A DNA stretch of 64,000 nt from Verrucomicrobiota bacterium. GTDB lineage: Bacteria > Verrucomicrobiota > Verrucomicrobiia > Limisphaerales > UBA1096. The stretch lies in the NCBI GenBank assembly GCA_030749225.1, contig JASMKO010000057.1:4724-68723 (forward strand), read 5' to 3'. Positions within the stretch are counted from its first letter, which is position 1; each line of letters begins with the position of its first letter. Shown piece by piece: positions 1-64,000 of the stretch. The position numbers and the translations under genes were made by a program. The notes under the pieces are model-generated. The model was not told the origin of the DNA, made no database searches, and worked only from the letters and a program-made list of their open reading frames with translations.

Positions 1-232
1 GGTTCTCGGCCTCCTTGTTGAGTTCAATCCACTCCTGCTGATCCTCCGGCACGTTGTCCTCGGCGAAGATGGCATCCACCGGACACTCCGGCACGCAGGC
101 ATCACAGTCGATGCAGGTGTCCGGATTGATCAGCAACCGATCCGGTGCCTCATGGAATGCCTCCACCGGGCAAACATCCACGCAACTGGTATAAACACAA
201 TCTACACACGCTCCTGTTACTACAAATGCCAT
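1..232 (-). CDS. fdxA: 7Fe-type ferredoxin (FdxA-like); 3' end runs off the window
   Basis: Not in the ORF track because there is no stop inside the window. The reverse complement from the ATG at 232-230 reads MAFVVTGACVDCVYTSCVDVCPVEAFHEAPDRLLINPDTCIDCDACVPECPVDAIFAEDNVPEDQQEWIELNKEAEN. It carries CxxCxxxxCxxxCP plus CxxCxxCxxxCP cluster motifs. Confidence 0.85.
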   Translation of the reverse strand, partial: MAFVVTGACVDCVYTSCVDVCPVEAFHEAPDRLLINPDTCIDCDACVPECPVDAIFAEDNVPEDQQEWIELNKEAEN

Positions 233-363
233 AATCTAATCGTTTTTCTTCTTTAATCTAATTAACGCCAAAGCAGGGAGTTTAGATTGCTTTGAAAACG
301 AGACAAGAAATCAGTTAAGAATGCAAACAGGTCTCATTATCACTTTACTGCTTGGTGCAACGG

Positions 364-384
364 TTAGTCGATGTAAACGAACTC
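364..384. repeat. Left copy of a 21-bp direct repeat (TTAGTCGATGTAACGAACTC-type; actual sequence ttagtcgatgtaaacgaactc). It is an orphan copy of the codons EFVYID+stop of a DUF1553 gene
   Basis: Matches 12882-12902 at 20 of 21 positions, with 19 contiguous, in the same orientation. It sits in AT-rich non-coding DNA with no ORF attached. Confidence 0.7.
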
Positions 385-738
385 AATATGTGTTATTTGA
401 TCAACATTTTCAGTGTTTTTTGAAAACACAAAACCTTAATCACACTTTTTAAGGCCATCAAAGTTGCCTGTTTGTCAGCAAATGAATTGCATCAATATTG
501 GTTCAAACGGACAGCTTTTCCATGATCTATGAAAACCAAATCCAGCTGACTTCACTGCGCAGTATTAGCAACAGCCCAAAGGCATTGCACTCTGAGCTAA
601 ATCTTGTAAACCACTTCGATTACCCCTCTAAGCGACTGGTGTTGTGAATTTTAGGAAGCCCTCATCCCTTCCCCACCTTCCCTTTTGCTGGCACACCTAT
701 GTTTCTGCTGCCATTATTTCTTTACCACGATTTCTGTA

Positions 739-789
739 ATGAAACACATACTAACAACAATCGCAGCCGTGGTTCTGGTGAGGTGTTGA
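739..789 (+). pseudogene. Head-only remnant of the ANK-lipoprotein signal peptide (MKHILTTIAAVVLVRC*)
   Basis: atgaaacacatactaacaacaatcgcagccgtggttctggtgaggtgttga is a close copy of the 'head' repeat at 2132 and 3342. The lipobox Gly is mutated to Arg and a stop follows immediately. The next 9 nt (786-794, TTGAAAGCT) match the 'tail' repeat. Confidence 0.5.
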
Positions 790-810
790 AAGCTTTAAGA
801 TAAGTCCAAA

Positions 811-1704
811 ATGAAAATAAATTGTTCAAACTGCAATCAACGCTTGGAAATACCTGAAGAACTTGCTGGGCAGACCATTGAGTGCCCTGCTTGTAATACC
901 AGCTTGGTTGTGGCATCCATCGAAGTACCTCCACCTGCAACACCTCAAATTAGGGTTACAGCACCGCAAGCAAGCGCACCACAAAAACCTCCGACAAAAA
1001 GAAAAATCGCAGCACCACCCATAGCTGCTTCCCCCAAGAAAACAAAATCACTGATTCCCAAGATAGCCATTGGTGCTATTGCAGGTGTTGCTGTCGTGGT
1101 TTTGATTATGATTTTTTCAGGTGCCTCGAAGGATGTTTCGGAATCTAACCCAACAACAGGCAGAATTGAATGGAAGCCGCAGGGATCGTCATCTCAACCA
1201 TTTGAATCAGTTGCGCAATTTGCCGAACAGAGAGCTACAGGAAAGAAGCTATCTAACGCGATAAGAAATAACGATATTGAAGAAGTAAAAACTTTATTGG
1301 CTGATGGCATAGACCTAAACCAATCCACCTACGGAGCCTTTGGGTCGCCATTGAGTCAGGCGATATCATCAGGCCAAAAAGAGATTGTTGAATTGCTTAT
1401 TACTAATGGCGCAGATGTAAATGCGAAGCGTTTTCAGAACATAACTTATTTACATGATGCTGCCTATGAACATAGAAAGGAAATCGTCGAACTTCTAATT
1501 GCCAATGGAGCGGATGTGAATGCTAAGGCCAGAGATGACATCAAAGGCACAACACCTCTGGATTCCGCCAATATGGGATTTGGATCAAAAAGAGGTAGAG
1601 TTAATTTACCTGCAAATCTCAAAAAAAATCGCACTGAAATTGCTGACATTATTCGCAAACACGGCGGCAAGACAGCTGAAGAATTAAAAGCTGAAGGGAA
1701 ATAA
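811..1704 (+). CDS. Zinc-ribbon / single-TM / ankyrin-repeat protein with the conserved ...RKHGGKTAEELKAEGK C-terminus
   Basis: The N-terminus MKINCSNCNQRLEIPEELAGQTIECPACNTSL is a CxxC...CxxC zinc ribbon. It is followed by a Pro-rich linker, a TM helix (IAIGAIAGVAVVVLIMIF) and ANK repeats (IVELLITNGADVNAK / IVELLIANGADVNAK). Confidence 0.85.
   Translation: MKINCSNCNQRLEIPEELAGQTIECPACNTSLVVASIEVPPPATPQIRVTAPQASAPQKPPTKRKIAAPPIAASPKKTKSLIPKIAIGAIAGVAVVVLIMIFSGASKDVSESNPTTGRIEWKPQGSSSQPFESVAQFAEQRATGKKLSNAIRNNDIEEVKTLLADGIDLNQSTYGAFGSPLSQAISSGQKEIVELLITNGADVNAKRFQNITYLHDAAYEHRKEIVELLIANGADVNAKARDDIKGTTPLDSANMGFGSKRGRVNLPANLKKNRTEIADIIRKHGGKTAEELKAEGK
1651..1704 (+). repeat. Junction repeat, tail-only copy (IRKHGGKTAEELKAEGK*)
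   Basis: attcgcaaacacggcggcaagacagctgaagaattaaaagctgaagggaaataa aligns with the tails at 3105-3160 and 11046-11101. Confidence 0.8.
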
Positions 1705-1712
1705 GAAAAACA

Positions 1713-2135
1713 ATGCTTATGCCTATAAAACCGAGAAACTTAATTGGGTTCTTCTTAGGCATACCGTTTATATGGATAGGATGTGACCATTTCATCAGAC
1801 CAGAAATATTTGATCTAATTGTTCCGAATTATTTGGGGTTCCCACGTTTCTGGACAATAGCTAGCGGAGTGTTTGAAATTCTTCTTGGGATAGGAATCAT
1901 GCTACCTCCTTGCCGTCGATCGACAGCTCGTTTTTTAACGTTTTTTTTGATGTGTGTTTATTTGGCTAATTTAAATATGTGGTTAAACGACATACCATTT
2001 AATGGTACAGTACTTAGTCAAAATGGTCACATTATCAGGCTCCTAGTTCAGTTAGCGCTAATTTGCATTGGTCTTTGGCTTGCTGAATTAATAGGAGGAA
2101 ATACCAGTAGAGAATTGAAAGCTGAAGGCAAATGA
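1713..2135 (+). CDS. DoxX-like small membrane protein that carries an ANK-type ...SRELKAEGK tail
   Basis: 140 aa with 4 predicted TM segments. The motif HFIRPEIFDLIVPNYLGFPRFWTIASGVFEILLGIGIMLPP resembles the DoxX-like family. The last 14 aa (IGGNTSRELKAEGK) parallel the ANK tail HGGKTGEELKAEGK. The stop overlaps the next ATG as ATGA. Confidence 0.6.
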   Translation: MLMPIKPRNLIGFFLGIPFIWIGCDHFIRPEIFDLIVPNYLGFPRFWTIASGVFEILLGIGIMLPPCRRSTARFLTFFLMCVYLANLNMWLNDIPFNGTVLSQNGHIIRLLVQLALICIGLWLAELIGGNTSRELKAEGK

Positions 2136-2215
2136 AAAACCTCCTACCCACAACAATCGCAGCCGTGGTGCTGGTGGGGTGTAGGGAGTCGCAGCAGTTG
2201 GCTCCTGCACCAGAA
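2112..2215 (+). repeat. Junction repeat, tail plus head copy
   Basis: gaattgaaagctgaaggcaaATGAaaaacctcctacccacaacaatcgcagccgtggtgctggtggggtgt...gtcgcagcagttggctcctgcaccagaa is about 90% identical by eye to 3342-3445. Confidence 0.85.
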
Positions 2216-3160
2216 GCAAAACCAGCTGAACCAGTTATCGAAGCCGCACAGTCAGCGGAGTTCTCCAAACCGTTGTCGGAAGCAAATAGTGCGCTAATGG
2301 ATGCGGCCAAGAGAGGAAACATTGAAGCAATCAAACAACACTTGACCGATGGTGCGGATGTGAACGTGAAGGGAATTGGGGGAATGGCGCCTTTGCATCG
2401 TGCGGCTCGTGAAGGACACAAGGAAGCCTCAGAACTTCTCATCACCAATGGCGCGGATGTAAACGCGAAGGATAAGAGGGGAAGGACTCCTTTGCATCGT
2501 ACGGCTCGTGAAGGACACAAGGAAGTCGCCGAACTGCTGATTGCCAAAGATGCAGATGTGAATGCGAAGAGTGAGTCCGGTTTATTTAAAGGCGAAACAC
2601 CGCTAGATGAAGCCATCAAGCGCAAACGGCCCGAAGTCGCCGACCTTCTTCGCAAACACGGAGGTAAATACAGTTCAATCGCCGTAGCTGCTAAAGCAGG
2701 AGATGTTGAAGCATTAAAGAAGTTTTTGGCTGATGGCGTGGATGCAAGTGCGATAGGCCTTTTGTCTGCGGCGGCTTCTGGGGGTCACAAGGAATTCGTA
2801 GAACTACTGATTGCCAATGGTGCGGATGTTGCTGCCAAGAATGAATATGGCAGTACTCCTTTGCATAGTGCGGCAACCAAGGAAATAGCCGAATTACTGA
2901 TCGCCAACGGTGCAGACATAAATGCGAAGATTAATGATGGATCGTCACCTTTGCTTGCCGCGGCTATAAAAGGTCACAAGGAAGTCGCTAGGCTATTGAT
3001 CGCTAATGGCGCGGATGTGAATGCAAGGAGTGAATCTGTTCTTGGAAAGGACAAGACAGCGTTAGATTGGGCCGTTGATCAAGGCTACACTGAAATCGCC
3101 GACCTCCTCCGCAAACACGGCGGCAAGACGGGTGAAGAATTGAAAGCTGAAGGGAAATGA
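2132..3160 (+). CDS. Ankyrin-repeat lipoprotein (two fused ANK modules)
   Basis: MKNLLPTTIAAVVLVGC has a lipobox (LVGC). There are multiple ANK repeats (TPLH..A...GH.E.AELLI.NGADVNAK). An internal cap LLRKHGGK lies mid-protein, and the C-terminus is LLRKHGGKTGEELKAEGK. Confidence 0.9.
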   Translation: MKNLLPTTIAAVVLVGCRESQQLAPAPEAKPAEPVIEAAQSAEFSKPLSEANSALMDAAKRGNIEAIKQHLTDGADVNVKGIGGMAPLHRAAREGHKEASELLITNGADVNAKDKRGRTPLHRTAREGHKEVAELLIAKDADVNAKSESGLFKGETPLDEAIKRKRPEVADLLRKHGGKYSSIAVAAKAGDVEALKKFLADGVDASAIGLLSAAASGGHKEFVELLIANGADVAAKNEYGSTPLHSAATKEIAELLIANGADINAKINDGSSPLLAAAIKGHKEVARLLIANGADVNARSESVLGKDKTALDWAVDQGYTEIADLLRKHGGKTGEELKAEGK

Positions 3161-3166
3161 AACACT
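3105..3166 (+). repeat. Junction repeat, tail plus the first 9 nt of the head
   Basis: ctcctccgcaaacacggcggcaagacgggtgaagaattgaaagctgaagggaaATGAaacac. Confidence 0.85.
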
Positions 3167-3333
3167 TAATACAGACACTGCTGAAATTTGGTAAACGTTC
3201 CTTCAAAGCAAATTATGGTGAAGCCGTTTCTGTGACACGCAAAATCTACAATTCTGTTGTTATGGTAACGGCAACCATACTTTTCGTCTTTATTATGTAT
3301 GGGTTGATGGACATGGTGTTTTTGTCCAAGTGA
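3157..3333 (+). CDS. Possible 58-aa single-TM protein that starts with the head ATG (below the ORF-track cutoff)
   Basis: The ATG at 3157 overlaps the upstream TGA as ATGA. Translation: MKHLIQTLLKFGKRSFKANYGEAVSVTRKIYNSVVMVTATILFVFIMYGLMDMVFLSK*. I recognise no homology. Confidence 0.3.
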   Translation: MKHLIQTLLKFGKRSFKANYGEAVSVTRKIYNSVVMVTATILFVFIMYGLMDMVFLSK

Positions 3334-3341
3334 ATTTAATA

Positions 3342-3935
3342 ATGAAACACCTCCTACTCACAACAATCGCAGCCGTGCTTCTGGTGGGGTGTGGTGAGTC
3401 GCAGCAATTGGCTCCTGCACCAGAATCAAAACCCACTGAACCAGTTCCAGAAGCTACACAACCAAACCAGTCGACAGACAAAACACCAGACATATCAATT
3501 CACGATGCTGCTTGGAACGGAAACATTGAGGCAGTTAAACAGCATATTGCTGCTGGTACGGATTTGAATGCTAAGGATGAACTTGTCGGAAGGACCCCAT
3601 TGCATTGGGCGGCAACTAATAATGTTCGTAGGGAAATCGTCGAACTGCTAATCGCCAATGGTGCCGATGTGAATGCGATGGACAGCATGGCCGGTATGAC
3701 GCCTTTACATCGTGCGACTTTGGATGGTTACAAGGAAATCGCGGAAGAGTTTATCGCCAACGGTGCGGATGTGAATGCGAAAGATAACAATAACGAAACA
3801 CCTCCTACTCACAACAATCGCAACCGTGGTGCTAGCGGGGAGGGCCAAGTATGTCGATTTACGCGAGGCAATGCCATCGCGCTCCATCTTCCCGTAGCGG
3901 TTTCAAAGTGTCGTCATCCGATACCTTCGGCTTGA
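3342..3935 (+). pseudogene. Truncated/chimeric ankyrin-repeat lipoprotein gene
   Basis: The start is intact (MKHLLLTTIAAVLLVGCGESQQLAPAPE) and about 3 ANK repeats follow. At 3792 the ANK frame runs into another head copy whose ATG is mutated to ACG (aacgaaacacctcctactcacaacaatcgcaaccgtggtgctagcgggg). From there the reading is out of frame (…DNNNETPPTHNNRNRGASGEG…) and no terminal cap is present. Confidence 0.65.
3792..3840 (+). repeat. Junction repeat, head-only copy (start codon ATG changed to ACG) embedded in the truncated ANK gene
   Basis: Aligns with 2131-2180, 3341-3390 and 11098-11148. Confidence 0.8.
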
Positions 3936-3967
3936 TCTTCTGCTGAACACCCACCAAACTTTCGGCT

Positions 3968-6523
3968 GTGATTTCAAACAATATATTCCGTCTTAGCTGC
4001 GCGCTTGTTGTCTTCAACTCCAATTGTTTGACCCAACTTTTCGGGCAAGGTTCCAAAGTGGATTATGAGCGTGCAATTGGATTAAGGGATAGGGTTCGAA
4101 ATAAAGTCTTCAAGAAGCATGTCAATCCCAAGTGGTCTCCCGATGGAGACCGTTTCTGGTATCGCAACGATTTGTCGACCGACCGACGTGAGTTTGTCTT
4201 GGTGGATACAAGCAAGGGCGAACGTCGATTGGCGTTCGACCATGTCAAGGTTGCCGCGACCTTGGCCAATGCTCTTGGTCAATCGGTAGATGCTGAGAAA
4301 CTTCCCATCGATAAGTTGGCTTTTACCGATAACCCGAATCGCTTACGCTTAATAGGAAAGGGTAATAGTTGGGAACTGGACCTTAAAACTAGCGAGTTAG
4401 GTGAATTCACTTCATCCGTTAAAGAGCTTATGTCGCTTGAGCCACCCGAAGCCATTCGCCCGTCCGGCAGTAACGGGCAAGAAACCTATGTCACATTCCG
4501 CAATGTAACGGATCAGATCATTCGCTTGGTTTGGGTGTCAGGCGATGGCGGACGGCATCTTTACGAGGTGATTGGCGATAAATCAGAATTCAAACAACAC
4601 ACTTATGCAAATCATGTGTGGCTCATTGAAACTGACGAAGGCAAACGGCTCGGCATCTATGAGGCGAAACCCGGAAACCCAACCGTGATTATCGATGGCC
4701 GTACGAAGGCCTTGAAAAAGAGTACAGTCAAGTCCGATGAAGACGACGAGCAACCTGAACACGAAAAATACAGTTCGCCCCGAGGCTTGCGTTCGCCTGA
4801 TGGCATATGGGAGGTGTCGATCAAAGAACATAACATTTGGATTCGGGGCAAGGACGGTCAGCATTTTCAACTCAGCAAAGATGGCACTGATGAGGATGGT
4901 TATCGCAGAGGTGATGTCCACTGGTCACCTGACTCGAAACGGTTGACAGCTTTGCGAACGCTCAAGGAAGAGGAGCATCTAGTTAATGTTGTTGAGTCGT
5001 CCCCAAAGGATCAATTGCAACCTAAGTTGCATTCGTTCCGATATCTTAAACCGGGCGATCGAGTGGCAAAACAACGGCCCAAGTTGTTTAATGTTGGGGA
5101 AAGACAAGAAATCCAGATTGAACAGGGTCTATTTGACAATCCGTGGCGTATCAATCGCATTCGCTGGGCCAAGAACTCACGGGAGTTTACCTTTGAGTAC
5201 AACGAGCGAGGACATCAGGTGCTTAGAATCATTTCCGTAAACTCGCGGAATGGAAAAACCAAGCCGGTCGTTGAAGAAACCAGCAACACGTTTGTCGATT
5301 ATTCCCAGAAACATTATGAATACTGGCTTGGCGATGGTGAAGAATTGATTTGGATGAGTGAACGTAACGGATGGAATCATCTCTACCTTTTCGACACGCG
5401 AGAAAAGAAACTGAAAAACGCCATCACACAAGGCGATTGGGTGGTAAGAAAGGTTGAGCATATCGACGAAGCCAGACGACAAATATGGTTTCAGGCAATG
5501 GGAATTTATCCGGAACAGGATCCCTATTACATACATCACTGCCGTGTTAATCTCGATGGCACCGGCTTGACTGTTTTAACCGAAGGAAATGGAACGCACG
5601 AATTACAGTGGTCTCCGAGTCGACGGTTCTTTGTCGATAAATGGTCACGAGTGGATCAACCACCTGTGCACGAGCTGCGTTCAGCTGATGGGGAATTCAT
5701 TTGCGAACTGGAACGAGCTGATTGTGTGCAACTATATAGAACCGGGTGGAAATTGCCCGAGCGTTTTGTAACCAAAGGCCGAGATGGGGAAACTGACATC
5801 TTTGGAGTAATATGGCGTCCGACTAATTTTGATCCGACGAAACGCTATCCGGTGATAGAAAACATCTATGCTGGGCCACATAGCTTCTATGTGCCAAAAG
5901 CATTCCGTGATTACTACGGTCAACAGCGAATGGCCGAGCTGGGATTCATTCTAGTCCAAATTGATGGGATGGGAACCAACTGGCGTTCGAAAAAGTTTCA
6001 CGATGTTTGCTGGCAAAACATTAAGGATGCCGGCTTTCCGGATCGAATATTATGGATTAGAGCTGCGGCCAAAGAATACCCGGAAATGGATTTGTCTATC
6101 GTCGGTATTTACGGTGGTTCAGCAGGAGGTCAAAACACAATGAGCGGTTTGCTGCATCATGGGGACTTTTATAAAGTCGGCGTTTCAGACTGCGGTTGTC
6201 ATGACAACCGTATGGATAAAATCTGGTGGAATGAAGCATGGATGGGTTGGCCAATCGGCCCGGAATACTCTGAAAACAGTAATGTCACTCATGCCCACAA
6301 ACTAAAGGGTAAGTTATTGTTGATTGTGGGTGAACTTGATCGGAATGTCGATCCTGCAAGCACTATACAAGTCGTTGATGCTTTGATAAAAGCGGACAAG
6401 GATTTTGACTTTCTTCTTATCCCAGGAACAGGTCACGGCGCAGCCGGAACTCCCTACGGTCGTCGCAGGCAAATGGATTATTTTGTAGAACACATCCTCA
6501 AAATGAAACCTAGATGGGAGTGA
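3968..6523 (+). CDS. S9-family serine peptidase (dipeptidyl-peptidase IV / prolyl oligopeptidase-like)
   Basis: 851 aa. The N-terminal region is beta-propeller-like. The C-terminal alpha/beta-hydrolase part carries the nucleophile motif IYGGSAGGQNT, then GELDRNVD and GTGHG, consistent with a Ser-Asp-His triad order. The N-terminus is hydrophobic and signal-like. The start (GTG at 3968) is uncertain. Confidence 0.88.
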   Translation: MISNNIFRLSCALVVFNSNCLTQLFGQGSKVDYERAIGLRDRVRNKVFKKHVNPKWSPDGDRFWYRNDLSTDRREFVLVDTSKGERRLAFDHVKVAATLANALGQSVDAEKLPIDKLAFTDNPNRLRLIGKGNSWELDLKTSELGEFTSSVKELMSLEPPEAIRPSGSNGQETYVTFRNVTDQIIRLVWVSGDGGRHLYEVIGDKSEFKQHTYANHVWLIETDEGKRLGIYEAKPGNPTVIIDGRTKALKKSTVKSDEDDEQPEHEKYSSPRGLRSPDGIWEVSIKEHNIWIRGKDGQHFQLSKDGTDEDGYRRGDVHWSPDSKRLTALRTLKEEEHLVNVVESSPKDQLQPKLHSFRYLKPGDRVAKQRPKLFNVGERQEIQIEQGLFDNPWRINRIRWAKNSREFTFEYNERGHQVLRIISVNSRNGKTKPVVEETSNTFVDYSQKHYEYWLGDGEELIWMSERNGWNHLYLFDTREKKLKNAITQGDWVVRKVEHIDEARRQIWFQAMGIYPEQDPYYIHHCRVNLDGTGLTVLTEGNGTHELQWSPSRRFFVDKWSRVDQPPVHELRSADGEFICELERADCVQLYRTGWKLPERFVTKGRDGETDIFGVIWRPTNFDPTKRYPVIENIYAGPHSFYVPKAFRDYYGQQRMAELGFILVQIDGMGTNWRSKKFHDVCWQNIKDAGFPDRILWIRAAAKEYPEMDLSIVGIYGGSAGGQNTMSGLLHHGDFYKVGVSDCGCHDNRMDKIWWNEAWMGWPIGPEYSENSNVTHAHKLKGKLLLIVGELDRNVDPASTIQVVDALIKADKDFDFLLIPGTGHGAAGTPYGRRRQMDYFVEHILKMKPRWE

Positions 6524-6560
6524 TATCTTCACTGGCCGCTCTAAACCACCCCGTGGCCAC

Positions 6561-6663
6561 CTACTTCCTCTGCGAACTCGGTGGCAAGTCCAATGGGGAA
6601 CTGGAAGCTGAGGGCAAATGAGACATCTTCCTACTCACAACAATCACCGCCGTGCTTCTGATG
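6561..6663 (+). repeat. Junction repeat, degenerate tail plus head copy downstream of the peptidase gene
   Basis: ctacttcctctgcgaactcggtggcaagtccaatggggaactggaagctgagggcaaATGAgacatcttcctactcacaacaatcaccgccgtgcttctgatgg. The tail reads ...LCELGGKSNGELEAEGK*. The head has a 1-nt insertion, so it is frameshifted. Confidence 0.75.
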
Positions 6664-6815
6664 GATCCAAATTGGCCGCCTATGGCATCAATTGCCCGCT
6701 GTCCCCAGGGTGCAGACCGCCGGTTTCAGAAAGGATTGGGTTTCGTTTTCGGTGATCCCGACGGCGGTATTCACAGCAAAAAATTGCGGGATCTCTCAAT
6801 GAGATGAATTGAAGC

Positions 6816-9530
6816 TTACAGTGATGATTGATTAAGGGGATCGCTTTCAAACCATCTTGTCCACCATTCTGGTTTATAGATGATACGAAAGATGCTGGTG
6901 TATTCATCGGTCCATAATGGCGAATCTTCTTGCGCACTTAGTTTTGTGCGCGGATAATTATAATCCTCGATTTGCCGGATAAATTTTTCATTGTCCGATA
7001 GCAATATCCAGGTGCAGTCATAAATCCAATCCTCCCCAACACTCTCACCGTTATCACTGTTCACCACAACCATCATCATGTTCATCTCCATGGCCAGACG
7101 TCGCACCACGGTTTTGAGATCCAGATATTTGTTGGAAACATGGATCGCTATGACGCCTTGTGGATGGGTGTGTTCTCTGTAAAGCCCCATTGATTCCTTA
7201 GTCAATAGATGCACCGGTATAGAGTCGCTGCTAAAAGCATCCAACACCAGCAAGTCAAAGTTTTGTTTATTGCCTTTATTAAGCTCTTGTTCCATCGACA
7301 ACCGGGCGTCACCTAAGACAATTTCCACTTCTGCTCCGCGGATTTGGGCATTGGTTAGAAATGTGAATTGACTTTGATCTTCCGATGACAGGTTTATCAC
7401 TTGTGGATTGATGTCATAGAAGCGATAGCTGTCACCAACCTGCGCATAGCCTGCAACCGTTCCAACACCTAGCCCTATCACACCCACGCGTTTTCTCTCG
7501 GCTTGGGTATGTTGCATCGACAATCCCACGCCGCTTTCTGGCGTGTAGTATGTGGTAGTTCGATTGCAAATTTCCAGCGCCTCATACTGAATGCCATGTG
7601 TAATCCGACCGCTCCATAGTGCTAGATAGGGTTCATCGGAGTCGTCGAAATATCGGGTTATCATAAGTGTGCCATAAAAATTTCTGTCCAAATGTACGGC
7701 ATCCTGCTGTGTCTTGATACCCTGAATGGTTAAGCCCATGCCCAGAGTCCCCAATGCCGGCACAAGTAGCAGAAGATAGCCGGCATATCGAAGCCCCCAT
7801 CCTTCTTGGTGTTTCGTGCTAAACCAAAAAATGCAATTAAGAGGAAGGGTTACGGCCACGGCGATCAACAATAATCGTATCCATTGTTCGCCTGGGAGAT
7901 TGCTAATCTTGAGCCATTCAGAAATGTTAATACCAATAGTAAAATCCACCATCTTCTCCATAGTCCAAAGCGAAACCAGTACTATCAGCACCTGTGCACT
8001 CAAAATAGAGAAAATAATCATCCTAAAAGATCTGCAGCATGTCGCGAGGGAACCGGAATATGACCTCAATAAACTTAACCCCCGCCATTTCACGGCAGTT
8101 GAATCCTCAGAATTGAGTCCCTGCAACGTCAAGACCAGTAATCCAACTGCCCAAAGTGAAATGTGATACTCCCAGTAACCATGGAACAGCATTGGAGCCA
8201 GTAAAGCCACGAAAAAGCCACCCAAGGCGCCGCCAGCAGAAATAGTCAAATAATACATGGTGAGTTGGGCCGGTTTCGGGCGAAGTCTGTACAACTCACC
8301 GTGGCATATCATGCAACTCAAGAATAGCGCACCGCAGAAAACCAATATTTGCCCAACAATGTGGAAATCTACCCCTCGAAACATCACCCATAACACGCCT
8401 GCCCAAAACAGTATCAACAGCGGTATGTAGATTTCTCGAATATACCAGCGTGGGCTATGGAAACTAATTATGAAGGTAACTAGGTATAGGGCCAACGGCA
8501 GCATCCAGAGGAAGGGCACCACTGCCATATCCTGACACAACTTGTTGGTGGTGCCCATGAGTATGGCAGTGCCGCAGGCCGGCAAAGCGAGCCAGAAACA
8601 CAATATCACCAACCTTCGCAACCGGCTTTCATTCTCTTCTAGTATGGTTTTCTCTCTTTTGGCTTCGTCATTATCCAGATTTGGCACAGATCGCAATGAC
8701 CATGCCAGATAGCCGCATACCAGCACGTAAAACACCATCCCAATCGACCACCAGTTGATCTGCGCAGTACGCGTCGTCCACGGCTCCACCAGCAATGGAA
8801 ATCCGAGTAGTGCCAGAAGTGAGCCAACATTGGAAAGCGCATAGAGTCGGTAAGGTGAGCATCCTGGATTAGCCTTCGCAAACCAAGCCTGTACCAGTGG
8901 GCTAGTGGCCGAGAGAACGAGGTATGGCAGGCCAATACTTTCAGTCAGTAGCAGCAAAATTTGTACTGTTGGAGATTCGTTGCCTCTCGGTTTGAGGCTT
9001 TCGTTTGGTGTTATGGGTAGCGTGATGGTGGCTAATAAAAGTAATACTCCATGTATAATCACCTGTTTGCGTATCGGTAAAAAACGATTCACGAGGTGAG
9101 CATACGCATAACCGACTAGTAACAGAGATTGGAAGAACAGCAGGCAGGTTGTCCACACACTGGGCGCACCGCCGAACCAAGGCAGTATGTACTTGCCGGT
9201 CAATGGTTGGACAAAAAACAGCAGGAGCGCACCCATAAAAATTGTCACGGCAAAGACAGGTAGACTCGGGGGCACGGGTTGAAGTCTCGTTTGAGTCACT
9301 CTCAAAGAGAACAGGCCACCAATTAATGAAAAAAACAATGTAAAAGCCTTGATTATGAGTATAATCGATGAGGGCAAGCTTGTAGGCAAATCATCTTCTC
9401 CGCAGAGGACGGACTGCGCAACAAACCTCACATCATTGATTATAATGTGCCTCCGTTCTTTTGCCAGACCATCCAATACTATCCAGAGTTTGAGAGTGCC
9501 TTGAGCCGTAAGAAAGAAGCTGTACTCCAC
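6816..9530 (-). CDS. Polytopic membrane protein fused to a spermidine-synthase-like (class I methyltransferase-fold) domain
   Basis: About 600 aa of TM-rich sequence includes VQPLTGKYILPWFGGAPSVWTTCLLFFQ. The C-terminal part has GVIGLGVGTVAGYA (a SAM/dcSAM-binding Gly-rich loop) and DLLVLDAFSSDSIPVHLLTKE, as in spermidine-synthase-like proteins. The true start is probably internal to the track ORF. Confidence 0.75.
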   Translation of the reverse strand: MEYSFFLTAQGTLKLWIVLDGLAKERRHIIINDVRFVAQSVLCGEDDLPTSLPSSIILIIKAFTLFFSLIGGLFSLRVTQTRLQPVPPSLPVFAVTIFMGALLLFFVQPLTGKYILPWFGGAPSVWTTCLLFFQSLLLVGYAYAHLVNRFLPIRKQVIIHGVLLLLATITLPITPNESLKPRGNESPTVQILLLLTESIGLPYLVLSATSPLVQAWFAKANPGCSPYRLYALSNVGSLLALLGFPLLVEPWTTRTAQINWWSIGMVFYVLVCGYLAWSLRSVPNLDNDEAKREKTILEENESRLRRLVILCFWLALPACGTAILMGTTNKLCQDMAVVPFLWMLPLALYLVTFIISFHSPRWYIREIYIPLLILFWAGVLWVMFRGVDFHIVGQILVFCGALFLSCMICHGELYRLRPKPAQLTMYYLTISAGGALGGFFVALLAPMLFHGYWEYHISLWAVGLLVLTLQGLNSEDSTAVKWRGLSLLRSYSGSLATCCRSFRMIIFSILSAQVLIVLVSLWTMEKMVDFTIGINISEWLKISNLPGEQWIRLLLIAVAVTLPLNCIFWFSTKHQEGWGLRYAGYLLLLVPALGTLGMGLTIQGIKTQQDAVHLDRNFYGTLMITRYFDDSDEPYLALWSGRITHGIQYEALEICNRTTTYYTPESGVGLSMQHTQAERKRVGVIGLGVGTVAGYAQVGDSYRFYDINPQVINLSSEDQSQFTFLTNAQIRGAEVEIVLGDARLSMEQELNKGNKQNFDLLVLDAFSSDSIPVHLLTKESMGLYREHTHPQGVIAIHVSNKYLDLKTVVRRLAMEMNMMMVVVNSDNGESVGEDWIYDCTWILLSDNEKFIRQIEDYNYPRTKLSAQEDSPLWTDEYTSIFRIIYKPEWWTRWFESDPLNQSSL

Positions 9531-9679
9531 AGTATAAAGAAACTAAGCGACACAAACGCCAAGCAAGCAAAACCGCTCGTCCAAAGGCGATAACATCTTG
9601 TAAATGGCCAAGTGCAATGTTTTACAGCAATAAAAAACGCCTTGAAAGTAGCCACCGTTCCGATGACTGTTGCCTTGCT

Positions 9680-11101
9680 ATGAAGTCCTTACTGCTCGCA
9701 ACTAACCTAGCGGTGTTGTTGGTGGGATGTGCCCCAAGTGTAGATATTTGGGAAGCTGCGTGGATGGGAGACGTCGAAGCCGTCAAATCGCAATTGGCTG
9801 CTGGCGCGGATTTGAACAAAAAGGATAGTTTTGGAAGAACTCCTTTGTATTATTCGGCCTTGGAAGGTCACACGCAAGTTGCTGAACTGCTTATCTCCAA
9901 AGGTGCAGATGTGAATGCGAAGACTAATACTGGTAGAACTCCTTTGCATTATGGGGCTCGTGCAGGTCATAAGGAAATCATCGAACTACTTATCTCCAAG
10001 GGTGCGCTTGTGAATGCAAAGGTTGTTGATGGCAAAACACCCCTGGATTGGGCAGAAAAGTTATATGAATGGGAATTACCCGAAGTAAAAGCAGCCAAAA
10101 AAGAAGCTGCCGACCTTCTGCGCAAACATGGTGGCAAAACGGGTGAAAAATACTTAATTCATTTAGCAGCAAGAGAAGGTAATATCAAGGCTGCCAAACA
10201 ATATCTGCTTGATGGTGTGAATGCGAAAGATGGGATTGGTAGGACTCCTTTGCATCTGTCGGCTATGGGTGGTCACCATGAAGTCGGCGAACTGCTTATA
10301 GCAAATGGCGCGGATGTGAATGCAAAGGATAATAAGGCAGCAACTCCTTTGCATTATGTGCTAAGGGGAACGAAAGTTGCCGAACTGCTTATAACAAACG
10401 GCGCGGATGTGAATGCAAGGGATAATAAGGGAGCGACTCCTTTGCATTTTACGGCTACTTATGGCCGTAAGGAAGTCGCCGAACTACTCATTGCCAATGG
10501 TGCGGATATCAATCAGAAGGATGCAGATGGCTGGACTCCTTTGCATTTTGCAGCGAATTGGGGTCACAAGGCAATCGTTGAACTACTCATTGCCAATGGT
10601 GCGGGGATAAAAGTAAGTTCTAGTGAACCCAAAGGCAATACACCGCTAGGTATTGCCATCCAGAATAGCTATCCCGAAATCGTCGAGCTTCTCATCGACA
10701 AAGGTACGGATGTGAATGCGAAAGATGTTGGGGGAGGGACTCTTTTGGGCTGGGCGGCTCGTTTTGGTCACGCGAAAGTTGCTGAACTGCTTATCGCCAA
10801 AGGTGCAGATGTGAATGCGAAGGATAAGTATGGAAGGACTCCTTTGCATCGTGTGACTACGTACGGAGGCCGCCGTCGAACGCGGCTTGGTAAGACTTAT
10901 TTAGCTCTGGAAGATTACGTGGAAATTACTGAACTACTTGTTGCCAAAGGTGCGGATGTGAATGCAATCATTGCGTCTGGTCGATACCAAGGAAAGACGT
11001 TGTTAGATCGAGCCGGTGAACAAAAGCAACCCGAAATTGCCGCACTCCTCCGCAAGCACGGCGGCAAGACAGGTGAAGAATTGAAAGCTGAAGGGAAATA
11101 A
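9680..11101 (+). CDS. Ankyrin-repeat lipoprotein (two or more fused ANK modules)
   Basis: I reset the start to ATG 9680 (MKSLLLATNLAVLLVGC, lipobox). There are more than 10 ANK repeats. An internal cap LLRKHGGKTGEK lies mid-protein, and the C-terminus is LLRKHGGKTGEELKAEGK. Confidence 0.9.
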   Translation: MKSLLLATNLAVLLVGCAPSVDIWEAAWMGDVEAVKSQLAAGADLNKKDSFGRTPLYYSALEGHTQVAELLISKGADVNAKTNTGRTPLHYGARAGHKEIIELLISKGALVNAKVVDGKTPLDWAEKLYEWELPEVKAAKKEAADLLRKHGGKTGEKYLIHLAAREGNIKAAKQYLLDGVNAKDGIGRTPLHLSAMGGHHEVGELLIANGADVNAKDNKAATPLHYVLRGTKVAELLITNGADVNARDNKGATPLHFTATYGRKEVAELLIANGADINQKDADGWTPLHFAANWGHKAIVELLIANGAGIKVSSSEPKGNTPLGIAIQNSYPEIVELLIDKGTDVNAKDVGGGTLLGWAARFGHAKVAELLIAKGADVNAKDKYGRTPLHRVTTYGGRRRTRLGKTYLALEDYVEITELLVAKGADVNAIIASGRYQGKTLLDRAGEQKQPEIAALLRKHGGKTGEELKAEGK

Positions 11102-11148
11102 AACACCTCCTACTCACAACAATCGCAGCCGTGCCGGTGGTGGGGTGT
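11046..11148 (+). repeat. Junction repeat, tail plus head copy (head start codon lost: ATG changed to ATA)
   Basis: ctcctccgcaagcacggcggcaagacaggtgaagaattgaaagctgaagggaaATAAaacacctcctactcacaacaatcgcagccgtgccggtggtggggtgt. Confidence 0.85.
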
Positions 11149-11340
11149 AATTCAACTCGCACTGAACTAAGCCATCTCCCGGGTATCTCAATTCATCAAG
11201 CTGCCACTAGAGGGGACATTAAAGCCGCTAAACAGCACTTGATGGCCGGGGTAAGCCCTGATTAAAAGCCAAAAGCGGATGGGTACCATTACACTACGCT
11301 TCTGGTGGGCGCCATTATGACATCGTTAAACCATATGGTG
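11098..11340 (+). pseudogene. Decayed ankyrin-repeat lipoprotein gene
   Basis: The start codon is mutated. The frame reads IKHLLLTTIAAVPVVGCNSTRTELSHLPGISIHQAATRGDIKAAKQHLMAGVSPD* and stops at 11265. A shifted frame then reads ...GWVPLHYASGGRHYDIVK..., which is an ANK remnant. Confidence 0.65.
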
Positions 11341-11554
11341 GTAGAGAAGGCCCAAGGCATCCAGAGAAGGCCGCCGCAACAGTAAAGACCAGCCGACAAG
11401 TAAATGGGTCTCTTCACGGCTTGGTTGACTCTAACACCCCGCAGTCCTACCCCTCAAAATGAAATAAGAAGGCCGCACAGGGCAGAGCGACCTCGGCCAT
11501 TCTTTTGAAGAAAAATAATTTGATAAATAATAAATAAGACATATAATTGCCGCC

Positions 11555-12010
11555 ATGAATGCGACAGCCGGATTAGTTCTAGCCATCCTCATCTTTGGGG
11601 CGGCGATGTTCATGCTGGGGCAGATTATCCCCGGCATCTTGGTGTTGACCAAGGTCTTGGCGGTGTTTCTGGTCGTCGTCCTTGGCATTGTGGTTCCCGT
11701 GCAGGCGGCTAGCCTGAAACTGGCGATCCGCGCAATCTTCAGGGAGGACGTGCCGTTCAAGGCCTCCTACGTCTTGATGGCAATCCTGCTCATCGTTTAT
11801 GTCGTGATCATGATGGTGGCCTTTAATACGCCCATCATGGCCTACGCGGGGCAGTTTATCGTCGGATCTTTTCTCTTGGGCAAATTCGTCGAGATGGATG
11901 GGGAATCGATCGGCATCCTGAAAGGTGCGTTGGTCTCGCTGCTGACCACGGCCATCACCTACGGAATCTGGTTCGTAGCCGGCACCACGATCATGGGGAT
12001 GCTGAGATAG
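11555..12010 (+). CDS. Hypothetical small integral membrane protein (about 4 TM)
   Basis: 151 aa and strongly hydrophobic (LVLAILIFGAAMFMLGQIIPGILVLTKVLAVFLVVVLGIVV...). The antisense ORF 11579-12064 is Arg/Asp/His-rich and looks non-coding. Confidence 0.5.
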   Translation: MNATAGLVLAILIFGAAMFMLGQIIPGILVLTKVLAVFLVVVLGIVVPVQAASLKLAIRAIFREDVPFKASYVLMAILLIVYVVIMMVAFNTPIMAYAGQFIVGSFLLGKFVEMDGESIGILKGALVSLLTTAITYGIWFVAGTTIMGMLR

Positions 12011-12167
12011 AGGCTGCTGACTCCTAGAGATCGTCGCAGCAAGTGTTGTGAGGGTCGGCGGCATCGCAACGATCCGGCTCGAGCGGCTTGGTTTTCTTCT
12101 GCCGCATCAGCCGCTCGTACTCCTCCCGCTTGACGGTGAACTGGCAGTGGCGTTTCATTGGGTTGAT

Positions 12168-12659
12168 ATGTCAGAAGAACCATTGCAATCCACGCAGGCT
12201 ATCCCTGACCTCGTTACCAAGGCTATCCCTGACGACGAGCGCCTATGGGTCCCGCAGGCCGACAAGATTTGGTTCCGGCCACTGATTTTGAACACCACCA
12301 ATGGAGAGTGGGTTAACCTATTGCGAATTGCCAAAGGCGGTGTGATGAATCGCCACCGCCACCCCGCGCCGGTCTACGGCTACGTGCTAAAGGGCGAGTG
12401 GCGCTACCTCGAGCATGACTGGGTGGCCAAGCCGGGTACGTTCGTCTTCGAGCCGCCCGGCGAGATTCACACGCTTGTGGTCGACGAGGAAGTGGAGGAA
12501 ATGATCACGCTCTTTCATGTTTTCGGCGCGTTGGTGTACTATGACGAGGACGACAACCTCATCCAGCATGACGATGTGCACACAAAGATCGAGATGTGCC
12601 GTGCGCACTTCGAGCAGGTTGGCCTCGGTGCTGATTACGTCAAGCAGTTCATCCGCTAA
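12168..12659 (+). CDS. Cupin-fold protein, 2,4'-dihydroxyacetophenone-dioxygenase-like family
   Basis: I reset the start to ATG 12168 (MSEEPLQ...). Supporting motifs are LWVPQADKIWFRPLILNTTNGEWVNLLRIAKGGVMNRHRHPAPVYGYVLKGEWRYLEHDW and GEIHTLVV, which match the cupin metal-ligand pattern. Confidence 0.7.
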   Translation: MSEEPLQSTQAIPDLVTKAIPDDERLWVPQADKIWFRPLILNTTNGEWVNLLRIAKGGVMNRHRHPAPVYGYVLKGEWRYLEHDWVAKPGTFVFEPPGEIHTLVVDEEVEEMITLFHVFGALVYYDEDDNLIQHDDVHTKIEMCRAHFEQVGLGADYVKQFIR

Positions 12660-12881
12660 ACACGCTATTCACTTGGGGGAAAGACAGGTTCTGGGTCGAA
12701 ATGAGAATTTTTTCTCACTCTCACTCGCTCGTCTTCTCCAGCCCGACATCCTCTGTCAGTTCCTTGGCTCGCTGGCGAGAGACGTTAATTATCCTGTTTT
12801 TGAGGTCATTTTTTCAAAGCAGGTCATAGTCCTTCCACAGCCCGAGTTCCGGGGCCCCCTCCCCCAAATCTGGCTAGGTCT

Positions 12882-12902
12882 TCAGTCGATGTAAACGAAC
12901 TC
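12882..12902. repeat. Right copy of the 21-bp direct repeat; it forms the functional 3' end (EFVYID*) of the DUF1553 gene
   Basis: tcagtcgatgtaaacgaactc versus ttagtcgatgtaaacgaactc at 364-384. Confidence 0.7.
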
Positions 12903-15785
12903 GTTGGCGTTAAGCAGGATGCGGCAAAAGCCGTTGAGAGCAACGTCAGCATCAGTCCCTTGGCCCAGCAGACGACTGAAAAACTGAGTCTCCTCTGCGG
13001 TTGGCGGGCGGCCAAGCGCCAACCGACAGGCCAGGCGCACTTTTTCCTCCGCGCTATCCCCTGCCTCGCGCTGGATGCGCTTGGCCAAGGCGGCGGCTTC
13101 CTCGTTCACAAAGTCGCCGTTAAACAGCGACAACGCCTGCAACGGAGTGACAGAGGTGCGGCGGCGAGGCCGTGAGTCGTCGCATACAGTCGAGTCAAAC
13201 GCCTGCATGAACGGCATGTTCAGTGTTCGCTGCTGGTAGATGTAAATACTGCGCTTGCGGCCGGCGTGGTCGAGCTGCGTGTCCCACTTGTTCTCGGAGT
13301 ACTTCACCGTCTGAGCGATGTCGCCCGGCAGCGGCGGGAAAATCGGCAGACCGTACTGCTCCAGGTTCAGCCGACCACTCACCGCGAGCACGTTGTCGCG
13401 GATCGACTCGGCGTCGAGCCGCCGCTGCTCGCGGCGCCACCACAGGTTGTTCAACGGATCGACCGCCAAGCCCGCCTCATTTTTCACCAGCGACAACTGT
13501 CGATAGGTGCTGGAAGTGACGATCAGTCGGTGCATTGACTTCAGGCTCCAACCGCTGTCGACGAAGCGCCCGGCCAGCCAGTCGAGTAATCCTGTGTGTG
13601 TCGCGCCACCGCTGAGTTTGCCGAAGTCGCTTGGTGTTCGTACCATGCCACGGCCGAAGTGCCAGTACCACAGGCGGTTCATCATCACGCGGGAGGTGAG
13701 CGGGTTGTCCCGTTTGGCGATCCACTTGGCCAAGGCCATGCGGCGGCTCCGCGTGGGCCAGCGCTTGAACGGGTCAAGCCGGACAGCCGCCGGTTTAGTG
13801 TGGCCGGCTATAATGCTCGGAAAACCGGCCTTCACTACCGGGCCGTGGTTGTCGTACTCACCGCGCAGCTTGACGGTGGTAACCGGCACACCCGGCTCGT
13901 ACGGCGGCCCGAACGAATGCCGCAACGACATGGCGACAGGCTTAAGCCGCTTGAGGTGCTGTTTGACGAAGCGCTCCCGGTTCTCCAGACGGTAAAACAG
14001 ATCCCGCTCGTTCTTTGTGAACAGGTCGTTGGAGTAGTCGTAGATTTGATCGCGCAGTTTTTTACCACTGGCTGCGGCCGGATTGATGAACGTCCCGAGC
14101 ATCGCGCCGGCGCCGCCGACCTCGAATCCGTATCCCTCGCCGGTGTGTTCTGCGGAAAATATGACCACGACCGAGCCAGCTTGGTCGTCGAGGAACTTGG
14201 CCAAGTCAGTACGAGAGAGGCTGCTTCGCAGAAAACTCTTGTCGAAGTGCAACGCCGGGGCTTGCCCAAGCCGCGTGAGCCTGGGCTGCCGACTCACCTC
14301 CACTTGGCCAAGCGCAGTCTTGGTGATCTTGTCCACCCACACGCTGACTCGGTCGCCCTCGGCCGGGTTGGGTGTCTCGGCGTTCGCGTCCAGGTCGGCT
14401 GCATCAAGCCAGAACCTCAGATCTTCAGCGGGCGGCCCGGACATCACCCCCTCACCGTGGTACTTGGCCTTCACATAGCGGTCGAGCTCGCCAAGCTTCT
14501 CGCTGTTAAGCGGTTGTCCGTAAATCATCACCTCTGCAAACGCCCCCTTGTGGCCGGCGTTTTTAGGCTGGCCGGTGCCCTCGGTATAGTCGCCGAGGCT
14601 GATGTACTCCGGTTTCGGAAGATCGCCGTACCACTTGCCGTTGTTCGAGCCGCTCTTACTGCCAAGCGCCCCGGCCGGCCGGCTGTCGGTGTGGAAAGTC
14701 CAGACTGTGCCATCGCTCGACGCGACGGTATAGTGCGGCTGGCCGTCGGTCACGTTCGTGGTGTCGTAAAGGTAGTCGTTACCCAGGCCGCCGCCATAAA
14801 TCTGCAGGCCGAACCCGGCATTGCGCCTGGCGGTGCGTGGCTCCAGTTGCTGTCTCAACTCGGCCAGTTTCGACTTGGCCTCGCCGACCTGATGCTGCAG
14901 CCGAGCACGCTTGTCGTTGATCAACACCTCCTCATGGGCACGATAAAACCGCGCCGACAAGGAGCCGCCGATCTGGAAACCGTCGCCCCGTTCAGGAGGC
15001 GGCAGCTGCACCGTCGAAAAGAACGCCTGCATGCGATAGAAGTCGGCAATCGGGATGGCGTCATGCTTGTGGTCGTGGCACTGCGCACAGCCCATGGTGA
15101 GCCCGAGAAACACGGAACTGACCGTCGAGGTCATCTCGCTGAGCAGCTCGTGCCGGGAGCGGTCGCCGCGCGGCTCGGTAAACGGCGCAAGCCGCAAAAA
15201 CGTCAGCGCGACTGTGCGCTCGGCATCCATCCCCGGCAGTTCGCCGGCGCCCATGATCTCGTTGAACTCGTCGCCGGCAATTTGTTCACGGATAAACAGG
15301 TCGTAAGGCTTGTCGCGGTTGAGCGAGTCGATGACGTAGTCGCGGTAGCGCCAAGCGTGCGGCATGTCGGGGTCGCCCTCGTAGCCGGCGGTATCGGCAT
15401 ACCGTGCCAAGTCGAGCCAGTAGCGCGCCCACCGTTCGCCATAACGCGGATCGTTGAGCAGCCGATCGACGAGCCGTTCGTAGGCAAGCGGGCTGCGGTC
15501 GTTGACGAAGGCGTCGGCGGCGTTCGGCTCCGGCGGCACACCAAGCAGGTCGAAATACAACCGCCGTACCAGCGTACGGCGCTTGGCCAACGGTGCAGGC
15601 TCGATACTTTTCGCCTCCAGCCGGGAGAGAATGAACGCGTCGATCGGGTTACTGACCCAGTTGGTGTTCGTCACCCCTGGGGGGACGATCGGAACGAGCG
15701 GCGTGAATGGCCAGCGCTTGGCCTGATCCGCGTGGCCAATCGCTCCCAACAACAGCGTGGCGGCGATGGTTGTAGAAAATCGCAT
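12882..15785 (-). CDS. DUF1549 (PSCyt2) / DUF1553 (PSD1) domain protein with a central LamG-like insert
   Basis: I reset the start to ATG 15785 (MRFSTTIAATLLLGAIGHA, a signal peptide). NPIDAFILSRLEAKSIEPAPLAKRRTLVRRLYFDLLGVPP is DUF1549-type. CAQCHDHKHDAIPIADFYRMQAFF and the C-terminal ...LLNANEFVYID are DUF1553-type. Confidence 0.9.
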   Translation of the reverse strand: MRFSTTIAATLLLGAIGHADQAKRWPFTPLVPIVPPGVTNTNWVSNPIDAFILSRLEAKSIEPAPLAKRRTLVRRLYFDLLGVPPEPNAADAFVNDRSPLAYERLVDRLLNDPRYGERWARYWLDLARYADTAGYEGDPDMPHAWRYRDYVIDSLNRDKPYDLFIREQIAGDEFNEIMGAGELPGMDAERTVALTFLRLAPFTEPRGDRSRHELLSEMTSTVSSVFLGLTMGCAQCHDHKHDAIPIADFYRMQAFFSTVQLPPPERGDGFQIGGSLSARFYRAHEEVLINDKRARLQHQVGEAKSKLAELRQQLEPRTARRNAGFGLQIYGGGLGNDYLYDTTNVTDGQPHYTVASSDGTVWTFHTDSRPAGALGSKSGSNNGKWYGDLPKPEYISLGDYTEGTGQPKNAGHKGAFAEVMIYGQPLNSEKLGELDRYVKAKYHGEGVMSGPPAEDLRFWLDAADLDANAETPNPAEGDRVSVWVDKITKTALGQVEVSRQPRLTRLGQAPALHFDKSFLRSSLSRTDLAKFLDDQAGSVVVIFSAEHTGEGYGFEVGGAGAMLGTFINPAAASGKKLRDQIYDYSNDLFTKNERDLFYRLENRERFVKQHLKRLKPVAMSLRHSFGPPYEPGVPVTTVKLRGEYDNHGPVVKAGFPSIIAGHTKPAAVRLDPFKRWPTRSRRMALAKWIAKRDNPLTSRVMMNRLWYWHFGRGMVRTPSDFGKLSGGATHTGLLDWLAGRFVDSGWSLKSMHRLIVTSSTYRQLSLVKNEAGLAVDPLNNLWWRREQRRLDAESIRDNVLAVSGRLNLEQYGLPIFPPLPGDIAQTVKYSENKWDTQLDHAGRKRSIYIYQQRTLNMPFMQAFDSTVCDDSRPRRRTSVTPLQALSLFNGDFVNEEAAALAKRIQREAGDSAEEKVRLACRLALGRPPTAEETQFFSRLLGQGTDADVALNGFCRILLNANEFVYID

Positions 15786-15823
15786 CGTCGTTTCTGCTTC
15801 GACGGAAATTAGACGCGCTGGGA

Positions 15824-15839
15824 CACGATTGCAATCGTG
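15824..15839. promoter_or_regulatory. Perfect 16-bp palindrome CACGATTGCAATCGTG in a 101-bp divergent intergenic region (candidate operator)
   Basis: I read it directly from the sequence. It lies between the divergent starts at 15785 (-) and 15887 (+). Confidence 0.35.
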
Positions 15840-15886
15840 CAGTTGAAGCATTGAAAACCGCCCCGATTTAGGTACGTTCCCGGCAC

Positions 15887-18800
15887 ATGACCAGTTCGCC
15901 CGAAAACCAGAACCGCTGTAAACCGCGCATTTTTTTACGCGCGGGGCTGTTGCTGCTGGCTCTGCTCTTTGCCACCCCGCCCAGTCAGGCGGTGACACTG
16001 ATCAACTACGAATCGGACTGGAAACTGTGGCGCGGCCGCAAAACCCCCAGCCGACCCGACTATTGGGCCTGGACCAAGGCAGCCCATGACGACTCGGACT
16101 GGGAAACCGCCCCGACCCCAGTATTCTTCGGCGAGAAGGTCACCGGCGGCACCGAACTGGAGGACATGAAGAGCCGCTACAACTCTTTTTTCCTCCGGCG
16201 CAAGTTCCACGCACCCGATCCGGACACAATTACCTCGATGACCCTGCGAGCCAAGGTGGACGACGGATTCGTCGCCTATATCAACGGCACTGAGGTGGCG
16301 CGGCACAATGTCGAAACCGAAAAACCCAAGTACAGCTCGGCTGCCTCCAAGGCAGCATCGGAGCCACTGCGTTTCCGCAACTATGCACTGAAAAACCCGG
16401 TTGACTTTCTTGTCGACGGCGAAAACACGATTGCCGTGATTGTGCTCAACCAGCGGCGCACCAGCCCGGACGCATTGTTCGATGCACGCCTTTCTGCAGT
16501 TTCGGTAGAAAGCGTCCCGCCCAAGGTAGCATCGGTCGATCCGCCACCCGGACTGACTTCGAACCTGAGCCGTGTCCTCATCACCTTTACGGAGCCAGTC
16601 ACCGGCTTGGATGCCGCCGACCTGCTGGCAAACGGCGTGCCAGCGCAGTCGGTCGAGGGCAGCGGCCGGTCGTGGCTGTTTCAACTCGGCAGCCTGCCCC
16701 AAGGCAAGGTGCGCCTCCACTGGGCCAACGGCCACGGCATCACCGACCAAGCGCAGAACCCAAACGCGTTCAACGCCACCGATACGGACAACCGCTGGAG
16801 CTACACCCACGCTGACGACAACCCGCCGTACGTCAAGCGAACCAACCCGCCGGCCGGGCTCACGGTGAAGTCGCTCGACGCAATTGAGGTGGAGTTCAGC
16901 ATGAACGTCAGTGGCGTGGACGCCAACGACCTCCAGATCAACGGTCAGCCGGCCCAGAGCGTGACCGGGATCAGTAAAAGCCGCTACCGGTTTGCGCTTG
17001 GCCAAACCCCCGGCCCCAAAGTGAAAATCTCCTGGAACCCGGACGCAGGCATCACCGGCACGAACCCGTTCAAGAAAGCCTTCCTGCCGCTTGGCTGGTT
17101 TTACCGAGTAGACCCCAACGCGCCACCGCCACCGCGCATCGTGATCTCCGAGATCATGTATCACCCAATCGAGGAACCGGACTTTGACAAGCGCGGCATG
17201 CCGGTGCTCGACCTGTCAGAGGACGTGCATGAGTTCATTGAACTGCACAACTTCAGCCGTGAAACTGTTGCTCTTGACAACTGGCGGATCAGCGGCGGCA
17301 TCGACTACGCCTTCCCGTCGGGAACCAAGATCGAGAGCGGTGACTACCTAGTCGTGGCGAAAAACCCCGAGCGCTTGACCGCCATCAAGGAATACCGCCT
17401 ATCCAGCGTGACGGTGCTGGGACCGTACACAGGCGTGCTTAGCAACAACGGCGAGCGAGTGAGCGTGGAGAACGACGGCGGCAACGCCGAGGACACCGTC
17501 CGCTACTCGGCCCAATTTCCCTGGCCCATGGGCGCAGACTCTATCGGCGCGGGGCCGAAGTGGTCCGGCATCGACCCGATGAAACACCAATATCGCGGCA
17601 TGTCACTGGAGCGGATCAACTTCTCCTTACCGGGCAGTGACCCTGCCAACTGGGTAGCGTCGCCTCTCGAGAAAAACGCCACGCCGGGCCGGTCGAACCA
17701 CATTGCCCGAAAGCGCTCGATGCCGGCACCCATTGTTACCTCCATCCGCGCGGCTGACCCCAACGGGGACACTCTGATCAGCAAACTCGAGGCCGTAACG
17801 ATCGCGGCCAAATTCTCCACAAATGAAACACTCACCGATGTCACGCTGGAATATTTTTACGACAACCTCGAAAAGGAGGGTGAAACCTTGGCCAAGCGGG
17901 AGATGAAACTGGAGCAAGGCAGTTGGACACACACGCTTCCCAAGAAACCAGACCGGACACTGGTGCGCTATCGTATCCTGGCCGACCTGGGCCAAGGTCT
18001 ACAGAAAATTTCGCCCCGCAAGAGCGATCCATACCAGTGGCACTCCTATTTCGTAATGCCGAAATTTAGCAATACACGAAAATACTTCGAGCTACTCATT
18101 CCGCGGAACGGCACCAGCCAACTCTCGAAAAACATGACTGCCAACCCGCGCAGCGGCTACCGCCCTGCGAAGGATGTCGTCCCACGAGGCCCGTGGAACG
18201 ACACCGTGCACGGCATCCTTGTTTATAACGGCGAGGTGCGCGATGTGTATGCCCGCTGGAACGGAAGCTTCTACCGCCGAAACAGCGGGCGCAACTCCTG
18301 GAAGGTACGCCTGCCGCGCTACAACCAGTTCGATGGCCAGAGCGACTTACTGTTCATGGACAAGGACAACGTGACCGTTGCCGGCCACACGCTGTACCGA
18401 GAACTGGGCCTGCCTACCTCGCACACCGAGTGGGTCGATGTCGCCATCAACAAGCGCAAGATGCGGCGCCTAATGGTGGAGGATCACAACGACCGTTTGC
18501 TCGAAAATTACCATGAGGACCAGGCCCGCCGAAACCCCGACACGGAGGTCGAGCCCAACGGCCACATCTTCAAGTCGAGTGGCATCCTGCAGAACCTCGG
18601 CCCGTACGGCCGGGGCGACGGCGGCAAACTGGGAACCAACGACGGCTGGGCGTCGTTGCAACGTTACGAGTGGATTTACTCTTCCAAAAACCAAGACTGG
18701 AAGGGACACACCGAACTGAAGGAAATGATCGATGGCCTAGCCAAGAACAAGAGCAACCGCGCTCGCCTCAAGAAATGGTTTGAGGCCAACTGGGACATCG

Positions 18801-21265
18801 AGTCACTCATGAGCTACATCGCCGTGCGCAACTGGATGGGCACGTGGGATGACACGGTCCACAATTTCTACATCTGGCGCCGGGCCGATGGGCGATGGGC
18901 ATTGTTACCGTGGGACTTCGACAACGACATGCGCAACGACTACATCAGCCGGTCCATCTTTATCGGCGAGGCCGGCAACCCCAACACCACCCACGGCACG
19001 CACACCATCAAAGATGCGTTCTTCAAAGCATTCCGGACAGAGTACAAAGAACACCTTTACTACCTGAACAACACGCTGCTCACACCGGAGAGCATCGGCC
19101 GCATGGGCCTGACCAGCTACACCGCATTCGCCCGTGGACGCCAGTCCAACGTCAACAAACAATGCGGCAATGTTAAAATCCCCAGCCAGCCCACCGCCGA
19201 ACAATTGACCGGCGGCGGCTCCGTCTACGCCCCAGCGTCGATGGTGGTATCAGCATTCTATAGTACGGACGCAGCAGCCACCCATGCCGAGACAATTTGG
19301 GAAATCCGCGCCGCCGACGCCTCATTCACCTATCCTGTTTTTAAGGCCAGAACTTCCGAAAAGCTGACTGAGATGCCGGTGCCATTTGATCTGCTTGAAT
19401 TCGGACGCACCTACTTTTGGAGAGCAACATACATTGACTCAAACGGACGCAAATCGCTGCCCAACAGCGAGGCCGGCTTCCGCTATGGCGGCCACGCGCG
19501 GTCGGAGGATCTCATTTCCCTCACCGACACGGAATGGAAATACAATGCCGACGGCAAAAACCTTGGCACGACCTGGCGCAAGGCCGAGTACGACGACTCC
19601 GCTTGGCCAAGTGGCAAGTCGTATCTAGGCCGCGCCACCTCCCGGCAAAAATACAAGATGACCACCACCCTCAAAATGGGGCCGAAGACGTTTTATTTCC
19701 GCAAAAAGTTCAACTTCGAGCCGCCGGCCGGCGGTGGTGAGTTGCAAATCAGATACCTTATCGATGATGGCGCGGTCTTTTACCTCAACGGCAAGCATAT
19801 TCACCGCGTGAACATGAAAGAGCGCGGCAGTATCAGCTACACCACGCGAGCCTTGAGTTCCGTAACCGACGCCGAGTTGAGCGGCAGCATCACACTCCCT
19901 GGAAAAACACTTAAGCAGGGGGAAAACCTCCTTGCAGTCGAGGTACACCAATACTCGACTAACGACAGGGATCTCGCATTCGGCATGAGCTTGAGCGCCA
20001 CCGTCGAGAGCCTACCCGACGGCGTCATCCTCAACGAGTTGATGGCCGCTAACCGCGGCTCGGTGACGAACGCCGACGCGAACCCCGACTGGATCGAGTT
20101 GCACAACCCAACCGACCGCGACATCGACCTTGGAGGTGCCGGCCTCGGCGACGGAGTCGCCCTTGAACCGACCTTCTTTTTCCCGGCGCAAACCATCCTG
20201 CCGACCAAGGGCCACCTCGTCGTCTGGTGCGACAACCAACAGGAAGCTCCCGGGCTACATACCGGGTTTGCGCTCGATGCCGATGGCCAGAATATCGCGC
20301 TGTGGTGGCCAAGCGATGAGGGGTTGAAAATCCAAGACGCCATCGGCTTCGGTCCTCAAGCCGGCGACTTCTCCATCGGGCGCGAGCCGGATGGCCTTGG
20401 CCCGTGGACACTCACCACCCCCACCCCAGGCTTGACCAATACCAAGTCGGACCTCGGCAGCAACCAGTCGCTCTCGATAAACGAATGGATGGCCCGGCCG
20501 GAGAATGGCAGCGACTGGCTCGAACTGTTCAACAAATCCACACTACCGGTCGCGATCGGCGGGCTGAAGCTGAGCGACGACTCGGCCCAGCCCGACAAGA
20601 CCGTCCTGCCGCCGCTCTCGTTCATCGGCCCAGGCGGATTCCTACGCTTGGCCGCGGACAACGCCCCCGCCGACGGGCCAACCCACCTCGGCTTCCGCCT
20701 GAGCGGTAGAGGCGAGGAAATCATCCTAATCGACACCAAGGACAAGGAGATCGACTCGGTGCTGTTTGGTGAGCAAACTAGGGGTGCCTCCTCAGGCCGT
20801 TACCCCGACGGAGCCAAGTCGATTGTTTTTTTCCCGAACAGCGCCACGCCGGGACGGGCCAACCTGATCCTCGGCGACGCGGACGAGGATGGCCTGCCGA
20901 ACCTTTGGGAGGACCAGTTCGGCCTCAACCCCAACGAATCGGCCGATGCCGCGCTCGATTCGGACCACGACGGTCACACCAACCTCGAGGAATACCTCGC
21001 CGGCACCCGGCCAGACGACGACTCCAGCGTTCTGGCACTGAGCCTTGCTCTGCACGAGCAAAACATAACCATCTCGTTCGAGGCGCAGACCGGACGGGCG
21101 TATGTGCTGTGGAGCACCGCTGATATCGCTGGAGGCAAGTGGATACAAGTGAAGACCTTCCCGTCCGAGGACGGCAAGCGCACGGTTACCTTCGGGATTC
21201 CCGCCGTACAACTGCCGCTACCCAACGGCTATTACCGACTCACGATCCCCGCGGCAAACGACTGA
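15887..21265 (+). CDS. Giant secreted CotH-kinase-like protein with three lamin-tail (LTD) domains, Ig-like repeats and a C-terminal TSP3/calcium-type Asp-rich segment
   Basis: The signal peptide ends ...LLLLALLFATPPSQA. LTD-like segments are IVISEIMYHP...HEFIELHN, VILNELMAAN...DWIELHNPTD and LSINEWMARPENGSDWLELFN. The CotH-like core is WKVRLPRYNQFDGQSDLLFMDKDN...HTLYRELGLPTSHTEWVDVAINKRKM. The Asp-rich end is DADEDGLPNLWEDQFGLNPNESADAALDSDHDGHTNLEEY. Confidence 0.88.
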   Translation: MTSSPENQNRCKPRIFLRAGLLLLALLFATPPSQAVTLINYESDWKLWRGRKTPSRPDYWAWTKAAHDDSDWETAPTPVFFGEKVTGGTELEDMKSRYNSFFLRRKFHAPDPDTITSMTLRAKVDDGFVAYINGTEVARHNVETEKPKYSSAASKAASEPLRFRNYALKNPVDFLVDGENTIAVIVLNQRRTSPDALFDARLSAVSVESVPPKVASVDPPPGLTSNLSRVLITFTEPVTGLDAADLLANGVPAQSVEGSGRSWLFQLGSLPQGKVRLHWANGHGITDQAQNPNAFNATDTDNRWSYTHADDNPPYVKRTNPPAGLTVKSLDAIEVEFSMNVSGVDANDLQINGQPAQSVTGISKSRYRFALGQTPGPKVKISWNPDAGITGTNPFKKAFLPLGWFYRVDPNAPPPPRIVISEIMYHPIEEPDFDKRGMPVLDLSEDVHEFIELHNFSRETVALDNWRISGGIDYAFPSGTKIESGDYLVVAKNPERLTAIKEYRLSSVTVLGPYTGVLSNNGERVSVENDGGNAEDTVRYSAQFPWPMGADSIGAGPKWSGIDPMKHQYRGMSLERINFSLPGSDPANWVASPLEKNATPGRSNHIARKRSMPAPIVTSIRAADPNGDTLISKLEAVTIAAKFSTNETLTDVTLEYFYDNLEKEGETLAKREMKLEQGSWTHTLPKKPDRTLVRYRILADLGQGLQKISPRKSDPYQWHSYFVMPKFSNTRKYFELLIPRNGTSQLSKNMTANPRSGYRPAKDVVPRGPWNDTVHGILVYNGEVRDVYARWNGSFYRRNSGRNSWKVRLPRYNQFDGQSDLLFMDKDNVTVAGHTLYRELGLPTSHTEWVDVAINKRKMRRLMVEDHNDRLLENYHEDQARRNPDTEVEPNGHIFKSSGILQNLGPYGRGDGGKLGTNDGWASLQRYEWIYSSKNQDWKGHTELKEMIDGLAKNKSNRARLKKWFEANWDIESLMSYIAVRNWMGTWDDTVHNFYIWRRADGRWALLPWDFDNDMRNDYISRSIFIGEAGNPNTTHGTHTIKDAFFKAFRTEYKEHLYYLNNTLLTPESIGRMGLTSYTAFARGRQSNVNKQCGNVKIPSQPTAEQLTGGGSVYAPASMVVSAFYSTDAAATHAETIWEIRAADASFTYPVFKARTSEKLTEMPVPFDLLEFGRTYFWRATYIDSNGRKSLPNSEAGFRYGGHARSEDLISLTDTEWKYNADGKNLGTTWRKAEYDDSAWPSGKSYLGRATSRQKYKMTTTLKMGPKTFYFRKKFNFEPPAGGGELQIRYLIDDGAVFYLNGKHIHRVNMKERGSISYTTRALSSVTDAELSGSITLPGKTLKQGENLLAVEVHQYSTNDRDLAFGMSLSATVESLPDGVILNELMAANRGSVTNADANPDWIELHNPTDRDIDLGGAGLGDGVALEPTFFFPAQTILPTKGHLVVWCDNQQEAPGLHTGFALDADGQNIALWWPSDEGLKIQDAIGFGPQAGDFSIGREPDGLGPWTLTTPTPGLTNTKSDLGSNQSLSINEWMARPENGSDWLELFNKSTLPVAIGGLKLSDDSAQPDKTVLPPLSFIGPGGFLRLAADNAPADGPTHLGFRLSGRGEEIILIDTKDKEIDSVLFGEQTRGASSGRYPDGAKSIVFFPNSATPGRANLILGDADEDGLPNLWEDQFGLNPNESADAALDSDHDGHTNLEEYLAGTRPDDDSSVLALSLALHEQNITISFEAQTGRAYVLWSTADIAGGKWIQVKTFPSEDGKRTVTFGIPAVQLPLPNGYYRLTIPAAND

Positions 21266-21271
21266 CGGTTG

Positions 21272-23263
21272 ATGAGCAACTTGTTGTCCACCCTAGACTC
21301 GGCTGGGCTGGAATTGATCCTTCCGGCGGGGCTTCTGCTGATCGCCGTCGTGCCCTTCCTTGCCCAAGCGACCCGCCTTCAGGCCACCGGCCTAGTGGCG
21401 TTTCCCCTCGCTCTGACCGCCGCTTTGGGGCTTTTCAAGTACACCTTGGACACCCGCAACGATGCAGCCCGCGACGCGCTGCTGAAGGCGGCCCCAGCAC
21501 AGACAAAGCTCGAGCCAGTCACCGCTCCGAACAACACATACACCTCGTCGCAAACATGCCGCGCCTGCCATCCCTCAGAATACCGCAGTTGGCACCACAG
21601 CTACCATCGTACGATGACCCAGTTGGCCAAGCCGGGGGCAATCCTATCCAAGTGGCACGGCACCAAACTGCCGCTTGGTCAAGCGCAACTGCTGCTTGAG
21701 AAAAAGCAGGGAGAGTACTGGGCTACCACAGTCGACGCGGACGGCAATGAGCAGAACCGGCAACGTGTGACCATGACCACAGGTTCACATCACCTGCAGG
21801 TTTATTGGACCGGCAACCAAACCGGCAACATGCAACACCCCTTCCCCTACGGCTGGCTAATAGCGGATCAGAAATGGGCACCGGTGCAAGACACGTTTCT
21901 GCACGACCCGAACCTCCCAATCGGAGGTGCGAAATGGAATGATAGCTGCATCAAATGCCACGCGGTTGCAGGCCGACCTGGGCCGGACAATCGCAACAGA
22001 ACTTTCCACTCCGAGACTGCGGAACTAGGCATCTCCTGCGAAGCATGTCACGGTCCAGCCGGTGCACACATAGCGCATTACCAGAATCCCGCCAAACGAT
22101 ACCTGGCGCACCTGGGCGACGGCACGACCCATGGCATCCTGAACCCCGGCGGCGGTTTAGACCACCGGTTGTCAGCGCAAGTCTGCGGCCAGTGTCACGC
22201 CTACCAGTATACCCCCAACAAGATGGACTGGCTCAGGAATGGTCCGCAATTCCTGCCGGGCAACCCGCTGAAAGCAAACACGACAGTTGTGCACGCCAGC
22301 TCCTTTGCCGGCACACAGCCAGCTCAGGGAGAGGAGACCAAAGCGTTTCTCTCCCGACACGGCCATCCCCACCCCGGCGACGACTGGTTGAACGACCGGT
22401 TCTGGCCGGATGGTATGGTGCGTGTCGCCGGCCGCGAGTATAATGGCCTGCTCGACACGCCCTGCTTTCAGCGAGGCAAAATGTCCTGCCTCTCCTGCCA
22501 CTCGATGCACGGTTACCATGACAACAACGACCAACTCGCCCCGCGCATGGCGACCAACGAGGCCTGCTTCCAGTGCCATGGTGATCTGCGCAGAAATCTG
22601 ACCGAACACACCAACCACTCCGCCGAATCGGAGGGTAGTCGTTGCTACAACTGCCACATGCCCCATACCACTTACGGCCTGCTTGGCGCCATCCGCAGTC
22701 ACCAGATCGATTCCCCCAAAGTTGCAACGCAATTGGATACAGGGCGCCCCAATGCCTGCAACCTCTGCCACCTCGACCGGACACTTGGGTGGACCCGGCG
22801 CCATCTGGCCGAATGGTACGGCCATCCAGAGCCGCAACTCGACAACGACGACAAGTCGACCTCGTCGATGCTCAGGATGCTGCTCCAAGGCGACGCCGGC
22901 CAACGTGCGATTGCTGCATGGCACATGGGTTGGGAACCGGCGCGCGGTGCCTCCGGCGACGACTGGCAGACGCCATGGTTAATTCGCACGATGGACGACC
23001 GCTACGCGGCGGTTCGCCATATTGCCCACAAGGCACTTACGGTCCATCCCTCCTTAGCCGACATGCCGTTCGACTATACCGCCTCATTGGCCAAGCGCGC
23101 GGGACAAATCGACGCAATCCGGCGCCGCTGGACAGCCGCTGAACTGCTTGTTAAAGCGCCGGCAGCCGAACTTCTGCTCGACGCCCGGGGCCACCCGCTG
23201 GAAGATGCTGCCAGCCGATTGACCGCCCAACGCAACAACCGCCCGATGATCCTCCAAGAATGA
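21272..23263 (+). CDS. Membrane-anchored multiheme c-type cytochrome (8 CxxCH motifs) with a helical-repeat C-terminal region
   Basis: The CxxCH motifs are CRACH, CIKCH, CEACH, CGQCH, CLSCH, CFQCH, CYNCH and CNLCH. There are two N-terminal hydrophobic helices. It starts 6 nt after the CotH stop. Confidence 0.85.
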   Translation: MSNLLSTLDSAGLELILPAGLLLIAVVPFLAQATRLQATGLVAFPLALTAALGLFKYTLDTRNDAARDALLKAAPAQTKLEPVTAPNNTYTSSQTCRACHPSEYRSWHHSYHRTMTQLAKPGAILSKWHGTKLPLGQAQLLLEKKQGEYWATTVDADGNEQNRQRVTMTTGSHHLQVYWTGNQTGNMQHPFPYGWLIADQKWAPVQDTFLHDPNLPIGGAKWNDSCIKCHAVAGRPGPDNRNRTFHSETAELGISCEACHGPAGAHIAHYQNPAKRYLAHLGDGTTHGILNPGGGLDHRLSAQVCGQCHAYQYTPNKMDWLRNGPQFLPGNPLKANTTVVHASSFAGTQPAQGEETKAFLSRHGHPHPGDDWLNDRFWPDGMVRVAGREYNGLLDTPCFQRGKMSCLSCHSMHGYHDNNDQLAPRMATNEACFQCHGDLRRNLTEHTNHSAESEGSRCYNCHMPHTTYGLLGAIRSHQIDSPKVATQLDTGRPNACNLCHLDRTLGWTRRHLAEWYGHPEPQLDNDDKSTSSMLRMLLQGDAGQRAIAAWHMGWEPARGASGDDWQTPWLIRTMDDRYAAVRHIAHKALTVHPSLADMPFDYTASLAKRAGQIDAIRRRWTAAELLVKAPAAELLLDARGHPLEDAASRLTAQRNNRPMILQE

Positions 23264-23778
23264 GCCAGCACAAACCCTCACGACGCGAACGCAGCGAACA
23301 AACCGCGCAACAGGCCCGAAACGCCCCAGCCCAACCGACATCCCGCGACATCTCGGCGCAGTCCACGTTGGAGGAGCGACGGCACTACCGGCTTGGCTGG
23401 TGGTCGCTGTTCCTGTTCGTCTGCCTCGGCATCCTGCTCGAGGGGTTGCTGGCGTTCCGGGTCGGCTGGTATCTGGATGTCGGTGACAACGAGACGCACC
23501 GACTGATGCTCCGGCTAGGCCACGCGCATGGAACGTTGTTATCGGTGCTCAATATCGCGTTTGCCGCCTCGTTACCCCGACTGGGTATGCCGGCCGGCGC
23601 CCGCGTGCTGGCTTCCCGATGCCTTGCCGCTGCAACCCTGCTAGTTCCTGGCGGCTTCATCCTCGGTGGCCTGATCACCCACGGAGCGGATCCAGGGCTG
23701 GGCATCATCCTCCTACCGGCCGGCGCCGTCCTGCTGTTGGTTGGCATCTTTGCGGTTGCCCGCCACACAGGGAAATAA
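23260..23778 (+). CDS. Hypothetical 4-TM membrane protein, translationally coupled to the cytochrome gene
   Basis: The ATG overlaps the upstream TGA as ATGA. A basic N-terminus is followed by four hydrophobic segments. Confidence 0.55.
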   Translation: MSQHKPSRRERSEQTAQQARNAPAQPTSRDISAQSTLEERRHYRLGWWSLFLFVCLGILLEGLLAFRVGWYLDVGDNETHRLMLRLGHAHGTLLSVLNIAFAASLPRLGMPAGARVLASRCLAAATLLVPGGFILGGLITHGADPGLGIILLPAGAVLLLVGIFAVARHTGK

Positions 23779-23783
23779 CTGTC

Positions 23784-25196
23784 TCAGCCCGGGAGGTGCT
23801 TCAACACAAGAAGAACGTAAAGCGTGGCCAATGCGATGTGGAGTAACGCGAATGGCAACGCTTTTTTCACGAAGCCCATGAAGGAAATCTTCAGGTCGTG
23901 CTTGTGCATGATGGTCACCGCCACGAGCGTCGATGCGGAGCCGATCGGCGTCAGGTTGCCGCCAAGGTTCGCGCCGAAAATCACCGACCACCACATGCCG
24001 GGATCGACTGCGGGATCCATCGACTTGAGGATGTTGGAGAGCACCGCCGCAAGCGGGATGTTGTCGGTCACGCTGCTGGCCACCGCAGAGGAGACGAGCA
24101 ACAGGCCACCACCCAACCTGGGACCCATGCTGATGATCGGCTCGATGCCCTTGCCGATCAGATCCAAAACCATCGCCTGCTCCATCGCATAGATGGCGAC
24201 AAACAGGTAGACGAAAAAAAACAACAAATCCCAGTCGATGCCACTATAAAACTTACCGACGCTCGACTTGAATTTGCAAAGCATGATCACGGCAAACATC
24301 ATCGCCACAAAGCCCATCCCCAGATCGCCGATCGGCCAGCCGTCAAACGATGCGGTGGCAATAAAACAAATGAACAGCACCAGCATCGCCGCGCCGAACC
24401 AAAAGAATCCCATGCTCTCGATGCCGTCCCTCTCGTCGAAACTCGAAACTTGGCCAAGCGCAACAGCGCGCTCCTCGTCAGTCTTTAGCGACTCGATCCC
24501 AAACACCTTGGCGCCCATCACTATGGTGGCGGTGGTAGCCACGACAACATACGGCGCAGCCTTGAGGAAGAAGGTCACAAACCCGATCCCCGCCGTGGTG
24601 CCGACGATGATATTCGGCACCGACGAGATCAACGTGAGCAGACCGCCAATGTTCGTCAACAATCCCTCTACGAGCAGGAAGCCCAGTAGCTTATCCCGTT
24701 GACCAAGCTTGCCGAGCGAGACGGCGCTCAGCGACCCGACGATGATCATAGCCGTGACATTGTTGAGCACGGCGCTGAACACCACGGTCATCACCCCGTA
24801 AAACCAGAGCAACCGCCGCGGATCACCCTTCGACGCCTTGGTCAGCTTAATGGCGATGAAGGTGAACAGCCCCGACTTGCTAGTGACATCCACAAACAGG
24901 CTCGAGCCGAGAATGATCGTGATCACCCCCCACTCGATCCCAGGGATGAACACCGGCAGTTTCATCTCGTGCCCGTTGGGGAGATGCACCGCACCAAATG
25001 GCAGGATGTGGGTGAACGCACCCAGCAACAGCGCCACCACCGCCGTCACCCCGACGATCACCGATTTCTTCGCGTGAATCTTCTCCTCCAGCGCAAGGCA
25101 CAACACCATGGCCACCAGCAACCCGGTGAACAGATAGGTAACCTCGGCGGCGACATGACCAGTAGCGGCAATCATCATGAATTCCATTCCTGCCAC
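23784..25196 (-). CDS. ArsB/NhaD-superfamily ion transporter (Na+/H+ antiporter NhaD-like / anion permease)
   Basis: 470 aa with about 11-12 TM segments. The sequence pattern (…TAMIIVGSLSAVSL…, …DNIPLAAVLSNIL…, …GANLGGNLTPIGSASTLVAV…) is typical of this superfamily. Confidence 0.75.
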   Translation of the reverse strand: MAGMEFMMIAATGHVAAEVTYLFTGLLVAMVLCLALEEKIHAKKSVIVGVTAVVALLLGAFTHILPFGAVHLPNGHEMKLPVFIPGIEWGVITIILGSSLFVDVTSKSGLFTFIAIKLTKASKGDPRRLLWFYGVMTVVFSAVLNNVTAMIIVGSLSAVSLGKLGQRDKLLGFLLVEGLLTNIGGLLTLISSVPNIIVGTTAGIGFVTFFLKAAPYVVVATTATIVMGAKVFGIESLKTDEERAVALGQVSSFDERDGIESMGFFWFGAAMLVLFICFIATASFDGWPIGDLGMGFVAMMFAVIMLCKFKSSVGKFYSGIDWDLLFFFVYLFVAIYAMEQAMVLDLIGKGIEPIISMGPRLGGGLLLVSSAVASSVTDNIPLAAVLSNILKSMDPAVDPGMWWSVIFGANLGGNLTPIGSASTLVAVTIMHKHDLKISFMGFVKKALPFALLHIALATLYVLLVLKHLPG

Positions 25197-25200
25197 CTCA

Positions 25201-26061
25201 CTACAGCATCAGCAGTGGCGTCGATCGCAACTCGACCGCGAGCGGATACGCGATCCCATGCATTGCCAACTGTTCGTCGTCCTTCGTATACATGACCAGC
25301 AGGTCTATTTCATTCTCCTCAACCAACTCGCGATAATCGGCAAGCAGATGCCCGAGCTTCACACGGCTCTCCACCTTGATTTGAGAATCTTCTCCGGCCA
25401 GGCCAGCGCGGCACGACTCGATATACTCCATCGGATCCTCCAGCAGTCGCGCCCGGATCTCCTCTCGAGCAATTTCGGTGTCGAGGTCCGGGATTTTGCC
25501 TATCGCTGCGATGTAACGCTCAAACACTGTGTCGTCCTCGACATGCGCAAGGAAAAGTGTCCCGTTGTCCTGTGTGAAGTTCGCCGCGTGGCTGACCAGG
25601 CGGTGGTCCCCGGCCAGGTGATCCGTCACCGCCATGACCCGGTCGGTGTTCTGGAGCGCGTGCTCCGGCACGTCAGCCCGACAGGGGTGCGGCAGAACCA
25701 ACACTGGCGTCGAGGTCGCCTGCGTCAGCACATCCACATGACGACCAAGGCTGTGCGGCCACTCCCCGGCGGTGCCGTGAAGGTCACGGTAGGTCACGAC
25801 CAGATCCGGCTTGGTCTGCTCCACTGCGCTCAACACCTCCCGGATACCGAACGGCGTGTCGCTTCCAAACAACTCCCACTCCGGCCCGCCCCCGGCCTCC
25901 AACGCCGAGAGAAAACCCTTTGCCAGATAGAGAAAATCATCCTGCGCCTCCTCCTTGAGGTCATGCACTATTAACACCCGGCCAATCTCAACCGGCTGCC
26001 GCGTGAACACCTCCCGGGATGCGGCGTTAAAGACGCTCTCGAATCGATCCAGTGTGGACAT
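25201..26061 (-). CDS. Tandem universal stress protein (UspA-family) domain protein
   Basis: 286 aa with two Usp-like halves (…VLIVHDL… ; …DRVMAVTDHLAGD…DLLVMYTKD…). It lies immediately upstream of the transporter. Confidence 0.7.
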   Translation of the reverse strand: MSTLDRFESVFNAASREVFTRQPVEIGRVLIVHDLKEEAQDDFLYLAKGFLSALEAGGGPEWELFGSDTPFGIREVLSAVEQTKPDLVVTYRDLHGTAGEWPHSLGRHVDVLTQATSTPVLVLPHPCRADVPEHALQNTDRVMAVTDHLAGDHRLVSHAANFTQDNGTLFLAHVEDDTVFERYIAAIGKIPDLDTEIAREEIRARLLEDPMEYIESCRAGLAGEDSQIKVESRVKLGHLLADYRELVEENEIDLLVMYTKDDEQLAMHGIAYPLAVELRSTPLLML

Positions 26062-26132
26062 GCCGCCGACAGAATAGAAGAGATGATAAAACCCTCAAGC
26101 CGGAATACTGCCCCTTCTGCCTGGCTAAGCAC

Positions 26133-27014
26133 TCATTCACCATGCCACTGGTTTAAGCGCTTGGCCAATCGGGCTTCGGTTCCGGAAGGGCTAATGAGGT
26201 TGGGCAGATCAGTCTTGAGCTGCTCCAACGTCGGGATTTCGCCCCAAGCAGTGACACCGAACACTTCTGCCATTGGCTGAGCCTCAAGGCCCAGTTCGCG
26301 GTTGCGCTTGGTAAAGCGGTGCTCGAGCGTCGAACGCCATTCCTCCTTCGATGCGGGCACATCCATGTCGTGCCGCCCGACCCACGGCAGCCACTCGGTC
26401 ACCTGCGACTGGTGGCACCAGGTCATGTCTACCATTAGCTCAAACGCCGTGCTGACATCCACCGCCAAGTCGTACGAGTTGGCCCCGAACATGTACGAAT
26501 CATATGCGGTTAAGATGACCGGCACCCTGCACGGCTTCGGTTCGGCGTCGTCGGACGGGTATTCCGGCGTGAAGGCGTGCGGCACGTTAATCATGTAGGC
26601 CACCTTGCGCACTGCCTCCGCCACGGCGACGTGATCCACGTGCAGTCCAGCGATCGAATCGGACGGCACCGGCGGGGCGAACAGGTAGTCTGGCTCGAAA
26701 TCGCGGATCGCCTTCCAGAGCGCCGCCAACAAATCGCTGTCCACATTCAGGCATGCCTCGCGCGGCGCCCGCCCATCCGGCAGCAGTAGCGGTTCCACCT
26801 CGCACTGCGCCAGCTTCGCCGATTCCATCTGCTCGGACAGCCGGACGCGCGCCGTCTCCTCCCTCGACATCCGGTGATGCCCCGCCGCCCCGTCGGTGCA
26901 GATAACCAGTCGCGCGCAAAAGTCGGCTCCCAGTTGCCGGCGCCACATCTCGAACGTGCCGGCAGCAGCAAACTCGTAGTCATCAAAATGCGCGTGTACG
27001 AACAGTGCCTTCAT
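26133..27014 (-). CDS. PIG-L/LmbE-family deacetylase
   Basis: I reset the start to ATG 27014 (MKALFVHAHFDDYEFAAAG). AHxDDxE and HVDH motifs are present. Confidence 0.65.
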   Translation of the reverse strand: MKALFVHAHFDDYEFAAAGTFEMWRRQLGADFCARLVICTDGAAGHHRMSREETARVRLSEQMESAKLAQCEVEPLLLPDGRAPREACLNVDSDLLAALWKAIRDFEPDYLFAPPVPSDSIAGLHVDHVAVAEAVRKVAYMINVPHAFTPEYPSDDAEPKPCRVPVILTAYDSYMFGANSYDLAVDVSTAFELMVDMTWCHQSQVTEWLPWVGRHDMDVPASKEEWRSTLEHRFTKRNRELGLEAQPMAEVFGVTAWGEIPTLEQLKTDLPNLISPSGTEARLAKRLNQWHGE

Positions 27015-27074
27015 GAATACCAAAAAAAGGAGAGCCATCACCGGCTCTCCTACAAATTCAATTCACTCTAAGGG

Positions 27075-27341
27075 CTACTCCTTCGGCTTGGCAGCTTCCT
27101 TTTCCTTGGCCTCCTTGGCGTTGCCCACGCCGGCACCAATCAGCCCCCCGACTCCGGCACCGACCAACGCTCCCTTACCAGCCTCGCCGCTCTGGTTGCC
27201 AATAACAGCCCCCGCTGCTGCGCCAATCGCCGCACCCAATCCGGCGCCAACTGCTGTTTTTCTTCCCGGTTCCGTGGCGCAACCGCTGAAAAGCAGTCCT
27301 GCCGTCACCGCCACCAACAAGCTATGTCTAATCGTTGTCAT
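27075..27341 (-). CDS. Small glycine-zipper lipoprotein
   Basis: MTTIRHSLLVAVTAGLLFSGC has a lipobox. It is followed by GAGLGAAIGAAAGAVIG...GALVGAGVGGLIGAGVG, a glycine zipper, and a Lys/Glu-rich tail. Confidence 0.7.
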   Translation of the reverse strand: MTTIRHSLLVAVTAGLLFSGCATEPGRKTAVGAGLGAAIGAAAGAVIGNQSGEAGKGALVGAGVGGLIGAGVGNAKEAKEKEAAKPKE

Positions 27342-27512
27342 ATCTTTTCAATTACCCGCCGGAGTTATCCCAAACTAAATCTGGCCTGTACAAGCCAAAA
27401 CACGCCGAACTAATCCTTGGGCAACTATTTATCCAGCCTCGATTTGCTCACTCCGCAGTACCAAACGCTCGACGAGCCCTTGATTTGAGTGTTTCATCCG
27501 CGGCCACATATC

Positions 27513-30500
27513 ATGCGTAATCTAGCATTTTTTCTAGCAACATTGATCGCGCTTGGCCAGGCGCAGGCAGCCAAACCGCATGCCCTGTTTGTCGTCGGCA
27601 CACACCATTATAGTCCGCACGAAACAATGCCTGCGCTGGCCAGTCAACTCGATGCGCTTGGCTGGAAGACCTCTGTGCTCAACCCCGGGTACAATCCGGA
27701 AAAAAACAGTAAGGGAATCGACGGTCTTGAACTGTTACAGGAGGCCGATGTCGCGATTTTCTACACTCGTTTTCTCACGCTGCCTCCGGATCAGTTTCGT
27801 ATGATCCGCCTTTACCTCGAGGCCGGGAAGCCAGTCGTGGGATTCCGGACCAGCACCCATGCATTCGACTATCCCAAAGGCAACAGCTTGGCCAAATGGA
27901 ACAATGGCTTCGGCCGCGATGCGCTTGGTTCCCAATACTTCGCCCATCTGCAGGGCGACACAACCGTCACCTTGGCCAAGGGCGCCGGAGGTCACCCAAT
28001 CCTTACCGGCATCAATCTGGCCAAACCGATTGCCGCCGCTGGCACATTATACCTCTCCGACCCTGCCCAAGGCTCACAGTCGCTCCTACGCGGCGCAGGC
28101 CAATCCAGCAAACCGGGCAAAAAGACCAACCGATTCGGAACATTCGAAATCAAGCCGACCATGACACAGGATGTCGCCTGGACTTGGAAAAACAAATGGG
28201 GTGGTCGCGTCTTCTACACAACCCTAGGCCACAAGAACAGCTTCGAGAACAGGAACCTGCTGCGACTCTTCATCAATGGAATTTGCTGGGCCGCAGGCGA
28301 AAAGGTACCCCCGGCAAAAACAAGAATTCTTCCCTTGGCCAGACTCAAGTCGCGTGCGGCCAAGGGCAAAAAAGCGGCGACTCGTGCCGATGCCCGCAAC
28401 AAGCAAACCGGAGTGAAACCGGAACCTAAGAGTCCGGAGTTGGCTCAGTACGCATTGTTCGAAAAAACGGCAACTCGCCCTCCAGTAACCTCTCCCGTTA
28501 ACACCCGGTTGCCGCTGAAAATCAAACATGGCATGAACATCGCCTTCATCGGCAACACGCTGCTCGACCGCTCACAGGACTTTGGATACCTAGAGGCACT
28601 GCTGCACCAGGCGCATCCGAACCACGACCTGACGGTTCGCAACCTCGCCTGGCCAGCCGATGCGCTTGGCCTGCAACCGCGCCCGGCGAACTTTGCCGAC
28701 ACTGACCAACACCTGGTTTTCGTGAAGGCCGACCTGGTCTTCGCGACCTTCGGGTTTAACGAGTCATTCGCGGGGCCAGGCGGCTTGGCCAAGTTTCGGA
28801 ACGACCTCGCCGGCTACATCGCGGCAACCAAGGCCAAGGCGTTCAACGGCAAAACCGGACCGCAACTCGTGCTGCTCTCGCCGATTGCCAACGAAGATAT
28901 TGAGGGCGTCCGTGCCGCCGTCAATAACGCGAACCTGCGACTTTACACCGAGGCCATGCGGGACATCGCGGCGAAGCAGCAGATCGGCTTCGTCGATCTT
29001 TTCTCCCCCACCGAGAAGGCAATGGCAGCAGCGGGACACGACCTGACGTTCAACGGCTGCCACCTCAACGACGACGGCTACCGGCTGTTTGCCGACAAGG
29101 TGTTCAAGGCAGTGTTCGGCATCGAGCCTCCGATGGTCGATGAGGAAATCCGTGCGGCGGTCCTAGAAAAAAACAAACAGTTCTTCCGCCGCTTCCGGCC
29201 GGTGAACACGTTTTACTACACTGGCGGACGCAATCGCAGCTACGGCTACCTCGACTTCCTGCCGGCGATGCGCAACTTCGACCTCATGAGCGCCAACCGT
29301 GACCAGCGCATCTGGGACATCACCGAGGGCAAACAGGTGACGACGGTAATCGATGACTCGAACATCCCGCCGCTGCCGCCGACCACGCAGAGCCGCGGTG
29401 CCAACCGCCTGCTCTCGCCCCAGGACGAACTCGGCGAATTTGAAGTTGATCCGCGCTTTGAGGTGAACCTGTTTGCCAGCGAAACAGATTTCCCCGACCT
29501 GGCTTGCCCGATCCAAATGCGATGGGATGCCCGAGGCCGACTGTGGGTTAGTTGCTCAACGACCTATCCGCACGTTTATCCGGGCAATGAACCCAACGAC
29601 AAGTTGATCATCCTTGAGGACACCGACGGCGACGGGCGGGCTGACACATCGAGCGTTTTCGCCGATAATCTGCAGATCCCGTTGTCGTTCGAGTTTGGCG
29701 ACGGCGGCGTGTTCGTGTCGGAGGAACCGCACTTAACGTTCATCCGGGATACCGACGGCGACGGCGACGGCGACACCCGCGAGAAGCTGCTCACCGGTTT
29801 TGGCTGTGAAGATTCGCACCACGCGCTGCACGACTTCGCATGGACACCGGACGGCGACCTGATTTTCCGTGAGGGGATTTTTCATCACAGCCAAATCGAG
29901 ACGCCGTACGGCCCGGTGCGCCAGCAGAACAGCGGCTGGTTCCGCTTCGAGCCGAGGCAACACCGGCTCACCGCATTTGGCACCCACCCGAGCACCAACC
30001 CGTGGGGTGTGACCTTCGATGACTGGGGGCAGCACATGGCCAGCTTCCCGATTTACGCGCAGGCATTCCACGCGCTGGACCCGACCTACCCGGCGCAACA
30101 CCCGCGCCCGAACGGCCTGCGCGCCTACTCCGGCACATGTGGGCAGGAGTTTGTGGATTTCCCCAACTGGCCGGAGGAGATGCAGGGCGGCTTCGTGAAG
30201 GTGCGCTACAAGCCAAGCAACCGTGTCGAGTTCCATCGATGGCATGAGTCCGAGTTCGGCTATGACGAGGAATACGTCAGCAACATCATTTTCTCCCGCA
30301 ACCTCAGCTTCATTCCAGTGGACCTGCGCTACGGGCCGGACGGCGCGATGTACGTGTGCGACTGGTACAACCCGGTCAAGGGTCATGCACAATACTCGCT
30401 GCGCGACGAGCGGCGCGACCGGGTGAGCGGTCGGATCTTCCGCATCATGCCCAAGGGAGCCAAGCCACAGCAGATGCCGCGGATCGCCGGCGCGCCGCTT

Positions 30501-31499
30501 GGCCAACTGCTTGCCATCCTCAAGCGCCCCGAGTACCGCTACCGTTACTGGAGCAAACGCGAACTGCGCGATCGCGACCCAGCCAAGGTCAAGGCCGCGC
30601 TTGATGCGTGGGTGGCCAAGCTCGACCCGGCCGACCCGCGCCATCGACACCATCAGGTCGAGGCCATCTGGCTTTATCGCGGCATCGACGCCGTGAATGC
30701 AGAACTGCTCGCCGAGCTGCTAGAGTGTGACAACCACAACGCCCGTGCCGCGGCGACGCACCAATTGCGATACTGGCACGATCAACTCCAAGACGGCCAA
30801 GCGCTGCTCCGCAAACGCGCCAACGACCCAAACGGCCTCGTGCGCATGGAGGCCGCCATCGCCGCAAGCTACATCGGCACACCCGCCGCGTTAGATGCAC
30901 TGCTCGACACCTTAAAACATCCAAGTATTGGCCACCTCAGCTATGCCATCCGCACCGCGCTTGGCTCACGCACGATCGAGCCGTTGTGGAAAGGTAACGT
31001 GGACCTCGCCGCCGCACACCCGGAACTGCCGAAGTTCATGGCTGCCTTCGATCTCCGCCAGAAAATGTCGCCCAAGCGCAACACTTCTGCCAAGGACGCA
31101 GAGTTTGATTCGCAGAAAAACGTGAAGGTTGTGAGAATCTCGGCGGTGAAGGAGCGGATGCTGTACGACGTCACCCGGTTCGAGGTGCGCGCCGGACAGC
31201 CGGTGCGGATCGACTTCACCAACCCGGATGCCACCGCGCACAACATCGTGATCGTCACCCCTGGTGCCGAGGAAGAAATTGGCCTCGCGGCCAACGAGAT
31301 GGCCAAGAATCCAAAGCAGGCGGAACGCGGCCAGTACATTCCAAAGTCAAAAAAAGTGCTGCATGCCACCCAGATGGTCGCCCCTCTCTCGGCAACGGCT
31401 CTCCGCTTCACCGCACCAAAAAAGCCCGGCGACTACCCATACATCTGCACCTTCCCCGGCCACTGGATCATCATGAAGGGTGTAATGGTCGTGAAGTAG
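27513..31499 (+). CDS. Multidomain periplasmic megaprotein: ThuA-like, SGNH/GDSL hydrolase-like, PVC 'membrane-bound dehydrogenase' beta-propeller-like domain, HEAT repeats and a C-terminal azurin-like cupredoxin
   Basis: I reset the start to ATG 27513 (MRNLAFFLATLIALGQAQA). The ThuA part is FVVGTHHY...RVFYTTLGHKNSFEN. The SGNH part is IAFIGNTLLDRSQ...FGFNESFAG...CHLNDDGY. The dehydrogenase part is FEVNLFASETDFPDLACPIQMRWDARGRLWVS...DTDGDGRAD. The cupredoxin part is AHNIVIV...YPYICTFPGHWIIMKG, matching the azurin ligand pattern H...CxxxxHxxxM. Confidence 0.85.
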   Translation: MRNLAFFLATLIALGQAQAAKPHALFVVGTHHYSPHETMPALASQLDALGWKTSVLNPGYNPEKNSKGIDGLELLQEADVAIFYTRFLTLPPDQFRMIRLYLEAGKPVVGFRTSTHAFDYPKGNSLAKWNNGFGRDALGSQYFAHLQGDTTVTLAKGAGGHPILTGINLAKPIAAAGTLYLSDPAQGSQSLLRGAGQSSKPGKKTNRFGTFEIKPTMTQDVAWTWKNKWGGRVFYTTLGHKNSFENRNLLRLFINGICWAAGEKVPPAKTRILPLARLKSRAAKGKKAATRADARNKQTGVKPEPKSPELAQYALFEKTATRPPVTSPVNTRLPLKIKHGMNIAFIGNTLLDRSQDFGYLEALLHQAHPNHDLTVRNLAWPADALGLQPRPANFADTDQHLVFVKADLVFATFGFNESFAGPGGLAKFRNDLAGYIAATKAKAFNGKTGPQLVLLSPIANEDIEGVRAAVNNANLRLYTEAMRDIAAKQQIGFVDLFSPTEKAMAAAGHDLTFNGCHLNDDGYRLFADKVFKAVFGIEPPMVDEEIRAAVLEKNKQFFRRFRPVNTFYYTGGRNRSYGYLDFLPAMRNFDLMSANRDQRIWDITEGKQVTTVIDDSNIPPLPPTTQSRGANRLLSPQDELGEFEVDPRFEVNLFASETDFPDLACPIQMRWDARGRLWVSCSTTYPHVYPGNEPNDKLIILEDTDGDGRADTSSVFADNLQIPLSFEFGDGGVFVSEEPHLTFIRDTDGDGDGDTREKLLTGFGCEDSHHALHDFAWTPDGDLIFREGIFHHSQIETPYGPVRQQNSGWFRFEPRQHRLTAFGTHPSTNPWGVTFDDWGQHMASFPIYAQAFHALDPTYPAQHPRPNGLRAYSGTCGQEFVDFPNWPEEMQGGFVKVRYKPSNRVEFHRWHESEFGYDEEYVSNIIFSRNLSFIPVDLRYGPDGAMYVCDWYNPVKGHAQYSLRDERRDRVSGRIFRIMPKGAKPQQMPRIAGAPLGQLLAILKRPEYRYRYWSKRELRDRDPAKVKAALDAWVAKLDPADPRHRHHQVEAIWLYRGIDAVNAELLAELLECDNHNARAAATHQLRYWHDQLQDGQALLRKRANDPNGLVRMEAAIAASYIGTPAALDALLDTLKHPSIGHLSYAIRTALGSRTIEPLWKGNVDLAAAHPELPKFMAAFDLRQKMSPKRNTSAKDAEFDSQKNVKVVRISAVKERMLYDVTRFEVRAGQPVRIDFTNPDATAHNIVIVTPGAEEEIGLAANEMAKNPKQAERGQYIPKSKKVLHATQMVAPLSATALRFTAPKKPGDYPYICTFPGHWIIMKGVMVVK

Positions 31500-31506
31500 T
31501 TCACAA

Positions 31507-31542
31507 AAACGCCGTTGGCCAAGCGCTTGACCAACGGCGTTT
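31507..31542. terminator. Bidirectional intrinsic terminator between convergent genes
   Basis: A 12-bp stem pairs AAACGCCGTTGG (31507-31518) with CCAACGGCGTTT (31531-31542). The loop is ccaagcgcttga. It is A-rich 5' and gives a U-run on the minus-strand transcript (…GCGUUUUUG). The HIP-like motif sits at the stem/loop boundary. Confidence 0.6.
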
Positions 31543-31570
31543 CGTGAAGGAAAAAAAATCTGTTTGCCGA

Positions 31571-32317
31571 CTACTTCGCCTCGGGAGCGGCTAGAAGTGC
31601 CTCCACCTTCTCTTCAAGGTCTCCCCGGGCGTTGGTATCGACAAGGTTACCCTGTTTGTCTAGCAACCACATCGCCGGGATGCTGCGGATGCCGTGCGCT
31701 GTCGAGATGCTGTTCTTCCACCCCTTGCCATCGAAATATTGCGGCCACGGCATCTTCTCTTTTTTGACGAACTTGCGCAGTGCACTCTCCTTGCTGTCGA
31801 GGGAGATGCCAACGATCTCGAAACCTTTCGGATGCAATTTTTTGTAGGCCCGCTTGACGTTGGGCAACTCAGCCACACACGGGCCACACCAGGTCGCCCA
31901 GAAATCGACCAGCACCACCTTGCCCTTCATTTTTGACACGTCGACCTTTTTGCCGTCGATGGAGGTGAACTTGATGTCCACCGGCTTGCCGATGCGGTCG
32001 TCCGCCTCCCGCTTGGCCGCAGCCAGCCGAACGTCCTTGCCAGTGATGTCCTTGATGATCGCCTTGACCAAAGTGACGCTTTTGCCACAGGTCTGGTCGT
32101 CGTTGCGGCATTCAGCCACGGTCATCTTGCAGCCGCAGTCGCACCCCTCCGCATTGGCGCGCTTCATGATTTCCGCCTGCTCCTTCTTGCTGAACTGCAT
32201 CAGGTCGATGGACGGTATTTTCTCGTATGCCGTCGGCTTGTTTTCGGATTGCGCCTGTGGCGCAACAGCACCAGCCAGCAACACGGCGGCGATGTATAGG
32301 ATGGATAGTGATCTCAC
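31571..32317 (-). CDS. TlpA/ResA-like periplasmic thiol:disulfide oxidoreductase with a Cys-rich N-terminal domain
   Basis: The signal peptide is MRSLSILYIAAVLLAGAVAPQAQS. The N-domain contains EGCDCGCKMTVAECRNDDQTCG. The thioredoxin-fold active site is LVDFWATWCGPCV. Confidence 0.85.
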   Translation of the reverse strand: MRSLSILYIAAVLLAGAVAPQAQSENKPTAYEKIPSIDLMQFSKKEQAEIMKRANAEGCDCGCKMTVAECRNDDQTCGKSVTLVKAIIKDITGKDVRLAAAKREADDRIGKPVDIKFTSIDGKKVDVSKMKGKVVLVDFWATWCGPCVAELPNVKRAYKKLHPKGFEIVGISLDSKESALRKFVKKEKMPWPQYFDGKGWKNSISTAHGIRSIPAMWLLDKQGNLVDTNARGDLEEKVEALLAAPEAK

Positions 32318-32388
32318 AACTGGGAAAGATTCACCAACGTGCCTTCCCGTGACAAGCTTTATCGTGATCCAAATATCTGTCCCCGCAT

Positions 32389-34344
32389 TTAACGGCGGCG
32401 GCCTCGAGACGCAGGCATCGACTGGATAAACCCTTCGATGACGGAGGAGATCTCATCCGCACTCAATTTGCCGTCGCTGTTTTTGTCGCCGTCGCCGGAC
32501 CATTTTTCGGCGGCGGATTGAACCTCCTCGGCAGTGATTTCACGGTCACCGTCGGAGTCGGTCGCGTAGCTGAAGGCCCGGGCAATGACACCGCTCGGGC
32601 CAATGGGTCCACCGAAGCGATCAGCGGGGCGTCGTTGGCCCCCACGATCCGCTTGGCCACCGATCCGGCCTCCACGCTCACTGGGCTGTTCGCCGAGCAA
32701 CTTGGCAAAACCTTGAATCAGGTCTGGTCGACCAACCGATTTTTCATCACCGGCCCATGCGGCATGCAGTTGTGTCCAAATCTCCTGGAACTTCCCCTTG
32801 GCCAAGCCGGACTCGGCCTTGGAGTGCGCAAGGAATTTTTCCGTGACGCGCTTGGCCAAAGCGGACGCGTCAACGGTCGGTCGAGCAATCACGCCGGCAC
32901 CAGCCGGGCGGCGACCACCAGCACCACCGGGACGACCACCGCGACTGCGCATGAGACGTGCGGTAACTTCCGGTGTATCGCCGTACTGCTGCTGTGCCTT
33001 GGCCAAAGCGGTTTTCAACGCGGCAATCCGCTCGCTGTGCTCCGGCTTAGCGGCGAGATCACTCAGTTCATGCGGGTCGTTTTTCAGGTCGTACAGCGCG
33101 GCGCGATCCTCCTTCGGACGGTAAAACATTTTCCACCGGTCGTCGCGGATAGTGCGCTGGTCGTCCATGTAAGCCGTGAATAGATGATCTCGCACCTTGG
33201 CCTGTTTGCCGTGGATCACTCCAGCCAGGTTTTTGCCCTCGACCTCACCGGGGATAGGCAGGCCAGTCAGCCCGCAGAGCGTCGGGTAAATGTCGTACAG
33301 GTAAACAAGTGCATCCGACGAACCTTTCGGAACACCGGCGCCGCTGGCAAAAATTTGCACGCGCGTCGTGTGCTCGTAAGCGTTGTGTTTGCCGGACTGG
33401 CCGTGGCTGTTCATCGCCATGCCGTGATCGGTGGCGAACAGGACGATCGTGTTGTCCGCTTGGCCGGTTTTTTCGAGCGTGTCGAGTACGCGGCCGATGT
33501 GGTGGTCGAGGTGGGAAATCAGACCGTAGTACGTCGCGTACTGTTGCTTGGCGCGATCCACCGGCGAAGTATCACCGCCTTGGCGACCACGGCCACCGCG
33601 ACCACCACTACGCCGACCGCTGTCTTGTCGCTTGTCGGCCAGATCCGGACGAAGCGCGGAGTGGTTCGGCGGGAGCATGATTTTTTTCGGGTCATACATC
33701 GTTGCCCACTTGCCCGGCGGCGTCACCGGGGAGTGCGGCGCGGTGAACGGGATGTAGCAAAAAAACGGCTGATCCGTTTTCGACTCTCGCTCGATGAAGT
33801 CAATCGCCGCATCGGCGAACAGGTCGGTGGAAAACGTCTCGCCGGCGTCGTACGGCACCATCAACCCGGCAATCATCCGGTGAACCGGCACGTTGACATG
33901 CGTTCTCGCCGCGCCGCCGAAGAACACCGCCTCGGCCTCGTCGAAACATTTCTCGAACGACAACTCGCCGTTGTGCCACTTGCCGCTACAGAACGTCCGG
34001 TAGCCAGCTTTCTGGAACACCTGCGGCATCAGCACCCCGGAGTCGAGTTGCAGCGGGGCACGGAACAGCGGCTTGCCACTCATGATCATCGCACGGCTCG
34101 GCAGGCAGGTGGCAAAAGTCATCGAGCCCTGGATGTACGCCTGGTTGAACACGAAGCCACTGTTGATGATGCGATCCATGTTGGGCGTCCGGATGTCCGG
34201 GTTTCCCAGCGCGCCGAAAGCATCCGGCCGCTGGTCGTCGGTGAAGATGAACAGCACGTTCGGCCGCTTGGCCGCGGCCGCCGCGCTTGTCGAGGCAATC
34301 GCGCCGATCAGCGCAACAAGGAGAGTCAGGGTTCGTTTTGTCAT
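32389..34344 (-). CDS. Cys-type sulfatase (arylsulfatase-A family) with RGG-rich inserts and a C-terminal EF-hand-like pair
   Basis: I reset the start to ATG 34344 (MTKRTLTLLVALIGA...). Supporting motifs are PNVLFIFTDDQRPD and the CxPxR formylglycine motif (TCLPSRAMIMSG). The C-terminus has DSDGDREITAEEV and DKNSDGKLSADEI. Confidence 0.88.
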   Translation of the reverse strand: MTKRTLTLLVALIGAIASTSAAAAAKRPNVLFIFTDDQRPDAFGALGNPDIRTPNMDRIINSGFVFNQAYIQGSMTFATCLPSRAMIMSGKPLFRAPLQLDSGVLMPQVFQKAGYRTFCSGKWHNGELSFEKCFDEAEAVFFGGAARTHVNVPVHRMIAGLMVPYDAGETFSTDLFADAAIDFIERESKTDQPFFCYIPFTAPHSPVTPPGKWATMYDPKKIMLPPNHSALRPDLADKRQDSGRRSGGRGGRGRQGGDTSPVDRAKQQYATYYGLISHLDHHIGRVLDTLEKTGQADNTIVLFATDHGMAMNSHGQSGKHNAYEHTTRVQIFASGAGVPKGSSDALVYLYDIYPTLCGLTGLPIPGEVEGKNLAGVIHGKQAKVRDHLFTAYMDDQRTIRDDRWKMFYRPKEDRAALYDLKNDPHELSDLAAKPEHSERIAALKTALAKAQQQYGDTPEVTARLMRSRGGRPGGAGGRRPAGAGVIARPTVDASALAKRVTEKFLAHSKAESGLAKGKFQEIWTQLHAAWAGDEKSVGRPDLIQGFAKLLGEQPSERGGRIGGQADRGGQRRPADRFGGPIGPSGVIARAFSYATDSDGDREITAEEVQSAAEKWSGDGDKNSDGKLSADEISSVIEGFIQSMPASRGRRR

Positions 34345-34422
34345 GACAGGTGGTTTTGGAAAACGGCCGGGGTTGGAAAAGGTTACAGAAAGATGCCGCT
34401 TACAATTGGCCAAGCGCGTCCG

Positions 34423-36030
34423 CTATTGCCGGCGCTTGGCTTGGATGATGACGTAAGGCGGCTTGTCGAAGGTCGAGCCATCGCCAAGGACGCGCGGGTC
34501 TCGGGCTTTCTTCAAGCGCCCCATCAACTGCTTGTTCAGGCTCTCTTTGACTGCGGCAAACTTCTTGTCGCCAGCCACATTGTTGACTTGATCGGGGTCG
34601 TCAACAAGCACGTACAACTCTTCGTGCGGGCGCTTGGCGAAAGCGTAGTCGTAGTACCACTTCCACTTCTCGTCGTTGCGTCGTTCAATGATCCAAGCCT
34701 TGGTCGGGCTGGCGTCGAGATCGCCGTAAGTGATGAAGGTGTTATTTTCCAACAACCGATATTCAGGTGCGCTGTCCGGGGTAAGGTTGTACGGGTTGCC
34801 CATCGGCCAGCGGTCTGGCGCGAAGTTGATGATGTACAGATAGTCCGTGGTGCGTAGCGCGCGCTGCGGATACGGCAACTGCCCGTCGCGGACCTTCGCG
34901 ACATGGCGTTCGCGGCCGGTTATCACCCAGTTGCGTTTCCTGTCCACGAGCCCCTGAGCCTCTGACTTGAGCACCGGCACGAGGCTTTTGCCAGTCATCA
35001 CTTTCGGGGCACTCACGCCGCCGATCTCGAGAAAGGTCGGCGCCAAGTCCATGAGGTTGACGAAGTCATCCACCACGCGGCCACCCGGCTGGCCCGGCCA
35101 CCAGATCGCCAACGGCACCTGCACTCCGAAATCGTACAGGTTGCATTTGCCGCCGGGAAAACCGGGCGCACCGTGGTCGCCGCTGACAACGACCACCGTG
35201 TTGTCCAGTTCCCCCACCGCCTCGAGCCGCTTGAGGATCAGCCCAAGCGCGGTATCGAACGCCTGCACCTCGCCGAGGTAGTCCGCAAAGTCCTGCCGCA
35301 CCTCGTGCACGTCCGGCAAAAACTTGGGCAGCCTGCCCTTGAGATCGTCCGGGTCGATGCCCCACAAGGTCTTGCCGGAGCCTTTCGTCCATTTGCGATG
35401 CACAAGCGTCGGGCCGAACCAGTAGCAGAACGGCTTGTCGCCATCGCGGTCGGCAAGGAACGCGTTGAAATTCCCGATCACCTCGTCATAGAGCAACTGC
35501 TTGGCGTCCTTGCCCGACATGCCGCCGGCCACGCGCTTGGTGGTCACTTGTGAGAAACCGTTGAACCGGCTGCCACTTTTTTCGTAACCATGTTTGCCCG
35601 CGCCATAGGGGGCATCCCTTGGCGTGCCGGGACTCCAAACCTTGTACGTCTCTCCAATGTGATAGCCGGCATCGCGCAACATCAGCGGATAAACAGGAAT
35701 AGCCGAATCCCACTTGGCCCCCTGCAAAATCGCGCCCATGCCGGTGCGAAAAAAGTATTGGCCGGAGAGCAGCGAACTCCGGCACGGCGTGCACGACGGC
35801 GCCGTGACGAAGGCATGCTTGAAGAGCACCCCCTTGTCGGCGATGCGATCGAACGTCGGCGTCTTGACGACCATGTTCGGCCCCGGCCGCGCCTCCACCT
35901 TGGCGTAGGCGCTGGCGTATTTACCCCAGTCATCGGCAAAGGCAAACAGGATGTTCGGCCGCTTCTCCTTGGCCAAGCCGACCAACGGCAGCAGCGCGCT
36001 CAAGGCAAAAAACAGGATGCGTGTTTTCAT
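34423..36030 (-). CDS. Cys-type sulfatase
   Basis: I reset the start to ATG 36030 ([20 protein letters not shown]). Supporting motifs are [24 protein letters not shown] (CxPxR) and VVVSGDHG. Confidence 0.9.
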
Positions 36031-36084
36031 GATGGCAATCGGGTGCCGATTGTGGCCAAGCGCTTGGCCAAAGCAAGCCACTTG

Positions 36085-37617
36085 TCACCGCTCGCCACTC
36101 ACAAGTGCACGGTGTTTCGCGAACGGCTTGCGGAGAGATTTTGAGAGGTCGTCCTGCAAAGATTGCACTTCGCGGTAGACAGCAACGTTTTCGTCGTTTG
36201 GCTCGGCGGTTTCACGCGTGTTCAGTTTCACAAACCGATCGGTGATTTCCTCGATGCTCACGTTGTTGCCCTGATGGTTGCGGAGACTCCACAACGCCTG
36301 CAGTGCCGCACCGTACGCTGCCCCCTCGCCCACCTTGAGCGTGACAACTTGTGCGTTGAAAACATCGGCCATGATCTGCCGCCAAAGTTTGGAGTTCGCC
36401 CCACCGCCAGTGGCGCGAATCTGCGTTGGCTTGACACCGAGTTTCTCTAGCCGGCGAAGGCCATAGTTCATGCCCAGCGTCACGCCCTCCATCGTCGCGC
36501 GTGCAAAATGTTTTTCGGTGAATGTCCCGGCGCGTACGCCGAAGTAGACGCCGGTTCCATCCGGCACATTCGGCGTGCGCTCACCCTCAAGGTACGGGAG
36601 CAGCAGCAACCCGTCGGAACCGACCGGGGCCTTGCGCGCGGCGGCCTCGTACTGGGCATGCGTCCACTTGAAATCCTTGCGAATCAACTCAGTCGCCACA
36701 GTAACGTTCATTGTGCAGAGTAACGGTAGCCATCGATTAGTCGAGTCGCAGAACGCCGCAATCTCGCCTTTCGGATCGACCACCGGTTTTCCTGTGCAGG
36801 CGTAGATTGTGCCGCTTGTGCCAAAGCTCGCGGTCACGACACCCGGGCGCGTGTTGCCGGTGCCAATCGCACCCATCATGTTGTCGCCTCCACCGGCGCT
36901 AACCACCACGTCGGTGTTTAGGCCCAACCGCTTGGCGGTCGATGTCTGTAACGCGCCAGCCGACTGATCGCTGGAGATGAGCCGGGGCAATTTGCCCTCC
37001 AAGCCGGCGTCGATCGCTCTCAACGTTTTCCCCGACCACTTGCGCGTGCGGACATTAAGCAGAGCCGTACCACTGGCATCGCCGTACTCCATAACGGCGT
37101 TTCCGGTAAGCCAGTAGTTCAGATAATCGTGCGGTAGCAGCACGGTGGCCAGCCGCTTGAAACGCTTCGGCTCATTTTTCTTTAGCCAAAGAATTTTGCC
37201 GGCGGTGAAGCCGGGCAGCACGGCGTTGCCGAGTTCCTTGATCGAGCCTTTCAGTCCGCCGAGCTTGGACATGATCTCGTCGCATTCGTCGGCCGTGGCA
37301 GTATCGCACCACAGCTTGGCCGGGCGGATCACTTCGCCCTTTTTGTCGAGCGGCACGAAGCCGTGCTGCTGGCCGCTGACCCCGATCGCACGCACCTCGC
37401 CGGCCATGGCCTTGGCCTCTTTGAGCGCGGTGCGGATGCCCGCCTGGGTGGCGTCGATCCAGTCGGCGGGATGCTGCTCCTTGGCCCCGGCGGGCAGACC
37501 GCCGATCAGGCCGTAAGCCCTGGAGCCTTCGCCCAGTACCTTGCCGTTCTTGGCGTCCACCACCAATGCCTTGGTGGATTGCGTGCCACTGTCGATGCCG
37601 ATGACTAATTCCCTCAT
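36085..37617 (-). CDS. xylB: Xylulokinase (FGGY carbohydrate kinase)
   Basis: I reset the start to ATG 37617 (MRELVIGIDSGTQSTKALVVD...). FGGY N- and C-domain motifs are present (…GVSGQQHGFVPLD…, …GGGANSKLWRQIMADVF…). Confidence 0.88.
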   Translation of the reverse strand: MRELVIGIDSGTQSTKALVVDAKNGKVLGEGSRAYGLIGGLPAGAKEQHPADWIDATQAGIRTALKEAKAMAGEVRAIGVSGQQHGFVPLDKKGEVIRPAKLWCDTATADECDEIMSKLGGLKGSIKELGNAVLPGFTAGKILWLKKNEPKRFKRLATVLLPHDYLNYWLTGNAVMEYGDASGTALLNVRTRKWSGKTLRAIDAGLEGKLPRLISSDQSAGALQTSTAKRLGLNTDVVVSAGGGDNMMGAIGTGNTRPGVVTASFGTSGTIYACTGKPVVDPKGEIAAFCDSTNRWLPLLCTMNVTVATELIRKDFKWTHAQYEAAARKAPVGSDGLLLLPYLEGERTPNVPDGTGVYFGVRAGTFTEKHFARATMEGVTLGMNYGLRRLEKLGVKPTQIRATGGGANSKLWRQIMADVFNAQVVTLKVGEGAAYGAALQALWSLRNHQGNNVSIEEITDRFVKLNTRETAEPNDENVAVYREVQSLQDDLSKSLRKPFAKHRALVSGER

Positions 37618-37689
37618 ACCGATGCGAGTAATTGCGGCGGAGGAAATACCACGCAGTGGGATTGGAGCCAATAAAGAAGGGCCGCAGGC

Positions 37690-38673
37690 TTACTCCTGCT
37701 GGGCGGTTTCGATCTCGCCGTTGATAGCGGCCAACTCGAGGAACAGTTTCTCTAGATCGCGGTAGTAGGTTTCAGCGTCGAGTGTTTTCTTGAGCGAACG
37801 CATCGTTTCGATCTTGGCCTCGGTGGCGAGCCGCTTTTTTCGGAGCGGCTCGGGGACGTCTTTCTCCGTCGGGGGGATCACGGGGAAAACCAAGCGCGAC
37901 AACTTGCCGTCGGCGCTGCTTTTGCCCTTGGCCTTCTTCTGCGTGCGCACGCCACGAAACCAGTCGGCTGGTGTGCCCATGCCGTCGCCGTTGTCGTCGA
38001 GCAGTGCGTTCTCGGAAACCAGGCGATCGTTTTCACGGTAGAATTCAGCAGCCTTGCGCGAGGCAATTAGGAACGCCTCGAGTACCGACACCGCGCCGTC
38101 CTTGTCGAAGTCGGCTTCCGCCTGGCCAAGCGCAGCCGCCATGTAGCCGCCAAAGCGGCAGAAGTTTTGCTCGTAGCCGCTCTTGGTCGCTGTGGCCACG
38201 ACGCGGTTCGGGCCTGAGAGTGACCGGATGAACGGCGCGCTGCAGGAACTGGCGTTGATGAACACAAGCGGCCCACGATGCGGCTTGAGCCAATGCTTAA
38301 AATCCGCATCCGAGACGTCGTTGCCAACGAGGTTGAACTTGGCAGCCTTGCCGTCGAACGTGCCGTGTCCGACGAGTATAATCCAAATTTCACCGCCCGG
38401 CTTTTCAGTCCATTTTTTAAGCGTCGACTCGACGGTCTTTCGCGCGCTGTTGTCTTCCGGCTTGTTGGTAATGTGCACCATCTCGGCGGCGTTGCCGTCG
38501 AAAGCCTTGGCCAAGTCCTCACCCCACTCGGCGAACAGGCTGGTGTATTCTTCCTCACCGCCGGCCCCAGTAATAATCATCACGCGGCGCTCCCCGGCGT
38601 CATTGAACACAGCGACCTCCGAGGCCGGCTTGGCCAGAGGCAACAGTAGCAGGCTCAGCAAAAAAAATCTCAC
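37690..38673 (-). CDS. Secreted protein with a possible caspase-fold (clan CD, legumain/C13-like) His-Cys dyad; last gene of the MoxR operon
   Basis: The GTG start at 38673 overlaps the upstream TGA as GTGA. The signal-like N-terminus is VRFFLLSLLLLPLAKPASE. The candidate dyad is IILVGHGTFDG plus LVFINASSCSAPF. LLDDNGDG and a C-terminal coiled-coil-like tail follow. The family call is an inference from motif spacing only. Confidence 0.5.
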   Translation of the reverse strand: MRFFLLSLLLLPLAKPASEVAVFNDAGERRVMIITGAGGEEEYTSLFAEWGEDLAKAFDGNAAEMVHITNKPEDNSARKTVESTLKKWTEKPGGEIWIILVGHGTFDGKAAKFNLVGNDVSDADFKHWLKPHRGPLVFINASSCSAPFIRSLSGPNRVVATATKSGYEQNFCRFGGYMAAALGQAEADFDKDGAVSVLEAFLIASRKAAEFYRENDRLVSENALLDDNGDGMGTPADWFRGVRTQKKAKGKSSADGKLSRLVFPVIPPTEKDVPEPLRKKRLATEAKIETMRSLKKTLDAETYYRDLEKLFLELAAINGEIETAQQE

Positions 38674-41012
38674 GGCAGCCAGTGCCTCCTTCGCAGCCAC
38701 CACTCCGTGACCAGCAGCAGCAGCGCGGCGGCGAACATCCACGGCAGATGCCACAGCGGGGTTGGAAACGATTCCATCACGTCCGCCTTTTTCGTCGGCA
38801 ACTCTTTCGCCCATCGAGCCAAATCGCTGACAGCGAGCACGCGACCGCCGGTGCGCTCGGCCAAGTCCTCCATGAGCGCTTCGTTGGGCTGCAGCGAGCG
38901 GAACTCGTCCGCCGCCGGGTTACTGGCCCAGCCAACCTCGACGTCGCCGATCACCTTGCCGTCCTCGTCGCGCACCTTGGCTCGCGCCACGTAGCCGCCC
39001 TCCTCGCGCGGAATGTAGAGCGACTCGAACGCGCCAGTTTCGGTGCCGGCCGGCTCGACCGACAAGTCGATGGCCTTTGATTCGTCACCAGCCGGCAACA
39101 CCCTCAACTCGACGTTGGCAAAGCCAAGCGGCTTGAATTCCTCGTTGCGCGCACGGACGGTCAACTTGCGACCGAGCCCCGCCGCGCCGGTTTCGGTCTC
39201 CGTGGCAAGTTGCACGCGGTTGGGCACATCGGCGACAAGCCAGCGGATCATCTGCCGCCAAGCACGCGACAAGTCCTCGCGTTTGCCGTCGCCGGCCATC
39301 TGCCAACGCCACATGTCGCCGACAAGCAGCGCCGCCGACTTGCCGTGGCCATAACGCTGCACCACAAGCGCCGGCAGTTTGCGGCCGTTTTCATCCAGCA
39401 TCGAAGCCATCACGCTGGCACCGGGCTTAATCCGGTCGACCTGGTTGAGCACGCGAAACTTTGGCATGTCCTCGAGGCGATCCTTCTCGTTTGCCTCGGT
39501 TTTCCGAATGCGGACCCACTGGCTTAGCCAACCCTCGCGGGTCAGGCCAAATTCCATATTGTCCACGGGTGAAACTGAGCCGCTGCGCTGCAGATAGACC
39601 GGCAGCAGCTCGGCGATAGGAGTGTTTTCGTATTTACCCTGCGTGAACGACTCCTGGCCGCCAAGCATCATGAAACCGGCGCCGCGCTCGGAGACGTAGC
39701 GGCGAATCAACTCGCGCTGGTGCGGCATGAAAAACGCCGACTCGAGGTCGTCCAGGATGATCGCGTGGTAGCCGAACAACTCGTCGGCGCTCTTCGGGAA
39801 GCCCTCCTTCAACTCGTCCTCGTCCTTCACGTTGAGGCGTTTGAGTCTGGGCTTGTCATAACTACCCTCCTCCTCCTCGTCACCGCGAAAACCTTTGAAA
39901 AGCGGGTTGCCGCTTTCGCCCTCTCGCCCAAGAAAAACAAATTTCGGCTCGCGCTTAGCAATACGGATCAGGCCAACCAGATCGATCTGCGGATCGTCGT
40001 CGAGCGCGCGCTTGAGAAACTTGTATTCCCAGTTGGGCCGACCAGCGACATAAAGGATGCGGTACGGTTCCTTACGCCGCTCAACCGCGACAATGCGGCG
40101 GTTGTTGGCCATGGTGGCCTCCTCTTCATCGGCCTGGCCTTCAGGACGTTCCGCCTGGCGAACCTCGACTGTGTAAAACGAAACACCAAGCGCCTCCGGT
40201 TTGACCTCAAACTCCACATGCATCGCTTGGCCGGGCAGCGGTCGCTGTGTCTCAAGCAGCGCGCCGTCGGGGGCGAGCAGGCGAACCTCGATTTGGTTGG
40301 CCGGAAAGCCGGTGGCCGCGAGGTTGCAATGGATCGATACCGGCGCATCCTCGAATGTCGATGTAGTCACCTGCACCGAGGTGATCGAGATGTCCTTGAT
40401 GTCTGATTTTTTGCCCATGACAACCGGATAAACCGGCCGCAGCGGGCCAAGGCCATCGTTGAGGCTCTCGAGGTCGGTGGCGTTGCCGTCGCTGAAAACC
40501 AGAATCCCGGCGAGCGGCCGACCGCTGAAGCGCTGGCCAAGGTTGCGCATCGATCCGATGAGGGAACTGGCGCGGCCCTTGAAGTCGAGCGAGGCAAAGT
40601 CACCGGTCGTGCGCAACCGCGTGTCGAACGCGTAGCGGCGAATCTGGAAATTCTCGTCGAGCGCCTCCTGCCAGTCGCCCGGCTGCGGCTTCAGAAGCTT
40701 GGCCAATTCCTCCGCGCGGGAGGTCGTGCTGCCAGCATCCCGGATGGCCATGCCCTGGCTGTTGTCAGCCAAGACGGCGATGAAGTTCGCCCCCGGCTTG
40801 GCCTCCTCCCGTACCCACTGTGGCTCAAGCAGACAAAAGCAAAGTAGCGCGATGCCAAGCGTCTTGAGCGTGATGCCGGTGAGCTTGAGATGCATCGGCA
40901 GGCGAGTGCGCCCGTAGCCCCACAGCGACACGAGGATCACCAACACCGCCACCCCCAGTGCCACTGACAGCCACTCGGGACTCTTAAAAACGATGAAACC
41001 GGATTCAGACAT
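38670..41012 (-). CDS. Membrane-anchored Bat-operon protein with a class-I glutamine-amidotransferase-like fold domain
   Basis: 780 aa. There are N-terminal TM helices. The pattern ILYVAGRPNWEYKFLKRAL...YHAIILDDLESAFF...GAGFMMLGG is typical of the large conserved membrane proteins that follow BatA/DUF58/MoxR in PVC and Bacteroidota genomes. A C-terminal TM is present. Confidence 0.65.
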   Translation of the reverse strand: MSESGFIVFKSPEWLSVALGVAVLVILVSLWGYGRTRLPMHLKLTGITLKTLGIALLCFCLLEPQWVREEAKPGANFIAVLADNSQGMAIRDAGSTTSRAEELAKLLKPQPGDWQEALDENFQIRRYAFDTRLRTTGDFASLDFKGRASSLIGSMRNLGQRFSGRPLAGILVFSDGNATDLESLNDGLGPLRPVYPVVMGKKSDIKDISITSVQVTTSTFEDAPVSIHCNLAATGFPANQIEVRLLAPDGALLETQRPLPGQAMHVEFEVKPEALGVSFYTVEVRQAERPEGQADEEEATMANNRRIVAVERRKEPYRILYVAGRPNWEYKFLKRALDDDPQIDLVGLIRIAKREPKFVFLGREGESGNPLFKGFRGDEEEEGSYDKPRLKRLNVKDEDELKEGFPKSADELFGYHAIILDDLESAFFMPHQRELIRRYVSERGAGFMMLGGQESFTQGKYENTPIAELLPVYLQRSGSVSPVDNMEFGLTREGWLSQWVRIRKTEANEKDRLEDMPKFRVLNQVDRIKPGASVMASMLDENGRKLPALVVQRYGHGKSAALLVGDMWRWQMAGDGKREDLSRAWRQMIRWLVADVPNRVQLATETETGAAGLGRKLTVRARNEEFKPLGFANVELRVLPAGDESKAIDLSVEPAGTETGAFESLYIPREEGGYVARAKVRDEDGKVIGDVEVGWASNPAADEFRSLQPNEALMEDLAERTGGRVLAVSDLARWAKELPTKKADVMESFPTPLWHLPWMFAAALLLLVTEWWLRRRHWLP

Positions 41013-41049
41013 TTAGTAAACGCAACGCCCTTTACTTCGTCCTCTGCGT

Positions 41050-44000
41050 TTAATTATCCGTACTGTTCTTCTCCTTGCGGCCGCCAAGGCGCTCGTAGTA
41101 GCGGCGGACAAGTTCGGAGTATTGCTCCGGCACGGGGTCGTGATCGACCGGGACGAGTTCGCGCTTGGGCTGGCGCAATGAAAGCTCCTGCTCAAGCCGC
41201 TTGTTTATCTCGGTCATTGGACGGAGAATTTGCATGTCCACCAAGTCCCATTTCGGCGGTTTGCCATTTTCCTTGTTTTCACGGCGAATGTCGCGGGCGC
41301 GCTGACGCACCTCGGAAACCTGGTTGCGCAGCTCGGGAATCTCGATGACTTCCTCGACTTCGCGGAGCCGATCCTCCCAGTCACGATAGTCGAGCCCGGT
41401 CAGTGGACCGTCAAAATCGAAGTTATCCAAGTCCCGGAACAGGTCGGAGCCACCGCTGCCGCCGGCATTGTCGCGGTTGCCGTCAGGGCGACGGTCAGAC
41501 AGTTCATTGGGGTCACGCGGTTGCCCACCGCGGCCTTGGGCTGTTTGCGGATTATCCTGATCGTTGGGACGCCGCCCCCGGCCTTGACCCGGTCGGTCTT
41601 GCTGTTCCTCCTGCGCTTGGCCTCTGCCCTGGCGTTGTTGATTCTCCTGCGACTCACCGCCGGGCTGGCGCTGGCCTCTACCCTGCTGTTGTTGATTCTC
41701 CTGCTGTTCAGCGTCCTGTTGTTCGCCTGAACCTTCGCGGGGTTCACCTTCCCGGTTTTCACCTTCCTGCGGGCGCTGCCCTTGGCCACGAGAATTCTGC
41801 TCGTCACCTTCCTGTTCGCGTTCGCCCTCGCGACCCCGACGCCCCCGTTGTTGGCCTTGACGATCGTTCATGGCCTGTTCCATCTCGCGCTCCACTTCCT
41901 CGCGCAACTCATTGAGCCGGTCAGCAGCGAAGCGCATGGCATCCTCGTCGCTGCCGATAATTTTCTCGGCGGCATCCTCAACCGTTCCGCGCAACTCGGA
42001 GATGTTCTCGGTCAACTCACGCTGAATGTCATCGGTCTCATTGGGCAGATTGTTGCGCATAAGCAACGACAACTGGTCGAGCGACTCGTCCATGTTTTCC
42101 TGCCGGGCGCGACGAACGCCATCTTCCAACTCCTCTGAGAGCAGTTTCTCCGAGTTCTCAGCCTCGAGGGAGACCTGCTCCATTTGCTGCAGCAACTCAT
42201 CGAGCTGCCCCTTCTGCGACTCGGCCATGTCGAGCGCCTCCTTGAGGTCGCCCTCATCGCTGAGGGAGCGGAATGTTTTCTGCCGATCCTCCTCGATCGC
42301 CTTGTTCAATTCGTTTTGATTGCTGTCGAGCTCACGCGCGTCCTGGCGCATCTCACGCATGGCATCGGCAAATTCGTTGGCGGTCTGTTCCTTGTAATCC
42401 TCCCTGACCTCGTCGAGGTTTCGACTGGCGCGAGAGCCGGAGTTGGCAGCCTGCGAAAGCTGCTGCTGCTCGAGTTTGCGGGCGGTCTCCTCCATCTGCT
42501 CGCGAGCCTCCTCAAGTTGCTGACGCGACTCGGCAAGCTCGTCATTCTGGCTGCTATCCATCCTCTGCTGAACTTCGTCGAGATCGTCGATAAGGTTGCG
42601 CTGCTCATCCTGCAGGCGCTTGAGTTCGCGCTCGATGCGTTCGCGCTCGGCATCATCCTCGGCGTCAAGCAGCGCGATCTGAAGTTCCTGCAGCCGCTGG
42701 TTCAGATCCGACTGCCGCCGCGCGAGTTCCTTGAGGCGGTTCAAGGTCTGCCGTTGCTCGGCACGCTCGCCCTGCTGCTGGGCCTGTTGCTGCTGGCGCT
42801 CAGCCTTGCTCTCCAACTCGTAGTTGTTACGCGTGTCCTGCATCTCGAGTTGGTCAAGCTGGCGCTGGGCGCGGTTGCTGTTGCCGCGGCCCTGCTGCTG
42901 CTGGCGCTGTTGACGAGCCTGCTGGCGGGAGACGCGGAACTCGTTCTCGCGCAGTTTCTGCAAATGCTGGAGGGCGGTCTGCTCGTCGATGATCGCATCG
43001 GAGAGCGCTTGGCCAACTGCTTCGCCGCTGGCGTCCTTGGCCTTGGCGAGGCTGTCTGCCGCGGCCTCCATCGCCTCGTTGGCCTGATACGCCTGGCCAC
43101 CGGACTCGGAGTCCTGCAGTAACGCCGACGCCTGCTCGAGCATGCCAAGTAACTCGCCCTGCGAGTCGAGTACGACCTGGATATCCTCGGCCAATTTTTC
43201 GTCTTCGCTATCGCGGCGCTTGAGATTCCACGTGGCGCTGATGATGTCCTTCTGCGTGTCGAGCAAATTGGCGATGGACTGCTGTTGTTCGCCACCCTGT
43301 TCACCGCCCTCTCCCTGCTGTTGTTGCTGCTGGCGCATGCCCTCTGTAGCGGATCGGTTCTGGCGGAAAATTTCCTCGAACGGCCGCACTGTGGCGAAGA
43401 ACAGGTCGCTGAATCCCCGGCGCAACCCGCCATCCCGGCCACGGTCGTCGGCCCACAGGAAATAGCTCACCACCTGCCCCACCTCGACGCCCAGATCCTC
43501 CATGCGAAGCACGTGGGCAACAGCGAGTTTATTGGTGGCCAAGCCGGAGGCAGTAAGGGAGACATACTGCGGTTCCTCGCCAGCCAACTGGTAGCCGAAG
43601 CCGGCGTCAGCCAACCCGAAGTCGTCACGCGCAACGCCCTGCAGGCGCATCTCCTCGATGGCTGACACCTCGGTGTCGCCCGCAGGCGCCTCGAACTTCA
43701 GCGCCGGAGGGGCGTTCTCGAGCACGTTGAAAACATACCGGGATGGAAAGCGGTTGACCCGTCCCTCGGAATCCTCAAGATGCAATTCGTAGCGGAACTC
43801 GCCCGGCTCACTGAAGTCGCTCAGGAGTTGGAACTGCGGGCTGCCATCGGCGTGTTGCTCCAGCGGAATGTCGTCGCCCTCGCCTTCGCGGGCCTTGAGC
43901 ACTGCCGACTTGAGCGGCTTGTTGAACTGAAAATCGAACGTCAGGCCGGTACCCTCGACGGCGGTGAGGCGGCGTGTGTTGTTAATAACCTTGTCCTCGC

Positions 44001-44835
44001 GGCCGGTGAACTCGGGGTAGTCGAGCCTAGCCTGCGACGACTTCAGCTCCGGGTACTCGAACACGGTCATCCGGTAAAGGTCACCTCCCTGGCCATCGTA
44101 TACAACTTGGTACACGGCATTCGTCTGCACATTGGCCAGACGATAGCTGTACGTGGGGTCGTCAAGGCTCTGCACCATTGTCATCCAGCGTTGGTTTCGG
44201 CCCGGTTCCTTCACGACTAACTTCACGTCGGACTTGTTGCTGGTGAACTTGGCCGAGACAATTAGGCTGGTCCCGCGCTCCACCTCCACGTCACCCGGCT
44301 CCACCACGACACTGTCCTTGGCCAAGCGAACCGTTTGCGACTCGGTGGTGTCAGACATCTGCCAAAAAGCGAGCAGGAATACGGACAGCGCCGCGCCGTG
44401 ATACAGATGCGTCAAAGCCAGGCGACCGTTGGCCTCGAGTTCCCAGCCCTGCTCTCGGCCGGCCTTGAGGGCGTCGGACAGCACACGTTGCTGCAGAAAA
44501 TTCAGCTTGTCGGGATCGTTCTTTTCGATCTGCTCCGAGGCAGTCTCAAGCAGCTTGTTGAGGCCGGGATGGTGCCGCTCGATCATGCGGACGATCTCGG
44601 CCAGCGTCAACCAGTCCACCATTAGCACTTTCACGAAAACCAGCGTCGCCAGTGCAGCGGCTGATACCCCGATGATCGACCACACGAAACCCGTCGCCTG
44701 GCCAAGCGACAGCACGGCCAAGCTGGCCACGGCGCAGGCGGCCCAGCACTTGGCCAAGCCGGAGTAGAGTTTCTGCCGCCGATGCTGGTGGCGGTAGAAC
44801 GTCAACTGATCCTGGAGTGTATTCGGATTGTTCAT
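41050..44835 (-). CDS. DUF4175-like giant membrane/coiled-coil protein with a Gln/Glu/Arg-rich low-complexity region
   Basis: I reset the start to ATG 44835, which overlaps the upstream stop as ATGA (MNNPNTLQDQLTFYRHQHRRQ...). N-terminal TM helices are followed by a long coiled coil rich in Q, E and R. The conserved C-terminal end is ...VPVDHDPVPEQYSELVRRYYERLGG. Confidence 0.7.
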   Translation of the reverse strand: MNNPNTLQDQLTFYRHQHRRQKLYSGLAKCWAACAVASLAVLSLGQATGFVWSIIGVSAAALATLVFVKVLMVDWLTLAEIVRMIERHHPGLNKLLETASEQIEKNDPDKLNFLQQRVLSDALKAGREQGWELEANGRLALTHLYHGAALSVFLLAFWQMSDTTESQTVRLAKDSVVVEPGDVEVERGTSLIVSAKFTSNKSDVKLVVKEPGRNQRWMTMVQSLDDPTYSYRLANVQTNAVYQVVYDGQGGDLYRMTVFEYPELKSSQARLDYPEFTGREDKVINNTRRLTAVEGTGLTFDFQFNKPLKSAVLKAREGEGDDIPLEQHADGSPQFQLLSDFSEPGEFRYELHLEDSEGRVNRFPSRYVFNVLENAPPALKFEAPAGDTEVSAIEEMRLQGVARDDFGLADAGFGYQLAGEEPQYVSLTASGLATNKLAVAHVLRMEDLGVEVGQVVSYFLWADDRGRDGGLRRGFSDLFFATVRPFEEIFRQNRSATEGMRQQQQQQGEGGEQGGEQQQSIANLLDTQKDIISATWNLKRRDSEDEKLAEDIQVVLDSQGELLGMLEQASALLQDSESGGQAYQANEAMEAAADSLAKAKDASGEAVGQALSDAIIDEQTALQHLQKLRENEFRVSRQQARQQRQQQQGRGNSNRAQRQLDQLEMQDTRNNYELESKAERQQQQAQQQGERAEQRQTLNRLKELARRQSDLNQRLQELQIALLDAEDDAERERIERELKRLQDEQRNLIDDLDEVQQRMDSSQNDELAESRQQLEEAREQMEETARKLEQQQLSQAANSGSRASRNLDEVREDYKEQTANEFADAMREMRQDARELDSNQNELNKAIEEDRQKTFRSLSDEGDLKEALDMAESQKGQLDELLQQMEQVSLEAENSEKLLSEELEDGVRRARQENMDESLDQLSLLMRNNLPNETDDIQRELTENISELRGTVEDAAEKIIGSDEDAMRFAADRLNELREEVEREMEQAMNDRQGQQRGRRGREGEREQEGDEQNSRGQGQRPQEGENREGEPREGSGEQQDAEQQENQQQQGRGQRQPGGESQENQQRQGRGQAQEEQQDRPGQGRGRRPNDQDNPQTAQGRGGQPRDPNELSDRRPDGNRDNAGGSGGSDLFRDLDNFDFDGPLTGLDYRDWEDRLREVEEVIEIPELRNQVSEVRQRARDIRRENKENGKPPKWDLVDMQILRPMTEINKRLEQELSLRQPKRELVPVDHDPVPEQYSELVRRYYERLGGRKEKNSTDN

Positions 44836-46925
44836 GTTATCATGACTGGTTCTGCTGGCCGACTGCCCCTGGCGGCCAGAACGGTCTCTAGAGTGACAAA
44901 CAAAAGCACCGCCGCCAAGGCCCATTGCCAGTATTCACGGCGGTGCGCCTCGGTCTTTTCCGCTGCTACGGCGGCGGAAATTTCACCGGGAGAGGCAACC
45001 GGATCGGTCATCGGCAAGCCGAGTTTTTTAAATTGATCCATGACAATCGGCTCGGTGCGGCTCTCCGCCACCGTGAGGTTGACCGCAAACGTCTCCGACC
45101 AGTCACTGCCCTTCGCGGTATGCAGGCCGGGGGTGGCCGGCGTGAAAAACTTGTCGACCGATATCGCCGTCGCCCCGTCGCCGGGCGGTATGACGGTGAC
45201 GTCGCCACCGACCTGGCCGTTGTTGAACCGCGTCACGTCAACCTCGCTGCCAACGACGAACTGCCGCGACTGGGTTTTGCCCTCAAGCACCGGCTGGAGG
45301 ATCGAGTAGAGCAGTGGGATGAACTTGGTCGAGAGCGCCAGTTGGCTGTCGACCGGTGTCCAGCCGGAGTTCATCACCAGCAACCGGCCGTCACCGCGCC
45401 GCGCCGCAAGCCACGCCGGTGCGCCGGAGTCGAAGCGCGCGAGCACGTCGATGCCCTCGTCAGGCAGGTTTTGCAGCTCACGATGTTTCCAGAAGTGGAG
45501 GTTTGTGAAATCGCTGAATCGCGCGTCGCGGAACACCGCCAAAACCGGGTGGTCCAGCTTGAGCGACTGCAGCAGCGCGTAGTCACTCGACGCGATGTCG
45601 CGGATGACCACGCCGTCCGCACCAAGCCACTGTCCAAGGTTCGCAGTCTGGCCCGGCGACTGCACGATCATCAACACCGTGGCACCGCCCCCGATCGCCT
45701 GGTCAAGCGCTTGGGCCAGCGGGTCGTCGACGGCATCACCGATGACGAACAGGTCGGCCTCCGGTAACGGGCCGGTCGATTTGCCGCTGACCGCCTCGAC
45801 CTGAAAATCGAGAGTACTCGACTGATGAAACGCACTCGCAAGATAAAACAGTGTGCCCTCGGCATTGTTGGGTTTGTCCTCTCCAACGTACACAATGCGC
45901 ACAGTCTGTTGACGATTCTGCGCAAAATGAAACTGATTGTCGAACTCCGCCGCGTCGCCCCGGATGGCCAGTCGTTCGACGGACTTCCCGGCCCATTCGC
46001 CCGGCAACTCGATCACCCGGCTACGGCCCGGCGGAACGTGCACTTTTTGGCTGAGAGTCTCGCCGGCAGTCGTGTGTGCCAAAAACTCCAGCTCATCGCC
46101 AATGCCGTTGGCCGAGTTGCTGATGCGGAATGAAGGCACGGCTTCAACCGCAGCCCAGGGCGAGCGGGAGGCGACCTGCTCGATACCGGCGTTGCCTTGG
46201 TCGTCCTCGCCGATCTGCTCGAGCCTCACCTTGATGCCGGTGGGCCATTCGTAGCCCTGCATGTCGTCGAGACGGCTGCCCTTTTGCAGGTCGCTAATGA
46301 CGATAATCTCGCGCCTGGCCAAAGGCTGTTCGTCCGCTTCCAACTCGTCCGCTCCCGGCTCGTCCCCATCGATCAACTCGCCGGCGAGTACTAGCGCCTG
46401 GCCAAGGTTGCTCCCGCCGAAGCCCGGCTTGGCCAGGCGCTCGAGTTGGGCGTTCACTTCCGCCCCGGACGAGCTGCCGAGCCACGACTGGACCTCGGCT
46501 AGCAACTCCGTGGAGTCGTCATAGGCGATTAGCGTGAAACGGTCGCCGGGGCCGAGTTGGCCAAGCGTAGTCTGCACTCCGGCCTTGGCCTGCGCCCACA
46601 GGTCGGCGCGCTGCATGCTGGCGCTGCGGTCGAGCAGCACGGTGATCCATTGGCGGTCGCGTCGGGCGGCGTCGGCCGGGTCATCTACCGTGACGAACGG
46701 CCGCGCAAAAACGAATGCCAGCAACAACAGCGCCAAGCAGCGCAACAGCAACAGTAGCAGATGCGTCGGCCGCCGCTTGCGATCGACCGGCGGCTTGGTC
46801 TTGTCGAGGAACATCAGGCTGCCAAATTCCTGCTTGTTCTTCGGCCGGTCGTGCAGCAGGTGCAGGATGATCGGGATGGCCAGGCCAAGCGCGCCCAACA
46901 GGTAAAGCGGTGTCAGGAAACTCAT
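44832..46925 (-). CDS. BatA-like protein (N-terminal double-TM 'aerotolerance regulator' domain plus vWA-like domain)
   Basis: The N-terminus MSFLTPLYLLGALGLAIPIILHLL matches the BatA N-terminal signature. WITVLLDRSASM is vWA MIDAS-like. A C-terminal TM is present. Confidence 0.8.
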   Translation of the reverse strand: MSFLTPLYLLGALGLAIPIILHLLHDRPKNKQEFGSLMFLDKTKPPVDRKRRPTHLLLLLLRCLALLLLAFVFARPFVTVDDPADAARRDRQWITVLLDRSASMQRADLWAQAKAGVQTTLGQLGPGDRFTLIAYDDSTELLAEVQSWLGSSSGAEVNAQLERLAKPGFGGSNLGQALVLAGELIDGDEPGADELEADEQPLARREIIVISDLQKGSRLDDMQGYEWPTGIKVRLEQIGEDDQGNAGIEQVASRSPWAAVEAVPSFRISNSANGIGDELEFLAHTTAGETLSQKVHVPPGRSRVIELPGEWAGKSVERLAIRGDAAEFDNQFHFAQNRQQTVRIVYVGEDKPNNAEGTLFYLASAFHQSSTLDFQVEAVSGKSTGPLPEADLFVIGDAVDDPLAQALDQAIGGGATVLMIVQSPGQTANLGQWLGADGVVIRDIASSDYALLQSLKLDHPVLAVFRDARFSDFTNLHFWKHRELQNLPDEGIDVLARFDSGAPAWLAARRGDGRLLVMNSGWTPVDSQLALSTKFIPLLYSILQPVLEGKTQSRQFVVGSEVDVTRFNNGQVGGDVTVIPPGDGATAISVDKFFTPATPGLHTAKGSDWSETFAVNLTVAESRTEPIVMDQFKKLGLPMTDPVASPGEISAAVAAEKTEAHRREYWQWALAAVLLFVTLETVLAARGSRPAEPVMIT

Positions 46926-47869
46926 GCAGCATTCCTCGCGTTCGAGCGGCGTTGCCGGACAACAGCGCGTGCGGGGCGTTCCTCGAGGAAGCGTTGCAAC
47001 ACCCGCTCGAGTGGTTCGGTAGTGGTCACGCGGAACCCAGGGATGCCCTGCGCGCTGAACATCGCATCGAGCGCGGCATTGTGCGCGTTGTATTGTTGCT
47101 GATACGCCTCCCGGGCCATGCCCGGATCGAGGATGAGGTTGCGGCCGCTCTCCATGTCCTCGAAGATCGCGGCGTCCTCAAAATCGAAATCAACCTCACG
47201 CGGATGCAGCACCTGCACGGCGCGGACGTCGTGCCCGGCGGCAGTGAACAGGCTCAGGCAGCGCTCCATCTCGTCAAGCGGCGAGAGAAAATCGGACACG
47301 AGCACGATCATGCCGCGCTTGCCGACGAGCGAAGCGAGTTTCTCCATCGCCTGGCAAAGGTCAGTGGCGTTGCCGGCCGGCTGGGTCTCGAGCCGGCCGA
47401 GGATAGTTTTCAACTGGTCCTGCCGGTAGCGCGGCGGGATGAACTCGCGCACGTCACGGTCGAACGTCGCCAGGCCGACGGCATCGCGCTGCTGTGTGAG
47501 GAACCACGCCAGCGACGCGGCGAACGTGCGGCCGTAGTCGCTTTTTTTGACGCCGACATCGTCGCCGCCGAACTCCATCGACCTGGAAAAATCAACCATG
47601 AACGTGCAGCGCAGGTTGGTTTCGTCCTCGAATTTCTTGATAAACTCACGGTCGGTCCGCGCCATCACCTTCCAGTCCAGGAAGCGGACGTCGTCGCCGG
47701 GCGAGTATTGGCGGTACTCGGTGAACTCGGTGGAAAAACCGGTGCGTGGACTGCGGTGCAGCCCGCTCATGAATCCCTCGACCACAGCCCGCGCCCGGAG
47801 TGAAAGGCTACTGATTTCCATCAGGGCCTTCGGGTCCAAAAAACGGTGCTTTGTGGCGGTTCGATTCAC
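46922..47869 (-). CDS. DUF58 (vWA-like) protein, MoxR partner
   Basis: The GTG start overlaps the MoxR stop as GTGA. The DUF58 signature is GLHRSPRTGFSTEFTEYRQYSPGDDVRFLDWKVMARTD. Confidence 0.85.
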   Translation of the reverse strand: MNRTATKHRFLDPKALMEISSLSLRARAVVEGFMSGLHRSPRTGFSTEFTEYRQYSPGDDVRFLDWKVMARTDREFIKKFEDETNLRCTFMVDFSRSMEFGGDDVGVKKSDYGRTFAASLAWFLTQQRDAVGLATFDRDVREFIPPRYRQDQLKTILGRLETQPAGNATDLCQAMEKLASLVGKRGMIVLVSDFLSPLDEMERCLSLFTAAGHDVRAVQVLHPREVDFDFEDAAIFEDMESGRNLILDPGMAREAYQQQYNAHNAALDAMFSAQGIPGFRVTTTEPLERVLQRFLEERPARAVVRQRRSNARNAA

Positions 47870-48870
47870 GGGACGGGAACGGTCTCAAGAAGTTTCTCGA
47901 CGACTTGATCGGCGTCGACGCCCTCCGCCTCGGCCTTAAAGTTGGGCAGGATGCGGTGGCGCAGCACCGGCACGGCGAGCGCCTTGACGTCGTCTGGCGT
48001 GACGTGGGAACGGCCCTGCAAGAGCGCGCGCGCCTTGCCGGCGAGGATCAGCGCCTGGCCGGCGCGAAGGCCCGCGCCCCAGTTGACCCAATCGTTGACA
48101 AAGTCCGGCGTGCCGGCCTGACCGGGACGTGAACTCGCCGCCAGACGCACGGCGTACCGCACGACCGAGTCGGCCACCGGCACCTTGCGCACGACGCACT
48201 GTATGCGCAGCACCTCCCCGGCGCTGAACACCGGGCTTGTCTGCACTTCTTCGCGCCGAGTGGTCTCGTTGACCACACGCACCTCTTCCTCCTCCGGCAG
48301 GTAGTCGATGAAAACATTGAGCAGAAAGCGGTCGAGTTGCGCCTCCGGCAGCGGATAGGTGCCCTCCATCTCGATCGGGTTCTGTGTGGCCAGCACAAAA
48401 AACGGCTGCGGCAACTCGCGGCTCGTGCCGCCGACGCTAACCTGTTTTTCCTGCATCGCCTCGAGCAGTGCGGCCTGCGTCTTGGGGGGCGTGCGGTTGA
48501 TCTCGTCAGCCAGCAGGACGTTGGTGAACACCGGCCCCTTGACAAAGCGCAGCTCCCGGCCGTGCTCGCCGTCGGTGAGAATCTCGGTGCCGGTGATGTC
48601 CGCCGGCATGAGGTCGGGCGTAAACTGGATGCGATGAAAACCGAGGTCAAAAATCCCGGCGATGGCGCGCACCATCAGCGTCTTGGCCAGGCCCGGCACA
48701 CCGGTGATGAGGCAGTTGCCACCGGCGAAGAGCGTGACAAGAATCTCCTCGACCGCCGCCTTCTGCCCGATGATGACGCGGCCCAATTCCTGTTCGATTT
48801 TATCGCGGCCGGCAGCGATCTGCTCGACTGCCTTCCGGTCCTCCTCGTGTGTGGTTTCAGTATTTTCCAT
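47866..48870 (-). CDS. moxR: MoxR-family AAA+ ATPase
   Basis: The Walker A region is ITGVPGLAKT. Also present are HRIQFTPDLMPADITGTEIL and VLLADEINRTPPKTQAALLEAMQE (Walker B / sensor). Confidence 0.95.
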   Translation of the reverse strand: MENTETTHEEDRKAVEQIAAGRDKIEQELGRVIIGQKAAVEEILVTLFAGGNCLITGVPGLAKTLMVRAIAGIFDLGFHRIQFTPDLMPADITGTEILTDGEHGRELRFVKGPVFTNVLLADEINRTPPKTQAALLEAMQEKQVSVGGTSRELPQPFFVLATQNPIEMEGTYPLPEAQLDRFLLNVFIDYLPEEEEVRVVNETTRREEVQTSPVFSAGEVLRIQCVVRKVPVADSVVRYAVRLAASSRPGQAGTPDFVNDWVNWGAGLRAGQALILAGKARALLQGRSHVTPDDVKALAVPVLRHRILPNFKAEAEGVDADQVVEKLLETVPVP

Positions 48871-48872
48871 AT

Positions 48873-49718
48873 CTAGTGAGTCATTGCGTAAAAAATGATG
48901 TTGATTCCCATCGGGTATGCCTTGGGCTCAGAGAATTCCTTGAAATACCACTCACCGGCACGGCTCTCTTCCTCCCAACCGTCGCCGAGGTCGGTGTTGT
49001 GGCAGATGATCGTCATAAGCCGGCCATCGTCGTCGTAAACTCCACGATAGTGTGGTATCTCAGCGTCACGCCGCTCCCAAGTGATGCCATACGGTGCACC
49101 CTGCATCGCCGTGCGGGGATTTGGCACCTGCGGTTTCTCCTTCAGCGGGAACACGCACTGGAACACTTCGTGCCCAAGCGGCAACTCAACAATCTCCCGA
49201 GACGGGAACACACGCTTGAACTCGCGCTCAAAGTTTTCCCATTCTGACTCACCCCAGAAATCATCCACCATCAGGAAACCACCGGTGAGCAGGTATTTGC
49301 GAAGCGCCCTGACCTCATCATCGCTGAAGGTTAATTCCCCCGGCTCAATAATGTAAATAAACGGGTAATCAAACAGCTTCTCCTCAGTGAGGTTGAGCAC
49401 CGTGCCGTCAGGATCCACCTTGAGTGCGGTGAGTTGCTTCAGCCGAAACGACATGTTGAGGTCACTTTCGGGATAGTCGATCGACCACTTGCCGCGGCCA
49501 CGCCAGCCCCCACCCCACGAATCGTACTGGATCCGGGCGAAGGTAAACGTGTCGTGTGGTAGTTCCTCATCTCGATCCCAGTTCTCCACTCCACCGCGTT
49601 CATCGTGCTCACCACGATGCCAATCGCGCTCGCTCCAGGCCGCAAGCGTCACAAGCATTAACATGGCAATCACTAGCCCAAGCCCAAAGCGGTGAGTCGG
49701 ATGGCGCAGAAGGTTCAT
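48873..49718 (-). CDS. DUF4159 domain protein
   Basis: FTFARIQYDSWGGGWRGRGKWSIDYPESDLNMSFRLKQLT...YPFIYIIEPGELTFSDDEVRALRKYLLTGGFLMVDDFWG is characteristic of DUF4159. Confidence 0.8.
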   Translation of the reverse strand: MNLLRHPTHRFGLGLVIAMLMLVTLAAWSERDWHRGEHDERGGVENWDRDEELPHDTFTFARIQYDSWGGGWRGRGKWSIDYPESDLNMSFRLKQLTALKVDPDGTVLNLTEEKLFDYPFIYIIEPGELTFSDDEVRALRKYLLTGGFLMVDDFWGESEWENFEREFKRVFPSREIVELPLGHEVFQCVFPLKEKPQVPNPRTAMQGAPYGITWERRDAEIPHYRGVYDDDGRLMTIICHNTDLGDGWEEESRAGEWYFKEFSEPKAYPMGINIIFYAMTH

Positions 49719-52291
49719 TCCACCTTGGCCTCCTCGACGGGTGGCTCAGGCTTGGCCAAGCGAGTGAGCAGTTTCTGCGCGGCGCGGAACCGCGGAGCAT
49801 CCTCGAGCGCCTGCAGAATGTGGCGCTTGGCCTCAGCCGGCGCCGTGTCGGCCAGCGCGGTGGCCAGCCGGAAATGCAGATCCACCGGATCGGCCGGATC
49901 TAGCAACAGCAGCCTCTTAAGCGGCCGGATGGTCGCCGCCGTGTTACCGGATTGCTGTGCACTCAGGGCCATGTATCGGTGGCCGATGGGCGATAGCGGG
50001 TTGGCGGAGAAGAAACGCTTGGCCAGGCGATCAACCGCCTCCCAGTTTTCGCGCTCAGCGTGAATCTCCATCAACCGCCCATACAGTTTCGTCGCCGCGT
50101 CCTCGATGGCCGCCCATTGCTCCAGCACGGCCAATTCATCCTCCGCCTGGCCAAGCTCGCGGTGGGCGCGGGCGAGCATGCCGTAAGGTGAACCACCGCC
50201 GCGCTGCCTCGGATGTAATCGTATCGAGCGCTCGATCAGTGGGATGGCTTCGAGGAATTTTTCCTCCTCGATGAGGTTGGCGCAGGTGTTGTTTAGCGCC
50301 CAGATGTTGTCCGGATTAGCCTCGAGCCAGTCGACAATGGCGTTCTTGTCAAGCGGATTGACCTCGAGCGGGGTCGGCTTGGCCAAGTCCGCCTCCGGAG
50401 CGAACGCCTTGGCCAAGCCAGTGGCAAACGCGGTGAAACCCTCCTCGAGCTTGGCCAATGGGGCAGCGTGCTGCTCGATGGCGATGTTGATGAACACACC
50501 CTCACCAAGGTCGCGCAAAATGTTGCTGATGCACGCCTCGCCAAAATGTTCAACAAGATACTCGACCACGAGCGACGACTGGTAGTAGGCAAACTGCATG
50601 TGCTCCGGGCTCTTGGGGACGAGAAATGCCATGCTAAGCCGCTCGAGCGGGGTCATCTCCCCATTGAGGATGAAGTCTCGGTATTCCGGTGTCATCTGCT
50701 CGCCCCACGAACGGTGCCGCAGCCGCTCCTCGTAGACCGAGATGCCCTCGCTAAACCAGCGTGGCATCTTGTTGCGCGTCTTTTGCAAGGTAATCACATG
50801 GCAGTACTCGTGCCACAGCAGCGACTGCCAGTTCTGCTGGAAGCCGACGAGCGACTTCGGGCTGTTGGCCGTGATTAATTTGCCAAAGCAAACCCCCATG
50901 TAACCGTCGCCGCCCGGGATGCCGAACGTCCGCACGGCAAAATCCTTTTTCTCGGGGAAAATCTCGACGATCACCGGCCCCTCAACCTGTGTGTCGTATT
51001 TCTTCGAAAACAGCCCGCGGGCCTCGGTGAGCAGGTCGATTGCCTCGTCGCCGTACAGCGCCGCTTCGTCGCGGGTCATCCGCAGCAGGAAGCCGTTGCG
51101 CTCGATGGTCACGTATTTTTTCAGCGAATCATGCAGCGTGAGCAGGTTAAACGTCGTGACGTCGTAGCCGTCGGCCTCGTGCGCCTCCCCGGCCAGCCGC
51201 CATCCCTCCTCATCCTCGCCCAGCCGCAACAGATCCTGCGCAAGCTGCGTCTTGGCCGGGATGTAATCTTTGCTAAACTTGAGCGCCTGGCGCTGGTGCG
51301 CTGCGCCCTCGGCAAAAAGGTATTTCGACGACAGTTTTTTGCCGATCTCGTGATCGACCAGCGGGTTGGTCTTCCAATATTTCAAGCCGTTGGCCCGCGC
51401 CTTCTCGGCCCTGGTCGGCTCGTTGCGGATGATGTGGAGCGCGGCCTGCAGCGCCCAGCTTGCGGCATGGTGCGGGTTGACCTTGAAGATCGCCTTGAGG
51501 ATGCCGTTGGCCACATCGTACTGCTCGGCGTCGGCCTGGTTGTGCGCCTGCAACAGCAACGACGGGACGTGGTCGGGGTTGTTGAACATCGCCGTGTGCA
51601 GCGGCTCCTCCATCTGCGACGGGTCGCTCTCGGCGTAGGCCTTGGCCAGCCCATACAGCAGGTCGGCGTCCTCGGGATAATGCCCAATCGCCTTCGTAAA
51701 CGTCCTACCGGCGAGCTTGAAGTCGCGCTTGGCCAAGGCCAGTTCGCCGACCGCCAGCAGCGCCTCCCGGTTGTCGGGGCTCGACTTGAGCACACGGTCA
51801 AACAGGTTCTCCTTCACCTGCTTGGGGTCGGAAACGGCGGCCTTGAGCAGCGCGCGCCCGATATAGACGAGCGTGTTCTCGTCGCTAATGCCGCGTTGGC
51901 CATTGAGGAACTGCATGATGATCTGCAGCATCTGGCCGGCCGACTCAGTGTCGCCGTTGGCCTCGTAGGCAAGATGAAAGAGCCAAAGCGCCTCGGCATT
52001 GTATCGGTACCGGTAATCCTCCAGCAATTGGGTGGCAAACTGCTTGGCCTCAGGATACTGGCCGGTGGCCAGGCGCGCGCGCAGCAGCAGCAGCCGCCAG
52101 CCACTGTCATACTCCTTTTCGGCGATCGCCTGCTCGCAGGACTCAATCGCCTTGGCGAACTCGCCGATGGCGAAAAACTCGCGGGCCTCCTTCAGCGTCG
52201 CCGCCCGCGCTTGGCCAAACGTTAGGCAGGCCAATGCCAGCAGCATGCAATACGGGAAAAAACAAGGCATCGAACCCACCACCCTCATCAT
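49715..52291 (-). CDS. TPR-repeat protein with a gluzincin (peptidase-MA-like) HExxH...E domain; first gene of the MoxR operon
   Basis: A signal-like N-terminus is followed by TPR repeats on both sides of LLWHEYCHVITLQKTRNKMPRWFSEGISVYEE. That segment is HExxH plus a downstream Glu, similar to the M1-type WLNEG motif. Confidence 0.7.
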   Translation of the reverse strand: MMRVVGSMPCFFPYCMLLALACLTFGQARAATLKEAREFFAIGEFAKAIESCEQAIAEKEYDSGWRLLLLRARLATGQYPEAKQFATQLLEDYRYRYNAEALWLFHLAYEANGDTESAGQMLQIIMQFLNGQRGISDENTLVYIGRALLKAAVSDPKQVKENLFDRVLKSSPDNREALLAVGELALAKRDFKLAGRTFTKAIGHYPEDADLLYGLAKAYAESDPSQMEEPLHTAMFNNPDHVPSLLLQAHNQADAEQYDVANGILKAIFKVNPHHAASWALQAALHIIRNEPTRAEKARANGLKYWKTNPLVDHEIGKKLSSKYLFAEGAAHQRQALKFSKDYIPAKTQLAQDLLRLGEDEEGWRLAGEAHEADGYDVTTFNLLTLHDSLKKYVTIERNGFLLRMTRDEAALYGDEAIDLLTEARGLFSKKYDTQVEGPVIVEIFPEKKDFAVRTFGIPGGDGYMGVCFGKLITANSPKSLVGFQQNWQSLLWHEYCHVITLQKTRNKMPRWFSEGISVYEERLRHRSWGEQMTPEYRDFILNGEMTPLERLSMAFLVPKSPEHMQFAYYQSSLVVEYLVEHFGEACISNILRDLGEGVFINIAIEQHAAPLAKLEEGFTAFATGLAKAFAPEADLAKPTPLEVNPLDKNAIVDWLEANPDNIWALNNTCANLIEEEKFLEAIPLIERSIRLHPRQRGGGSPYGMLARAHRELGQAEDELAVLEQWAAIEDAATKLYGRLMEIHAERENWEAVDRLAKRFFSANPLSPIGHRYMALSAQQSGNTAATIRPLKRLLLLDPADPVDLHFRLATALADTAPAEAKRHILQALEDAPRFRAAQKLLTRLAKPEPPVEEAKVE

Positions 52292-52567
52292 ACCGTTCTG
52301 TCGCGGATAAAGTTACTGTCGCTCTGGAAAAAACGTGTCACCGGTTCGCGACCACCGTCCGTTTGCAGCCCCGTTTATACAAGACAAATCGCCGTTCAAA
52401 CGTTGCATCGAGGCCAAGCGTTGACCGTTTTTCCGTCAAGACGCCCAAGCCAAGTGCCCTCCCGGCGTGCTCCGGCGGATCGTCGCCGCCGCCTGGCCAC
52501 GCGGTATCGGGAGGGGGCCCTCCAAAAAAACTTGCCTCAACGGCAGCCAAGCCCGGACAGTCGGCGC

Positions 52568-52948
52568 ATGGATCAGCCGGATCAACTGCGGGAACTCTTT
52601 CGAATGCAAAAGGCGCTCAACAAGCGGATCGGCGTACGCACCGATGAGTTCAACGACGAACAGAAAACCGAGTGGGTGCTCAACTACTGCCGCGCCATGT
52701 CGCAGGAACTCGCCGAGCTGACCGACAGCGTGCCGTGGAAATGGTGGGCCAAGTACCAAAAACTCGACGAGCAAAATGCCCGAGTCGAAGTGGTCGACCT
52801 TTTTCATTTTCTCATCAGTCTCGCACAGACCCTCGGTATGAGCGCAGACGATGTGTTTACTGCATACGAGAAAAAGAATGAGGTCAACTTCCAGCGGCAG
52901 GACAGCGGCTACACCGAGAAGGACGAGGCCGACTCGAGACACATTTGA
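52568..52948 (+). CDS. All-alpha NTP-pyrophosphohydrolase, dimeric dUTPase-like
   Basis: I reset the start to ATG 52568 (MDQPDQLRELFRMQKALNKRIG...). The pattern ...NYCRAMSQELAELTDSVPWKWW...EVVDLFHFLISLA is typical of the dimeric dUTPase/MazG-like family. Confidence 0.6.
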   Translation: MDQPDQLRELFRMQKALNKRIGVRTDEFNDEQKTEWVLNYCRAMSQELAELTDSVPWKWWAKYQKLDEQNARVEVVDLFHFLISLAQTLGMSADDVFTAYEKKNEVNFQRQDSGYTEKDEADSRHI

Positions 52949-52964
52949 GGCCGCCTCTCGATTG

Positions 52965-53516
52965 ATGAGTGATCCCAACGCAGACATCGCCCGGGTGCTG
53001 GTTTCCGAGGAGGCAATCCGGCGGCGTGTCGGCGAACTGGCGGCACAGGTGCAGTCGGACTTCGCCGGGCGCGACCTCGTCGTGGTCGGACTGCTCACCG
53101 GAACGCTGATGTTCCTGGCCGACCTCGTCCGCGAAATCGATCTGCCGCTGCGGCTCGACTTCATCGGCGTCTCCAGCTACGGTGACAGCACCGAGTCGGG
53201 CCAACTCGTGTTCACCAAGGAACTCAAGCTCGATGTGGCAAACCGGGACGTGCTGCTCGTCGACGACATCCTCGACACCGGCAAAACCCTCCGAGCCGTA
53301 ATCAAGAAACTGGAAGCCATGCAGCCATGCCACATCAGCACCTGCGTACTGCTCTCCAAGAAGGCGCGACGCGAATATGACATCCCCGCCGACTACGTCG
53401 GCTTCGAGATCCCCAACGAGTTCGTCGTCGGCTACGGCCTCGACCACGCGGAAAAGTACCGCAACCTGCCAAGCATCGGCGTGCTGAAGGGGTTCGCAGT
53501 CAGTGGTGAGCAGTGA
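52965..53516 (+). CDS. hpt: Hypoxanthine(-guanine) phosphoribosyltransferase
   Basis: I reset the start to ATG 52965. Supporting motifs are VVGLLTGTLMFLADLVREI, FIGVSSYG, and the PRPP motif VLLVDDILDTGKTL. Confidence 0.9.
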   Translation: MSDPNADIARVLVSEEAIRRRVGELAAQVQSDFAGRDLVVVGLLTGTLMFLADLVREIDLPLRLDFIGVSSYGDSTESGQLVFTKELKLDVANRDVLLVDDILDTGKTLRAVIKKLEAMQPCHISTCVLLSKKARREYDIPADYVGFEIPNEFVVGYGLDHAEKYRNLPSIGVLKGFAVSGEQ

Positions 53517-53520
53517 GCAA

Positions 53521-53766
53521 ATGACTATCACCGTGAAATTCTGGTCGTACTTCCGCGACTACGCCGGCTGCCCGGAAGCGGCAATCGAAATCGATAACGG
53601 TGCTACCTTGGCCAAGTTTCACGAGATCGTTTGCGATCAATTTCCAAAACTGGCGGACGCCAAAAACAGCACACTAAAGGCGGTTGGACTGGAATACGAG
53701 GACGACGGGTTCGTCCTGAGTGACGGGGACGAGGTGTCGTTTTTCCCGCCAGTGCAGGGCGGCTGA
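53521..53766 (+). CDS. moaD: MoaD/ThiS-family sulfur-carrier protein
   Basis: 81 aa ending in ...FFPPVQGG (C-terminal Gly-Gly). It lies directly upstream of moaE. Confidence 0.8.
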   Translation: MTITVKFWSYFRDYAGCPEAAIEIDNGATLAKFHEIVCDQFPKLADAKNSTLKAVGLEYEDDGFVLSDGDEVSFFPPVQGG

Positions 53767-53769
53767 ACG

Positions 53770-54162
53770 ATGAAGACCGAGCTGACCATCACGACCGACC
53801 CGATCGACGAGGCGGCCTTGGCCAAGCGCCGCGTGATGGACAACGGCATGGGGGCAGTCGTTTGTTTTCTGGGCGTCGTGCGCGGGAACGAGGGCAATGA
53901 AACGATCGCCGCGATCGAGTACGAGGCGTTCGAGCCGATGGCGCGACGCCAGTTTGAGTTCTTGTTCGACGCGCTTGGGCAACGCTGGCCTGTGGAGGCG
54001 GTGCGCGTGGTTCATCGCATCGGCACAGTGCCGGTGAACGAGCCGTCGCTCTGGGTGGAGGTGATTGCACCGCACCGCGCGGAGGCATTCGATGCCTGCC
54101 AATTCCTCATCGACGAGATGAAACAGAAGGTGCCGATCTGGAAAAAGCCGATCCCGATTTAG
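53770..54162 (+). CDS. moaE: Molybdopterin synthase catalytic subunit
   Basis: GAVVCFLGVVRGNEGNETIAAIEYEAFEPMA...SLWVEVIAPHRAEAFDACQFLIDEMKQKVPIWKK is MoaE-like. Confidence 0.85.
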   Translation: MKTELTITTDPIDEAALAKRRVMDNGMGAVVCFLGVVRGNEGNETIAAIEYEAFEPMARRQFEFLFDALGQRWPVEAVRVVHRIGTVPVNEPSLWVEVIAPHRAEAFDACQFLIDEMKQKVPIWKKPIPI

Positions 54163-54223
54163 CCAACCGCGAATCAACGCCAATCGACACGAATCTCTAG
54201 GCGTTCATTCGCTGTTTTAAAAT

Positions 54224-55558
54224 TCAGCCCAACACTTCGCGGGCGTAGACGAGAGCCTGATCGCGGGTGGTAAGGTCACCGGCGAGTTGGCGTTGGCGGA
54301 TGTCATCAAGCAACTTCCCCAGCTCCGGCCCCGGCGCTTGGCCAAGTGCGATTAGGGCCGCACCGTCGACGAGTGGTTGCTGCAAATCCGGCTGCTTTCG
54401 GAACTCGGCGAACTTGGCCTCGAGAAACTCGAAGTTCTCCAGCTTGCCGCTTGAGGCGAGGCTGTCGAGCCGGTGCAGCGCCAACTCATCCCGGAAAGTC
54501 GGGCGGAGGAACAGCTTTCGCAGCGTGGCCGAGCGCATTTGTGGCGCGTCCTTCAACTGGTTGTGGTGGCACACGCAGGTTTTCACCGCCGCACTGTCGG
54601 CCTTGGGGAAGCGCAGGCGATTCATGATTTCCTGCACCATCTCGACGCCGATGGTTTCATGGCCGAGAAACCGAATGCGCCCTTCGTCGCGGGTCTGCGT
54701 CACCGGTTTGGCGATGTCGTGCAGCAGCACGGCCCAGATAAGCGTCGTGTCCGCGTCGTCCGGCAGATGACTGAGCATGAGGCGAATGTGGGTGAACACA
54801 TCTCCCTCAGGATGATATTCCGGCGGCTGTTCGCAGCCGCGTGTGGCGGCCAGCTCCGGCAGAACCTCAGGCAGCAGCCGGCTTTCGTGCAGCAGGTCGA
54901 GCCCGCGCGCAGCGTGCGGCGGTCGGAACAGTTTAATCAACTCGTCGCGGCGGCGCTCTGCGCTCACCTCACGGATTGCGGCGGCGTGCTGCCGCACGGC
55001 AGTCAAAGTCCCCGGTTCGAGGCCGAAGCCCAACTGCGCCGCGAACCGCACAGCGCGCAGCATGCGCAACCGGTCCTCGCCGAAGCGTTGCGCCGGGTCG
55101 CCGATGGTGCAAATACGCCGGGCCTCGAGGTCGGCTTGGCCGCCGACCCAGTCGTGCAGTTCGTCGGCAAGCGGGTCGTAAAACAGGCCGTTGATGGTGA
55201 AGTCGCGCCGCAGGGCATCCTCGCGCGCGTCGGTGAATCGCACGCTGCTGGGCCGCCGTCCGTCGGCGTACCCGCCCTCGGCCCGGAAAGTGGCCACCTG
55301 ATACTCATGCCCGCCCTCAAGCACGATGATTACACCGAACTGTTTGCCCACCGGGATGATCTTGCGGAACAGCCGCTTGATGTCGTCCGGCTTGGCATCG
55401 GTGGCTATGTCGTAGTCAGTTGGCGCTTGGCCAAGCCTGACGTCACGCACACAGCCGCCGACCCAAAACGCCTGAAACCCGGCCCCGACCAGGCGATTGG
55501 CCAAGCGGAGCGCGCCGGCCTCGAGGCTGTCGACTGGGAGGTTGGCTGTGTCGGGCAT
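54224..55558 (-). CDS. cca: CCA-adding tRNA nucleotidyltransferase (PolyA-pol head plus HD domain)
   Basis: I reset the start to ATG 55558 (MPDTANLPV...). Supporting motifs are FWVGGCVRDVRLGQAPTDYDIATDA, RADGR.P...F..DALRRDFTINGLFYD, and the HD domain LLHDIAKP. The track ORF's extra 150 N-terminal aa are low-complexity and overlap ptsI. Confidence 0.85.
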   Translation of the reverse strand: MPDTANLPVDSLEAGALRLANRLVGAGFQAFWVGGCVRDVRLGQAPTDYDIATDAKPDDIKRLFRKIIPVGKQFGVIIVLEGGHEYQVATFRAEGGYADGRRPSSVRFTDAREDALRRDFTINGLFYDPLADELHDWVGGQADLEARRICTIGDPAQRFGEDRLRMLRAVRFAAQLGFGLEPGTLTAVRQHAAAIREVSAERRRDELIKLFRPPHAARGLDLLHESRLLPEVLPELAATRGCEQPPEYHPEGDVFTHIRLMLSHLPDDADTTLIWAVLLHDIAKPVTQTRDEGRIRFLGHETIGVEMVQEIMNRLRFPKADSAAVKTCVCHHNQLKDAPQMRSATLRKLFLRPTFRDELALHRLDSLASSGKLENFEFLEAKFAEFRKQPDLQQPLVDGAALIALGQAPGPELGKLLDDIRQRQLAGDLTTRDQALVYAREVLG

Positions 55559-55730
55559 GGCGAATCGGCTCGGGCCGTTGGGACAGTTTTCGCCCGAAAA
55601 CCAGTCGTAATCAAGCCGCAGAACGCACCAGCCATGGTGCCGGCGGCCTGTTTCGCTAATTGCCTTTTCGGAGTTCGGAGCCTCGACTACCCTCCCGCGG
55701 GTGCTGGAACAGCGCAAGACAGGTGAAAAA

Positions 55731-57479
55731 ATGCTGCGCGGCATCCCCGCATCGCAGGGGGTGAGCCGCAGCAATGTGGTGGTGCTGGATCGTACGCGGA
55801 TCAACCCGGCCAAGAGGAGCATCGTTGAGGCCGACTTGGCCAAGGAGGAGGACCGGCTCAAGGCGTCGCTGACGGAAACACGAAGCCAGATTGTCACCAT
55901 GCAGAATCGGCTGCGCGAGGCGATGGGCGCCAAGGAGGCATTGATCTTCGACGCGCACCTGCTCGTGCTGGAGGACCCGATGCTGCTCGAGGAAGTGTCG
56001 CGGTTCATCCGGAAGGATCTGGTCTCGGCCGAGTACGCATTTTACTCGGCGTCGGAAAAATATGCCGACGCCCTGTCCAATGTGGACGACGCCTACCTGA
56101 GCGAGCGCGCCGCCGACGTCCGCGACGTGACGCAGCGCGTGCTGGCCAACCTCATGGGCCGGCCGACCTGCGCTGGGCTTGGCGACCTGGCCGAGCCGTG
56201 CATCGTGGTAGCCCACGATCTGACGCCCTCCGACACGGCGATGATGGACTCGACAAAGGTGCTTGGATTCGTCACCGAGGTCGGCAGCCGCACATCGCAC
56301 ACCGCCATCCTCGCTCGGTCGCTGCGCATCCCGGCGGTACTCGGGCTGGGCGGGATGATCGGCGAACTGCGGAGCGGCCAGTCGGTGTTGATCGACGGCT
56401 TCAACGGCTTTGTCGTCATCGAGCCGTCGGACGAGACGCTATTTGAGTACGGCCAACTGGTCGAACGGCAGGCCTCGATCGAGGAGAGCCTTGAGATCAT
56501 CCACGACGACGAGGCGGAAACGAAGGACGGCCATCGGATCATCCTCTCCGCCAACATTGAGTTGGCGACCGACGTCGAGGGTGTCCTGCAATGTGGCGCG
56601 ACCGGCGTCGGCCTGTTCCGAACCGAGTTCCTGTTCATCAACCGCAGCGACCTGCCGAACGAGGAGGAACAGTTCGCCGCCTACCGCCAAGTGACCGAGT
56701 CGCTTGCGCCTGCCCCGGTGATCATCCGCACACTCGACCTCGGCGGCGACAAGTTGCTCTCGCACGTCAACGTAGCCGAGGAGATGAATCCGTTCCTTGG
56801 CTGGCGCGCCATCCGACTCTGCCTCGAGGAGAAGGATTTGTTCCGCACGCAGCTCCGAGCCATCCTGCGAGCCAGCGTCTTTGGCAACTTGAAAATCATG
56901 TATCCGATGGTCTCCGGCGTTGAGGAACTCGAGGCCGCCAACGTGCTGCTCGACGAATGCCGCGAACAACTCCGCGCGGAAGGCGCGGCCTTTGCCGACA
57001 CCATCGAGATCGGGGTGATGATCGAGACGCCGTCCGCAGCGATGATCGCAGACAGCCTCGCGCGGCGCGTGCAATTTTTCAGCATCGGCACCAACGACCT
57101 AATCCAGTACGCGCTGGCCGTCGACCGGTTGAATGAGAAGATCGCCCACCTTTACGAACCGACGCACCCGGGCATTCTGCGCCTGATCAAGGCCACGGTG
57201 GACGCCGGCCAGGCACACGGCATCTGGACCGGGGTCTGCGGCGAGATGGCCGGCGAGATGGCCGCCGTGCCGCTACTGCTGGGACTGGGCGTCGCCGAGT
57301 TGAGCGTAACTCCGTCGATTGTACCGCGCGTGAAGATGCTCATCCGCAGCATTGAGATGGCGCAGGCACGGGAGCTGGCGGCCTTCGCGCTGGACAGCGA
57401 TTCGCCGAAGGAAATCCTCGCCCGCGCCGAGGCCTTGGCCAAAGCGGCCGTGCCGGATTTTTTCGAGGGAGCGGCGTAA
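55731..57479 (+). CDS. ptsI: Phosphoenolpyruvate-protein phosphotransferase (PTS Enzyme I)
   Basis: I reset the start to ATG 55731 (MLRGIPASQGV...). The phospho-His region is GSRTSHTAILARSLRIPAV. The PEP-utilizer C-terminal part is FFSIGTNDLIQY...GVCGEMAG. Confidence 0.9.
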   Translation: MLRGIPASQGVSRSNVVVLDRTRINPAKRSIVEADLAKEEDRLKASLTETRSQIVTMQNRLREAMGAKEALIFDAHLLVLEDPMLLEEVSRFIRKDLVSAEYAFYSASEKYADALSNVDDAYLSERAADVRDVTQRVLANLMGRPTCAGLGDLAEPCIVVAHDLTPSDTAMMDSTKVLGFVTEVGSRTSHTAILARSLRIPAVLGLGGMIGELRSGQSVLIDGFNGFVVIEPSDETLFEYGQLVERQASIEESLEIIHDDEAETKDGHRIILSANIELATDVEGVLQCGATGVGLFRTEFLFINRSDLPNEEEQFAAYRQVTESLAPAPVIIRTLDLGGDKLLSHVNVAEEMNPFLGWRAIRLCLEEKDLFRTQLRAILRASVFGNLKIMYPMVSGVEELEAANVLLDECREQLRAEGAAFADTIEIGVMIETPSAAMIADSLARRVQFFSIGTNDLIQYALAVDRLNEKIAHLYEPTHPGILRLIKATVDAGQAHGIWTGVCGEMAGEMAAVPLLLGLGVAELSVTPSIVPRVKMLIRSIEMAQARELAAFALDSDSPKEILARAEALAKAAVPDFFEGAA

Positions 57480-57509
57480 CGCCGACGCGACGGCGCTTGG
57501 CCAAGTCCC

Positions 57510-60500
57510 TCACGGCTGCCACGCCTTGAATTCCGGCAGGCGGCGCACGTCAGTGAAACGCGGATCCTTGACCACCCGCTGGTAAATATTGTCCGCCGCC
57601 GCGTTGCTAGCACGGCGCTGCCTGTCAAGCGCGAGCGCCTTGGCCAATGTGGCCCACGAATCCGCCGTCCGATCTCGCTGGGACGCCTGGACCGCCGCAA
57701 GGTCATACCAGCCCTCGGGGCTATCCGGCATTTTGCGAGTCAACACGACCAACGATGCCTCAAGTTGTTTCTGACTACCGAGCTGATTAAAAAACTGAGC
57801 AGCCATCAACAAGTTGGTCGTATTAATCGTCGGCTGCTCAATAACTTTTGCCAGCACACCGACACCCCTTTGCGCTTGGCCAAGCTGCACATGCGTGGTC
57901 GCCAGATCCAGCGCGAGCTCGAAATTGGCCGGCTCGGCAGCCAGCTGGATCTCAAGCTGACGAAGTTCATCACGGGCGATCTTGTTTTGCTGCTCGGCCT
58001 TCGTGCCCTGGCCCAAGTTTTGATAGACCGACCCGATGGTAAAACGGGTGCTGATCTCGAGCCCAGGCTGCTGCACCAGCGCATCGATTAGCTTGAGCGC
58101 CTGATCGTTCTGCTTCAATCGCAGGTAGATCGTGGCCAACTCAAGTGTCACCTTGGGGTCGTCGGGATTTGCCGCGTGCCGCTGTTGCAGCCCGACGAGT
58201 TGCTGCTGAATCTGCTGGATCTCCGGGTCACTCAGCCCCAGCCCCTTTTCGGCAGCCGGCGGCTTGCCATCGAGTACGCCGTTAAATTCATGAATACCAC
58301 GGATCAGGTGCCTGAGCATGGGGCTTTCGGGATCAAACCGCTCGTAGGTGGTGACCAAGTGGATGGCGTCGTCGCGCCGGGCCGTCGCCGTCGCCTTGTC
58401 ACCCGCCCTGAATTCATCATACCCCAGCGAGAGCAGCAACTGGGTAAAGTGCGACAGCACCTCCGGACTATACGGGCAGAACGCCCAGGCCTGCTTGAGG
58501 GCAAAGACATATTCGCGAGTCATCCGATCCTGCTTTTGTTTCATCTCGTCTCGCTTAGCCGCATCAGCCTCCTTCGTAATGGCAAGCTTGTAGTTGTTGA
58601 TGCGCCAGCGATAGATGTCAGCGATCGACGTGCGCAGCTTGCTGAAGGACTTCTGCGCCGGTTCGTCACGGACGAAAGCGGGATCACCGGTATAACCATT
58701 GAGATTCTTTCGCTGGTATGTCTTGACGGCCCAGTCGCCGATCTCCTTGACAGATGTGTCATCAGTAATCCAGTTACCGGTAAGTCGTTCCTGATAATTC
58801 GCCCAGAACAAGCGATCCTTCCGCATCATCTCATCCGTGATTTCCGGAATCTCCTCACGATTAAGTTTCAGAATGATCCCATAAGGCGTGAGGTGCGGAT
58901 ACATCCACTCCAACGGAAAGCTGACCTCAATGAAAAAGTCACGTTCCGGATTTTTATCGAACAAAAGCTTGGCCAGCTTGGAGTTGATCTGCATAACCGA
59001 AACCTGCCCGGCCACGGACACACGATCGCCAATTCGGTTGACAATCTCGCCCGGCTTCAGCGCGCCCGCTTTCTCGCGAGCATCTGCCTCCTGCAAATAT
59101 TCCGCAAAAGCCATCTCCGCCTCGAGTTGGGTCGGAGAATTCAGTTCTAGGTCGGGATATAACCCCGCTTGGCCTGGCGCAACAAAGTCGGCCAGCAACT
59201 CGTCAATCAACCGCCGGTTCAACCGCACTCGAGCCTGTCTCCAGCGGATGTAGCGGCCGTTCTCCTCGACTCGCCTTGGCTGCGCCTGACCAAGCGCGGT
59301 AACTTGCTCACGTAACGCGAGTGTTGTATTCGAAAACTCGACCCCAACAAACGCGGCTTCATCCCAAACCGGCTCACCATCAACGATTGCATTGAATTCG
59401 CTCGCCAGAATTTCGCGGAGTGTGTCGTCAGAAGGCGGGTTGGCACAGGCCTCCCTGCCCTTATCAGAAAGCTTCCCAAGAATGAACCGTGCTAAATCAT
59501 CCTCTTGCACGATGCGCCTGGCCAAAGCGCTTGGTTTCACAATTTGTTCCGGCTCAAAATAGGAACCCCTCGTGCGACGTTCCACCTCCCAGTCCGCTCC
59601 CATGCCAATCATCCACTTGTCAACGGCACCGGAAAGACCAAATAGGAAGTTAGTGCCCAATGCACCCGATGCAAATGGCAGATAAGTTGGATCGGCTAGG
59701 TTCCAGTCGATCTGTTGACTGCGCTGATAGTGAGCTCGAACGGTATCGAGATAAGTGCTGTCAGCGAGCGCATTTTGCGTAATCAGCGCCACATCGCGGC
59801 GGTCGAATTCTGGATCGCGCCGCTTGACCGGGTCGGTGAAGCTCTCGGCAAAAATCATGTAGGTCGGGTTGAATCGGCCGGGATCGGTGCCACCGAACAG
59901 GATAGCGTTCTCCGACATCTCCGGATAAATCGGACTACCATCCGCCTCCGTGTATGGCGGCGCGAACATATCGTGCCCGTACCAAAAACCAAACAGATGC
60001 CCGCGCTGCTCATTCTTCCCCCAGTGCGACAAAACCGACCACGCCGGCAACAGCGCCAGCAAGACCAGCACGAGTATCGGCGATAATGGTTGGCCCCGAT
60101 CCTTTCCTCCCGCATCACGGTGGACCAAGAATAGCGCAGTCAGAAACACCATTAAACAAAACGCAAAACCACGCGTCCAGTGATTCAAGAAAAACTGGGT
60201 CTCGGCCAATTCAGTGGACCAAGCAACCATCGCAAAGGCAGCGGCCACGACAAGCCCAATACCAAGCCATATTCGTGTTTCAATATACCGCCGCACCACT
60301 AGCGCACAAAAAAGCGTCAATCCAAAACCGATCCACATTGCGAGCAGCACGTGTGACGCCGCAAAAAACACCCGCGTCATGTCGCGTCCGTGCTTGTCCG
60401 GTGTCGGGTTGAGTAGAATCATAAGCAACCCAGCCAGGCAAATGTAAATGGCAAACGATCCGATCATCCAGCCACGCTCCCGATTTTTCATCTTCAACAG

Positions 60501-61748
60501 CAACGCAAACGGCAGAATCGCCAGAAGCATAAAAACACCGAATTCGTCCGCTGCCCCTTCGATATACATCTTAATCTGCCCAAGGAACTGGAAAAAATCA
60601 GTCGTCGGATTGGTCTGCTGATATTGACCACGGGTAAACGCATGCATGAAGCCAAGCCAAGTCCTTGGGTATCCCCAGTTGATCGGAGGATTGGTCATCG
60701 AGGCCAAGGGCATGAACAGGTAAAACGCCGCTCCCCCAGCGTAGGCCAAGCCGCTCCAAATAACCTTTAGCCCGTCGCGTAGTTCTCGAACCGGATTGAA
60801 GCCGCCCCTCCCTCCATCCTGTGCCATTGTTACCAGCCACATCAACCCCGCCACGGCAATAAAGCTTACGCCGAGCATATGAAAAAGCACCTGCATCGGT
60901 GCATTCCCACTGAACAACTCGGTCGCACCAACCGCCATCCCCACCAACACCAGTAGGTAAACCAGCGCGTTGATGGTGAAAAAATTTCGCCCCAGCCGCG
61001 GGTGCGCGAACAGGATCACCGTCTCGATTCCCATCGCCGCAACGATCAACGTCTGGTGGTTGCACAGGCAGATGCCAAACCAGAAAAACGTCCAGTACAA
61101 GTAACGCATTCGCGCCGTGTCCTGCGTCCAGCGGTACAGACAACACAACACGCCCATCAACGAGAGCACACTTAACGTGTAAACCTCCACGATCACCGCC
61201 TGACTCCACATGAACCCGCTGAAGCCGAGCATCAATCCCGCCACGCAGCCGCCCACGAGCGTGATGCGCTTGGTCAAGCGCTCCTCCACACCACCAAGCC
61301 ACTCAATGCTCTCAATGATTCGCGCTGAAGCACGGCAGGTCAGCAGCGCCAGCAAACCGCTCGACAATGCCGCTGCGAAAGCCGAAGACAACGCCACGCG
61401 AAACGCGATGTTTGAGATTGGCACCAGCTTAGTGAACAGCCATGTGTACAGTGTCCAGACCGGGTAGCCGGGCGGATGCGGCACACCTGCATACATCGAG
61501 CCAACTGCCAACTCGCCGCAGTCCTCCAACGTCAGGTCCGGCGAAATCGTGAGACAATAGCCAAGCAGCGTCACCAGCGTGGTAATGCCAAATGCCAGCC
61601 AATCCACAGGCCGGAAGAACGACTCCCCGGCAGCGAGTGCCTTGTCCGTCTTCAGCCAAGCCGGCATCGGGTCAGACGCAACCGGCCGCGCAGCAACCGG
61701 CTTTGGACGGCTGGACCGCTTCACTCGTTCTCTCTTGTTTTGCCCCAT
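57510..61748 (-). CDS. DUF2723 (TMEM260-like, putative glycosyltransferase-C fold) polytopic membrane protein with a long TPR C-terminal region
   Basis: I reset the start to ATG 61748 (MGQNKRERVK...). The DUF2723 signature is SPDLTLEDCGELAVGSMYAGVPHPPGYPVWTLYTW. There are more than 10 TM segments followed by TPR-like repeats. Confidence 0.78.
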   Translation of the reverse strand: MGQNKRERVKRSSRPKPVAARPVASDPMPAWLKTDKALAAGESFFRPVDWLAFGITTLVTLLGYCLTISPDLTLEDCGELAVGSMYAGVPHPPGYPVWTLYTWLFTKLVPISNIAFRVALSSAFAAALSSGLLALLTCRASARIIESIEWLGGVEERLTKRITLVGGCVAGLMLGFSGFMWSQAVIVEVYTLSVLSLMGVLCCLYRWTQDTARMRYLYWTFFWFGICLCNHQTLIVAAMGIETVILFAHPRLGRNFFTINALVYLLVLVGMAVGATELFSGNAPMQVLFHMLGVSFIAVAGLMWLVTMAQDGGRGGFNPVRELRDGLKVIWSGLAYAGGAAFYLFMPLASMTNPPINWGYPRTWLGFMHAFTRGQYQQTNPTTDFFQFLGQIKMYIEGAADEFGVFMLLAILPFALLLKMKNRERGWMIGSFAIYICLAGLLMILLNPTPDKHGRDMTRVFFAASHVLLAMWIGFGLTLFCALVVRRYIETRIWLGIGLVVAAAFAMVAWSTELAETQFFLNHWTRGFAFCLMVFLTALFLVHRDAGGKDRGQPLSPILVLVLLALLPAWSVLSHWGKNEQRGHLFGFWYGHDMFAPPYTEADGSPIYPEMSENAILFGGTDPGRFNPTYMIFAESFTDPVKRRDPEFDRRDVALITQNALADSTYLDTVRAHYQRSQQIDWNLADPTYLPFASGALGTNFLFGLSGAVDKWMIGMGADWEVERRTRGSYFEPEQIVKPSALARRIVQEDDLARFILGKLSDKGREACANPPSDDTLREILASEFNAIVDGEPVWDEAAFVGVEFSNTTLALREQVTALGQAQPRRVEENGRYIRWRQARVRLNRRLIDELLADFVAPGQAGLYPDLELNSPTQLEAEMAFAEYLQEADAREKAGALKPGEIVNRIGDRVSVAGQVSVMQINSKLAKLLFDKNPERDFFIEVSFPLEWMYPHLTPYGIILKLNREEIPEITDEMMRKDRLFWANYQERLTGNWITDDTSVKEIGDWAVKTYQRKNLNGYTGDPAFVRDEPAQKSFSKLRTSIADIYRWRINNYKLAITKEADAAKRDEMKQKQDRMTREYVFALKQAWAFCPYSPEVLSHFTQLLLSLGYDEFRAGDKATATARRDDAIHLVTTYERFDPESPMLRHLIRGIHEFNGVLDGKPPAAEKGLGLSDPEIQQIQQQLVGLQQRHAANPDDPKVTLELATIYLRLKQNDQALKLIDALVQQPGLEISTRFTIGSVYQNLGQGTKAEQQNKIARDELRQLEIQLAAEPANFELALDLATTHVQLGQAQRGVGVLAKVIEQPTINTTNLLMAAQFFNQLGSQKQLEASLVVLTRKMPDSPEGWYDLAAVQASQRDRTADSWATLAKALALDRQRRASNAAADNIYQRVVKDPRFTDVRRLPEFKAWQP

Positions 61749-61876
61749 CAGGAATGCGCCGTGGCGCGAAGGCGGCCAAGCTAACACCCGGCCGTGACTA
61801 AAATCCATCCCTGAATCCTTTCAAAAAACCATTGCCTGTTGCCACCTTGGACGGTTTCGCGGCAGAGTCGCCGCCA

Positions 61877-62374
61877 ATGGTGCTGCCTCACAAGATCGCC
61901 ACCCTGCTCTACTGCTTCGATGCCGCCGACCGGTTGCTACTGCTCGAGCGCGCGCAGGAACCCAACCTTGGCAAATGGAGTCCGCCTGGCGGTAAGGTAC
62001 ACGCCGACCACGGTGAGTCGCCGTACGCCTGCGCCTGCCGCGAGGCTCAGGAGGAGATGGGGCTTATCCTCCGCCCAGACCACCTTCACCTCACTGGCCT
62101 CATCAGTGAAGACGGCTACGAAGGCAGCACACACTGGTACATGTTTCTGTTCGAGGTACTGCCGCGCTTGGCCAAACTGCCGCCGCCCTGCCGAGAGGGA
62201 CGATTCGGTTTTTTTAACAACACTGAAATGGCGAATCTCGATGTGCCGCGCACCGATCGCGAACAACTTTGGCCGCTGTTCCAGCAGCACCGCGGTGGCT
62301 TCTTCTCCGGGCATTGCCACTGCCTCGCAGGTGATGCCTTCGAGTGGACAACAGAAGAATCAATCCATGTCTGA
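61877..62374 (+). CDS. NUDIX hydrolase
   Basis: The Nudix box is GGKVHADHGESPYACACREAQEEMGL (…Ex7REAQEExGL). The start could be ATG 61877 or TTG 61832. The 3' end overlaps tadA by 8 nt. Confidence 0.75.
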   Translation: MVLPHKIATLLYCFDAADRLLLLERAQEPNLGKWSPPGGKVHADHGESPYACACREAQEEMGLILRPDHLHLTGLISEDGYEGSTHWYMFLFEVLPRLAKLPPPCREGRFGFFNNTEMANLDVPRTDREQLWPLFQQHRGGFFSGHCHCLAGDAFEWTTEESIHV

Positions 62375-62864
62375 CGAACCAATCATCGATCTAAGCAGCG
62401 ACGATTACTTTATGGGCGAAGCCCTGCGGCAGGCCATGAAGGCATGGGACGCAGAAGAGGTGCCGATCGGCGCGGTGATCGTGCATGAAGGCCGGATCAT
62501 CGCCCGGGCATTCAACCAGGTGGAACTGCTCAAAGACGCCACCGCGCATGCCGAGATGCTCGCACTCACCGCCGCGGAGGAGGCACTCGGCAACTGGCGG
62601 CTTAACGGTTGCACGCTGTTCGTCACCAAGGAGCCATGCCCAATGTGCGCCGGGGCAATGGTACATTGCAGGCTCGACCGGGTGGTCTTCGGCGCACCCG
62701 ACCCCAAGGGTGGAGCCGGCGGCGGCGCGATGAACCTGTTGCAGCACGACGGCCTCAACCACCACTGCACCATCACCGCAGGCGTCGGCGAACAGCAATG
62801 CGTCACCGTCCTGCGCAAGTTCTTCGCGGAGCAGCGTGCCAAGAAAGCCGCCGAAAAAAATTAA
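62367..62864 (+). CDS. tadA: tRNA-specific adenosine deaminase
   Basis: I reset the start to ATG 62367 (MSDEPIIDL...). The CDA zinc motifs are HAEMLAL and TKEPCPMCAGA. The track ORF 61839-62864 is an in-frame upstream read-through with no support. Confidence 0.9.
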   Translation: MSDEPIIDLSSDDYFMGEALRQAMKAWDAEEVPIGAVIVHEGRIIARAFNQVELLKDATAHAEMLALTAAEEALGNWRLNGCTLFVTKEPCPMCAGAMVHCRLDRVVFGAPDPKGGAGGGAMNLLQHDGLNHHCTITAGVGEQQCVTVLRKFFAEQRAKKAAEKN

Positions 62865-62934
62865 CCGCCTGGCCAAACCGAGCGGACCTGACTCATTCCA
62901 CTTAAAAAAGAAGGAATAACCGCAGAGTAAAGCG

Positions 62935-63366
62935 TCAGACGTCAATAACGTCATCGTCATTGGGCCGGGTGCCCGTGCCTGCGGGTCCAGATGCCCGAAA
63001 ATTGCCGACCTGTGCGACGAATTTCTTTTTGACTCTCTCTCGGATGAGGGCGCGGAAGCCCGGCACCATCAGGGCGAAGCCAGCCAGGTCGGTCAGCAGT
63101 CCAGGTGTCAATAGCACGATGCCGCCGATCAACACCAGCAGCCCGTCGATCAACTCCGCCGTCGGCACCCGGCCGGCAGCCGTCTCGGCCTGTATCCGTG
63201 CGAGGATCGAGTAGCCTTGGCTCTTGGCCAAGTACGCCCCCCAAGCGCCAGTGAGGATCACGAGCATCAGCGTGGCGGGCAACCCCACACGACTACCGAC
63301 AACAGCCAATAGGTACAATTCCACCAGCGGAATTGTGATGAACAGGATGAGGAGTCTTCCGAACAT
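62935..63366 (-). CDS. fxsA: FxsA-family cytoplasmic membrane protein
   Basis: MFGRLLILFITIPLVELYLLAVVGSRVG...LLTPGLLTDLAGFALMVPGFR is the FxsA signature. Confidence 0.8.
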   Translation of the reverse strand: MFGRLLILFITIPLVELYLLAVVGSRVGLPATLMLVILTGAWGAYLAKSQGYSILARIQAETAAGRVPTAELIDGLLVLIGGIVLLTPGLLTDLAGFALMVPGFRALIRERVKKKFVAQVGNFRASGPAGTGTRPNDDDVIDV

Positions 63367-63372
63367 TCCCTC

Positions 63373-64000
63373 TCAATCTTGGCCAAGCGCCTGAGCCATG
63401 CGCTCACCGACACAGGCGTAGGTCTCTAGACCGTTGGCAGTGTTTTCCAACAGGTCGGCGTCGAATTCAACCCGACCTTTTTCGAACAGCACAACGACGC
63501 TGGAACCGCCGAAGGCAAAGTAGCCCTTCTCGTCGCCCTTGGCCACCGCCTCGCCGGGCATGTAGGTCTGCCGGATGCCGCCGACCATGGTTGCGCCAAT
63601 CTCGACGAACTGCACCTGGCCCAGCACAGGCGACTCGATCGATGTCACCACTCGCTTGTTCTCCCAAAAAATCGACGGCCGCGTGACGATCGCGATCGGG
63701 TTGACCGAGTAGAGCCAGCCGTTGATCAAGCGCGGAATACCGGCCTCGCCCGCGCACGGGAAATGAAACCGGTGATAGTCCACCGGACAAAGCCGCGAAA
63801 GCAGCATCGAGCCCCCATCGTAGCGCTTGGCCAAGCCTTCATCCCCGAGGAACCGCGCGAGGTCGAACGACTGGCTCTTGACGAAAAAATCGGTCTTGGC
63901 GGAGATGTCGACAAACGCCAAGTGACGCCCGTCCGCCGGGAACACCACCGAACCGGCGGCGGCATCGACCGGCCGCGCGCCGGGCTTGAGTTTGCGATAG
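63373..64000 (-). CDS. psd: Phosphatidylserine decarboxylase family proenzyme; 5' end runs off the window
   Basis: …VVFPADGRHLAF…, …CPVDYHRFHFP… and the self-cleavage-type motif GYFAFGGSSVVVLFE are present. The frame stays open upstream of the track's GTG at 63948, reading ...YRKLKPGARPVDAAAGS. Confidence 0.85.
   Translation of the reverse strand, partial: YRKLKPGARPVDAAAGSVVFPADGRHLAFVDISAKTDFFVKSQSFDLARFLGDEGLAKRYDGGSMLLSRLCPVDYHRFHFPCAGEAGIPRLINGWLYSVNPIAIVTRPSIFWENKRVVTSIESPVLGQVQFVEIGATMVGGIRQTYMPGEAVAKGDEKGYFAFGGSSVVVLFEKGRVEFDADLLENTANGLETYACVGERMAQALGQD

Follow-up and report, generated by a model that had tools for sequence, protein, structure and literature searches.

A probable horizontally acquired island, mosaic and lacking a recombinase gene, at the 3' end of a DUF1549/DUF1553 gene in a marine verrucomicrobium

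The window analyzed here is a 64-kb stretch of DNA from a bacterium of the Verrucomicrobiota, in whose left part an insertion lies between a DUF1553 gene and the ferredoxin and DUF1501 genes that usually follow it. From left to right, the features of this part are:

1-232, minus strand: ferredoxin gene, 5' part; native left flank (GC3 0.65)
233-363, no strand: native DUF1553-to-ferredoxin spacer, collinear with the spacer that follows the stop codon in relatives L004, L021, L007, and L016
364-384, minus strand: left direct repeat, an orphaned DUF1553 end (EFVYID and TAA) with a 19-nt perfect copy (family D14)
385-560, plus strand: conserved island end, with a hairpin GTGTTTT-TTG-AAAACAC at 413-429
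735-786, plus strand: orphan piece of a lipoprotein signal-peptide module (repeat family D6; alignment A1)
811-1704, plus strand: ANK1, a zinc-ribbon, transmembrane, and ankyrin protein (Pfam Ank families; GC3 0.33)
1713-2135, plus strand: DoxX-like membrane protein with a grafted tail, ...RELKAEGK (weak DoxX/MauE matches; GC3 0.32)
2132-3160, plus strand: ANK2 lipoprotein (Pfam Ank), its start overlapping the preceding stop (ATGA)
3330-3935, plus strand: ANK3, truncated, running into a decayed signal-peptide module at 3792-3843 (D6; A1)
3870-6588, plus strand: S9/DPP-IV peptidase block, gene at 3968-6523 (Pfam DPPIV_N and Peptidase_S9), with the palindrome TTGGCCAA at 4262 and 6247
6580-6669, plus strand: decayed junction module comprising an ANK C-terminal tail, a stop, and a signal-peptide start (D6, D9; A1)
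6816-9530, minus strand: polytopic membrane protein of 904 aa whose C-terminal domain is spermidine-synthase-like (homologs named 'fused MFS/spermidine synthase')
9617-11,101, plus strand: ANK4 lipoprotein with 8 Ank-profile matches (Pfam Ank; GC3 0.40)
11,097-11,260, plus strand: pseudo-ANK, its ATG changed to ATA, truncated after the first repeat (from the sequence; D6 copy 92%; A1)
11,480-12,881, plus strand: core-like block holding the next three features
11,555-12,010, plus strand: small membrane protein (GC3 0.79)
12,024-12,158, minus strand: 44-aa ORF (homolog in the L017 spacer)
12,168-12,659, plus strand: ChrR-type cupin (Pfam Cupin_7; GC3 0.74)
12,882-12,902, minus strand: right direct repeat, the functional DUF1553 3' end (EFVYID and TGA; D14)
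12,882-15,998, minus strand: DUF1549/DUF1553 gene (Pfam PSCyt2 and PSD1), insertion target and native right flank

The low-GC part of the insert consists of exported ankyrin lipoproteins interleaved with the DoxX-like gene, the S9 peptidase, and the MFS/spermidine-synthase-like protein. The conserved island end carries a promoter-like hexamer pair (472-499). ANK1 ends in ...KHGGKTAEELKAEGK and has a sub-threshold Zn_ribbon_4 match, while ANK2 has 342 aa in the window versus 375 aa in contig L072, which contains one additional 33-aa repeat; together, ankyrin repeats, which are internally repetitive, take up ~3.5 kb of island DNA. The RELKAEGK tail is present in DoxX-like homologs of at least 86% identity and missing in those of 75% or less. 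The 904-aa protein has no Pfam match and scores 33 bits against NCBIfam MFS_SpdSyn, under the 40-bit cut-off. A junction module recurs in the array, in which an ANK C-terminal tail (...KHGGKTGEELKAEGK) leads to a stop codon overlapping the ATG of a lipoprotein signal peptide (MKHLLLTTIAAVLLVGC).

The composition of the stretch breaks sharply. In 1-kb windows, GC is 0.40-0.49 across 1-11,000, 0.52-0.55 across 11,001-13,000, and 0.54-0.65 beyond 13,000; the maximum-likelihood single change point falls at 11,560 (GC 0.466 to the left versus 0.603 to the right; logLR 357), and a second step lies at ~220, where the ferredoxin gene ends. GC3 in seven genes within 811-11,101 is 0.32-0.51 versus 0.76 in core genes, and the composition-normalised tetranucleotide correlation with the core is r = 0.58-0.73 inside the island versus 0.84-0.93 in all core windows. 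Base, codon, and oligonucleotide composition all deviate, as in genomic islands. A sequence-only reading of this DNA had described it as AT-richer left of ~11,450 than right of 12,882 and had proposed checking GC, GC3, and tetranucleotides in sliding windows; the description is borne out by all three (GC 0.47 versus 0.60). Its 'intermediate' stretch, 11,450-12,880, is intermediate in GC, but the codon composition of the genes there is core-like.

The palindrome TTGGCCAA occurs 51 times in the window versus 1.5 times expected from shuffles. The core holds 49 copies in 51.1 kb (0.96/kb), against an expectation of 0.65 under a mononucleotide model to 3.9 under a third-order Markov model, and the longest gap between core copies is 4.3 kb. 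The island has only two copies, at a density of 0.16/kb, where the core rate predicts 12.0 (Poisson P(<=2) = 5e-4). The sequence-only reading had estimated about one copy per kb outside the island and about a dozen expected inside, both of which agree with these counts, and had asked whether core regions of similar size also lack the octamer; none in the window does, since every 12.5-kb core window has at least six. It had erred in counting a single island copy (4262), having missed that at 6247. Because both copies fall in the S9 peptidase block, the remaining 9.9 kb of the island is free of TTGGCCAA.

The octamer is lineage-specific, and GC content does not account for it. High-GC loci of Chthoniobacteraceae, Opitutus, and Planctomycetota have no copies, and its density in low-GC marine Verrucomicrobiales is 0.05-0.2/kb, a range that includes the 0.16/kb of the island. 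It is also a signal at the level of DNA, one that prevails over codon choice and has been kept in evolution; together with its over-representation, this is the behavior of a HIP-like palindrome. Leu-Ala-Lys is encoded as TTGGCCAAR in 29 of 39 cases, though TTG makes up 18% of Leu codons, and in L015 conservation extends to 7 of 8 core sites versus 14% of all 8-mers (P = 8.5e-6); many core sites are old and common to relatives, with conservation far above that of background 8-mers. Within the S9 block, the window has one site that is its own and the other S9 copies have another that is theirs, which shows site turnover on island DNA. The window ORFs scanned include no methyltransferase, and a literature search for the octamer returned unrelated matches only. 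The palindrome resembles cyanobacterial HIP1 (GCGATCGC) in being a GC-rich 8-mer present at ~1/kb, far above expectation, mostly intragenic, and with weaker extended flanks, but the octamer (gcgCTTGGCCAAGcgc) and the phylum (Verrucomicrobiota) are different. Scarcity of HIP1, together with odd codon usage and GC, is a mark of horizontally acquired genes (PMC3025956, PMC3497702, PMC4390886), a further point that the two motifs have in common.

The insertion has left a scar. A 21-nt direct repeat (364-384 and 12,882-12,902) represents the last six codons and the stop of DUF1553; its core (366-384 and 12,884-12,902) is perfect over 19 nt, and over the full 21 nt the only mismatch is that in the stop codon. 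Beyond the left copy come the native spacer and ferredoxin, as at the four empty sites listed above, and native DUF1553 codons precede the right copy. In nine relatives without the island, DUF1553 is directly followed by ferredoxin and then, where the contig reaches, by DUF1501, at a DUF1553-ferredoxin distance of ~130-210 nt (837 nt in L017), so that the synteny comparison proposed earlier finds the island absent from the same site in nine genomes. L004, L005, L014, and L021 each have a single copy of the 21-nt core at their empty sites, the pattern of an attB core shared by attL and attR. The flanking genes are native: the ferredoxin protein is 87-99% identical to the ferredoxin following DUF1553 in relatives, the complete Fer4 gene (82 aa) is followed by DUF1501 in contig L003 (identical DNA), and the DUF1553 orthologs in L004-L021 have 73-88% identity (967 aa in public gene calls). 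The insertion proper is 385-12,881; the span first proposed, 233-12,881, took in the native intergenic spacer at 233-363.

The insert is a mosaic of ~11 kb of low-GC genes and 1.4 kb of core-like DNA of a related high-GC verrucomicrobium. Copies of the S9 block with 90-91% nucleotide identity lie in different contexts in L077, L078, L079, and L085-88, and L082 matches the block 6768-10,426 (the 904-aa protein and ANK4) at 91.5% identity, with different neighbors beyond a junction module. In the core-like block, 11,511-12,004 is 84.6% identical to L005 15,114-15,607, located there just downstream of DUF1501; the upstream region of the block is homologous to the post-DUF1501 sequence of L008, and the native copy of that post-DUF1501 region still follows DUF1501 in L003. 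The foreign history suggested for all genes needs one refinement: the cupin and the small membrane protein are compositionally core-like and come from a related high-GC genome, not from the low-GC source.

A second, independent event has taken place in another species. In L078, a DUF1553 paralog and DUF1501 are separated by a low-GC ANK/S9 array, which is bounded by a 21-22-nt repeat of its own and shares the conserved island end; L081 has the same left junction. The end at 385-560 is 82% identical to L078 2046-2155 and 77% to L081 2428-2644, each match directly adjoining the left repeat of its own locus. The DUF1553-proximal ends show no relatedness, and only one island end is conserved. The window repeat, AGTCGATGTAAACGAACTC, and the L078 repeat, AGTCAATGTACACAAACTC, agree in length and register (stop plus six codons) and carry three synonymous differences, each repeat being perfect to its own host gene.

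We consider it likely that 385-12,881 is a horizontally acquired island, devoid of a recombinase gene, that entered site-specifically where the DUF1549/DUF1553 gene ends in its stop codon. The horizontal acquisition envisaged by the sequence-only reading is upheld by the scar, the nine empty sites, the foreign codon composition, and the 90-91% copies elsewhere, and the flanking direct repeats and the absence from the same site in relatives are typical of genomic islands. A mobility gene or an adjacent tRNA, also typical, is missing: no tRNA lies in the 64-kb window, and no integrase, transposase, or other recombinase turned up among the ORFs scanned in island and core, so the inserting enzyme is something we infer entirely. 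Further points against such an insertion are the core-like 1.4-kb block inside the repeat-bounded unit, the single conserved end, and repeats that are perfect to each host gene.

The last of these bears on transposition by an enzyme encoded elsewhere, a possible but doubtful reading in which the 21-nt repeats would be target-site duplications that arise when a staggered cut is filled in. Long duplications are made by casposases (about 14-15 bp) and by IS1634-type transposases, and perfect host-specific repeats of equal length and register, in two independent events at paralogous genes, fit a true target-site duplication better than a fixed element-borne att site, which does not predict them. 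A DDE transposon or casposon is nevertheless at odds with the lack of terminal inverted repeats joining the island ends, with the single conserved end, and with a search of the scanned ORFs that found neither transposase nor Cas1, and a strict single target and ~20-nt duplications are both commoner in att-site recombination at the 3' ends of genes. Homology-facilitated illegitimate recombination, in which a donor anchored in DUF1553 was randomly joined 21 nt before the end of the recipient gene, is improbable. The similarity of the core-like block to L005 makes a related genome seem the immediate donor, two assemblies break at ~13,870, inside DUF1553, and the sole repeat mismatch falls in the stop codon; yet DUF1553 shows no change in its identity to four relatives at 13,870, hence no breakpoint lies there, and random end-joining would not reproduce, in a second event at a paralogous gene, the same 21-nt register with the same island end abutting the repeat.

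It is very improbable that the region is native and was shielded from, or selected against, the palindrome, for instance through gene conversion among its ankyrin repeats or an unusual expression level, even though some native, highly expressed cyanobacterial genes are free of HIP1 (PMC3025956). Low GC and scarcity of the motif would then be local traits and would not point to a foreign source. Nine relatives, however, lack the entire segment, at a site marked by a precise scar; TTGGCCAA is also absent from the 2.7-kb membrane-protein gene, which is not repetitive; sites have been gained and lost inside the S9 block; and island blocks recur at 90% identity in different genomic surroundings. 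The 'shielded' region offered as an option by the sequence-only reading is not supported, given this turnover and the old core sites shared with relatives; TTGGCCAA is scarce because the DNA is foreign and has a different history, and, as many core sites are old and shared, a later arrival would be without them anyway. Least credible of all is a chimera of contigs from two organisms, formed in assembly or binning. Such a join would account for the sharp GC step, and MAG contig L001 does end within DUF1553, ~1 kb before the island, but independent assemblies cross both junctions, the left in L003 and the right in L072, L073, and L074, with L075 and L076 also among the junction-spanning contigs of other assemblies and samples, all at 99.8-100% identity to the window, and the junctions bear the 21-nt repeat scar rather than an arbitrary join. 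All contigs of this identity carry the island, with no presence/absence polymorphism seen within the species and no circular or excised form observed. A misassembly at the borders, named earlier as a possible refutation, is thus excluded as far as public assemblies allow.

For site-specific island insertion, the route would be as follows. The array may be part of a flexible gene pool common to marine Verrucomicrobiota, reshuffled by recombination in the conserved ~110-nt junction module. Its composition and homolog names suggest lower-GC lineages, in which TTGGCCAA is rare. A site-specific recombinase acting in trans would have catalyzed the insertion, recognizing the EFVYID-stop end of DUF1553-family genes and the conserved island end at 385-560, and an arrival after the core TTGGCCAA sites were established would leave the palindrome missing. 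The ~12.5-kb insert in this uncultured marine verrucomicrobium is of the ordinary genomic-island kind, with some unusual details of construction.

Those details can be set against three known systems. Integrase-less cis-mobilisable islands have att repeats at a gene 3' end, such as CIMEs derived from ICEs and the ccr-less pseudo-SCC elements at rlmH of staphylococci. They share with the present island an insertion exactly at the 3' end of a conserved protein gene that is left intact, ~20-nt direct repeats made of terminal codons, and accessory cargo of deviant composition with no recombinase on board. The target here, however, is a large paralogous DUF1553 family and not a single-copy housekeeping gene, the repeats are perfect to each host's sequence, and only one end is conserved; we know of no cognate recombinase or autonomous parent element for a DUF1553-end island. 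Integron cassette arrays likewise place co-oriented unrelated genes beside a platform conserved at one end, with individual blocks recurring in other arrays, but the island has no IntI, integrase, or attC and no Rfam or structured-repeat match. The boundary here is a coding module (C-terminal tail plus the next signal peptide) at which recombination may occur; some block boundaries do not coincide with it. The flexible islands of marine bacteria include additive islands and the tycheposons of Prochlorococcus. Although the present island has no tRNA target, no tyrosine recombinase, and no other hallmark gene, it shares with them a strain- or species-specific hot spot in the otherwise syntenic chromosome of an abundant marine lineage, and mosaic cargo found across related genomes.

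The insert at positions 385–12,881 is real and has exact borders: it is a mosaic island gained by horizontal transfer, of a known kind and in itself an ordinary genomic island. The features that define it are the following.

Main features of the insert and its borders
1–232, minus strand: 5′ part of the ferredoxin gene (left flank)
366–384: orphan copy of the direct repeat
385–560: conserved island end adjoining the left repeat, with a 7-bp hairpin at 413–429
735–786, 1663–1721, 2094–2182, 3119–3177, 3341–3392, 3792–3843, 6580–6669, and 11,060–11,148: junction module
3870–6588: S9 peptidase block
6768–10,426: block of the 904-aa membrane protein and the ankyrin-repeat gene ANK4
11,555–12,010: small-membrane-protein gene
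12,882–15,998, minus strand: DUF1549/DUF1553 (PSCyt2/PSD1) gene (right flank)
12,884–12,902: functional copy of the direct repeat

The borders are marked by a perfect 19-nt direct repeat, AGTCGATGTAAACGAACTC, which on the minus strand encodes EFVYID ahead of the DUF1553 stop codon; if that codon is counted, the repeat spans 21 nt and differs at one position (the orphan reads TAA where the functional gene has TGA). Beyond the orphan copy lie a 130-nt spacer and the ferredoxin gene, which align base for base with the post-stop DUF1553 sequence of four relatives (L004, L021, L007, and L016); upstream of the repeat, alignment to these relatives collapses. A sequence-only reading of the window had proposed a synteny comparison, and in nine relatives (L004, L005, L007, L008, L010, L014, L016, L017, and L021), ferredoxin comes right after DUF1553, uninterrupted and without the island, with DUF1501 next wherever the contig reaches that far. 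A single gain in the window lineage is a much more economical account than a series of exact losses. DUF1553 orthologs, with 73–88% protein identity, come from marine Verrucomicrobiota MAGs (Black Sea, ETNP, Station ALOHA, Saanich Inlet, Tara). The core, i.e., the native DNA to the right of the insert, has a normal chromosomal gene content (sulfatases, FGGY kinase, a BatA/MoxR/VWA operon, PtsI, phosphatidylserine decarboxylase, and a NUDIX protein) and is collinear with and 83% identical to L005 over the 10 kb tested. The DUF1553/ferredoxin/DUF1501 neighborhood varies among relatives: in L017 (1621–2456), the spacer is 837 nt long and includes small ORFs, one of them a homolog of window 12,024–12,158; L008 (4850–6881) has ~2 kb inserted between ferredoxin and DUF1501; and L009 (1–8500) has DUF1501 before DUF1553, with an upstream low-GC stretch containing an ANK gene and a signal-peptide-bearing sulfatase.

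A chimeric assembly, the artifact against which the sequence-only reading had cautioned, does not account for these borders. Both junctions are spanned by public contigs of other assemblies or samples, 99.8–100% identical to the window: L003 (window 1–3694, covering DUF1501, ferredoxin, and on to ANK3), L072 (1654–22,010), L073 (4917–18,315), and L074 (4956–13,869); two Logan contigs likewise match. The number of ANK2 repeats differs between strains, the protein being 375 aa long in GCA_035092285.1 (L072) and 342 aa here, i.e., one 33-aa ankyrin repeat (window 2346–2569 versus L072 792–916). Contig ends from different assemblies nearly coincide inside DUF1553, where L074 stops at 13,869 and L001 begins at 13,878; no repeat or recombination breakpoint was found at ~13,869–13,878.

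The island had also been described as compositionally distinct from the core and AT-richer, and this is confirmed. GC per 1-kb window is 0.40–0.49 up to 11 kb, 0.52–0.55 at 11–13 kb, and 0.54–0.65 over the remaining 51 kb; a likelihood scan places the best single change point at 11,560 (0.466 versus 0.603, logLR 357), with a lesser step at ~220, the end of the ferredoxin gene. GC3 is 0.32–0.51 in seven genes between 811 and 11,101, against 0.76 in core genes, and composition-normalized tetranucleotide usage correlates with the core at r = 0.58–0.73 in island windows and 0.84–0.93 in all core windows. The zone at 11,450–12,880, previously called intermediate, is so in overall GC but actually consists of core-like genes (GC3 of 0.79 for the small membrane protein and 0.74 for the cupin) with AT-rich spacers between them.

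This right-hand 1.4 kb differs in kind from the low-GC rest of the insert. In L005, the sequence directly downstream of DUF1501 matches the small-membrane-protein gene plus the region upstream of this gene at 84.6% identity, a divergence like that of the core. The window genome has kept a native copy of this region after DUF1501, where L003 is nearly identical to L014; therefore, the gene in the island is a second, xenologous copy. At L003 1–100 (compare L014 6174–6330), the native gene reads ACG for ATG at its start, so that it may have decayed. To the left, the S9 block has copies of 90–91% nucleotide identity in three or more contexts elsewhere, either surrounded by sulfatase genes (L077, L085–88) or placed within another ANK array (L078, L079), and the membrane-protein/ANK4 block is 91.5% identical to L082, in which other genes lie beyond a junction module that follows it. 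The insert thus joins low-GC cassettes to a fragment of a high-GC chromosome from a relative, and its immediate donor was therefore probably another member of the same clade.

After the conserved left end, the array comprises ANK1, a DoxX-like gene, ANK2, a truncated ANK3, the S9/DPP-IV peptidase, the 904-aa membrane protein, ANK4, and a pseudo-ANK, all co-oriented except the convergent membrane protein, whose spermidine-synthase-like domain scores below the NCBIfam threshold and whose homologs are named ‘fused MFS/spermidine synthase’. Successive genes of unrelated function are separated by a ~110-nt junction module that encodes an ANK C-terminal tail (...KHGGKTGEELKAEGK), a stop codon that overlaps the following ATG, and the lipoprotein signal peptide MKHLLLTTIAAVLLVGC. 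The island has seven copies, complete or decayed, with others in L078 (3117–3227 and 6140–6250) and L082 (3690–3812). Some copies are 92–96% identical, against only ~70% for adjacent ankyrin repeats, an excess suggesting that gene conversion acts on the module or that recombination uses it as a substrate. The DoxX-like protein ends in the same KHGGKTGEELKAEGK tail, which is found only among homologs of at least 86% identity, more distant and natively placed homologs lacking it. In the low-GC L089, a DoxX-like homolog sits in a native context of 41% GC. The N-terminus of ANK1 (811–910) is a zinc-ribbon motif (MKINCSNCNQRLEIPEELAGQTIECPACN), and in L089 a zinc ribbon of 57 aa has its own gene (10,420–10,593), immediately after the native DoxX-like gene. 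A locus like this pair may have been the source of parts of the array. No tRNA was detected in the whole window, no Rfam match at E ≤ 1 in 1–14,000, and no excess of promoters or terminators over shuffled expectation; Pfam and NCBIfam searches of all island ORFs and of 20 ORFs beyond 31.5 kb revealed no recombinase or transposase.

A similar array occurs at a paralogous gene. In L078 (GCA_035092365.1, JAYKCG010001617.1), positions 2054–10,808 hold a low-GC ANK/S9 array (esterase, ANK, sulfatase, ANK, 3-keto-disaccharide hydrolase, S9 peptidase, ANK, and glyoxalase) between a paralogous DUF1553 and its DUF1501 partner. It is flanked by its own 21–22-nt direct repeat, TCAGTCAATGTACACAAACTC(G), equal to the stop codon plus six codons, and the 85 nt inside its left repeat are 82% identical to window 385–469; L081 (2428–2644) has the same left junction, with 220 nt similar to the window. 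Exact and fuzzy searches for this conserved left end returned only the window genome, L078/L080, and L081, and no viral contigs; a plasmid search with 233–3400 gave no match. Inverted-repeat and local-alignment searches detected no similarity between the DUF1553-proximal ends of the two islands, nor between the two ends of the window island. A duplicated tail was sought at 22 further ends of DUF1553-like genes from the loci examined and seen only in L078. The L078 array is a second, independent insertion, in another species.

Any mechanism has to accommodate an insertion that is precise at a conserved gene end, duplicates 21 nt, is conserved at one end, and recurs at a paralog; no terminal inverted repeats and no links to viruses or plasmids were found for the island. 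By analogy with cis-mobilizable islands, we favor site-specific recombination by an enzyme that would be supplied in trans. The 21-nt repeats might instead be a true target-site duplication, which better explains why they are perfect and host-specific in both events, an alternative that we hold to be less likely. Homology-facilitated illegitimate recombination is unlikely: identity profiles are flat across the contig-end position at ~13,870 in DUF1553, leaving no breakpoint there, and chance joining would not hit the identical register twice.

Beyond the favored trans-acting recombination, we tentatively entertain the possibility that the clade carries an undescribed class of recombinase-less arrays, which would make a 21-nt duplication at DUF1553 EFVYID-stop ends, be rebuilt from a pool, and lack the HIP-like CTTGGCCAAG of the host. 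Ends of DUF1553-family genes would then offer many paralogous targets per genome, arrays would have one conserved, promoter-bearing end, and rebuilding from the shared gene pool would proceed via recombination in the coding junction module (ANK tail plus signal peptide).

The palindrome TTGGCCAA is present in 51 copies in the window, against 1.5 expected from shuffles. The core has 49 (0.96/kb; between 12,884 and 64,000, e.g., at 13,081, 36,064, and 50,379–50,458) and the island two, at 4262 and 6247 (0.16/kb), where 12 would be expected at the core rate (Poisson P = 5e-4). The scarcity noted from sequence alone, with about a dozen copies expected, therefore stands, although the copy at 6247 had been missed; within the window, no core region of similar size lacks the motif, every 12.5-kb core window having at least six. 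The longest motif-free core stretch (57,876–62,168, 4.3 kb), where GC dips to 0.54–0.56, lies within and beside a minus-strand gene for a 1436-aa TMEM260-like/TPR protein (57,513–61,820).

The extended consensus, gcgCTTGGCCAAGcgc, is longer than 8 nt. Coding frames hold 46 of the 49 core sites, as Leu-Ala-Lys/Asn (n = 34) or x-Gly-Gln (n = 12), and TTGGCCAAR (TTG-GCC-AAR) spells Leu-Ala-Lys in 29 of 39 cases, with TTG accounting for only 18% of Leu codons. Sites are kept in L015 (7/8 versus 14% for random octamers, P = 8.5e-6) and L005 (8/11 versus 31%), with some turnover among relatives via one-mismatch variants. The palindrome thus behaves like cyanobacterial HIP1, being nearly all intragenic, shaping codon spelling, and conserved well above background. 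Its density is 0.3–1.4/kb in the close marine clade and 0.05–0.2/kb in low-GC marine Verrucomicrobiales, L089 included, a range matching the island; no copies occur in the high-GC loci of Chthoniobacteraceae, Opitutus, and Planctomycetota. The palindrome is a property of the lineage, specific to this marine verrucomicrobial clade, rather than a side effect of GC content. Nor does low GC by itself explain the scarcity of the motif: high-GC non-relatives have none, and the composition-based expectation is below one in both compartments. A literature search for TTGGCCAA returned only unrelated matches (primers, other sequences), and no description of gcgCTTGGCCAAGcgc was found in the searchable literature.

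Since sites are conserved above random octamers, many core sites are old and maintained, and a later arrival would lack them. The suggestion that the region is shielded from the process generating the palindrome finds no support, as sites differ among copies of the S9 block: 6247 is common to all five; only the window has 4262, where the other copies read TTGACCAA, TTGACCGA, or TTGAGTAA; and a site 13 nt downstream of 4262 is present in other copies where the window has TTGGTCAA. The alternative offered beside it, a different evolutionary history by horizontal acquisition, was correct, as the scar, the empty sites, the composition, and the blocks in other contexts attest.

The island is a nucleotide-exact, comparatively validated gene gain in an uncultured, abundant verrucomicrobial lineage of the deep ocean and oxygen-minimum zones. 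The secondary leads, i.e., a DUF1553-tail site used twice, coding junction modules, and a HIP-like palindrome in Verrucomicrobiota, are more interesting. Repeated use of DUF1553 ends and the junction modules of ankyrin arrays point to a specific, searchable recombination system that, if real, would explain the diversification of exported ankyrin-repeat lipoproteins and hydrolases; for an undescribed class of arrays, the junction module would correspond, in protein-coding form, to the boundaries of integron cassettes. Outside cyanobacteria too, an iterated palindrome specific to a lineage can tell vertical from acquired DNA: scarcity of HIP1 has been used to flag xenologs in Synechococcus elongatus (PMC3025956; related, PMC3497702 and PMC4390886), and scarcity of the palindrome in this verrucomicrobial island is its parallel.

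Follow-up and report, generated by a model that had tools for sequence, protein, structure and literature searches.

How did a DUF1553 gene of a Verrucomicrobiota bacterium come to have its 3' end represented twice, at the two borders of a 12.5-kb segment, in the 64-kb stretch of DNA analyzed here (the window; 64,000 nucleotides)? A preliminary description of the locus had read the repeat as an att-type duplication bracketing an island, either a decayed or satellite-type element, or else as the relic of a deleted DUF1553 paralog. These readings are considered below.

Repeated gene end and uninterrupted site

The repeat pair proved to be as described: the copies, TTAGTCGATGTAAACGAACTC at 364-384 and TCAGTCGATGTAAACGAACTC at 12882-12902, lie in the same orientation and are identical at 20 of 21 bases, 19 of them contiguous (366-384 = 12884-12902), and they differ only at the second base of the stop (TAA on the left, TGA on the right). 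By chance, an estimated 0.009 direct pairs of 19 bp or longer would be expected in 64 kb; no copy was seen in 100 shuffles, no further copy with up to three mismatches occurs in the window, and all other exact repeats of at least 17 bp in the first 16 kb belong to the ankyrin gene family. The right copy is indeed the real end of the DUF1553 coding sequence, closing a 967-aa protein (...NEFVYID-TGA) that equals its orthologs P0001-P0003 in length, as well as the 967-aa proteins called in L179 and L180. The left copy, as also claimed, encodes a gene-less EFVYID-TAA, and the start of the ferredoxin gene (232) is 131 nt away. No homology was detected upstream of the left copy, nor beyond 19-21 bp where either copy faces the island, and no inverted core-type binding sites were recognized flanking the 19-mer. 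Two viral contigs with the 19-mer were dismissed as chance matches within an unrelated ORF.

The preliminary description had suggested looking for an uninterrupted junction in relatives, and such a site, consisting of the DUF1553 3' end, 80-157 bp, and a ferredoxin gene orthologous to that of the window, was present in at least seven related contigs (L001, L002, L003, L009, L172, L173 and L176), whose DUF1553 orthologs are 80-90% identical at the protein level. When the two flanks of the window were aligned to the empty sites, the alignments overlapped by exactly the 19-bp core (L001 5436-5454; L003 8470-8488), with L001 5436-5820 matching window 384-1 at 90% identity. The empty site is thus composed of left flank, one core and right flank, the arrangement by which an island is recognized, and the window therefore holds a 12,518-bp insertion. 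The proposed geometry, in which a regenerated gene end adjoins the insert and the original one has been moved to the opposite border, was borne out by this overlap. Both junctions recurred at 99.2-99.97% identity in three other assemblies, namely one NCBI MAG contig, which spans the whole island, and two JGI samples (left copy in L089, L090 and L091; right copy in L179, L180 and L181); this recurrence above 99% excludes an assembly artefact.

The DUF1553 family shares a conserved C-terminal NEFVY(I/V)D motif; nonetheless, synonymous sites differ in other DUF1553 homologs, and the 19-mer is common only to the orthologs in L002, L003 and L009. About 80 loci with other DUF1553 homologs were inspected, none of which carries an orphan duplicate of its own 3' end, and there is no DUF1553 paralog elsewhere in the window. 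The DUF1553 gene of L001 also stops with TAA. Judged by its sequence context, the left copy is the displaced original end of the target gene and not a paralog relic, since it directly adjoins the downstream spacer native to this gene and the other DUF1553 homologs lack the 21-mer at the DNA level.

Composition and gene content of the insert

The features of the insert and its flanks are collected in Table 1. The insert is foreign in composition except for its last 1.4 kb: GC is about 0.46 across 385-11,500 against 0.60 in the host, ranging from 0.38 to 0.51 between 233 and about 11,500, and the host palindrome CTTGGCCAAG has no copy in the insert (about 6.8 expected) but 28 elsewhere in the window. 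Between 11,579 and 12,659, GC rises to a host-like 0.56-0.57. The earlier statement that the repeat brackets the island is therefore correct as to the bracketing, but the bracketed DNA extends beyond the low-GC part. This gene-proximal 1.4 kb also contains the 151-aa gene, the ortholog of which is a chromosomal neighbor of the site in relatives; together, these properties point to local recombination and mosaicism rather than a single clean integration. Rather than one clean element, the insert is a mosaic, of which about 1.4 kb is host-like. No match to it was found in plasmid and phage collections.

Table 1. Coordinates of the insert, its genes and the native flanks in the window.
Feature	Position	Strand	Basis or remark
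Ferredoxin (4Fe-4S) gene, 5' part, native; extends past window start	1..232	-	Translation; GC 0.556
Native DUF1553-ferredoxin spacer, AT-rich 'type A'	233..363		Full-length alignment with L001 and L003 spacers
Left (distal) repeat copy, attR-like: displaced original last six codons and TAA	364..384	-	Contiguous with orthologous spacer
Insert, 12,497 bp (12,518 bp including one repeat copy)	385..12881		Absent from all empty-site relatives
Zinc-ribbon and ankyrin-repeat protein, 297 aa	811..1704	+	Pfam; exact protein in L089-L091
Small membrane protein, 140 aa, weak DoxX/MauE-like matches	1713..2135	+	Pfam, below curated cut-off
Ankyrin-repeat lipoprotein, 342 aa	2132..3160	+	Pfam Ank E = 2e-57
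Ankyrin-repeat lipoprotein, 201 aa	3330..3935	+	Pfam
DPP-IV / prolyl-oligopeptidase (S9) family peptidase, 851 aa	3968..6523	+	Pfam PF00930, PF00326
Fused MFS/spermidine synthase-like protein, 904 aa	6816..9530	-	Weak NCBIfam match; homolog names
Ankyrin-repeat lipoprotein, 494 aa	9617..11101	+	Pfam Ank E = 1e-83
Membrane protein, 151 aa, host-like GC	11555..12010	+	Ortholog located after DUF1501 in L002, L009
ChrR-type cupin protein, 163 aa	12168..12659	+	Pfam PF12973; start as in L180, L181
Conserved non-coding block, gene-proximal insert end	12700..12860		Promoter-like site 12817-12788, minus strand
Right (proximal) repeat copy, attL-like: functional last six codons and TGA	12882..12902	-	Gene end
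Target gene, DUF1549 (PSCyt2) and DUF1553 (PSD1), 967 aa, signal peptide	12882..15785	-	Pfam; intact

N- and C-terminal motifs are common to the ankyrin genes of the island (repeat families D6-D9). Homologs of the 904-aa protein bear the name 'fused MFS/spermidine synthase' in their sources, and other contigs carry relatives with about 90% identity; at the DNA level, window 6768-10507 is 92% identical to L004 and L005, where orphan tRNA/tmRNA 3'-end fragments flank the MFS/spermidine-synthase-like gene. The cupin gene is part of a module of about 700 bp that recurs in several other contexts (window 12126-12831, 94-98% identical to L092, L093, L094, L102 and L103), the flanks being unrelated in each. 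Its borders vary between contexts, as expected of homologous-recombination breakpoints rather than of a fixed element end. At this level of identity the module was seen at the DUF1553 gene end, at a tRNA-Ser 3' end and beside other host flanks; in L102 and L103, the conserved non-coding block lies 150 bp from the tRNA-Ser 3' end.

Recombinase genes and integrase-bearing relatives

All island ORFs were searched against Pfam, NCBIfam and PHROGs, and the window, translated in all six frames, was scanned with a family HMM. In agreement with the preliminary description, no integrase, excisionase or remnant thereof was found by these searches in the insert or in the 64-kb window (best E = 0.48), and Pfam, NCBIfam and PHROGs revealed no recombinase, relaxase or transfer gene in the insert and no transposase or Cas1-like gene. 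Terminal inverted repeats were absent from the insert, the sole inverted pair in the first 16 kb being internal and unrelated to the ends. Phage structural, replication and packaging genes were likewise absent; the matches in PHROGs were to ankyrin repeats only, and the phage collection gave no match. A prophage or phage satellite was rejected on these grounds, there being neither phage genes nor similarity to known phages.

Related islands with an integrase do exist elsewhere. In L094, a tyrosine integrase (PF00589/PF13102) is encoded 1.2 kb from the cupin end-module, and the integrase homolog P0245 directly adjoins ankyrin genes of the window family in ten marine contigs; none of these elements, however, was found at a DUF1553 3' end (about 80 homologous loci). 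The integrase-plus-ankyrin islands of L094 and L184-L193, which come from related marine Verrucomicrobiota, resemble the window island in their ankyrin lipoprotein family, with a 68-bp C-terminal motif 88-94% identical, and in being low-GC segments that border CTTGGCCAAG-rich host DNA; L094 additionally shares the cupin end-module (94-98%). They differ in encoding the PF00589/PF13102 integrase and in adjoining other host genes, and their contigs end inside the islands. Relatives of the cargo and of the end-module that come with an integrase thus lend indirect support to the idea of a decayed or satellite island, but the notion of one clean element does not hold for this mosaic.

Mode of entry and place among known elements

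The explanation that we favor, and consider probable though by no means certain, is an att-type (Campbell) integration, the integrase of which was lost or acted in trans, leaving a decayed island of the CIME type. The segment 385-12,881 would have been acquired horizontally by a marine Verrucomicrobiota chromosome, probably as a circular intermediate that underwent a single crossover of the Campbell type with the very 3' end of the DUF1549/DUF1553 gene. The arriving molecule would have brought a version of the final six codons that matches the gene over 19 bp and has a TGA stop of its own, such that recombination inside the 19 bp would join the gene body to the island-borne end and leave the 967-aa protein unchanged, while the original chromosomal end (TAA), together with the native spacer and ferredoxin, would be displaced by 12.5 kb. 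The most likely catalyst would be a tyrosine integrase from the family whose members accompany this ankyrin-gene family and this cupin end-module in related contigs; its gene may later have been lost from the island, or the enzyme may have been supplied in trans, yielding an integrase-less derivative. Recombination would then have reshaped the island into the present mosaic, and any continuing spread would probably occur by homologous recombination of its diverged flanks.

It is possible, although in our estimate unlikely, that no site-specific recombinase took part. A circular or linear foreign fragment with a DUF1553-type 3' end could have entered through short homology, by a RecA-dependent or illegitimate route; alternatively, in homology-facilitated illegitimate recombination, a donor DUF1553 would have served as anchor and the far end would have been joined 21 bp upstream of the recipient stop, the orphan copy being accidental. 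The lack of an integrase in the insert and window agrees with this view, as does the mosaic nature of the insert, with DNA of related Verrucomicrobiota, and the family-wide NEFVY(I/V)D motif makes short homologies available. Moreover, identity to L001 is 84-92% in the DUF1553 and ferredoxin flanks but 98-100% in the neighboring CotH gene; homologous recombination therefore brought in a diverged tract to which the target gene belongs. Nevertheless, efficient RecA-mediated exchange usually needs more than 19 bp, and a captured paralog end should have kept some homology on the island side, where it ends at 19-21 bp. An illegitimate join that falls just inside the gene end and neatly restores the stop codon would also be an unlikely coincidence, and the cargo family and end-module are tied to integrases and tRNA 3' ends elsewhere.

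A variant on the integrase theme is that the island belongs to an undescribed family of integrative islands with ankyrin cargo, lacks an integrase of its own and can still be mobilized in trans, the cupin/non-coding module being a portable integration arm. An integrase encoded elsewhere would recognize the module and place the same cargo at different gene ends; we regard this as improbable.

A transposition-type event is very unlikely. A trans-acting enzyme making a 19-bp staggered cut, followed by repair, would leave a 19-bp target-site duplication, and the duplicate is indeed perfect over 19 bp with the first differing base at its edge, where TGA could consist of T from the target and GA from the insert end. 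However, the insert has no terminal inverted repeats and no transposase or Cas1-like gene, its placement at the last codons of a gene is typical of att sites, and 19 bp is longer than target-site duplications, which are not known to exceed about 15 bp. It is even harder to regard the region as ancestral and deleted in relatives between the 19-bp repeats: such a deletion would likewise leave a single copy, as in the empty sites, but every relative examined is empty (at least seven contigs from different lineages, 80-90% protein identity), the insert is foreign in GC and devoid of the host palindrome, and the origin of the orphan gene end would go unexplained. Lastly, a paralog relic or an assembly chimera formed at a shared k-mer, for which one could cite the EFVYID family motif and the probable origin of the window from a metagenome assembly, is refuted by the orphan copy running straight into the orthologous spacer, the lack of a window paralog, the restriction of the 19-mer to orthologs and the independently assembled junctions, one contig crossing the whole island, and 19 exact bases also fall below the de Bruijn k overlap that assemblers usually require.

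Under the favored att-type reading, the window island looks like a known kind of element, the decayed integrative island. It is comparable to islands that tyrosine integrases insert at the 3' ends of tRNA, tmRNA and protein genes, such as, reportedly, the ssrA islands of Dehalococcoides, in that the insertion lies at a gene 3' end that is regenerated, with a direct repeat of about 20 bp and empty sites in relatives; unlike these, it lacks the defining integrase gene, and its target is a DUF1549/DUF1553 gene, with no other example among the approximately 80 homologous loci. In the streptococcal ICE/IME families, elements in which attL and attR persist after loss of the integration genes are known as CIMEs (cis-mobilizable elements; PMC5704250). 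Like them, the window island lies between attL/attR-like direct repeats, one copy being the target gene's 3' end, carries cargo only and is foreign in composition. Both copies are intact over 19 bp and would represent the att sites, and integration and transfer genes are missing, whether lost or never present. In contrast to CIMEs, no cognate integrase-bearing ICE or IME was found at the att site, and decay is thus presumed; it also differs from the streptococcal CIMEs in having no accretion partner, in residing in an uncultivated marine Verrucomicrobiota host and in including host-like DNA.

The finding leaves the current understanding of island biology unchanged. It provides a base-pair-resolved case of accessory gene gain in uncultivated marine Verrucomicrobiota, in which secreted ankyrin-repeat lipoproteins, a peptidase and a polyamine-related membrane protein were gained while the target gene remained undamaged, and it indicates that such islands can persist without a recombinase of their own. 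If the att reading is true, the 19-bp core and the empty-site sequences would allow excision to be assayed by PCR or read mapping in the source samples.

The duplicated gene end and its empty sites

The directly repeated 21-mer that the preliminary description had placed around the insert was indeed found in two copies of the same orientation, in which 19 contiguous bases are identical and only the second base of the stop codon differs. Its reading of the right copy as the end of the DUF1553 gene, and of the left copy as EFVYID-TAA without a gene, was also borne out, i.e., a 967-aa protein with PSCyt2 (DUF1549) and PSD1 (DUF1553) domains terminates in the right copy, and the sequence upstream of the left copy bears no resemblance to that gene. 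At up to three mismatches no third copy was found in the 64-kb window, nor any in 100 shuffles, and the number of direct pairs of at least 19 bp expected by chance in the window, as estimated from base composition, was 0.009; the remaining exact repeats of at least 17 bp in the first 16 kb all lie inside the ankyrin gene family. No tRNA, tmRNA or known RNA was found at the insertion site, and none of about 80 loci with DUF1553 homologs had an orphan duplicate of its own 3' end. An Xer/dif-type site was rejected, the 19-mer having no dif-like arms when judged by eye.

The uninterrupted ferredoxin/DUF1553 junction, suggested earlier as a check, was found in several relatives. The DUF1553 protein has its closest orthologs (90, 89 and 87% identity) in a Verrucomicrobiota MAG and in marine metagenomes, and in all three contigs DUF1553 is followed by about 130-157 bp, ferredoxin and then DUF1501. 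This arrangement recurs in a GTDB representative MAG (L009) and in three contigs with 80% identical orthologs (L172, L173, L176); thus, the DUF1553-ferredoxin adjacency is the ancestral state. When the empty-site loci were compared with the window by BLAST, two collinear blocks were obtained, the overlap of which is exactly the 19-bp core, and multiple alignment showed window 363-233 to be orthologous to the spacer of the relatives L001 and L003. The window therefore holds 12,518 extra bases between two gene-end copies, and the att-type geometry at a gene 3' end proposed in the preliminary description is supported by the empty sites and the overlap of the flank blocks. By alignment, the left copy is the original chromosomal gene end, with TAA as in L001, and it is the right copy, ending in TGA, that adjoins the island DNA. 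The other explanation offered at that time, a relic of a deleted DUF1553 paralog, is ruled out, since the orphan copy runs directly into the orthologous spacer and the window contains no paralog.

By exact-protein look-ups, the island was recovered in three further datasets at 99.2-99.97% identity, namely in the NCBI MAG contig JAYKCC010000322.1 (L089 and L179), which spans ferredoxin to DUF1553, and on contigs of JGI samples 3300035204 and 3300035250. Both junctions and both repeat copies are present in all three, which rules out an assembly chimera.

Above about 16,250, in the CotH/LTD gene, the window and L001 are 98-100% identical; identity switches at about 16,200 and is 84-92% from there through DUF1553, ferredoxin and DUF1501 (L001 1-5820; L089 1-2256). 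The island is therefore surrounded by at least 18 kb of diverged sequence, a recombination tract or a divergent haplotype, as is expected if island-bearing and island-free haplotypes swap by homologous recombination of the flanks. It is to be noted that all of DUF1553-to-DUF1501 is diverged from L001, which confounds the origin of the DUF1553 3' part in a donor-tract comparison along the gene. The ferredoxin-DUF1501-BNR_2 neighbourhood itself varies between relatives, with a sulfatase plus a 70-aa gene, a 677-724-aa protein with glyoxalase, and the 151-aa gene variably present; the whole locus is a variable region.

Foreign composition, cargo and mosaic structure

GC content is 0.38-0.51 across 233 to about 11,500, as against 0.55-0.65 in the remaining window. 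Of the 10-bp palindrome CTTGGCCAAG the window has 28 copies, in coding and intergenic DNA alike (0.1 expected; about one per 1.8 kb), but all of them lie at 13080-63835 and none in 1-12881, so that the insert has none where about 6.8 would be expected at host density. It is equally dense in the host-like DNA of six relatives (L002, L003, L009, L010, L102, L184) and absent from island-like DNA and contigs, and looks like a lineage-wide highly iterated palindrome. Its distribution is an independent signature that agrees with GC on a foreign insert.

Besides the single genes listed in the table, the cargo comprises four ankyrin-repeat proteins with lipoprotein-type N-termini and common C-termini, and fragments of others. 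Truncated ankyrin-gene termini, recognized by the signal peptide MKH(L/I)L.TTIAAV.LVGC and the C-terminal ...GGKTGEELKAEGK, lie between the intact genes and indicate that a tandem gene family has repeatedly recombined or decayed. In the insert, no gene for an integrase, excisionase, transposase or relaxase and no phage gene was found, no plausible small recombination-directionality gene in its intergenic gaps, and no inverted repeats at its ends. The absence of integrase, excisionase and transfer genes noted in the preliminary description thus held, also against an HMM built from 120 family integrases, which recovered all positive controls and gave no match to the whole window translated in six frames (best E = 0.48). 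The island had no match in plasmid and phage collections. A viral origin was rejected, the 19-mer in two IMG/VR contigs lying inside an unrelated phage ORF (...LQEFVYIDFVGG...) as chance matches.

The insert is a mosaic. One segment is 92% identical to two metagenome contigs (L004 and L005), in which tRNA/tmRNA 3'-end-like fragments (T-arm, acceptor, CCA) stand about 50 bp after the MFS/spermidine-synthase-like gene and replace the window's 3' flank; these fragments resemble orphan att copies from elements that target tRNA genes. The 151-aa gene, of host-like GC, has about 85% DNA identity to an ortholog just after DUF1501 in L002 and L009; at that ancestral place, the window's own genome retains no more than about 50 bp of its 5' part, in degenerate form (ATG to ACG). 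No direct repeats were found around this gene in L002/L009 by comparison with L001/L003. Next to the right copy lies a module of about 700 bp, in which a promoter and the ChrR-type cupin gene are combined with a conserved non-coding block some 170 bp long. This module recurs at 94-98% identity in at least five other contexts with unrelated flanks on both sides; its left borders vary slightly by context, like recombination breakpoints.

In the conserved block, a sigma-70-like promoter (TTGAAA, 18 nt, GATAAT) is oriented antisense to the cupin, with the DUF1553 gene behind it. An integron attC was rejected there, as no complementary R''/R' pair was seen by eye and the window does not retain the candidate AAC. 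A block 74-84% similar lies just upstream of a plus-strand ORF in L005. In contigs such as L096, a cupin 91% identical in protein lies at the edge of a high-GC segment within low-GC DNA, the compositional reverse of the window; 3 kb of this segment is visible, including an ORF with a terminase GpA endonuclease domain. The only direct repeat around the high-GC segment in L096-L098 was one 14-mer (13/14 match), probably due to chance.

Coordinates of the repeat copies, insert modules and related loci
Feature	Window	Other loci
Left 21-mer TTAGTCGATGTAAACGAACTC	364-384	
Right 21-mer TCAGTCGATGTAAACGAACTC	12882-12902	
First BLAST block	18340-12884	L001 1-5454
Second BLAST block	384-1	L001 5436-5820
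Truncated ankyrin-gene termini	735-786; 6514-6669; 11097-11265	
Small protein, weak DoxX-like matches	insert	
S9/DPP-IV peptidase	insert	
904-aa protein resembling fused MFS/spermidine synthases	insert	
Segment shared with metagenome contigs	6768-10507	L004; L005
tRNA/tmRNA 3'-end-like fragments		L004 3677-3689; L005 4779-4810
151-aa membrane protein gene	11511-12004 (insert)	L002 14940-15390; L009 14903-15396; remnant L089 109-217
ChrR-type cupin	insert	
Cupin module	12126-12831	L092; L093; L094 3150-3887; L102 3026-3766; L103 601-1341
Sigma-70-like promoter	12817-12788, minus strand	
Block similar to conserved non-coding block		L005 4950-5084
Cupin beside high-GC segment		L096 1185-2267
Tyrosine recombinase		L094 847-1986
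P0245-type integrase, example		L189 3656-4786
Variable ferredoxin-DUF1501-BNR_2 neighbourhood		L172 4874-6630 and 8599-11206; L176 5910-8376; L002 14941-15396

Integrase-bearing relatives and the route of entry

In one of the cupin-module contexts (L094), a 379-aa tyrosine recombinase (PF00589 and PF13102) lies 1.2 kb from the cupin, and in another (L102 and L103) a tRNA-Ser(CGA) gene has its 3' end 150 bp from the module. Homologs of the L094 integrase are common in Verrucomicrobiota assemblies; no relatives were found among viral contigs. One of them, P0245 (64% identical), represents ten marine metagenome contigs of a single layout (L184-L193), in which host genes are followed by the integrase and then directly by an ankyrin gene, the C-terminal 68 bp of which is 88-94% identical to the window's ankyrin genes. 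At the integrase/ankyrin junction GC drops and the host palindrome ends, and most of these contigs break just past the integrase. Integrase-bearing islands are therefore habitual carriers of the window's cargo family. At DUF1553 gene ends, no element with an integrase was found. In L094, two candidate borders of the integrase-plus-cupin segment shared no 8-mer or longer, and the flanking 14-mers CGCTTGGCCAAGCG are copies of the abundant host palindrome.

The footprint, i.e., the last 19 bp of the gene duplicated, the frame regenerated with another stop codon, a foreign insert and empty sites, is classical for Campbell-type integration of a circle whose attP matches its target. A circle carrying such an attP would have integrated by a Campbell-type crossover at the gene 3' end, with the predicted attP junction ...CTGGCTAGGTCT-T[C/T]AGTCGATGTAAACGAACTC-AATATGTGTTATTTG... 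and a predicted empty attB of window 12903 onward joined to 384-1 via a single core; the integrase would afterwards have been lost, or supplied in trans. Integrase catalysis would be the most likely route, a reading held with moderate confidence, because tyrosine integrases, orphan fragments of tRNA ends and a tRNA 3' end are found in association with the cargo and the end-module. The main rival, recombinase-independent entry via short homology or homology-facilitated illegitimate recombination, agrees with the lack of an integrase and with a mosaicism evidently due to recombination, but accounts less well for a repeat of 19 bp, for the absence of any extended homology and for the neat gene-end position, and is considered rather unlikely. 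Each of the other readings, namely staggered-cut transposition, deletion in all relatives, the paralog relic and misassembly, is improbable or has been refuted. A role of the conserved cupin and non-coding module as a portable arm for integration, by which the island would be mobilised in trans, is speculative and improbable.

As an element placed at a gene 3' end, the insert behaves like an integrative island, but one defining feature of such islands, their own integrase, is missing. An integrase lost or provided in trans corresponds to a published category, the CIME (cis-mobilizable element) or decayed island (PMC5704250); the insert agrees with the descriptive definition of a CIME, although its descent from a cognate ICE/IME is putative. 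Overall, it represents a known type of element, an integrative or decayed island, here in the poorly studied phylum Verrucomicrobiota.

Follow-up and report, generated by a model that had tools for sequence, protein, structure and literature searches.

The window (the whole stretch of 64,000 nt that was analysed) carries near its left end an island of ~12 kb, rich in genes of ankyrin-repeat (ANK) proteins and their cargo (240..12000, approximate borders, not assigned to a strand). GC content within the island is 44-49% per kb, compared to ~60% in the genome and ~55-63% on both sides. Its left border was confirmed by the independent contigs L001 and L002 and its right border by L220-L222. No tRNA genes were found at the borders, an Rfam search of positions 1-12,500 gave no match at E<=1, and a promoter scan did not rise above chance. 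All features described below lie on the forward (+) strand.

Two short sequences recur in the island: a head, comprising the first ~51 nt of an ANK lipoprotein gene and encoding its signal peptide, and a tail, comprising the last ~50 nt of such a gene. Where they meet, they form a tail-head junction, consisting of the tail of one gene, an ATGA overlap and the head of the next. Four matches to the tail 24-mer (<=3 mismatches) were found in the window versus none in 100 shuffles, and six matches to a head 20-mer versus none in shuffles, the latter confined in the window to positions 754, 2150, 3360, 3811, 6637 and 11116. The tail pattern was detected in only 1 IMG/VR contig, and a viral origin seems unlikely.

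A solo head remnant (MKHILTTIAAVVLVRC followed by a stop; 739..789) lies 5' of the array. It is followed by the gene of a 297-aa protein with zinc-ribbon, transmembrane (TM) and ANK regions (811..1704), whose homologues were found at L211 (507 aa; the tail is directly followed by a head gene) and L097. This gene ends with the family tail (left copy, 1654..1704), its C-terminal coding end GAATTAAAAGCTGAAGGGAAATAA forming the 24-nt direct repeat at 1681-1704. Eight nt further, at 1713, starts an ORF for a DoxX-like protein of 140 aa with four TM helices (1713..2135), which terminates in …SRELKAEGK with the coding end GAATTGAAAGCTGAAGGCAAATGA. This right tail copy (2112..2135) represents the ANK-derived last 7 codons plus stop, and its TGA overlaps the next ATG. 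The resulting stop/start overlap ATGA at 2132 joins the DoxX-like ORF to the gene of a 342-aa ANK lipoprotein (2132..3160; lipobox LVGC, tail 3110-3160), the first 51 nt of which (2132-2182) are the family head (MKNLLPTTIAAVVLVGC). The first-pass annotation had described a DoxX-like cargo lying between two tail copies with a full head 3' of it, and the coordinates bear out all of its sequence statements.

Downstream, a putative 58-aa ORF (3157..3333) starts on the initial 9 nt of a head sequence. With a tail on one side and the next full head on the other, it may be a second non-ANK insert; it had no homologue among the fetched loci. The array continues with a truncated ANK gene (head 3342-3392) joined to a head fragment at 3795-3840 (3342..3840 in total), a DPP-IV/S9 peptidase gene with junction debris on both sides (3968..6523), a solo tail-head junction lacking an ANK body (6577..6664; …LGGKSNGELEAEGK and stop, then MRHLPTHNN…), a 494-aa ANK lipoprotein gene (9617..11101; tail 11051-11101), and a head (11102-11148) running into a truncated ANK remnant (11102..11265).

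The neighbouring ANK ORFs matched the Ank profile at E 1e-15 to 1e-83, whereas ORF 1713-2135 gave no match to it. The N-terminus of the DoxX-like protein is MLMPIKPRNLIGFF… and not the ANK-family head MKHLLLTTIAAVLLVGC, a lipoprotein signal peptide with lipobox, while the DNA encoding the ANK-family tail …ELKAEGK (GAAYTRAAAGCTGAAGGNAAATRA, stop included) is matched at 2112-2135 with 1 mismatch. Having the tail and lacking both ankyrin repeats and head, the DoxX-like protein is a tail carrier rather than a member of the ANK family. Compared with the profiles of the Pfam DoxX clan (PF07681 DoxX, PF13564 DoxX_2, PF13781 DoxX_3 and PF07291 MauE; gathering score as criterion), it reached 17-20 bits (E 1e-3 to 8e-3) and stayed below the cut-offs of 23.6-27. 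PF07681 was matched by 23 of 29 homologues (E<=0.01, best E 1.8e-6) and is part of the precomputed annotation of some database orthologues. An AF2 model (mean pLDDT 88) predicts four TM helices at residues 7-28, 44-63, 65-91 and 103-123, which together with the length of 140 aa agrees with the ~130-140 aa and four TM helices of the clan. A Foldseek search of the window protein against the PDB gave no match at E<=1e-3; among its best structural neighbours is the DoxX-family protein NACHO/TMEM35A (9h9e_B, rank 3, TM 0.53/0.56, probability 0.93, but E = 0.6). The protein thus resembles DoxX/MauE-clan four-TM proteins in size, helix number and the weak-to-moderate profile matches across its family, but it differs from them in scoring under the Pfam thresholds and in belonging to a family with an invariant motif of its own (ANLNMW.N..P). 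The label DoxX-like is therefore acceptable, weak if taken from the window protein alone and supported at the family level. The dN/dS of 0.15-0.3 in the core indicates that the 140-aa ORF is a functional gene under purifying selection.

The two tail copies are identical at 21 of 24 nt, and the DoxX-side copy shares 23 of 24 nt with the tail of the 342-aa ANK lipoprotein gene (3137-3160). Immediately 5' of the 24-mer, the two copies agree at just 10 of 21 positions (31/45 overall). At the protein level, IGGNTSRELKAEGK of the DoxX-like protein compares to HGGKT[GA]EELKAEGK of the ANK proteins. An ANK origin had been proposed for the last ~14 codons, but it is demonstrable only for the last 7-8 codons plus stop, because the 'GG.T' upstream of these matches the G[RK]KT native to the DoxX family. 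The DoxX-derived segment (1705..2111) consists of a native leader, GAAAAACA(ATGCTT), and membrane-protein codons 1-133, the leader being similar to that of tail-less orthologues. With 407 nt and 37.3% GC it upholds the foreign segment of ~410 bp that had been suggested. DoxX has 38-40% GC within flanks of mostly 52-60% (shorter flanks 38-48%), whereas native DoxX copies are only 0.5-8 points under their own loci, one of them at 51% in a 52% GC genome. The DoxX segment is compositionally foreign; its low GC could partly reflect membrane-protein composition.

At least 10 contigs contain a unit composed of [tail]-leader-DoxX-[tail][head], and their flanks are unrelated. In an alignment of seven loci, homology begins in the left tail fragment and stops in the head fragment, and three further loci behave alike. 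In the synteny matrix, the loci of the tail-bearing clade have DoxX alone in common, compared with 5-16 shared flanking ORFs in three tail-less clades that are similarly divergent. The same left neighbour occurs independently in L017, L217 and L219. A search for an empty site, as the first-pass annotation had proposed, was successful: L016 and L149 are 94.9% identical over 2.6 kb up to the tail, past which L149 reads tail-ATGA-head, without DoxX, while in L016 431 nt of leader, DoxX and tail intervene. As the two loci also differ 3' of the head, the pair does not represent a clean single event. L149 in addition shows stop-loss tail capture directly: a TAA changed to AAA lets an 862-aa cytochrome-c protein read on into the tail.

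Tail capture appears to be general rather than unique to DoxX. In a sample of 144 tails, ANK ORFs account for 69 and solo or short remnants for 58, and ~6-8 (~5%) belong to genuine non-ANK proteins, among them an Exo_endo_phos lipoprotein and the C-terminus of a sulfatase. Conservation per position is 55-99% in head and tail; the ANK bodies share ~65-80% nt identity. This tail, in many cases a stub of 6 codons, directly precedes heads as well as prepilin-type N_methyl genes, and the ATGA overlap is present in every case; a purine-rich GAAGGG lies just 5' of the ATG. Together with the solo tails kept after loss of the ANK body, this would suit an explanation in which the junction is kept mainly as an expression signal: its last ~24 nt would be a translation-initiation region coupled through ATGA, the unit would not be mobile, and DoxX would owe its tail to an ANK gene placed with its leader against the DoxX 3' end. 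This leaves the left-side tail fragment, the lost synteny and the contrast in GC unaccounted for. Moreover, in L006, L016 and L017 the tail is kept even with a truncated head and no gene downstream of it, and the GAAGG-ATG spacing is only ~3 nt. Conservation of synonymous sites in the tail is not clearly over that of consensus ANK-body codons (codon homogeneity 0.72-0.98 versus 0.66-0.98); since the latter are equally homogenised, this comparison is uninformative about nucleotide-level selection on the tail. We regard the expression signal as an unlikely explanation of the locus.

The arrangement also recalls a dedicated cassette system, in which the junction would be the site of an integron-like or other site-specific recombinase that moves single-gene cassettes and builds up the low-GC island. 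Like integron cassettes (attC/IntI), the units are small, promoterless, single-ORF and in one orientation, they have a repeated boundary (here of ~100 nt) and unrelated cargo, filled and empty sites exist, and they accumulate in a compositionally distinct array. The 431-nt unit lies between direct repeats, its cargo is foreign in composition within a low-GC island, and no terminator-like sites were found in 200-4200. However, neither the scanned island ORFs nor the 25 most frequent Pfam families of 150 proteins adjoining junctions included an IntI-type tyrosine recombinase, and attC sites were not found. More generally, no integrase, transposase or recombinase was detected among these island ORFs, and none recurred among the 150 neighbours (25 commonest Pfam families). 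Junction fragments have dispersed breakpoints on both the left and the right, with many end positions; a peak at +22 in the breakpoint histogram reflects a head variant with a 3-nt indel. Unlike the integron boundary, the repeat here consists of coding sequence, namely the end of one ORF and the signal peptide of the next. A junction structure in RNA or ssDNA was rejected as well: of five junctions folded, one complete junction folded better than shuffles (z = -3.4; 9-bp inverted repeat around ATGA) but four folded like shuffles, and RNAalifold gave no consensus structure for 44 junctions, the inverted repeat showing no compensatory changes. A recombinase may act in trans from elsewhere in the genome. 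Without integrase, attC-like fold or fixed boundary, an integron-like mechanism is not supported, and we judge a dedicated system of this kind to be quite improbable. The term cassette-like capture, used in the first-pass annotation, fits the anatomy of the locus and not its mechanism. Scattered breakpoints, no recurrent recombinase and no conserved structure are best explained by homologous or illegitimate recombination.

All comparison DNA came from metagenome contigs or MAGs, in which ~100-nt repeats could give occasional chimeric joins, and the junction is an abundant repeat of this length in what are throughout short-read contigs. The contexts of the DoxX unit could accordingly be taken for artefacts joined by the assembler at the repeated junction. 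Yet the window arrangement is present at 99.9-100% identity in L001 and L002, which derive from two other samples, three contigs (L220-L222) repeat the right side of the island, the left neighbour common to L017, L217 and L219 was recovered independently, and in many contexts truncated heads or tails are followed by unique DNA, which is not the product of a join within a repeat. An assembly artefact is thus very unlikely.

Of the DoxX orthologues, only the closest (74-96% identity) have the tail or a decayed form of it. Those of three other verrucomicrobial clades, and the planctomycete, SAR202 and MGII archaeal homologues, end differently (GKSNKRLK, KKTKSMA, VISNED and others before the stop), and no head follows the tail-less orthologues. 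As the tail-bearing sequences are exactly the closest relatives and are nested among verrucomicrobial clades, the orthologue comparison marks the tail of the DoxX-like protein as a derived state, as the proposed acquisition of an ANK tail had predicted. Support for the tail-bearing clade as monophyletic is weak, with a neighbour-joining bootstrap of 27%, or 46% if the tail-less L019 lineage is included (118-aa alignment). L019 ends in …SQQETEAK, at the same length as the tail-bearing proteins and with 14/24 nt matching the tail, so that the ancestral end may already have resembled the tail, or L019 may have a tail that has decayed. An ancestral context common to L019 and the Laminin_G/Ion_trans group found no support, as the ORFs they share are only distant sulfatase paralogues. 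The dS within the tail-bearing clade is 0.1-1.0, which indicates that the fusion of DoxX and ANK tail is old, older than the whole clade. The unit that reached the window locus thus already bore its tail, and the part of the earlier proposal that placed the fusion at this locus does not stand. It is hardly credible that there was no capture and that the DoxX family ancestrally had a K/E-rich end of the ELK type, resembling ANK by convergence or shared ancestry: short charged C-termini in all family members, the native G[RK]KT, one outgroup end (…KRLK, with CGATTGAAATAG similar to GAATTGAAA) and the L019 end speak for it, but the 23/24 nt identity to ANK tails of the same genome, the continuation of the tail into a 51-nt head, the second tail fragment directly 5' of the DoxX-like gene in every context and the lack of the tail in three well-sampled verrucomicrobial clades and all non-verrucomicrobial homologues already largely refute it.

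Among the orthologues the tail has decayed to AEEK, AVGK or PEFK, or is cut short by premature stops (KGLKA, RVLKS). Helix 4 of the AF2 model reaches to residue 123, and pLDDT drops to ~50 over the last 10 residues. This suggests that the tail is dispensable and decaying on the DoxX-like protein while its core is functional. According to the positive-inside rule, the tail would be cytoplasmic on the DoxX-like protein and exported on the lipoproteins.

The explanation favoured here is capture by recombination. The DoxX-like gene would have originated in low-GC marine Verrucomicrobiales, and in one sub-lineage its 3' end would have been joined to the tail-head junction of the large ANK-lipoprotein gene family, via a crossover at short similarity or via stop-codon loss and read-through into a neighbouring junction remnant. 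The unit of tail, 8-nt leader, DoxX core, tail and head may then have moved as a block to new sites and to genomes far richer in GC, inserted and deleted by ordinary homologous recombination among dispersed junction copies that leaves a tail copy on each side. Later recombination and deletion within heads and tails would reshuffle the neighbouring genes, and ELKAEGK on the DoxX-like protein would be a passenger with no required function. The sequences show the anatomy, the derived tail, the missing synteny, the filled/empty pair, the foreign composition, purifying selection on the core and the decay of the tail; how recombination took place, in which direction and by which route the unit travelled, and that it is transcribed together with the array are inferred. 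Taken as a whole, a captured functional DoxX-like gene with a passenger tail, exchanged by recombination at dispersed junctions, is in our view rather probable.

Several known systems share parts of this pattern. Anaplasma msp2/p44, Borrelia vls, Neisseria pilS and Mycoplasma mgp are surface-protein families with conserved ends that undergo segmental recombination. The ANK family is alike in its conserved 5' and 3' ends, variable middle, recombination within the ends and many truncated copies (58 of 144 tails solo or short). It differs in that those families have an expression site and clonal switching, while the ANK family is known here from sequences alone, in a free-living pelagic bacterium, and the outcome is an unrelated gene that is tagged and relocated. 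Rickettsia palindromic elements (RPEs) are repeats that reportedly give the same peptide to unrelated proteins. Here too, repeated DNA endows unrelated proteins with one short peptide that has no evident function; unlike RPEs, which are palindromic, internal and in-frame, the ANK junction is terminal and non-palindromic and adds a C-terminal end only, and neither the terminal inverted repeats of MITEs nor an RPE-type palindromic structure was found in it. In the C-terminal displacement of Rhs and polymorphic toxins, the 3' end of a gene is swapped by recombination and orphan fragments remain alongside (PMC2935791, PMC3482391). Replacement of the 3' end and the pile-up of orphaned fragments nearby recur in the ANK array, but Rhs genes have a variable tip on a conserved core, whereas in the ANK array the tip is conserved and the body differs.

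A literature search for an ANK head/tail family in Verrucomicrobia found no matching description, and this ANK-lipoprotein family of uncultured pelagic Verrucomicrobiota is apparently undescribed. The sequences compared point to very active turnover, conserved head and tail sequences and an association with low-GC islands. More speculatively, and in our opinion with little probability, the coding junction could mark the limits of gene cassettes in an exchange system of pelagic Verrucomicrobiota, driven by an unrecognised recombinase or an efficient homology-driven route. If so, junction-flanked genes (DoxX-like, DPP-IV peptidase, small ORFs, ANK) would be excised and moved between sites and genomes, cross GC boundaries and stack into low-GC islands, an integron-like function made of protein-coding repeats and a novel route to the assembly of flexible genomic islands. 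The capture proposed here would provide a clean natural example of an abundant gene-family repeat that rewrites the ends of unrelated genes and relocates them, the same ELKAEGK peptide being found on the cytoplasmic tail of a membrane protein, a cytochrome-c protein, a phosphatase-like lipoprotein and a sulfatase. For annotation this is a warning: the shared C-terminus is uninformative on function, and the numerous short 'ORFs' ending in ELKAEGK are junction debris.

ORF 811-1704 encodes a 297-aa protein (ANK297) with an N-terminal zinc ribbon, a transmembrane segment and ankyrin repeats (Pfam Ank, E 1e-15), whose C-terminus …RKHGGKTAEELKAEGK is specified by the 24-mer GAATTAAAAGCTGAAGGGAAATAA at 1681-1704. 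An 8-nt spacer, GAAAAACA, separates it from the 140-aa DoxX-like ORF (1713-2135), whose C-terminus …IGGNTSRELKAEGK is encoded at 2112-2135 by GAATTGAAAGCTGAAGGCAAATGA and whose TGA shares bases with the ATG of ORF 2132-3160. The latter encodes a 342-aa ANK protein (ANK342) that ends in the same tail as ANK297, and its codons 1-17, MKNLLPTTIAAVVLVGC, form the head, a lipoprotein signal peptide with a lipobox. The 24-mers on either side of the DoxX-like ORF are identical at 21/24 positions, and the ANK342 tail matches the DoxX-side copy at 23/24. With up to 3 mismatches allowed, the window has four tail matches (1681, 2112, 3137 and 11078) and six head matches (754, 2150, 3360, 3811, 6637 and 11116); neither occurred in shuffled sequence. 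The ORFs, the two tail copies and the downstream head had been described accurately in the first-pass annotation.

A DPP-IV/S9 peptidase gene (3968-6523) looks like another cargo between junction pieces, with a truncated ANK gene joined to a head fragment (3795-3840) on one side and a solo junction, devoid of an ANK body, on the other (6577-6664). Between the ANK342 tail and a full head lies a 58-aa hydrophobic ORF (3157-3333), which opens with the first 9 nt of the head (ATGAAACAC) in ATGA overlap with that tail. Its sole homologue among the fetched loci is an identical copy in comparison locus L001, and it is possibly not a genuine gene. Intrinsic-terminator-like sites were absent from window positions 200-4200 (0 found, 4.2 expected from shuffles), which is consistent with the ZnR-ANK, DoxX, ANK, small-ORF and ANK run being one transcript.

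When searched alone, the 140-aa protein gave only sub-threshold Pfam matches to DoxX_3, MauE and DoxX. Its family is well populated, with 144 database matches and, among species-representative genomes, 223 stretches confirmed by tblastn. Family members share invariant G, H, P and W residues and the motif ANLNMW.N, and 23/29 match PF07681 (E<=0.01). In the genome collection (L016-L095) the family, recognised by the ANLNMWLNDIPFNG motif, is common to marine Verrucomicrobiales, Phycisphaerae/Planctomycetota, SAR202 Chloroflexota and MGII (Poseidoniales) archaea, a distribution that crosses domains within pelagic plankton; in several verrucomicrobial clades a conserved Zn_ribbon_21 gene lies next 3' of the DoxX-like gene. 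An AlphaFold model with the family alignment as input (pLDDT 88) comprises four transmembrane helices, the last finishing at residue 123, and a mean pLDDT of 50 over the final ten residues; the best structural neighbours, DoxX-family NACHO/TMEM35A among them, were not significant. The charge distribution, read by the positive-inside rule, places both termini in the cytoplasm. ELKAEGK would be cytoplasmic on the DoxX-like protein and exported on the lipoproteins, and these opposite predicted sides argue against a shared protein-level role.

The C-termini of 120 homologues and the genome loci were compared. At 77-96% identity to the query, homologues carry RELK[ASPT]E[GEFV]K at the C-terminus, or an obviously decayed version of it: in L016 a GAA to TAA change yields the end KGLKA, with …GGGAAATGA and the head remaining downstream, and L018 (74% identity) ends in RVLKS, followed by …AAGGGAATTGA. 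All orthologues outside these closest relatives end otherwise (GKSNKRLK, KKTKSMA, GKTPRGQEEKAN, VISNED etc.), and none of them has a head downstream, as expected if the extension had been acquired. An NJ tree places the tail-bearing sequences within a set of tail-less verrucomicrobial clades, at a weakly supported node (bootstrap 27%, or 46% with the tail-less L019/P0019 lineage counted in); the L019 end, …SQQETEAK, equals the tail-bearing end in length and is identical to the tail at 14/24 nt. Since the G[RK]KT just 5' of the tail belongs to the DoxX-like family itself and, upstream of the 24-mer, the window tail copies agree at 10/21 positions only, no more than the last 7-8 codons and the stop can be attributed to the ANK family, fewer than the ~14 codons originally proposed.

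Alignment of the window with six other loci, and inspection of three more, revealed a conserved block made up, in this order, of a tail fragment, the leader GAAAAACA(ATGCTT), the DoxX core and a tail with a complete or truncated head. The window leader AGAAAAACAATGCTT|ATGCC resembles the native 5' leader of the tail-less orthologue L010, AGGAAAAAATCTCTT|ATGCC. The DoxX-derived DNA therefore spans 1705-2111, and its 407 nt are very near the ~410 bp first estimated. To the left of this unit lie ZnR-ANK297 in the window, an ANK gene reduced to its head and tail end (L004/L005), ANK remnants (L006, L018), an intact ANK 3' end at a contig start (L218), an 883-aa cytochrome-c protein (L016) or a head-bearing lipoprotein of 444-467 aa (L017, L217, L219). 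The right neighbours differ in 10/10 loci: ANK342, a truncated ANK followed by a CBM9/LTD protein, ANK120, GFO_IDH, a 368-aa protein, a sulfatase, a 620-aa protein, a truncated ANK, a HEAT-repeat protein and an MFS transporter. Tail-clade loci had no ORF in common but DoxX in a blastp synteny matrix, whereas three tail-less clades whose divergence is comparable (core identity 75-94% versus 71-93% in the tail clade) had 5-16 flanking ORFs in common. The dN/dS of the DoxX core (0.15-0.3) indicates purifying selection and thus a functional gene, and dS between tail-clade members (0.1-1.0) implies that the fusion is old. Rather than the local event first envisaged, these data describe an old fusion whose unit has moved since.

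Window positions ~240-12,000, compared with 12,500-64,000, stand out at 44-49% GC, in a window of 57.8% overall, a genome of about 60% and adjoining 5' DNA (L001 1-1700) of 61.9%. Both borders of this island recur in independent assemblies, so it is not a chimera. Its ~12 kb hold all ANK genes, the DoxX unit, the DPP-IV peptidase and a 904-aa membrane protein; no tRNA gene or integrase was found at the borders. The 407-nt DoxX segment has 37.3% GC. Across nine tail-clade loci DoxX stands at 38-40% against flanks of mostly 52-60% (38-48% for shorter flanks), while native tail-less copies lie just 0.5-8 points under their loci, one having 51% in a 52% GC genome. This contrast bears out the "foreign" label initially given to the segment and suggests that the unit was transferred from a low-GC verrucomicrobial lineage.

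A tail-pattern scan of the metagenome collection yielded loci L096-L215, among them L149, which provides the empty site that the first-pass annotation had proposed to look for. L149 is 94.9% identical to L016 over 2,629 nt, through the end of the tail. There L149 passes from tail straight into head (…GGGAAATGA|AATACCTCCTACTCACAACAATCGCAGCC…), and L016 reads …GGGAAATAA|GAAAAACA-DoxX-tail|head fragment. The two also differ beyond the head, which implies at least two events between them. In L211 a 507-aa homologue of the window's left neighbour leads from its tail directly to a head gene, without DoxX. The L016/L149 pair also documents a second route to a tail on a non-ANK protein. The upstream gene of L016 (3305-5956) has a TAA stop just 5' of an in-frame solo tail; the same codon is AAA in L149 (minus strand, reverse-complement 5078-7666), where the 862-aa cytochrome-c-domain protein reads into the tail and ends …FKKETGEELKAEGK (…ETGEELKAEGK). 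This TAA to AAA stop loss is directly observed.

The sampled loci contain 144 tail matches: 69 close an ANK ORF, and 58 stand alone as stubs or are short remnants. About 6-8 end truly non-ANK proteins, so that DoxX is not the only tagged gene of another type: an Exo_endo_phos lipoprotein (L115), the cytochrome-c protein (L149), a sulfatase C-terminus (L139), a 207-aa lipoprotein (L143), a 93-aa TM protein (L153) and a fragment (L157). The commonest non-ANK junction neighbour was N_methyl (15/150); the tail, frequently reduced to a 6-codon stub, stands right before prepilin-type N-terminal methylation (N_methyl/DUF1559) genes with ATGA overlap in L100, L101, L105, L122, L134, L166, L174 and L096. 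The head (MKHLLLTTIAAVLLVGC) also serves as signal peptide in L017 (533-1936), L018 (9774-10712), L115 and L143, proteins in which no ANK repeats were detected, and is thus common to more than the ANK family. Recurrent sequences after truncated heads (L147, L198; L114, L121, L185), …cgccgaaagctccctgcctaat… and …gctagctagtgtcttggagagcgatc…, suggest further repeat families that interrupt heads.

The anatomy of the window locus resembles an integron cassette array, but the three features that would define one, integrase, attC structure and fixed crossover, were all sought and none was found. Neither integrase nor transposase is encoded in the island, and no such gene recurs among 150 junction neighbours. 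A 9-bp inverted repeat surrounds the ATGA (CACGGCGGC in the tail, GCAGCCGTG in the head; window 11041-11156 and junctions generally). One junction folds at z = -3.4 and four others do not; RNAalifold detected no consensus structure across 44 junctions, which show no compensatory changes or covariation, and Rfam gave no match. Junction fragment ends are scattered on both sides. Given these scattered ends and the lack of a recurrent integrase, an Rfam match and a consensus fold, homologous recombination between dispersed junction copies, together with illegitimate joins and deletions, is the simplest account. Tail-by-tail recombination would insert or delete a 431-nt block, leaving the direct repeat as seen, and recombination within heads would exchange downstream DNA. 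Surface-protein families with conserved ends and segmental recombination, and the Rickettsia palindromic elements, which add one peptide to many proteins, offer likenesses, but the junction system belongs to neither.

Literature searches turned up no published description of the ANK head/tail family. Altogether, the capture proposed in the first-pass annotation holds in outline and in its cassette-like anatomy. Its codon count (8, not 14, are ANK-derived) and its local event need correction, DoxX is one of several non-ANK genes with the tail, and no evidence of cassette machinery was found. The wider junction system merits more attention than the single DoxX fusion.
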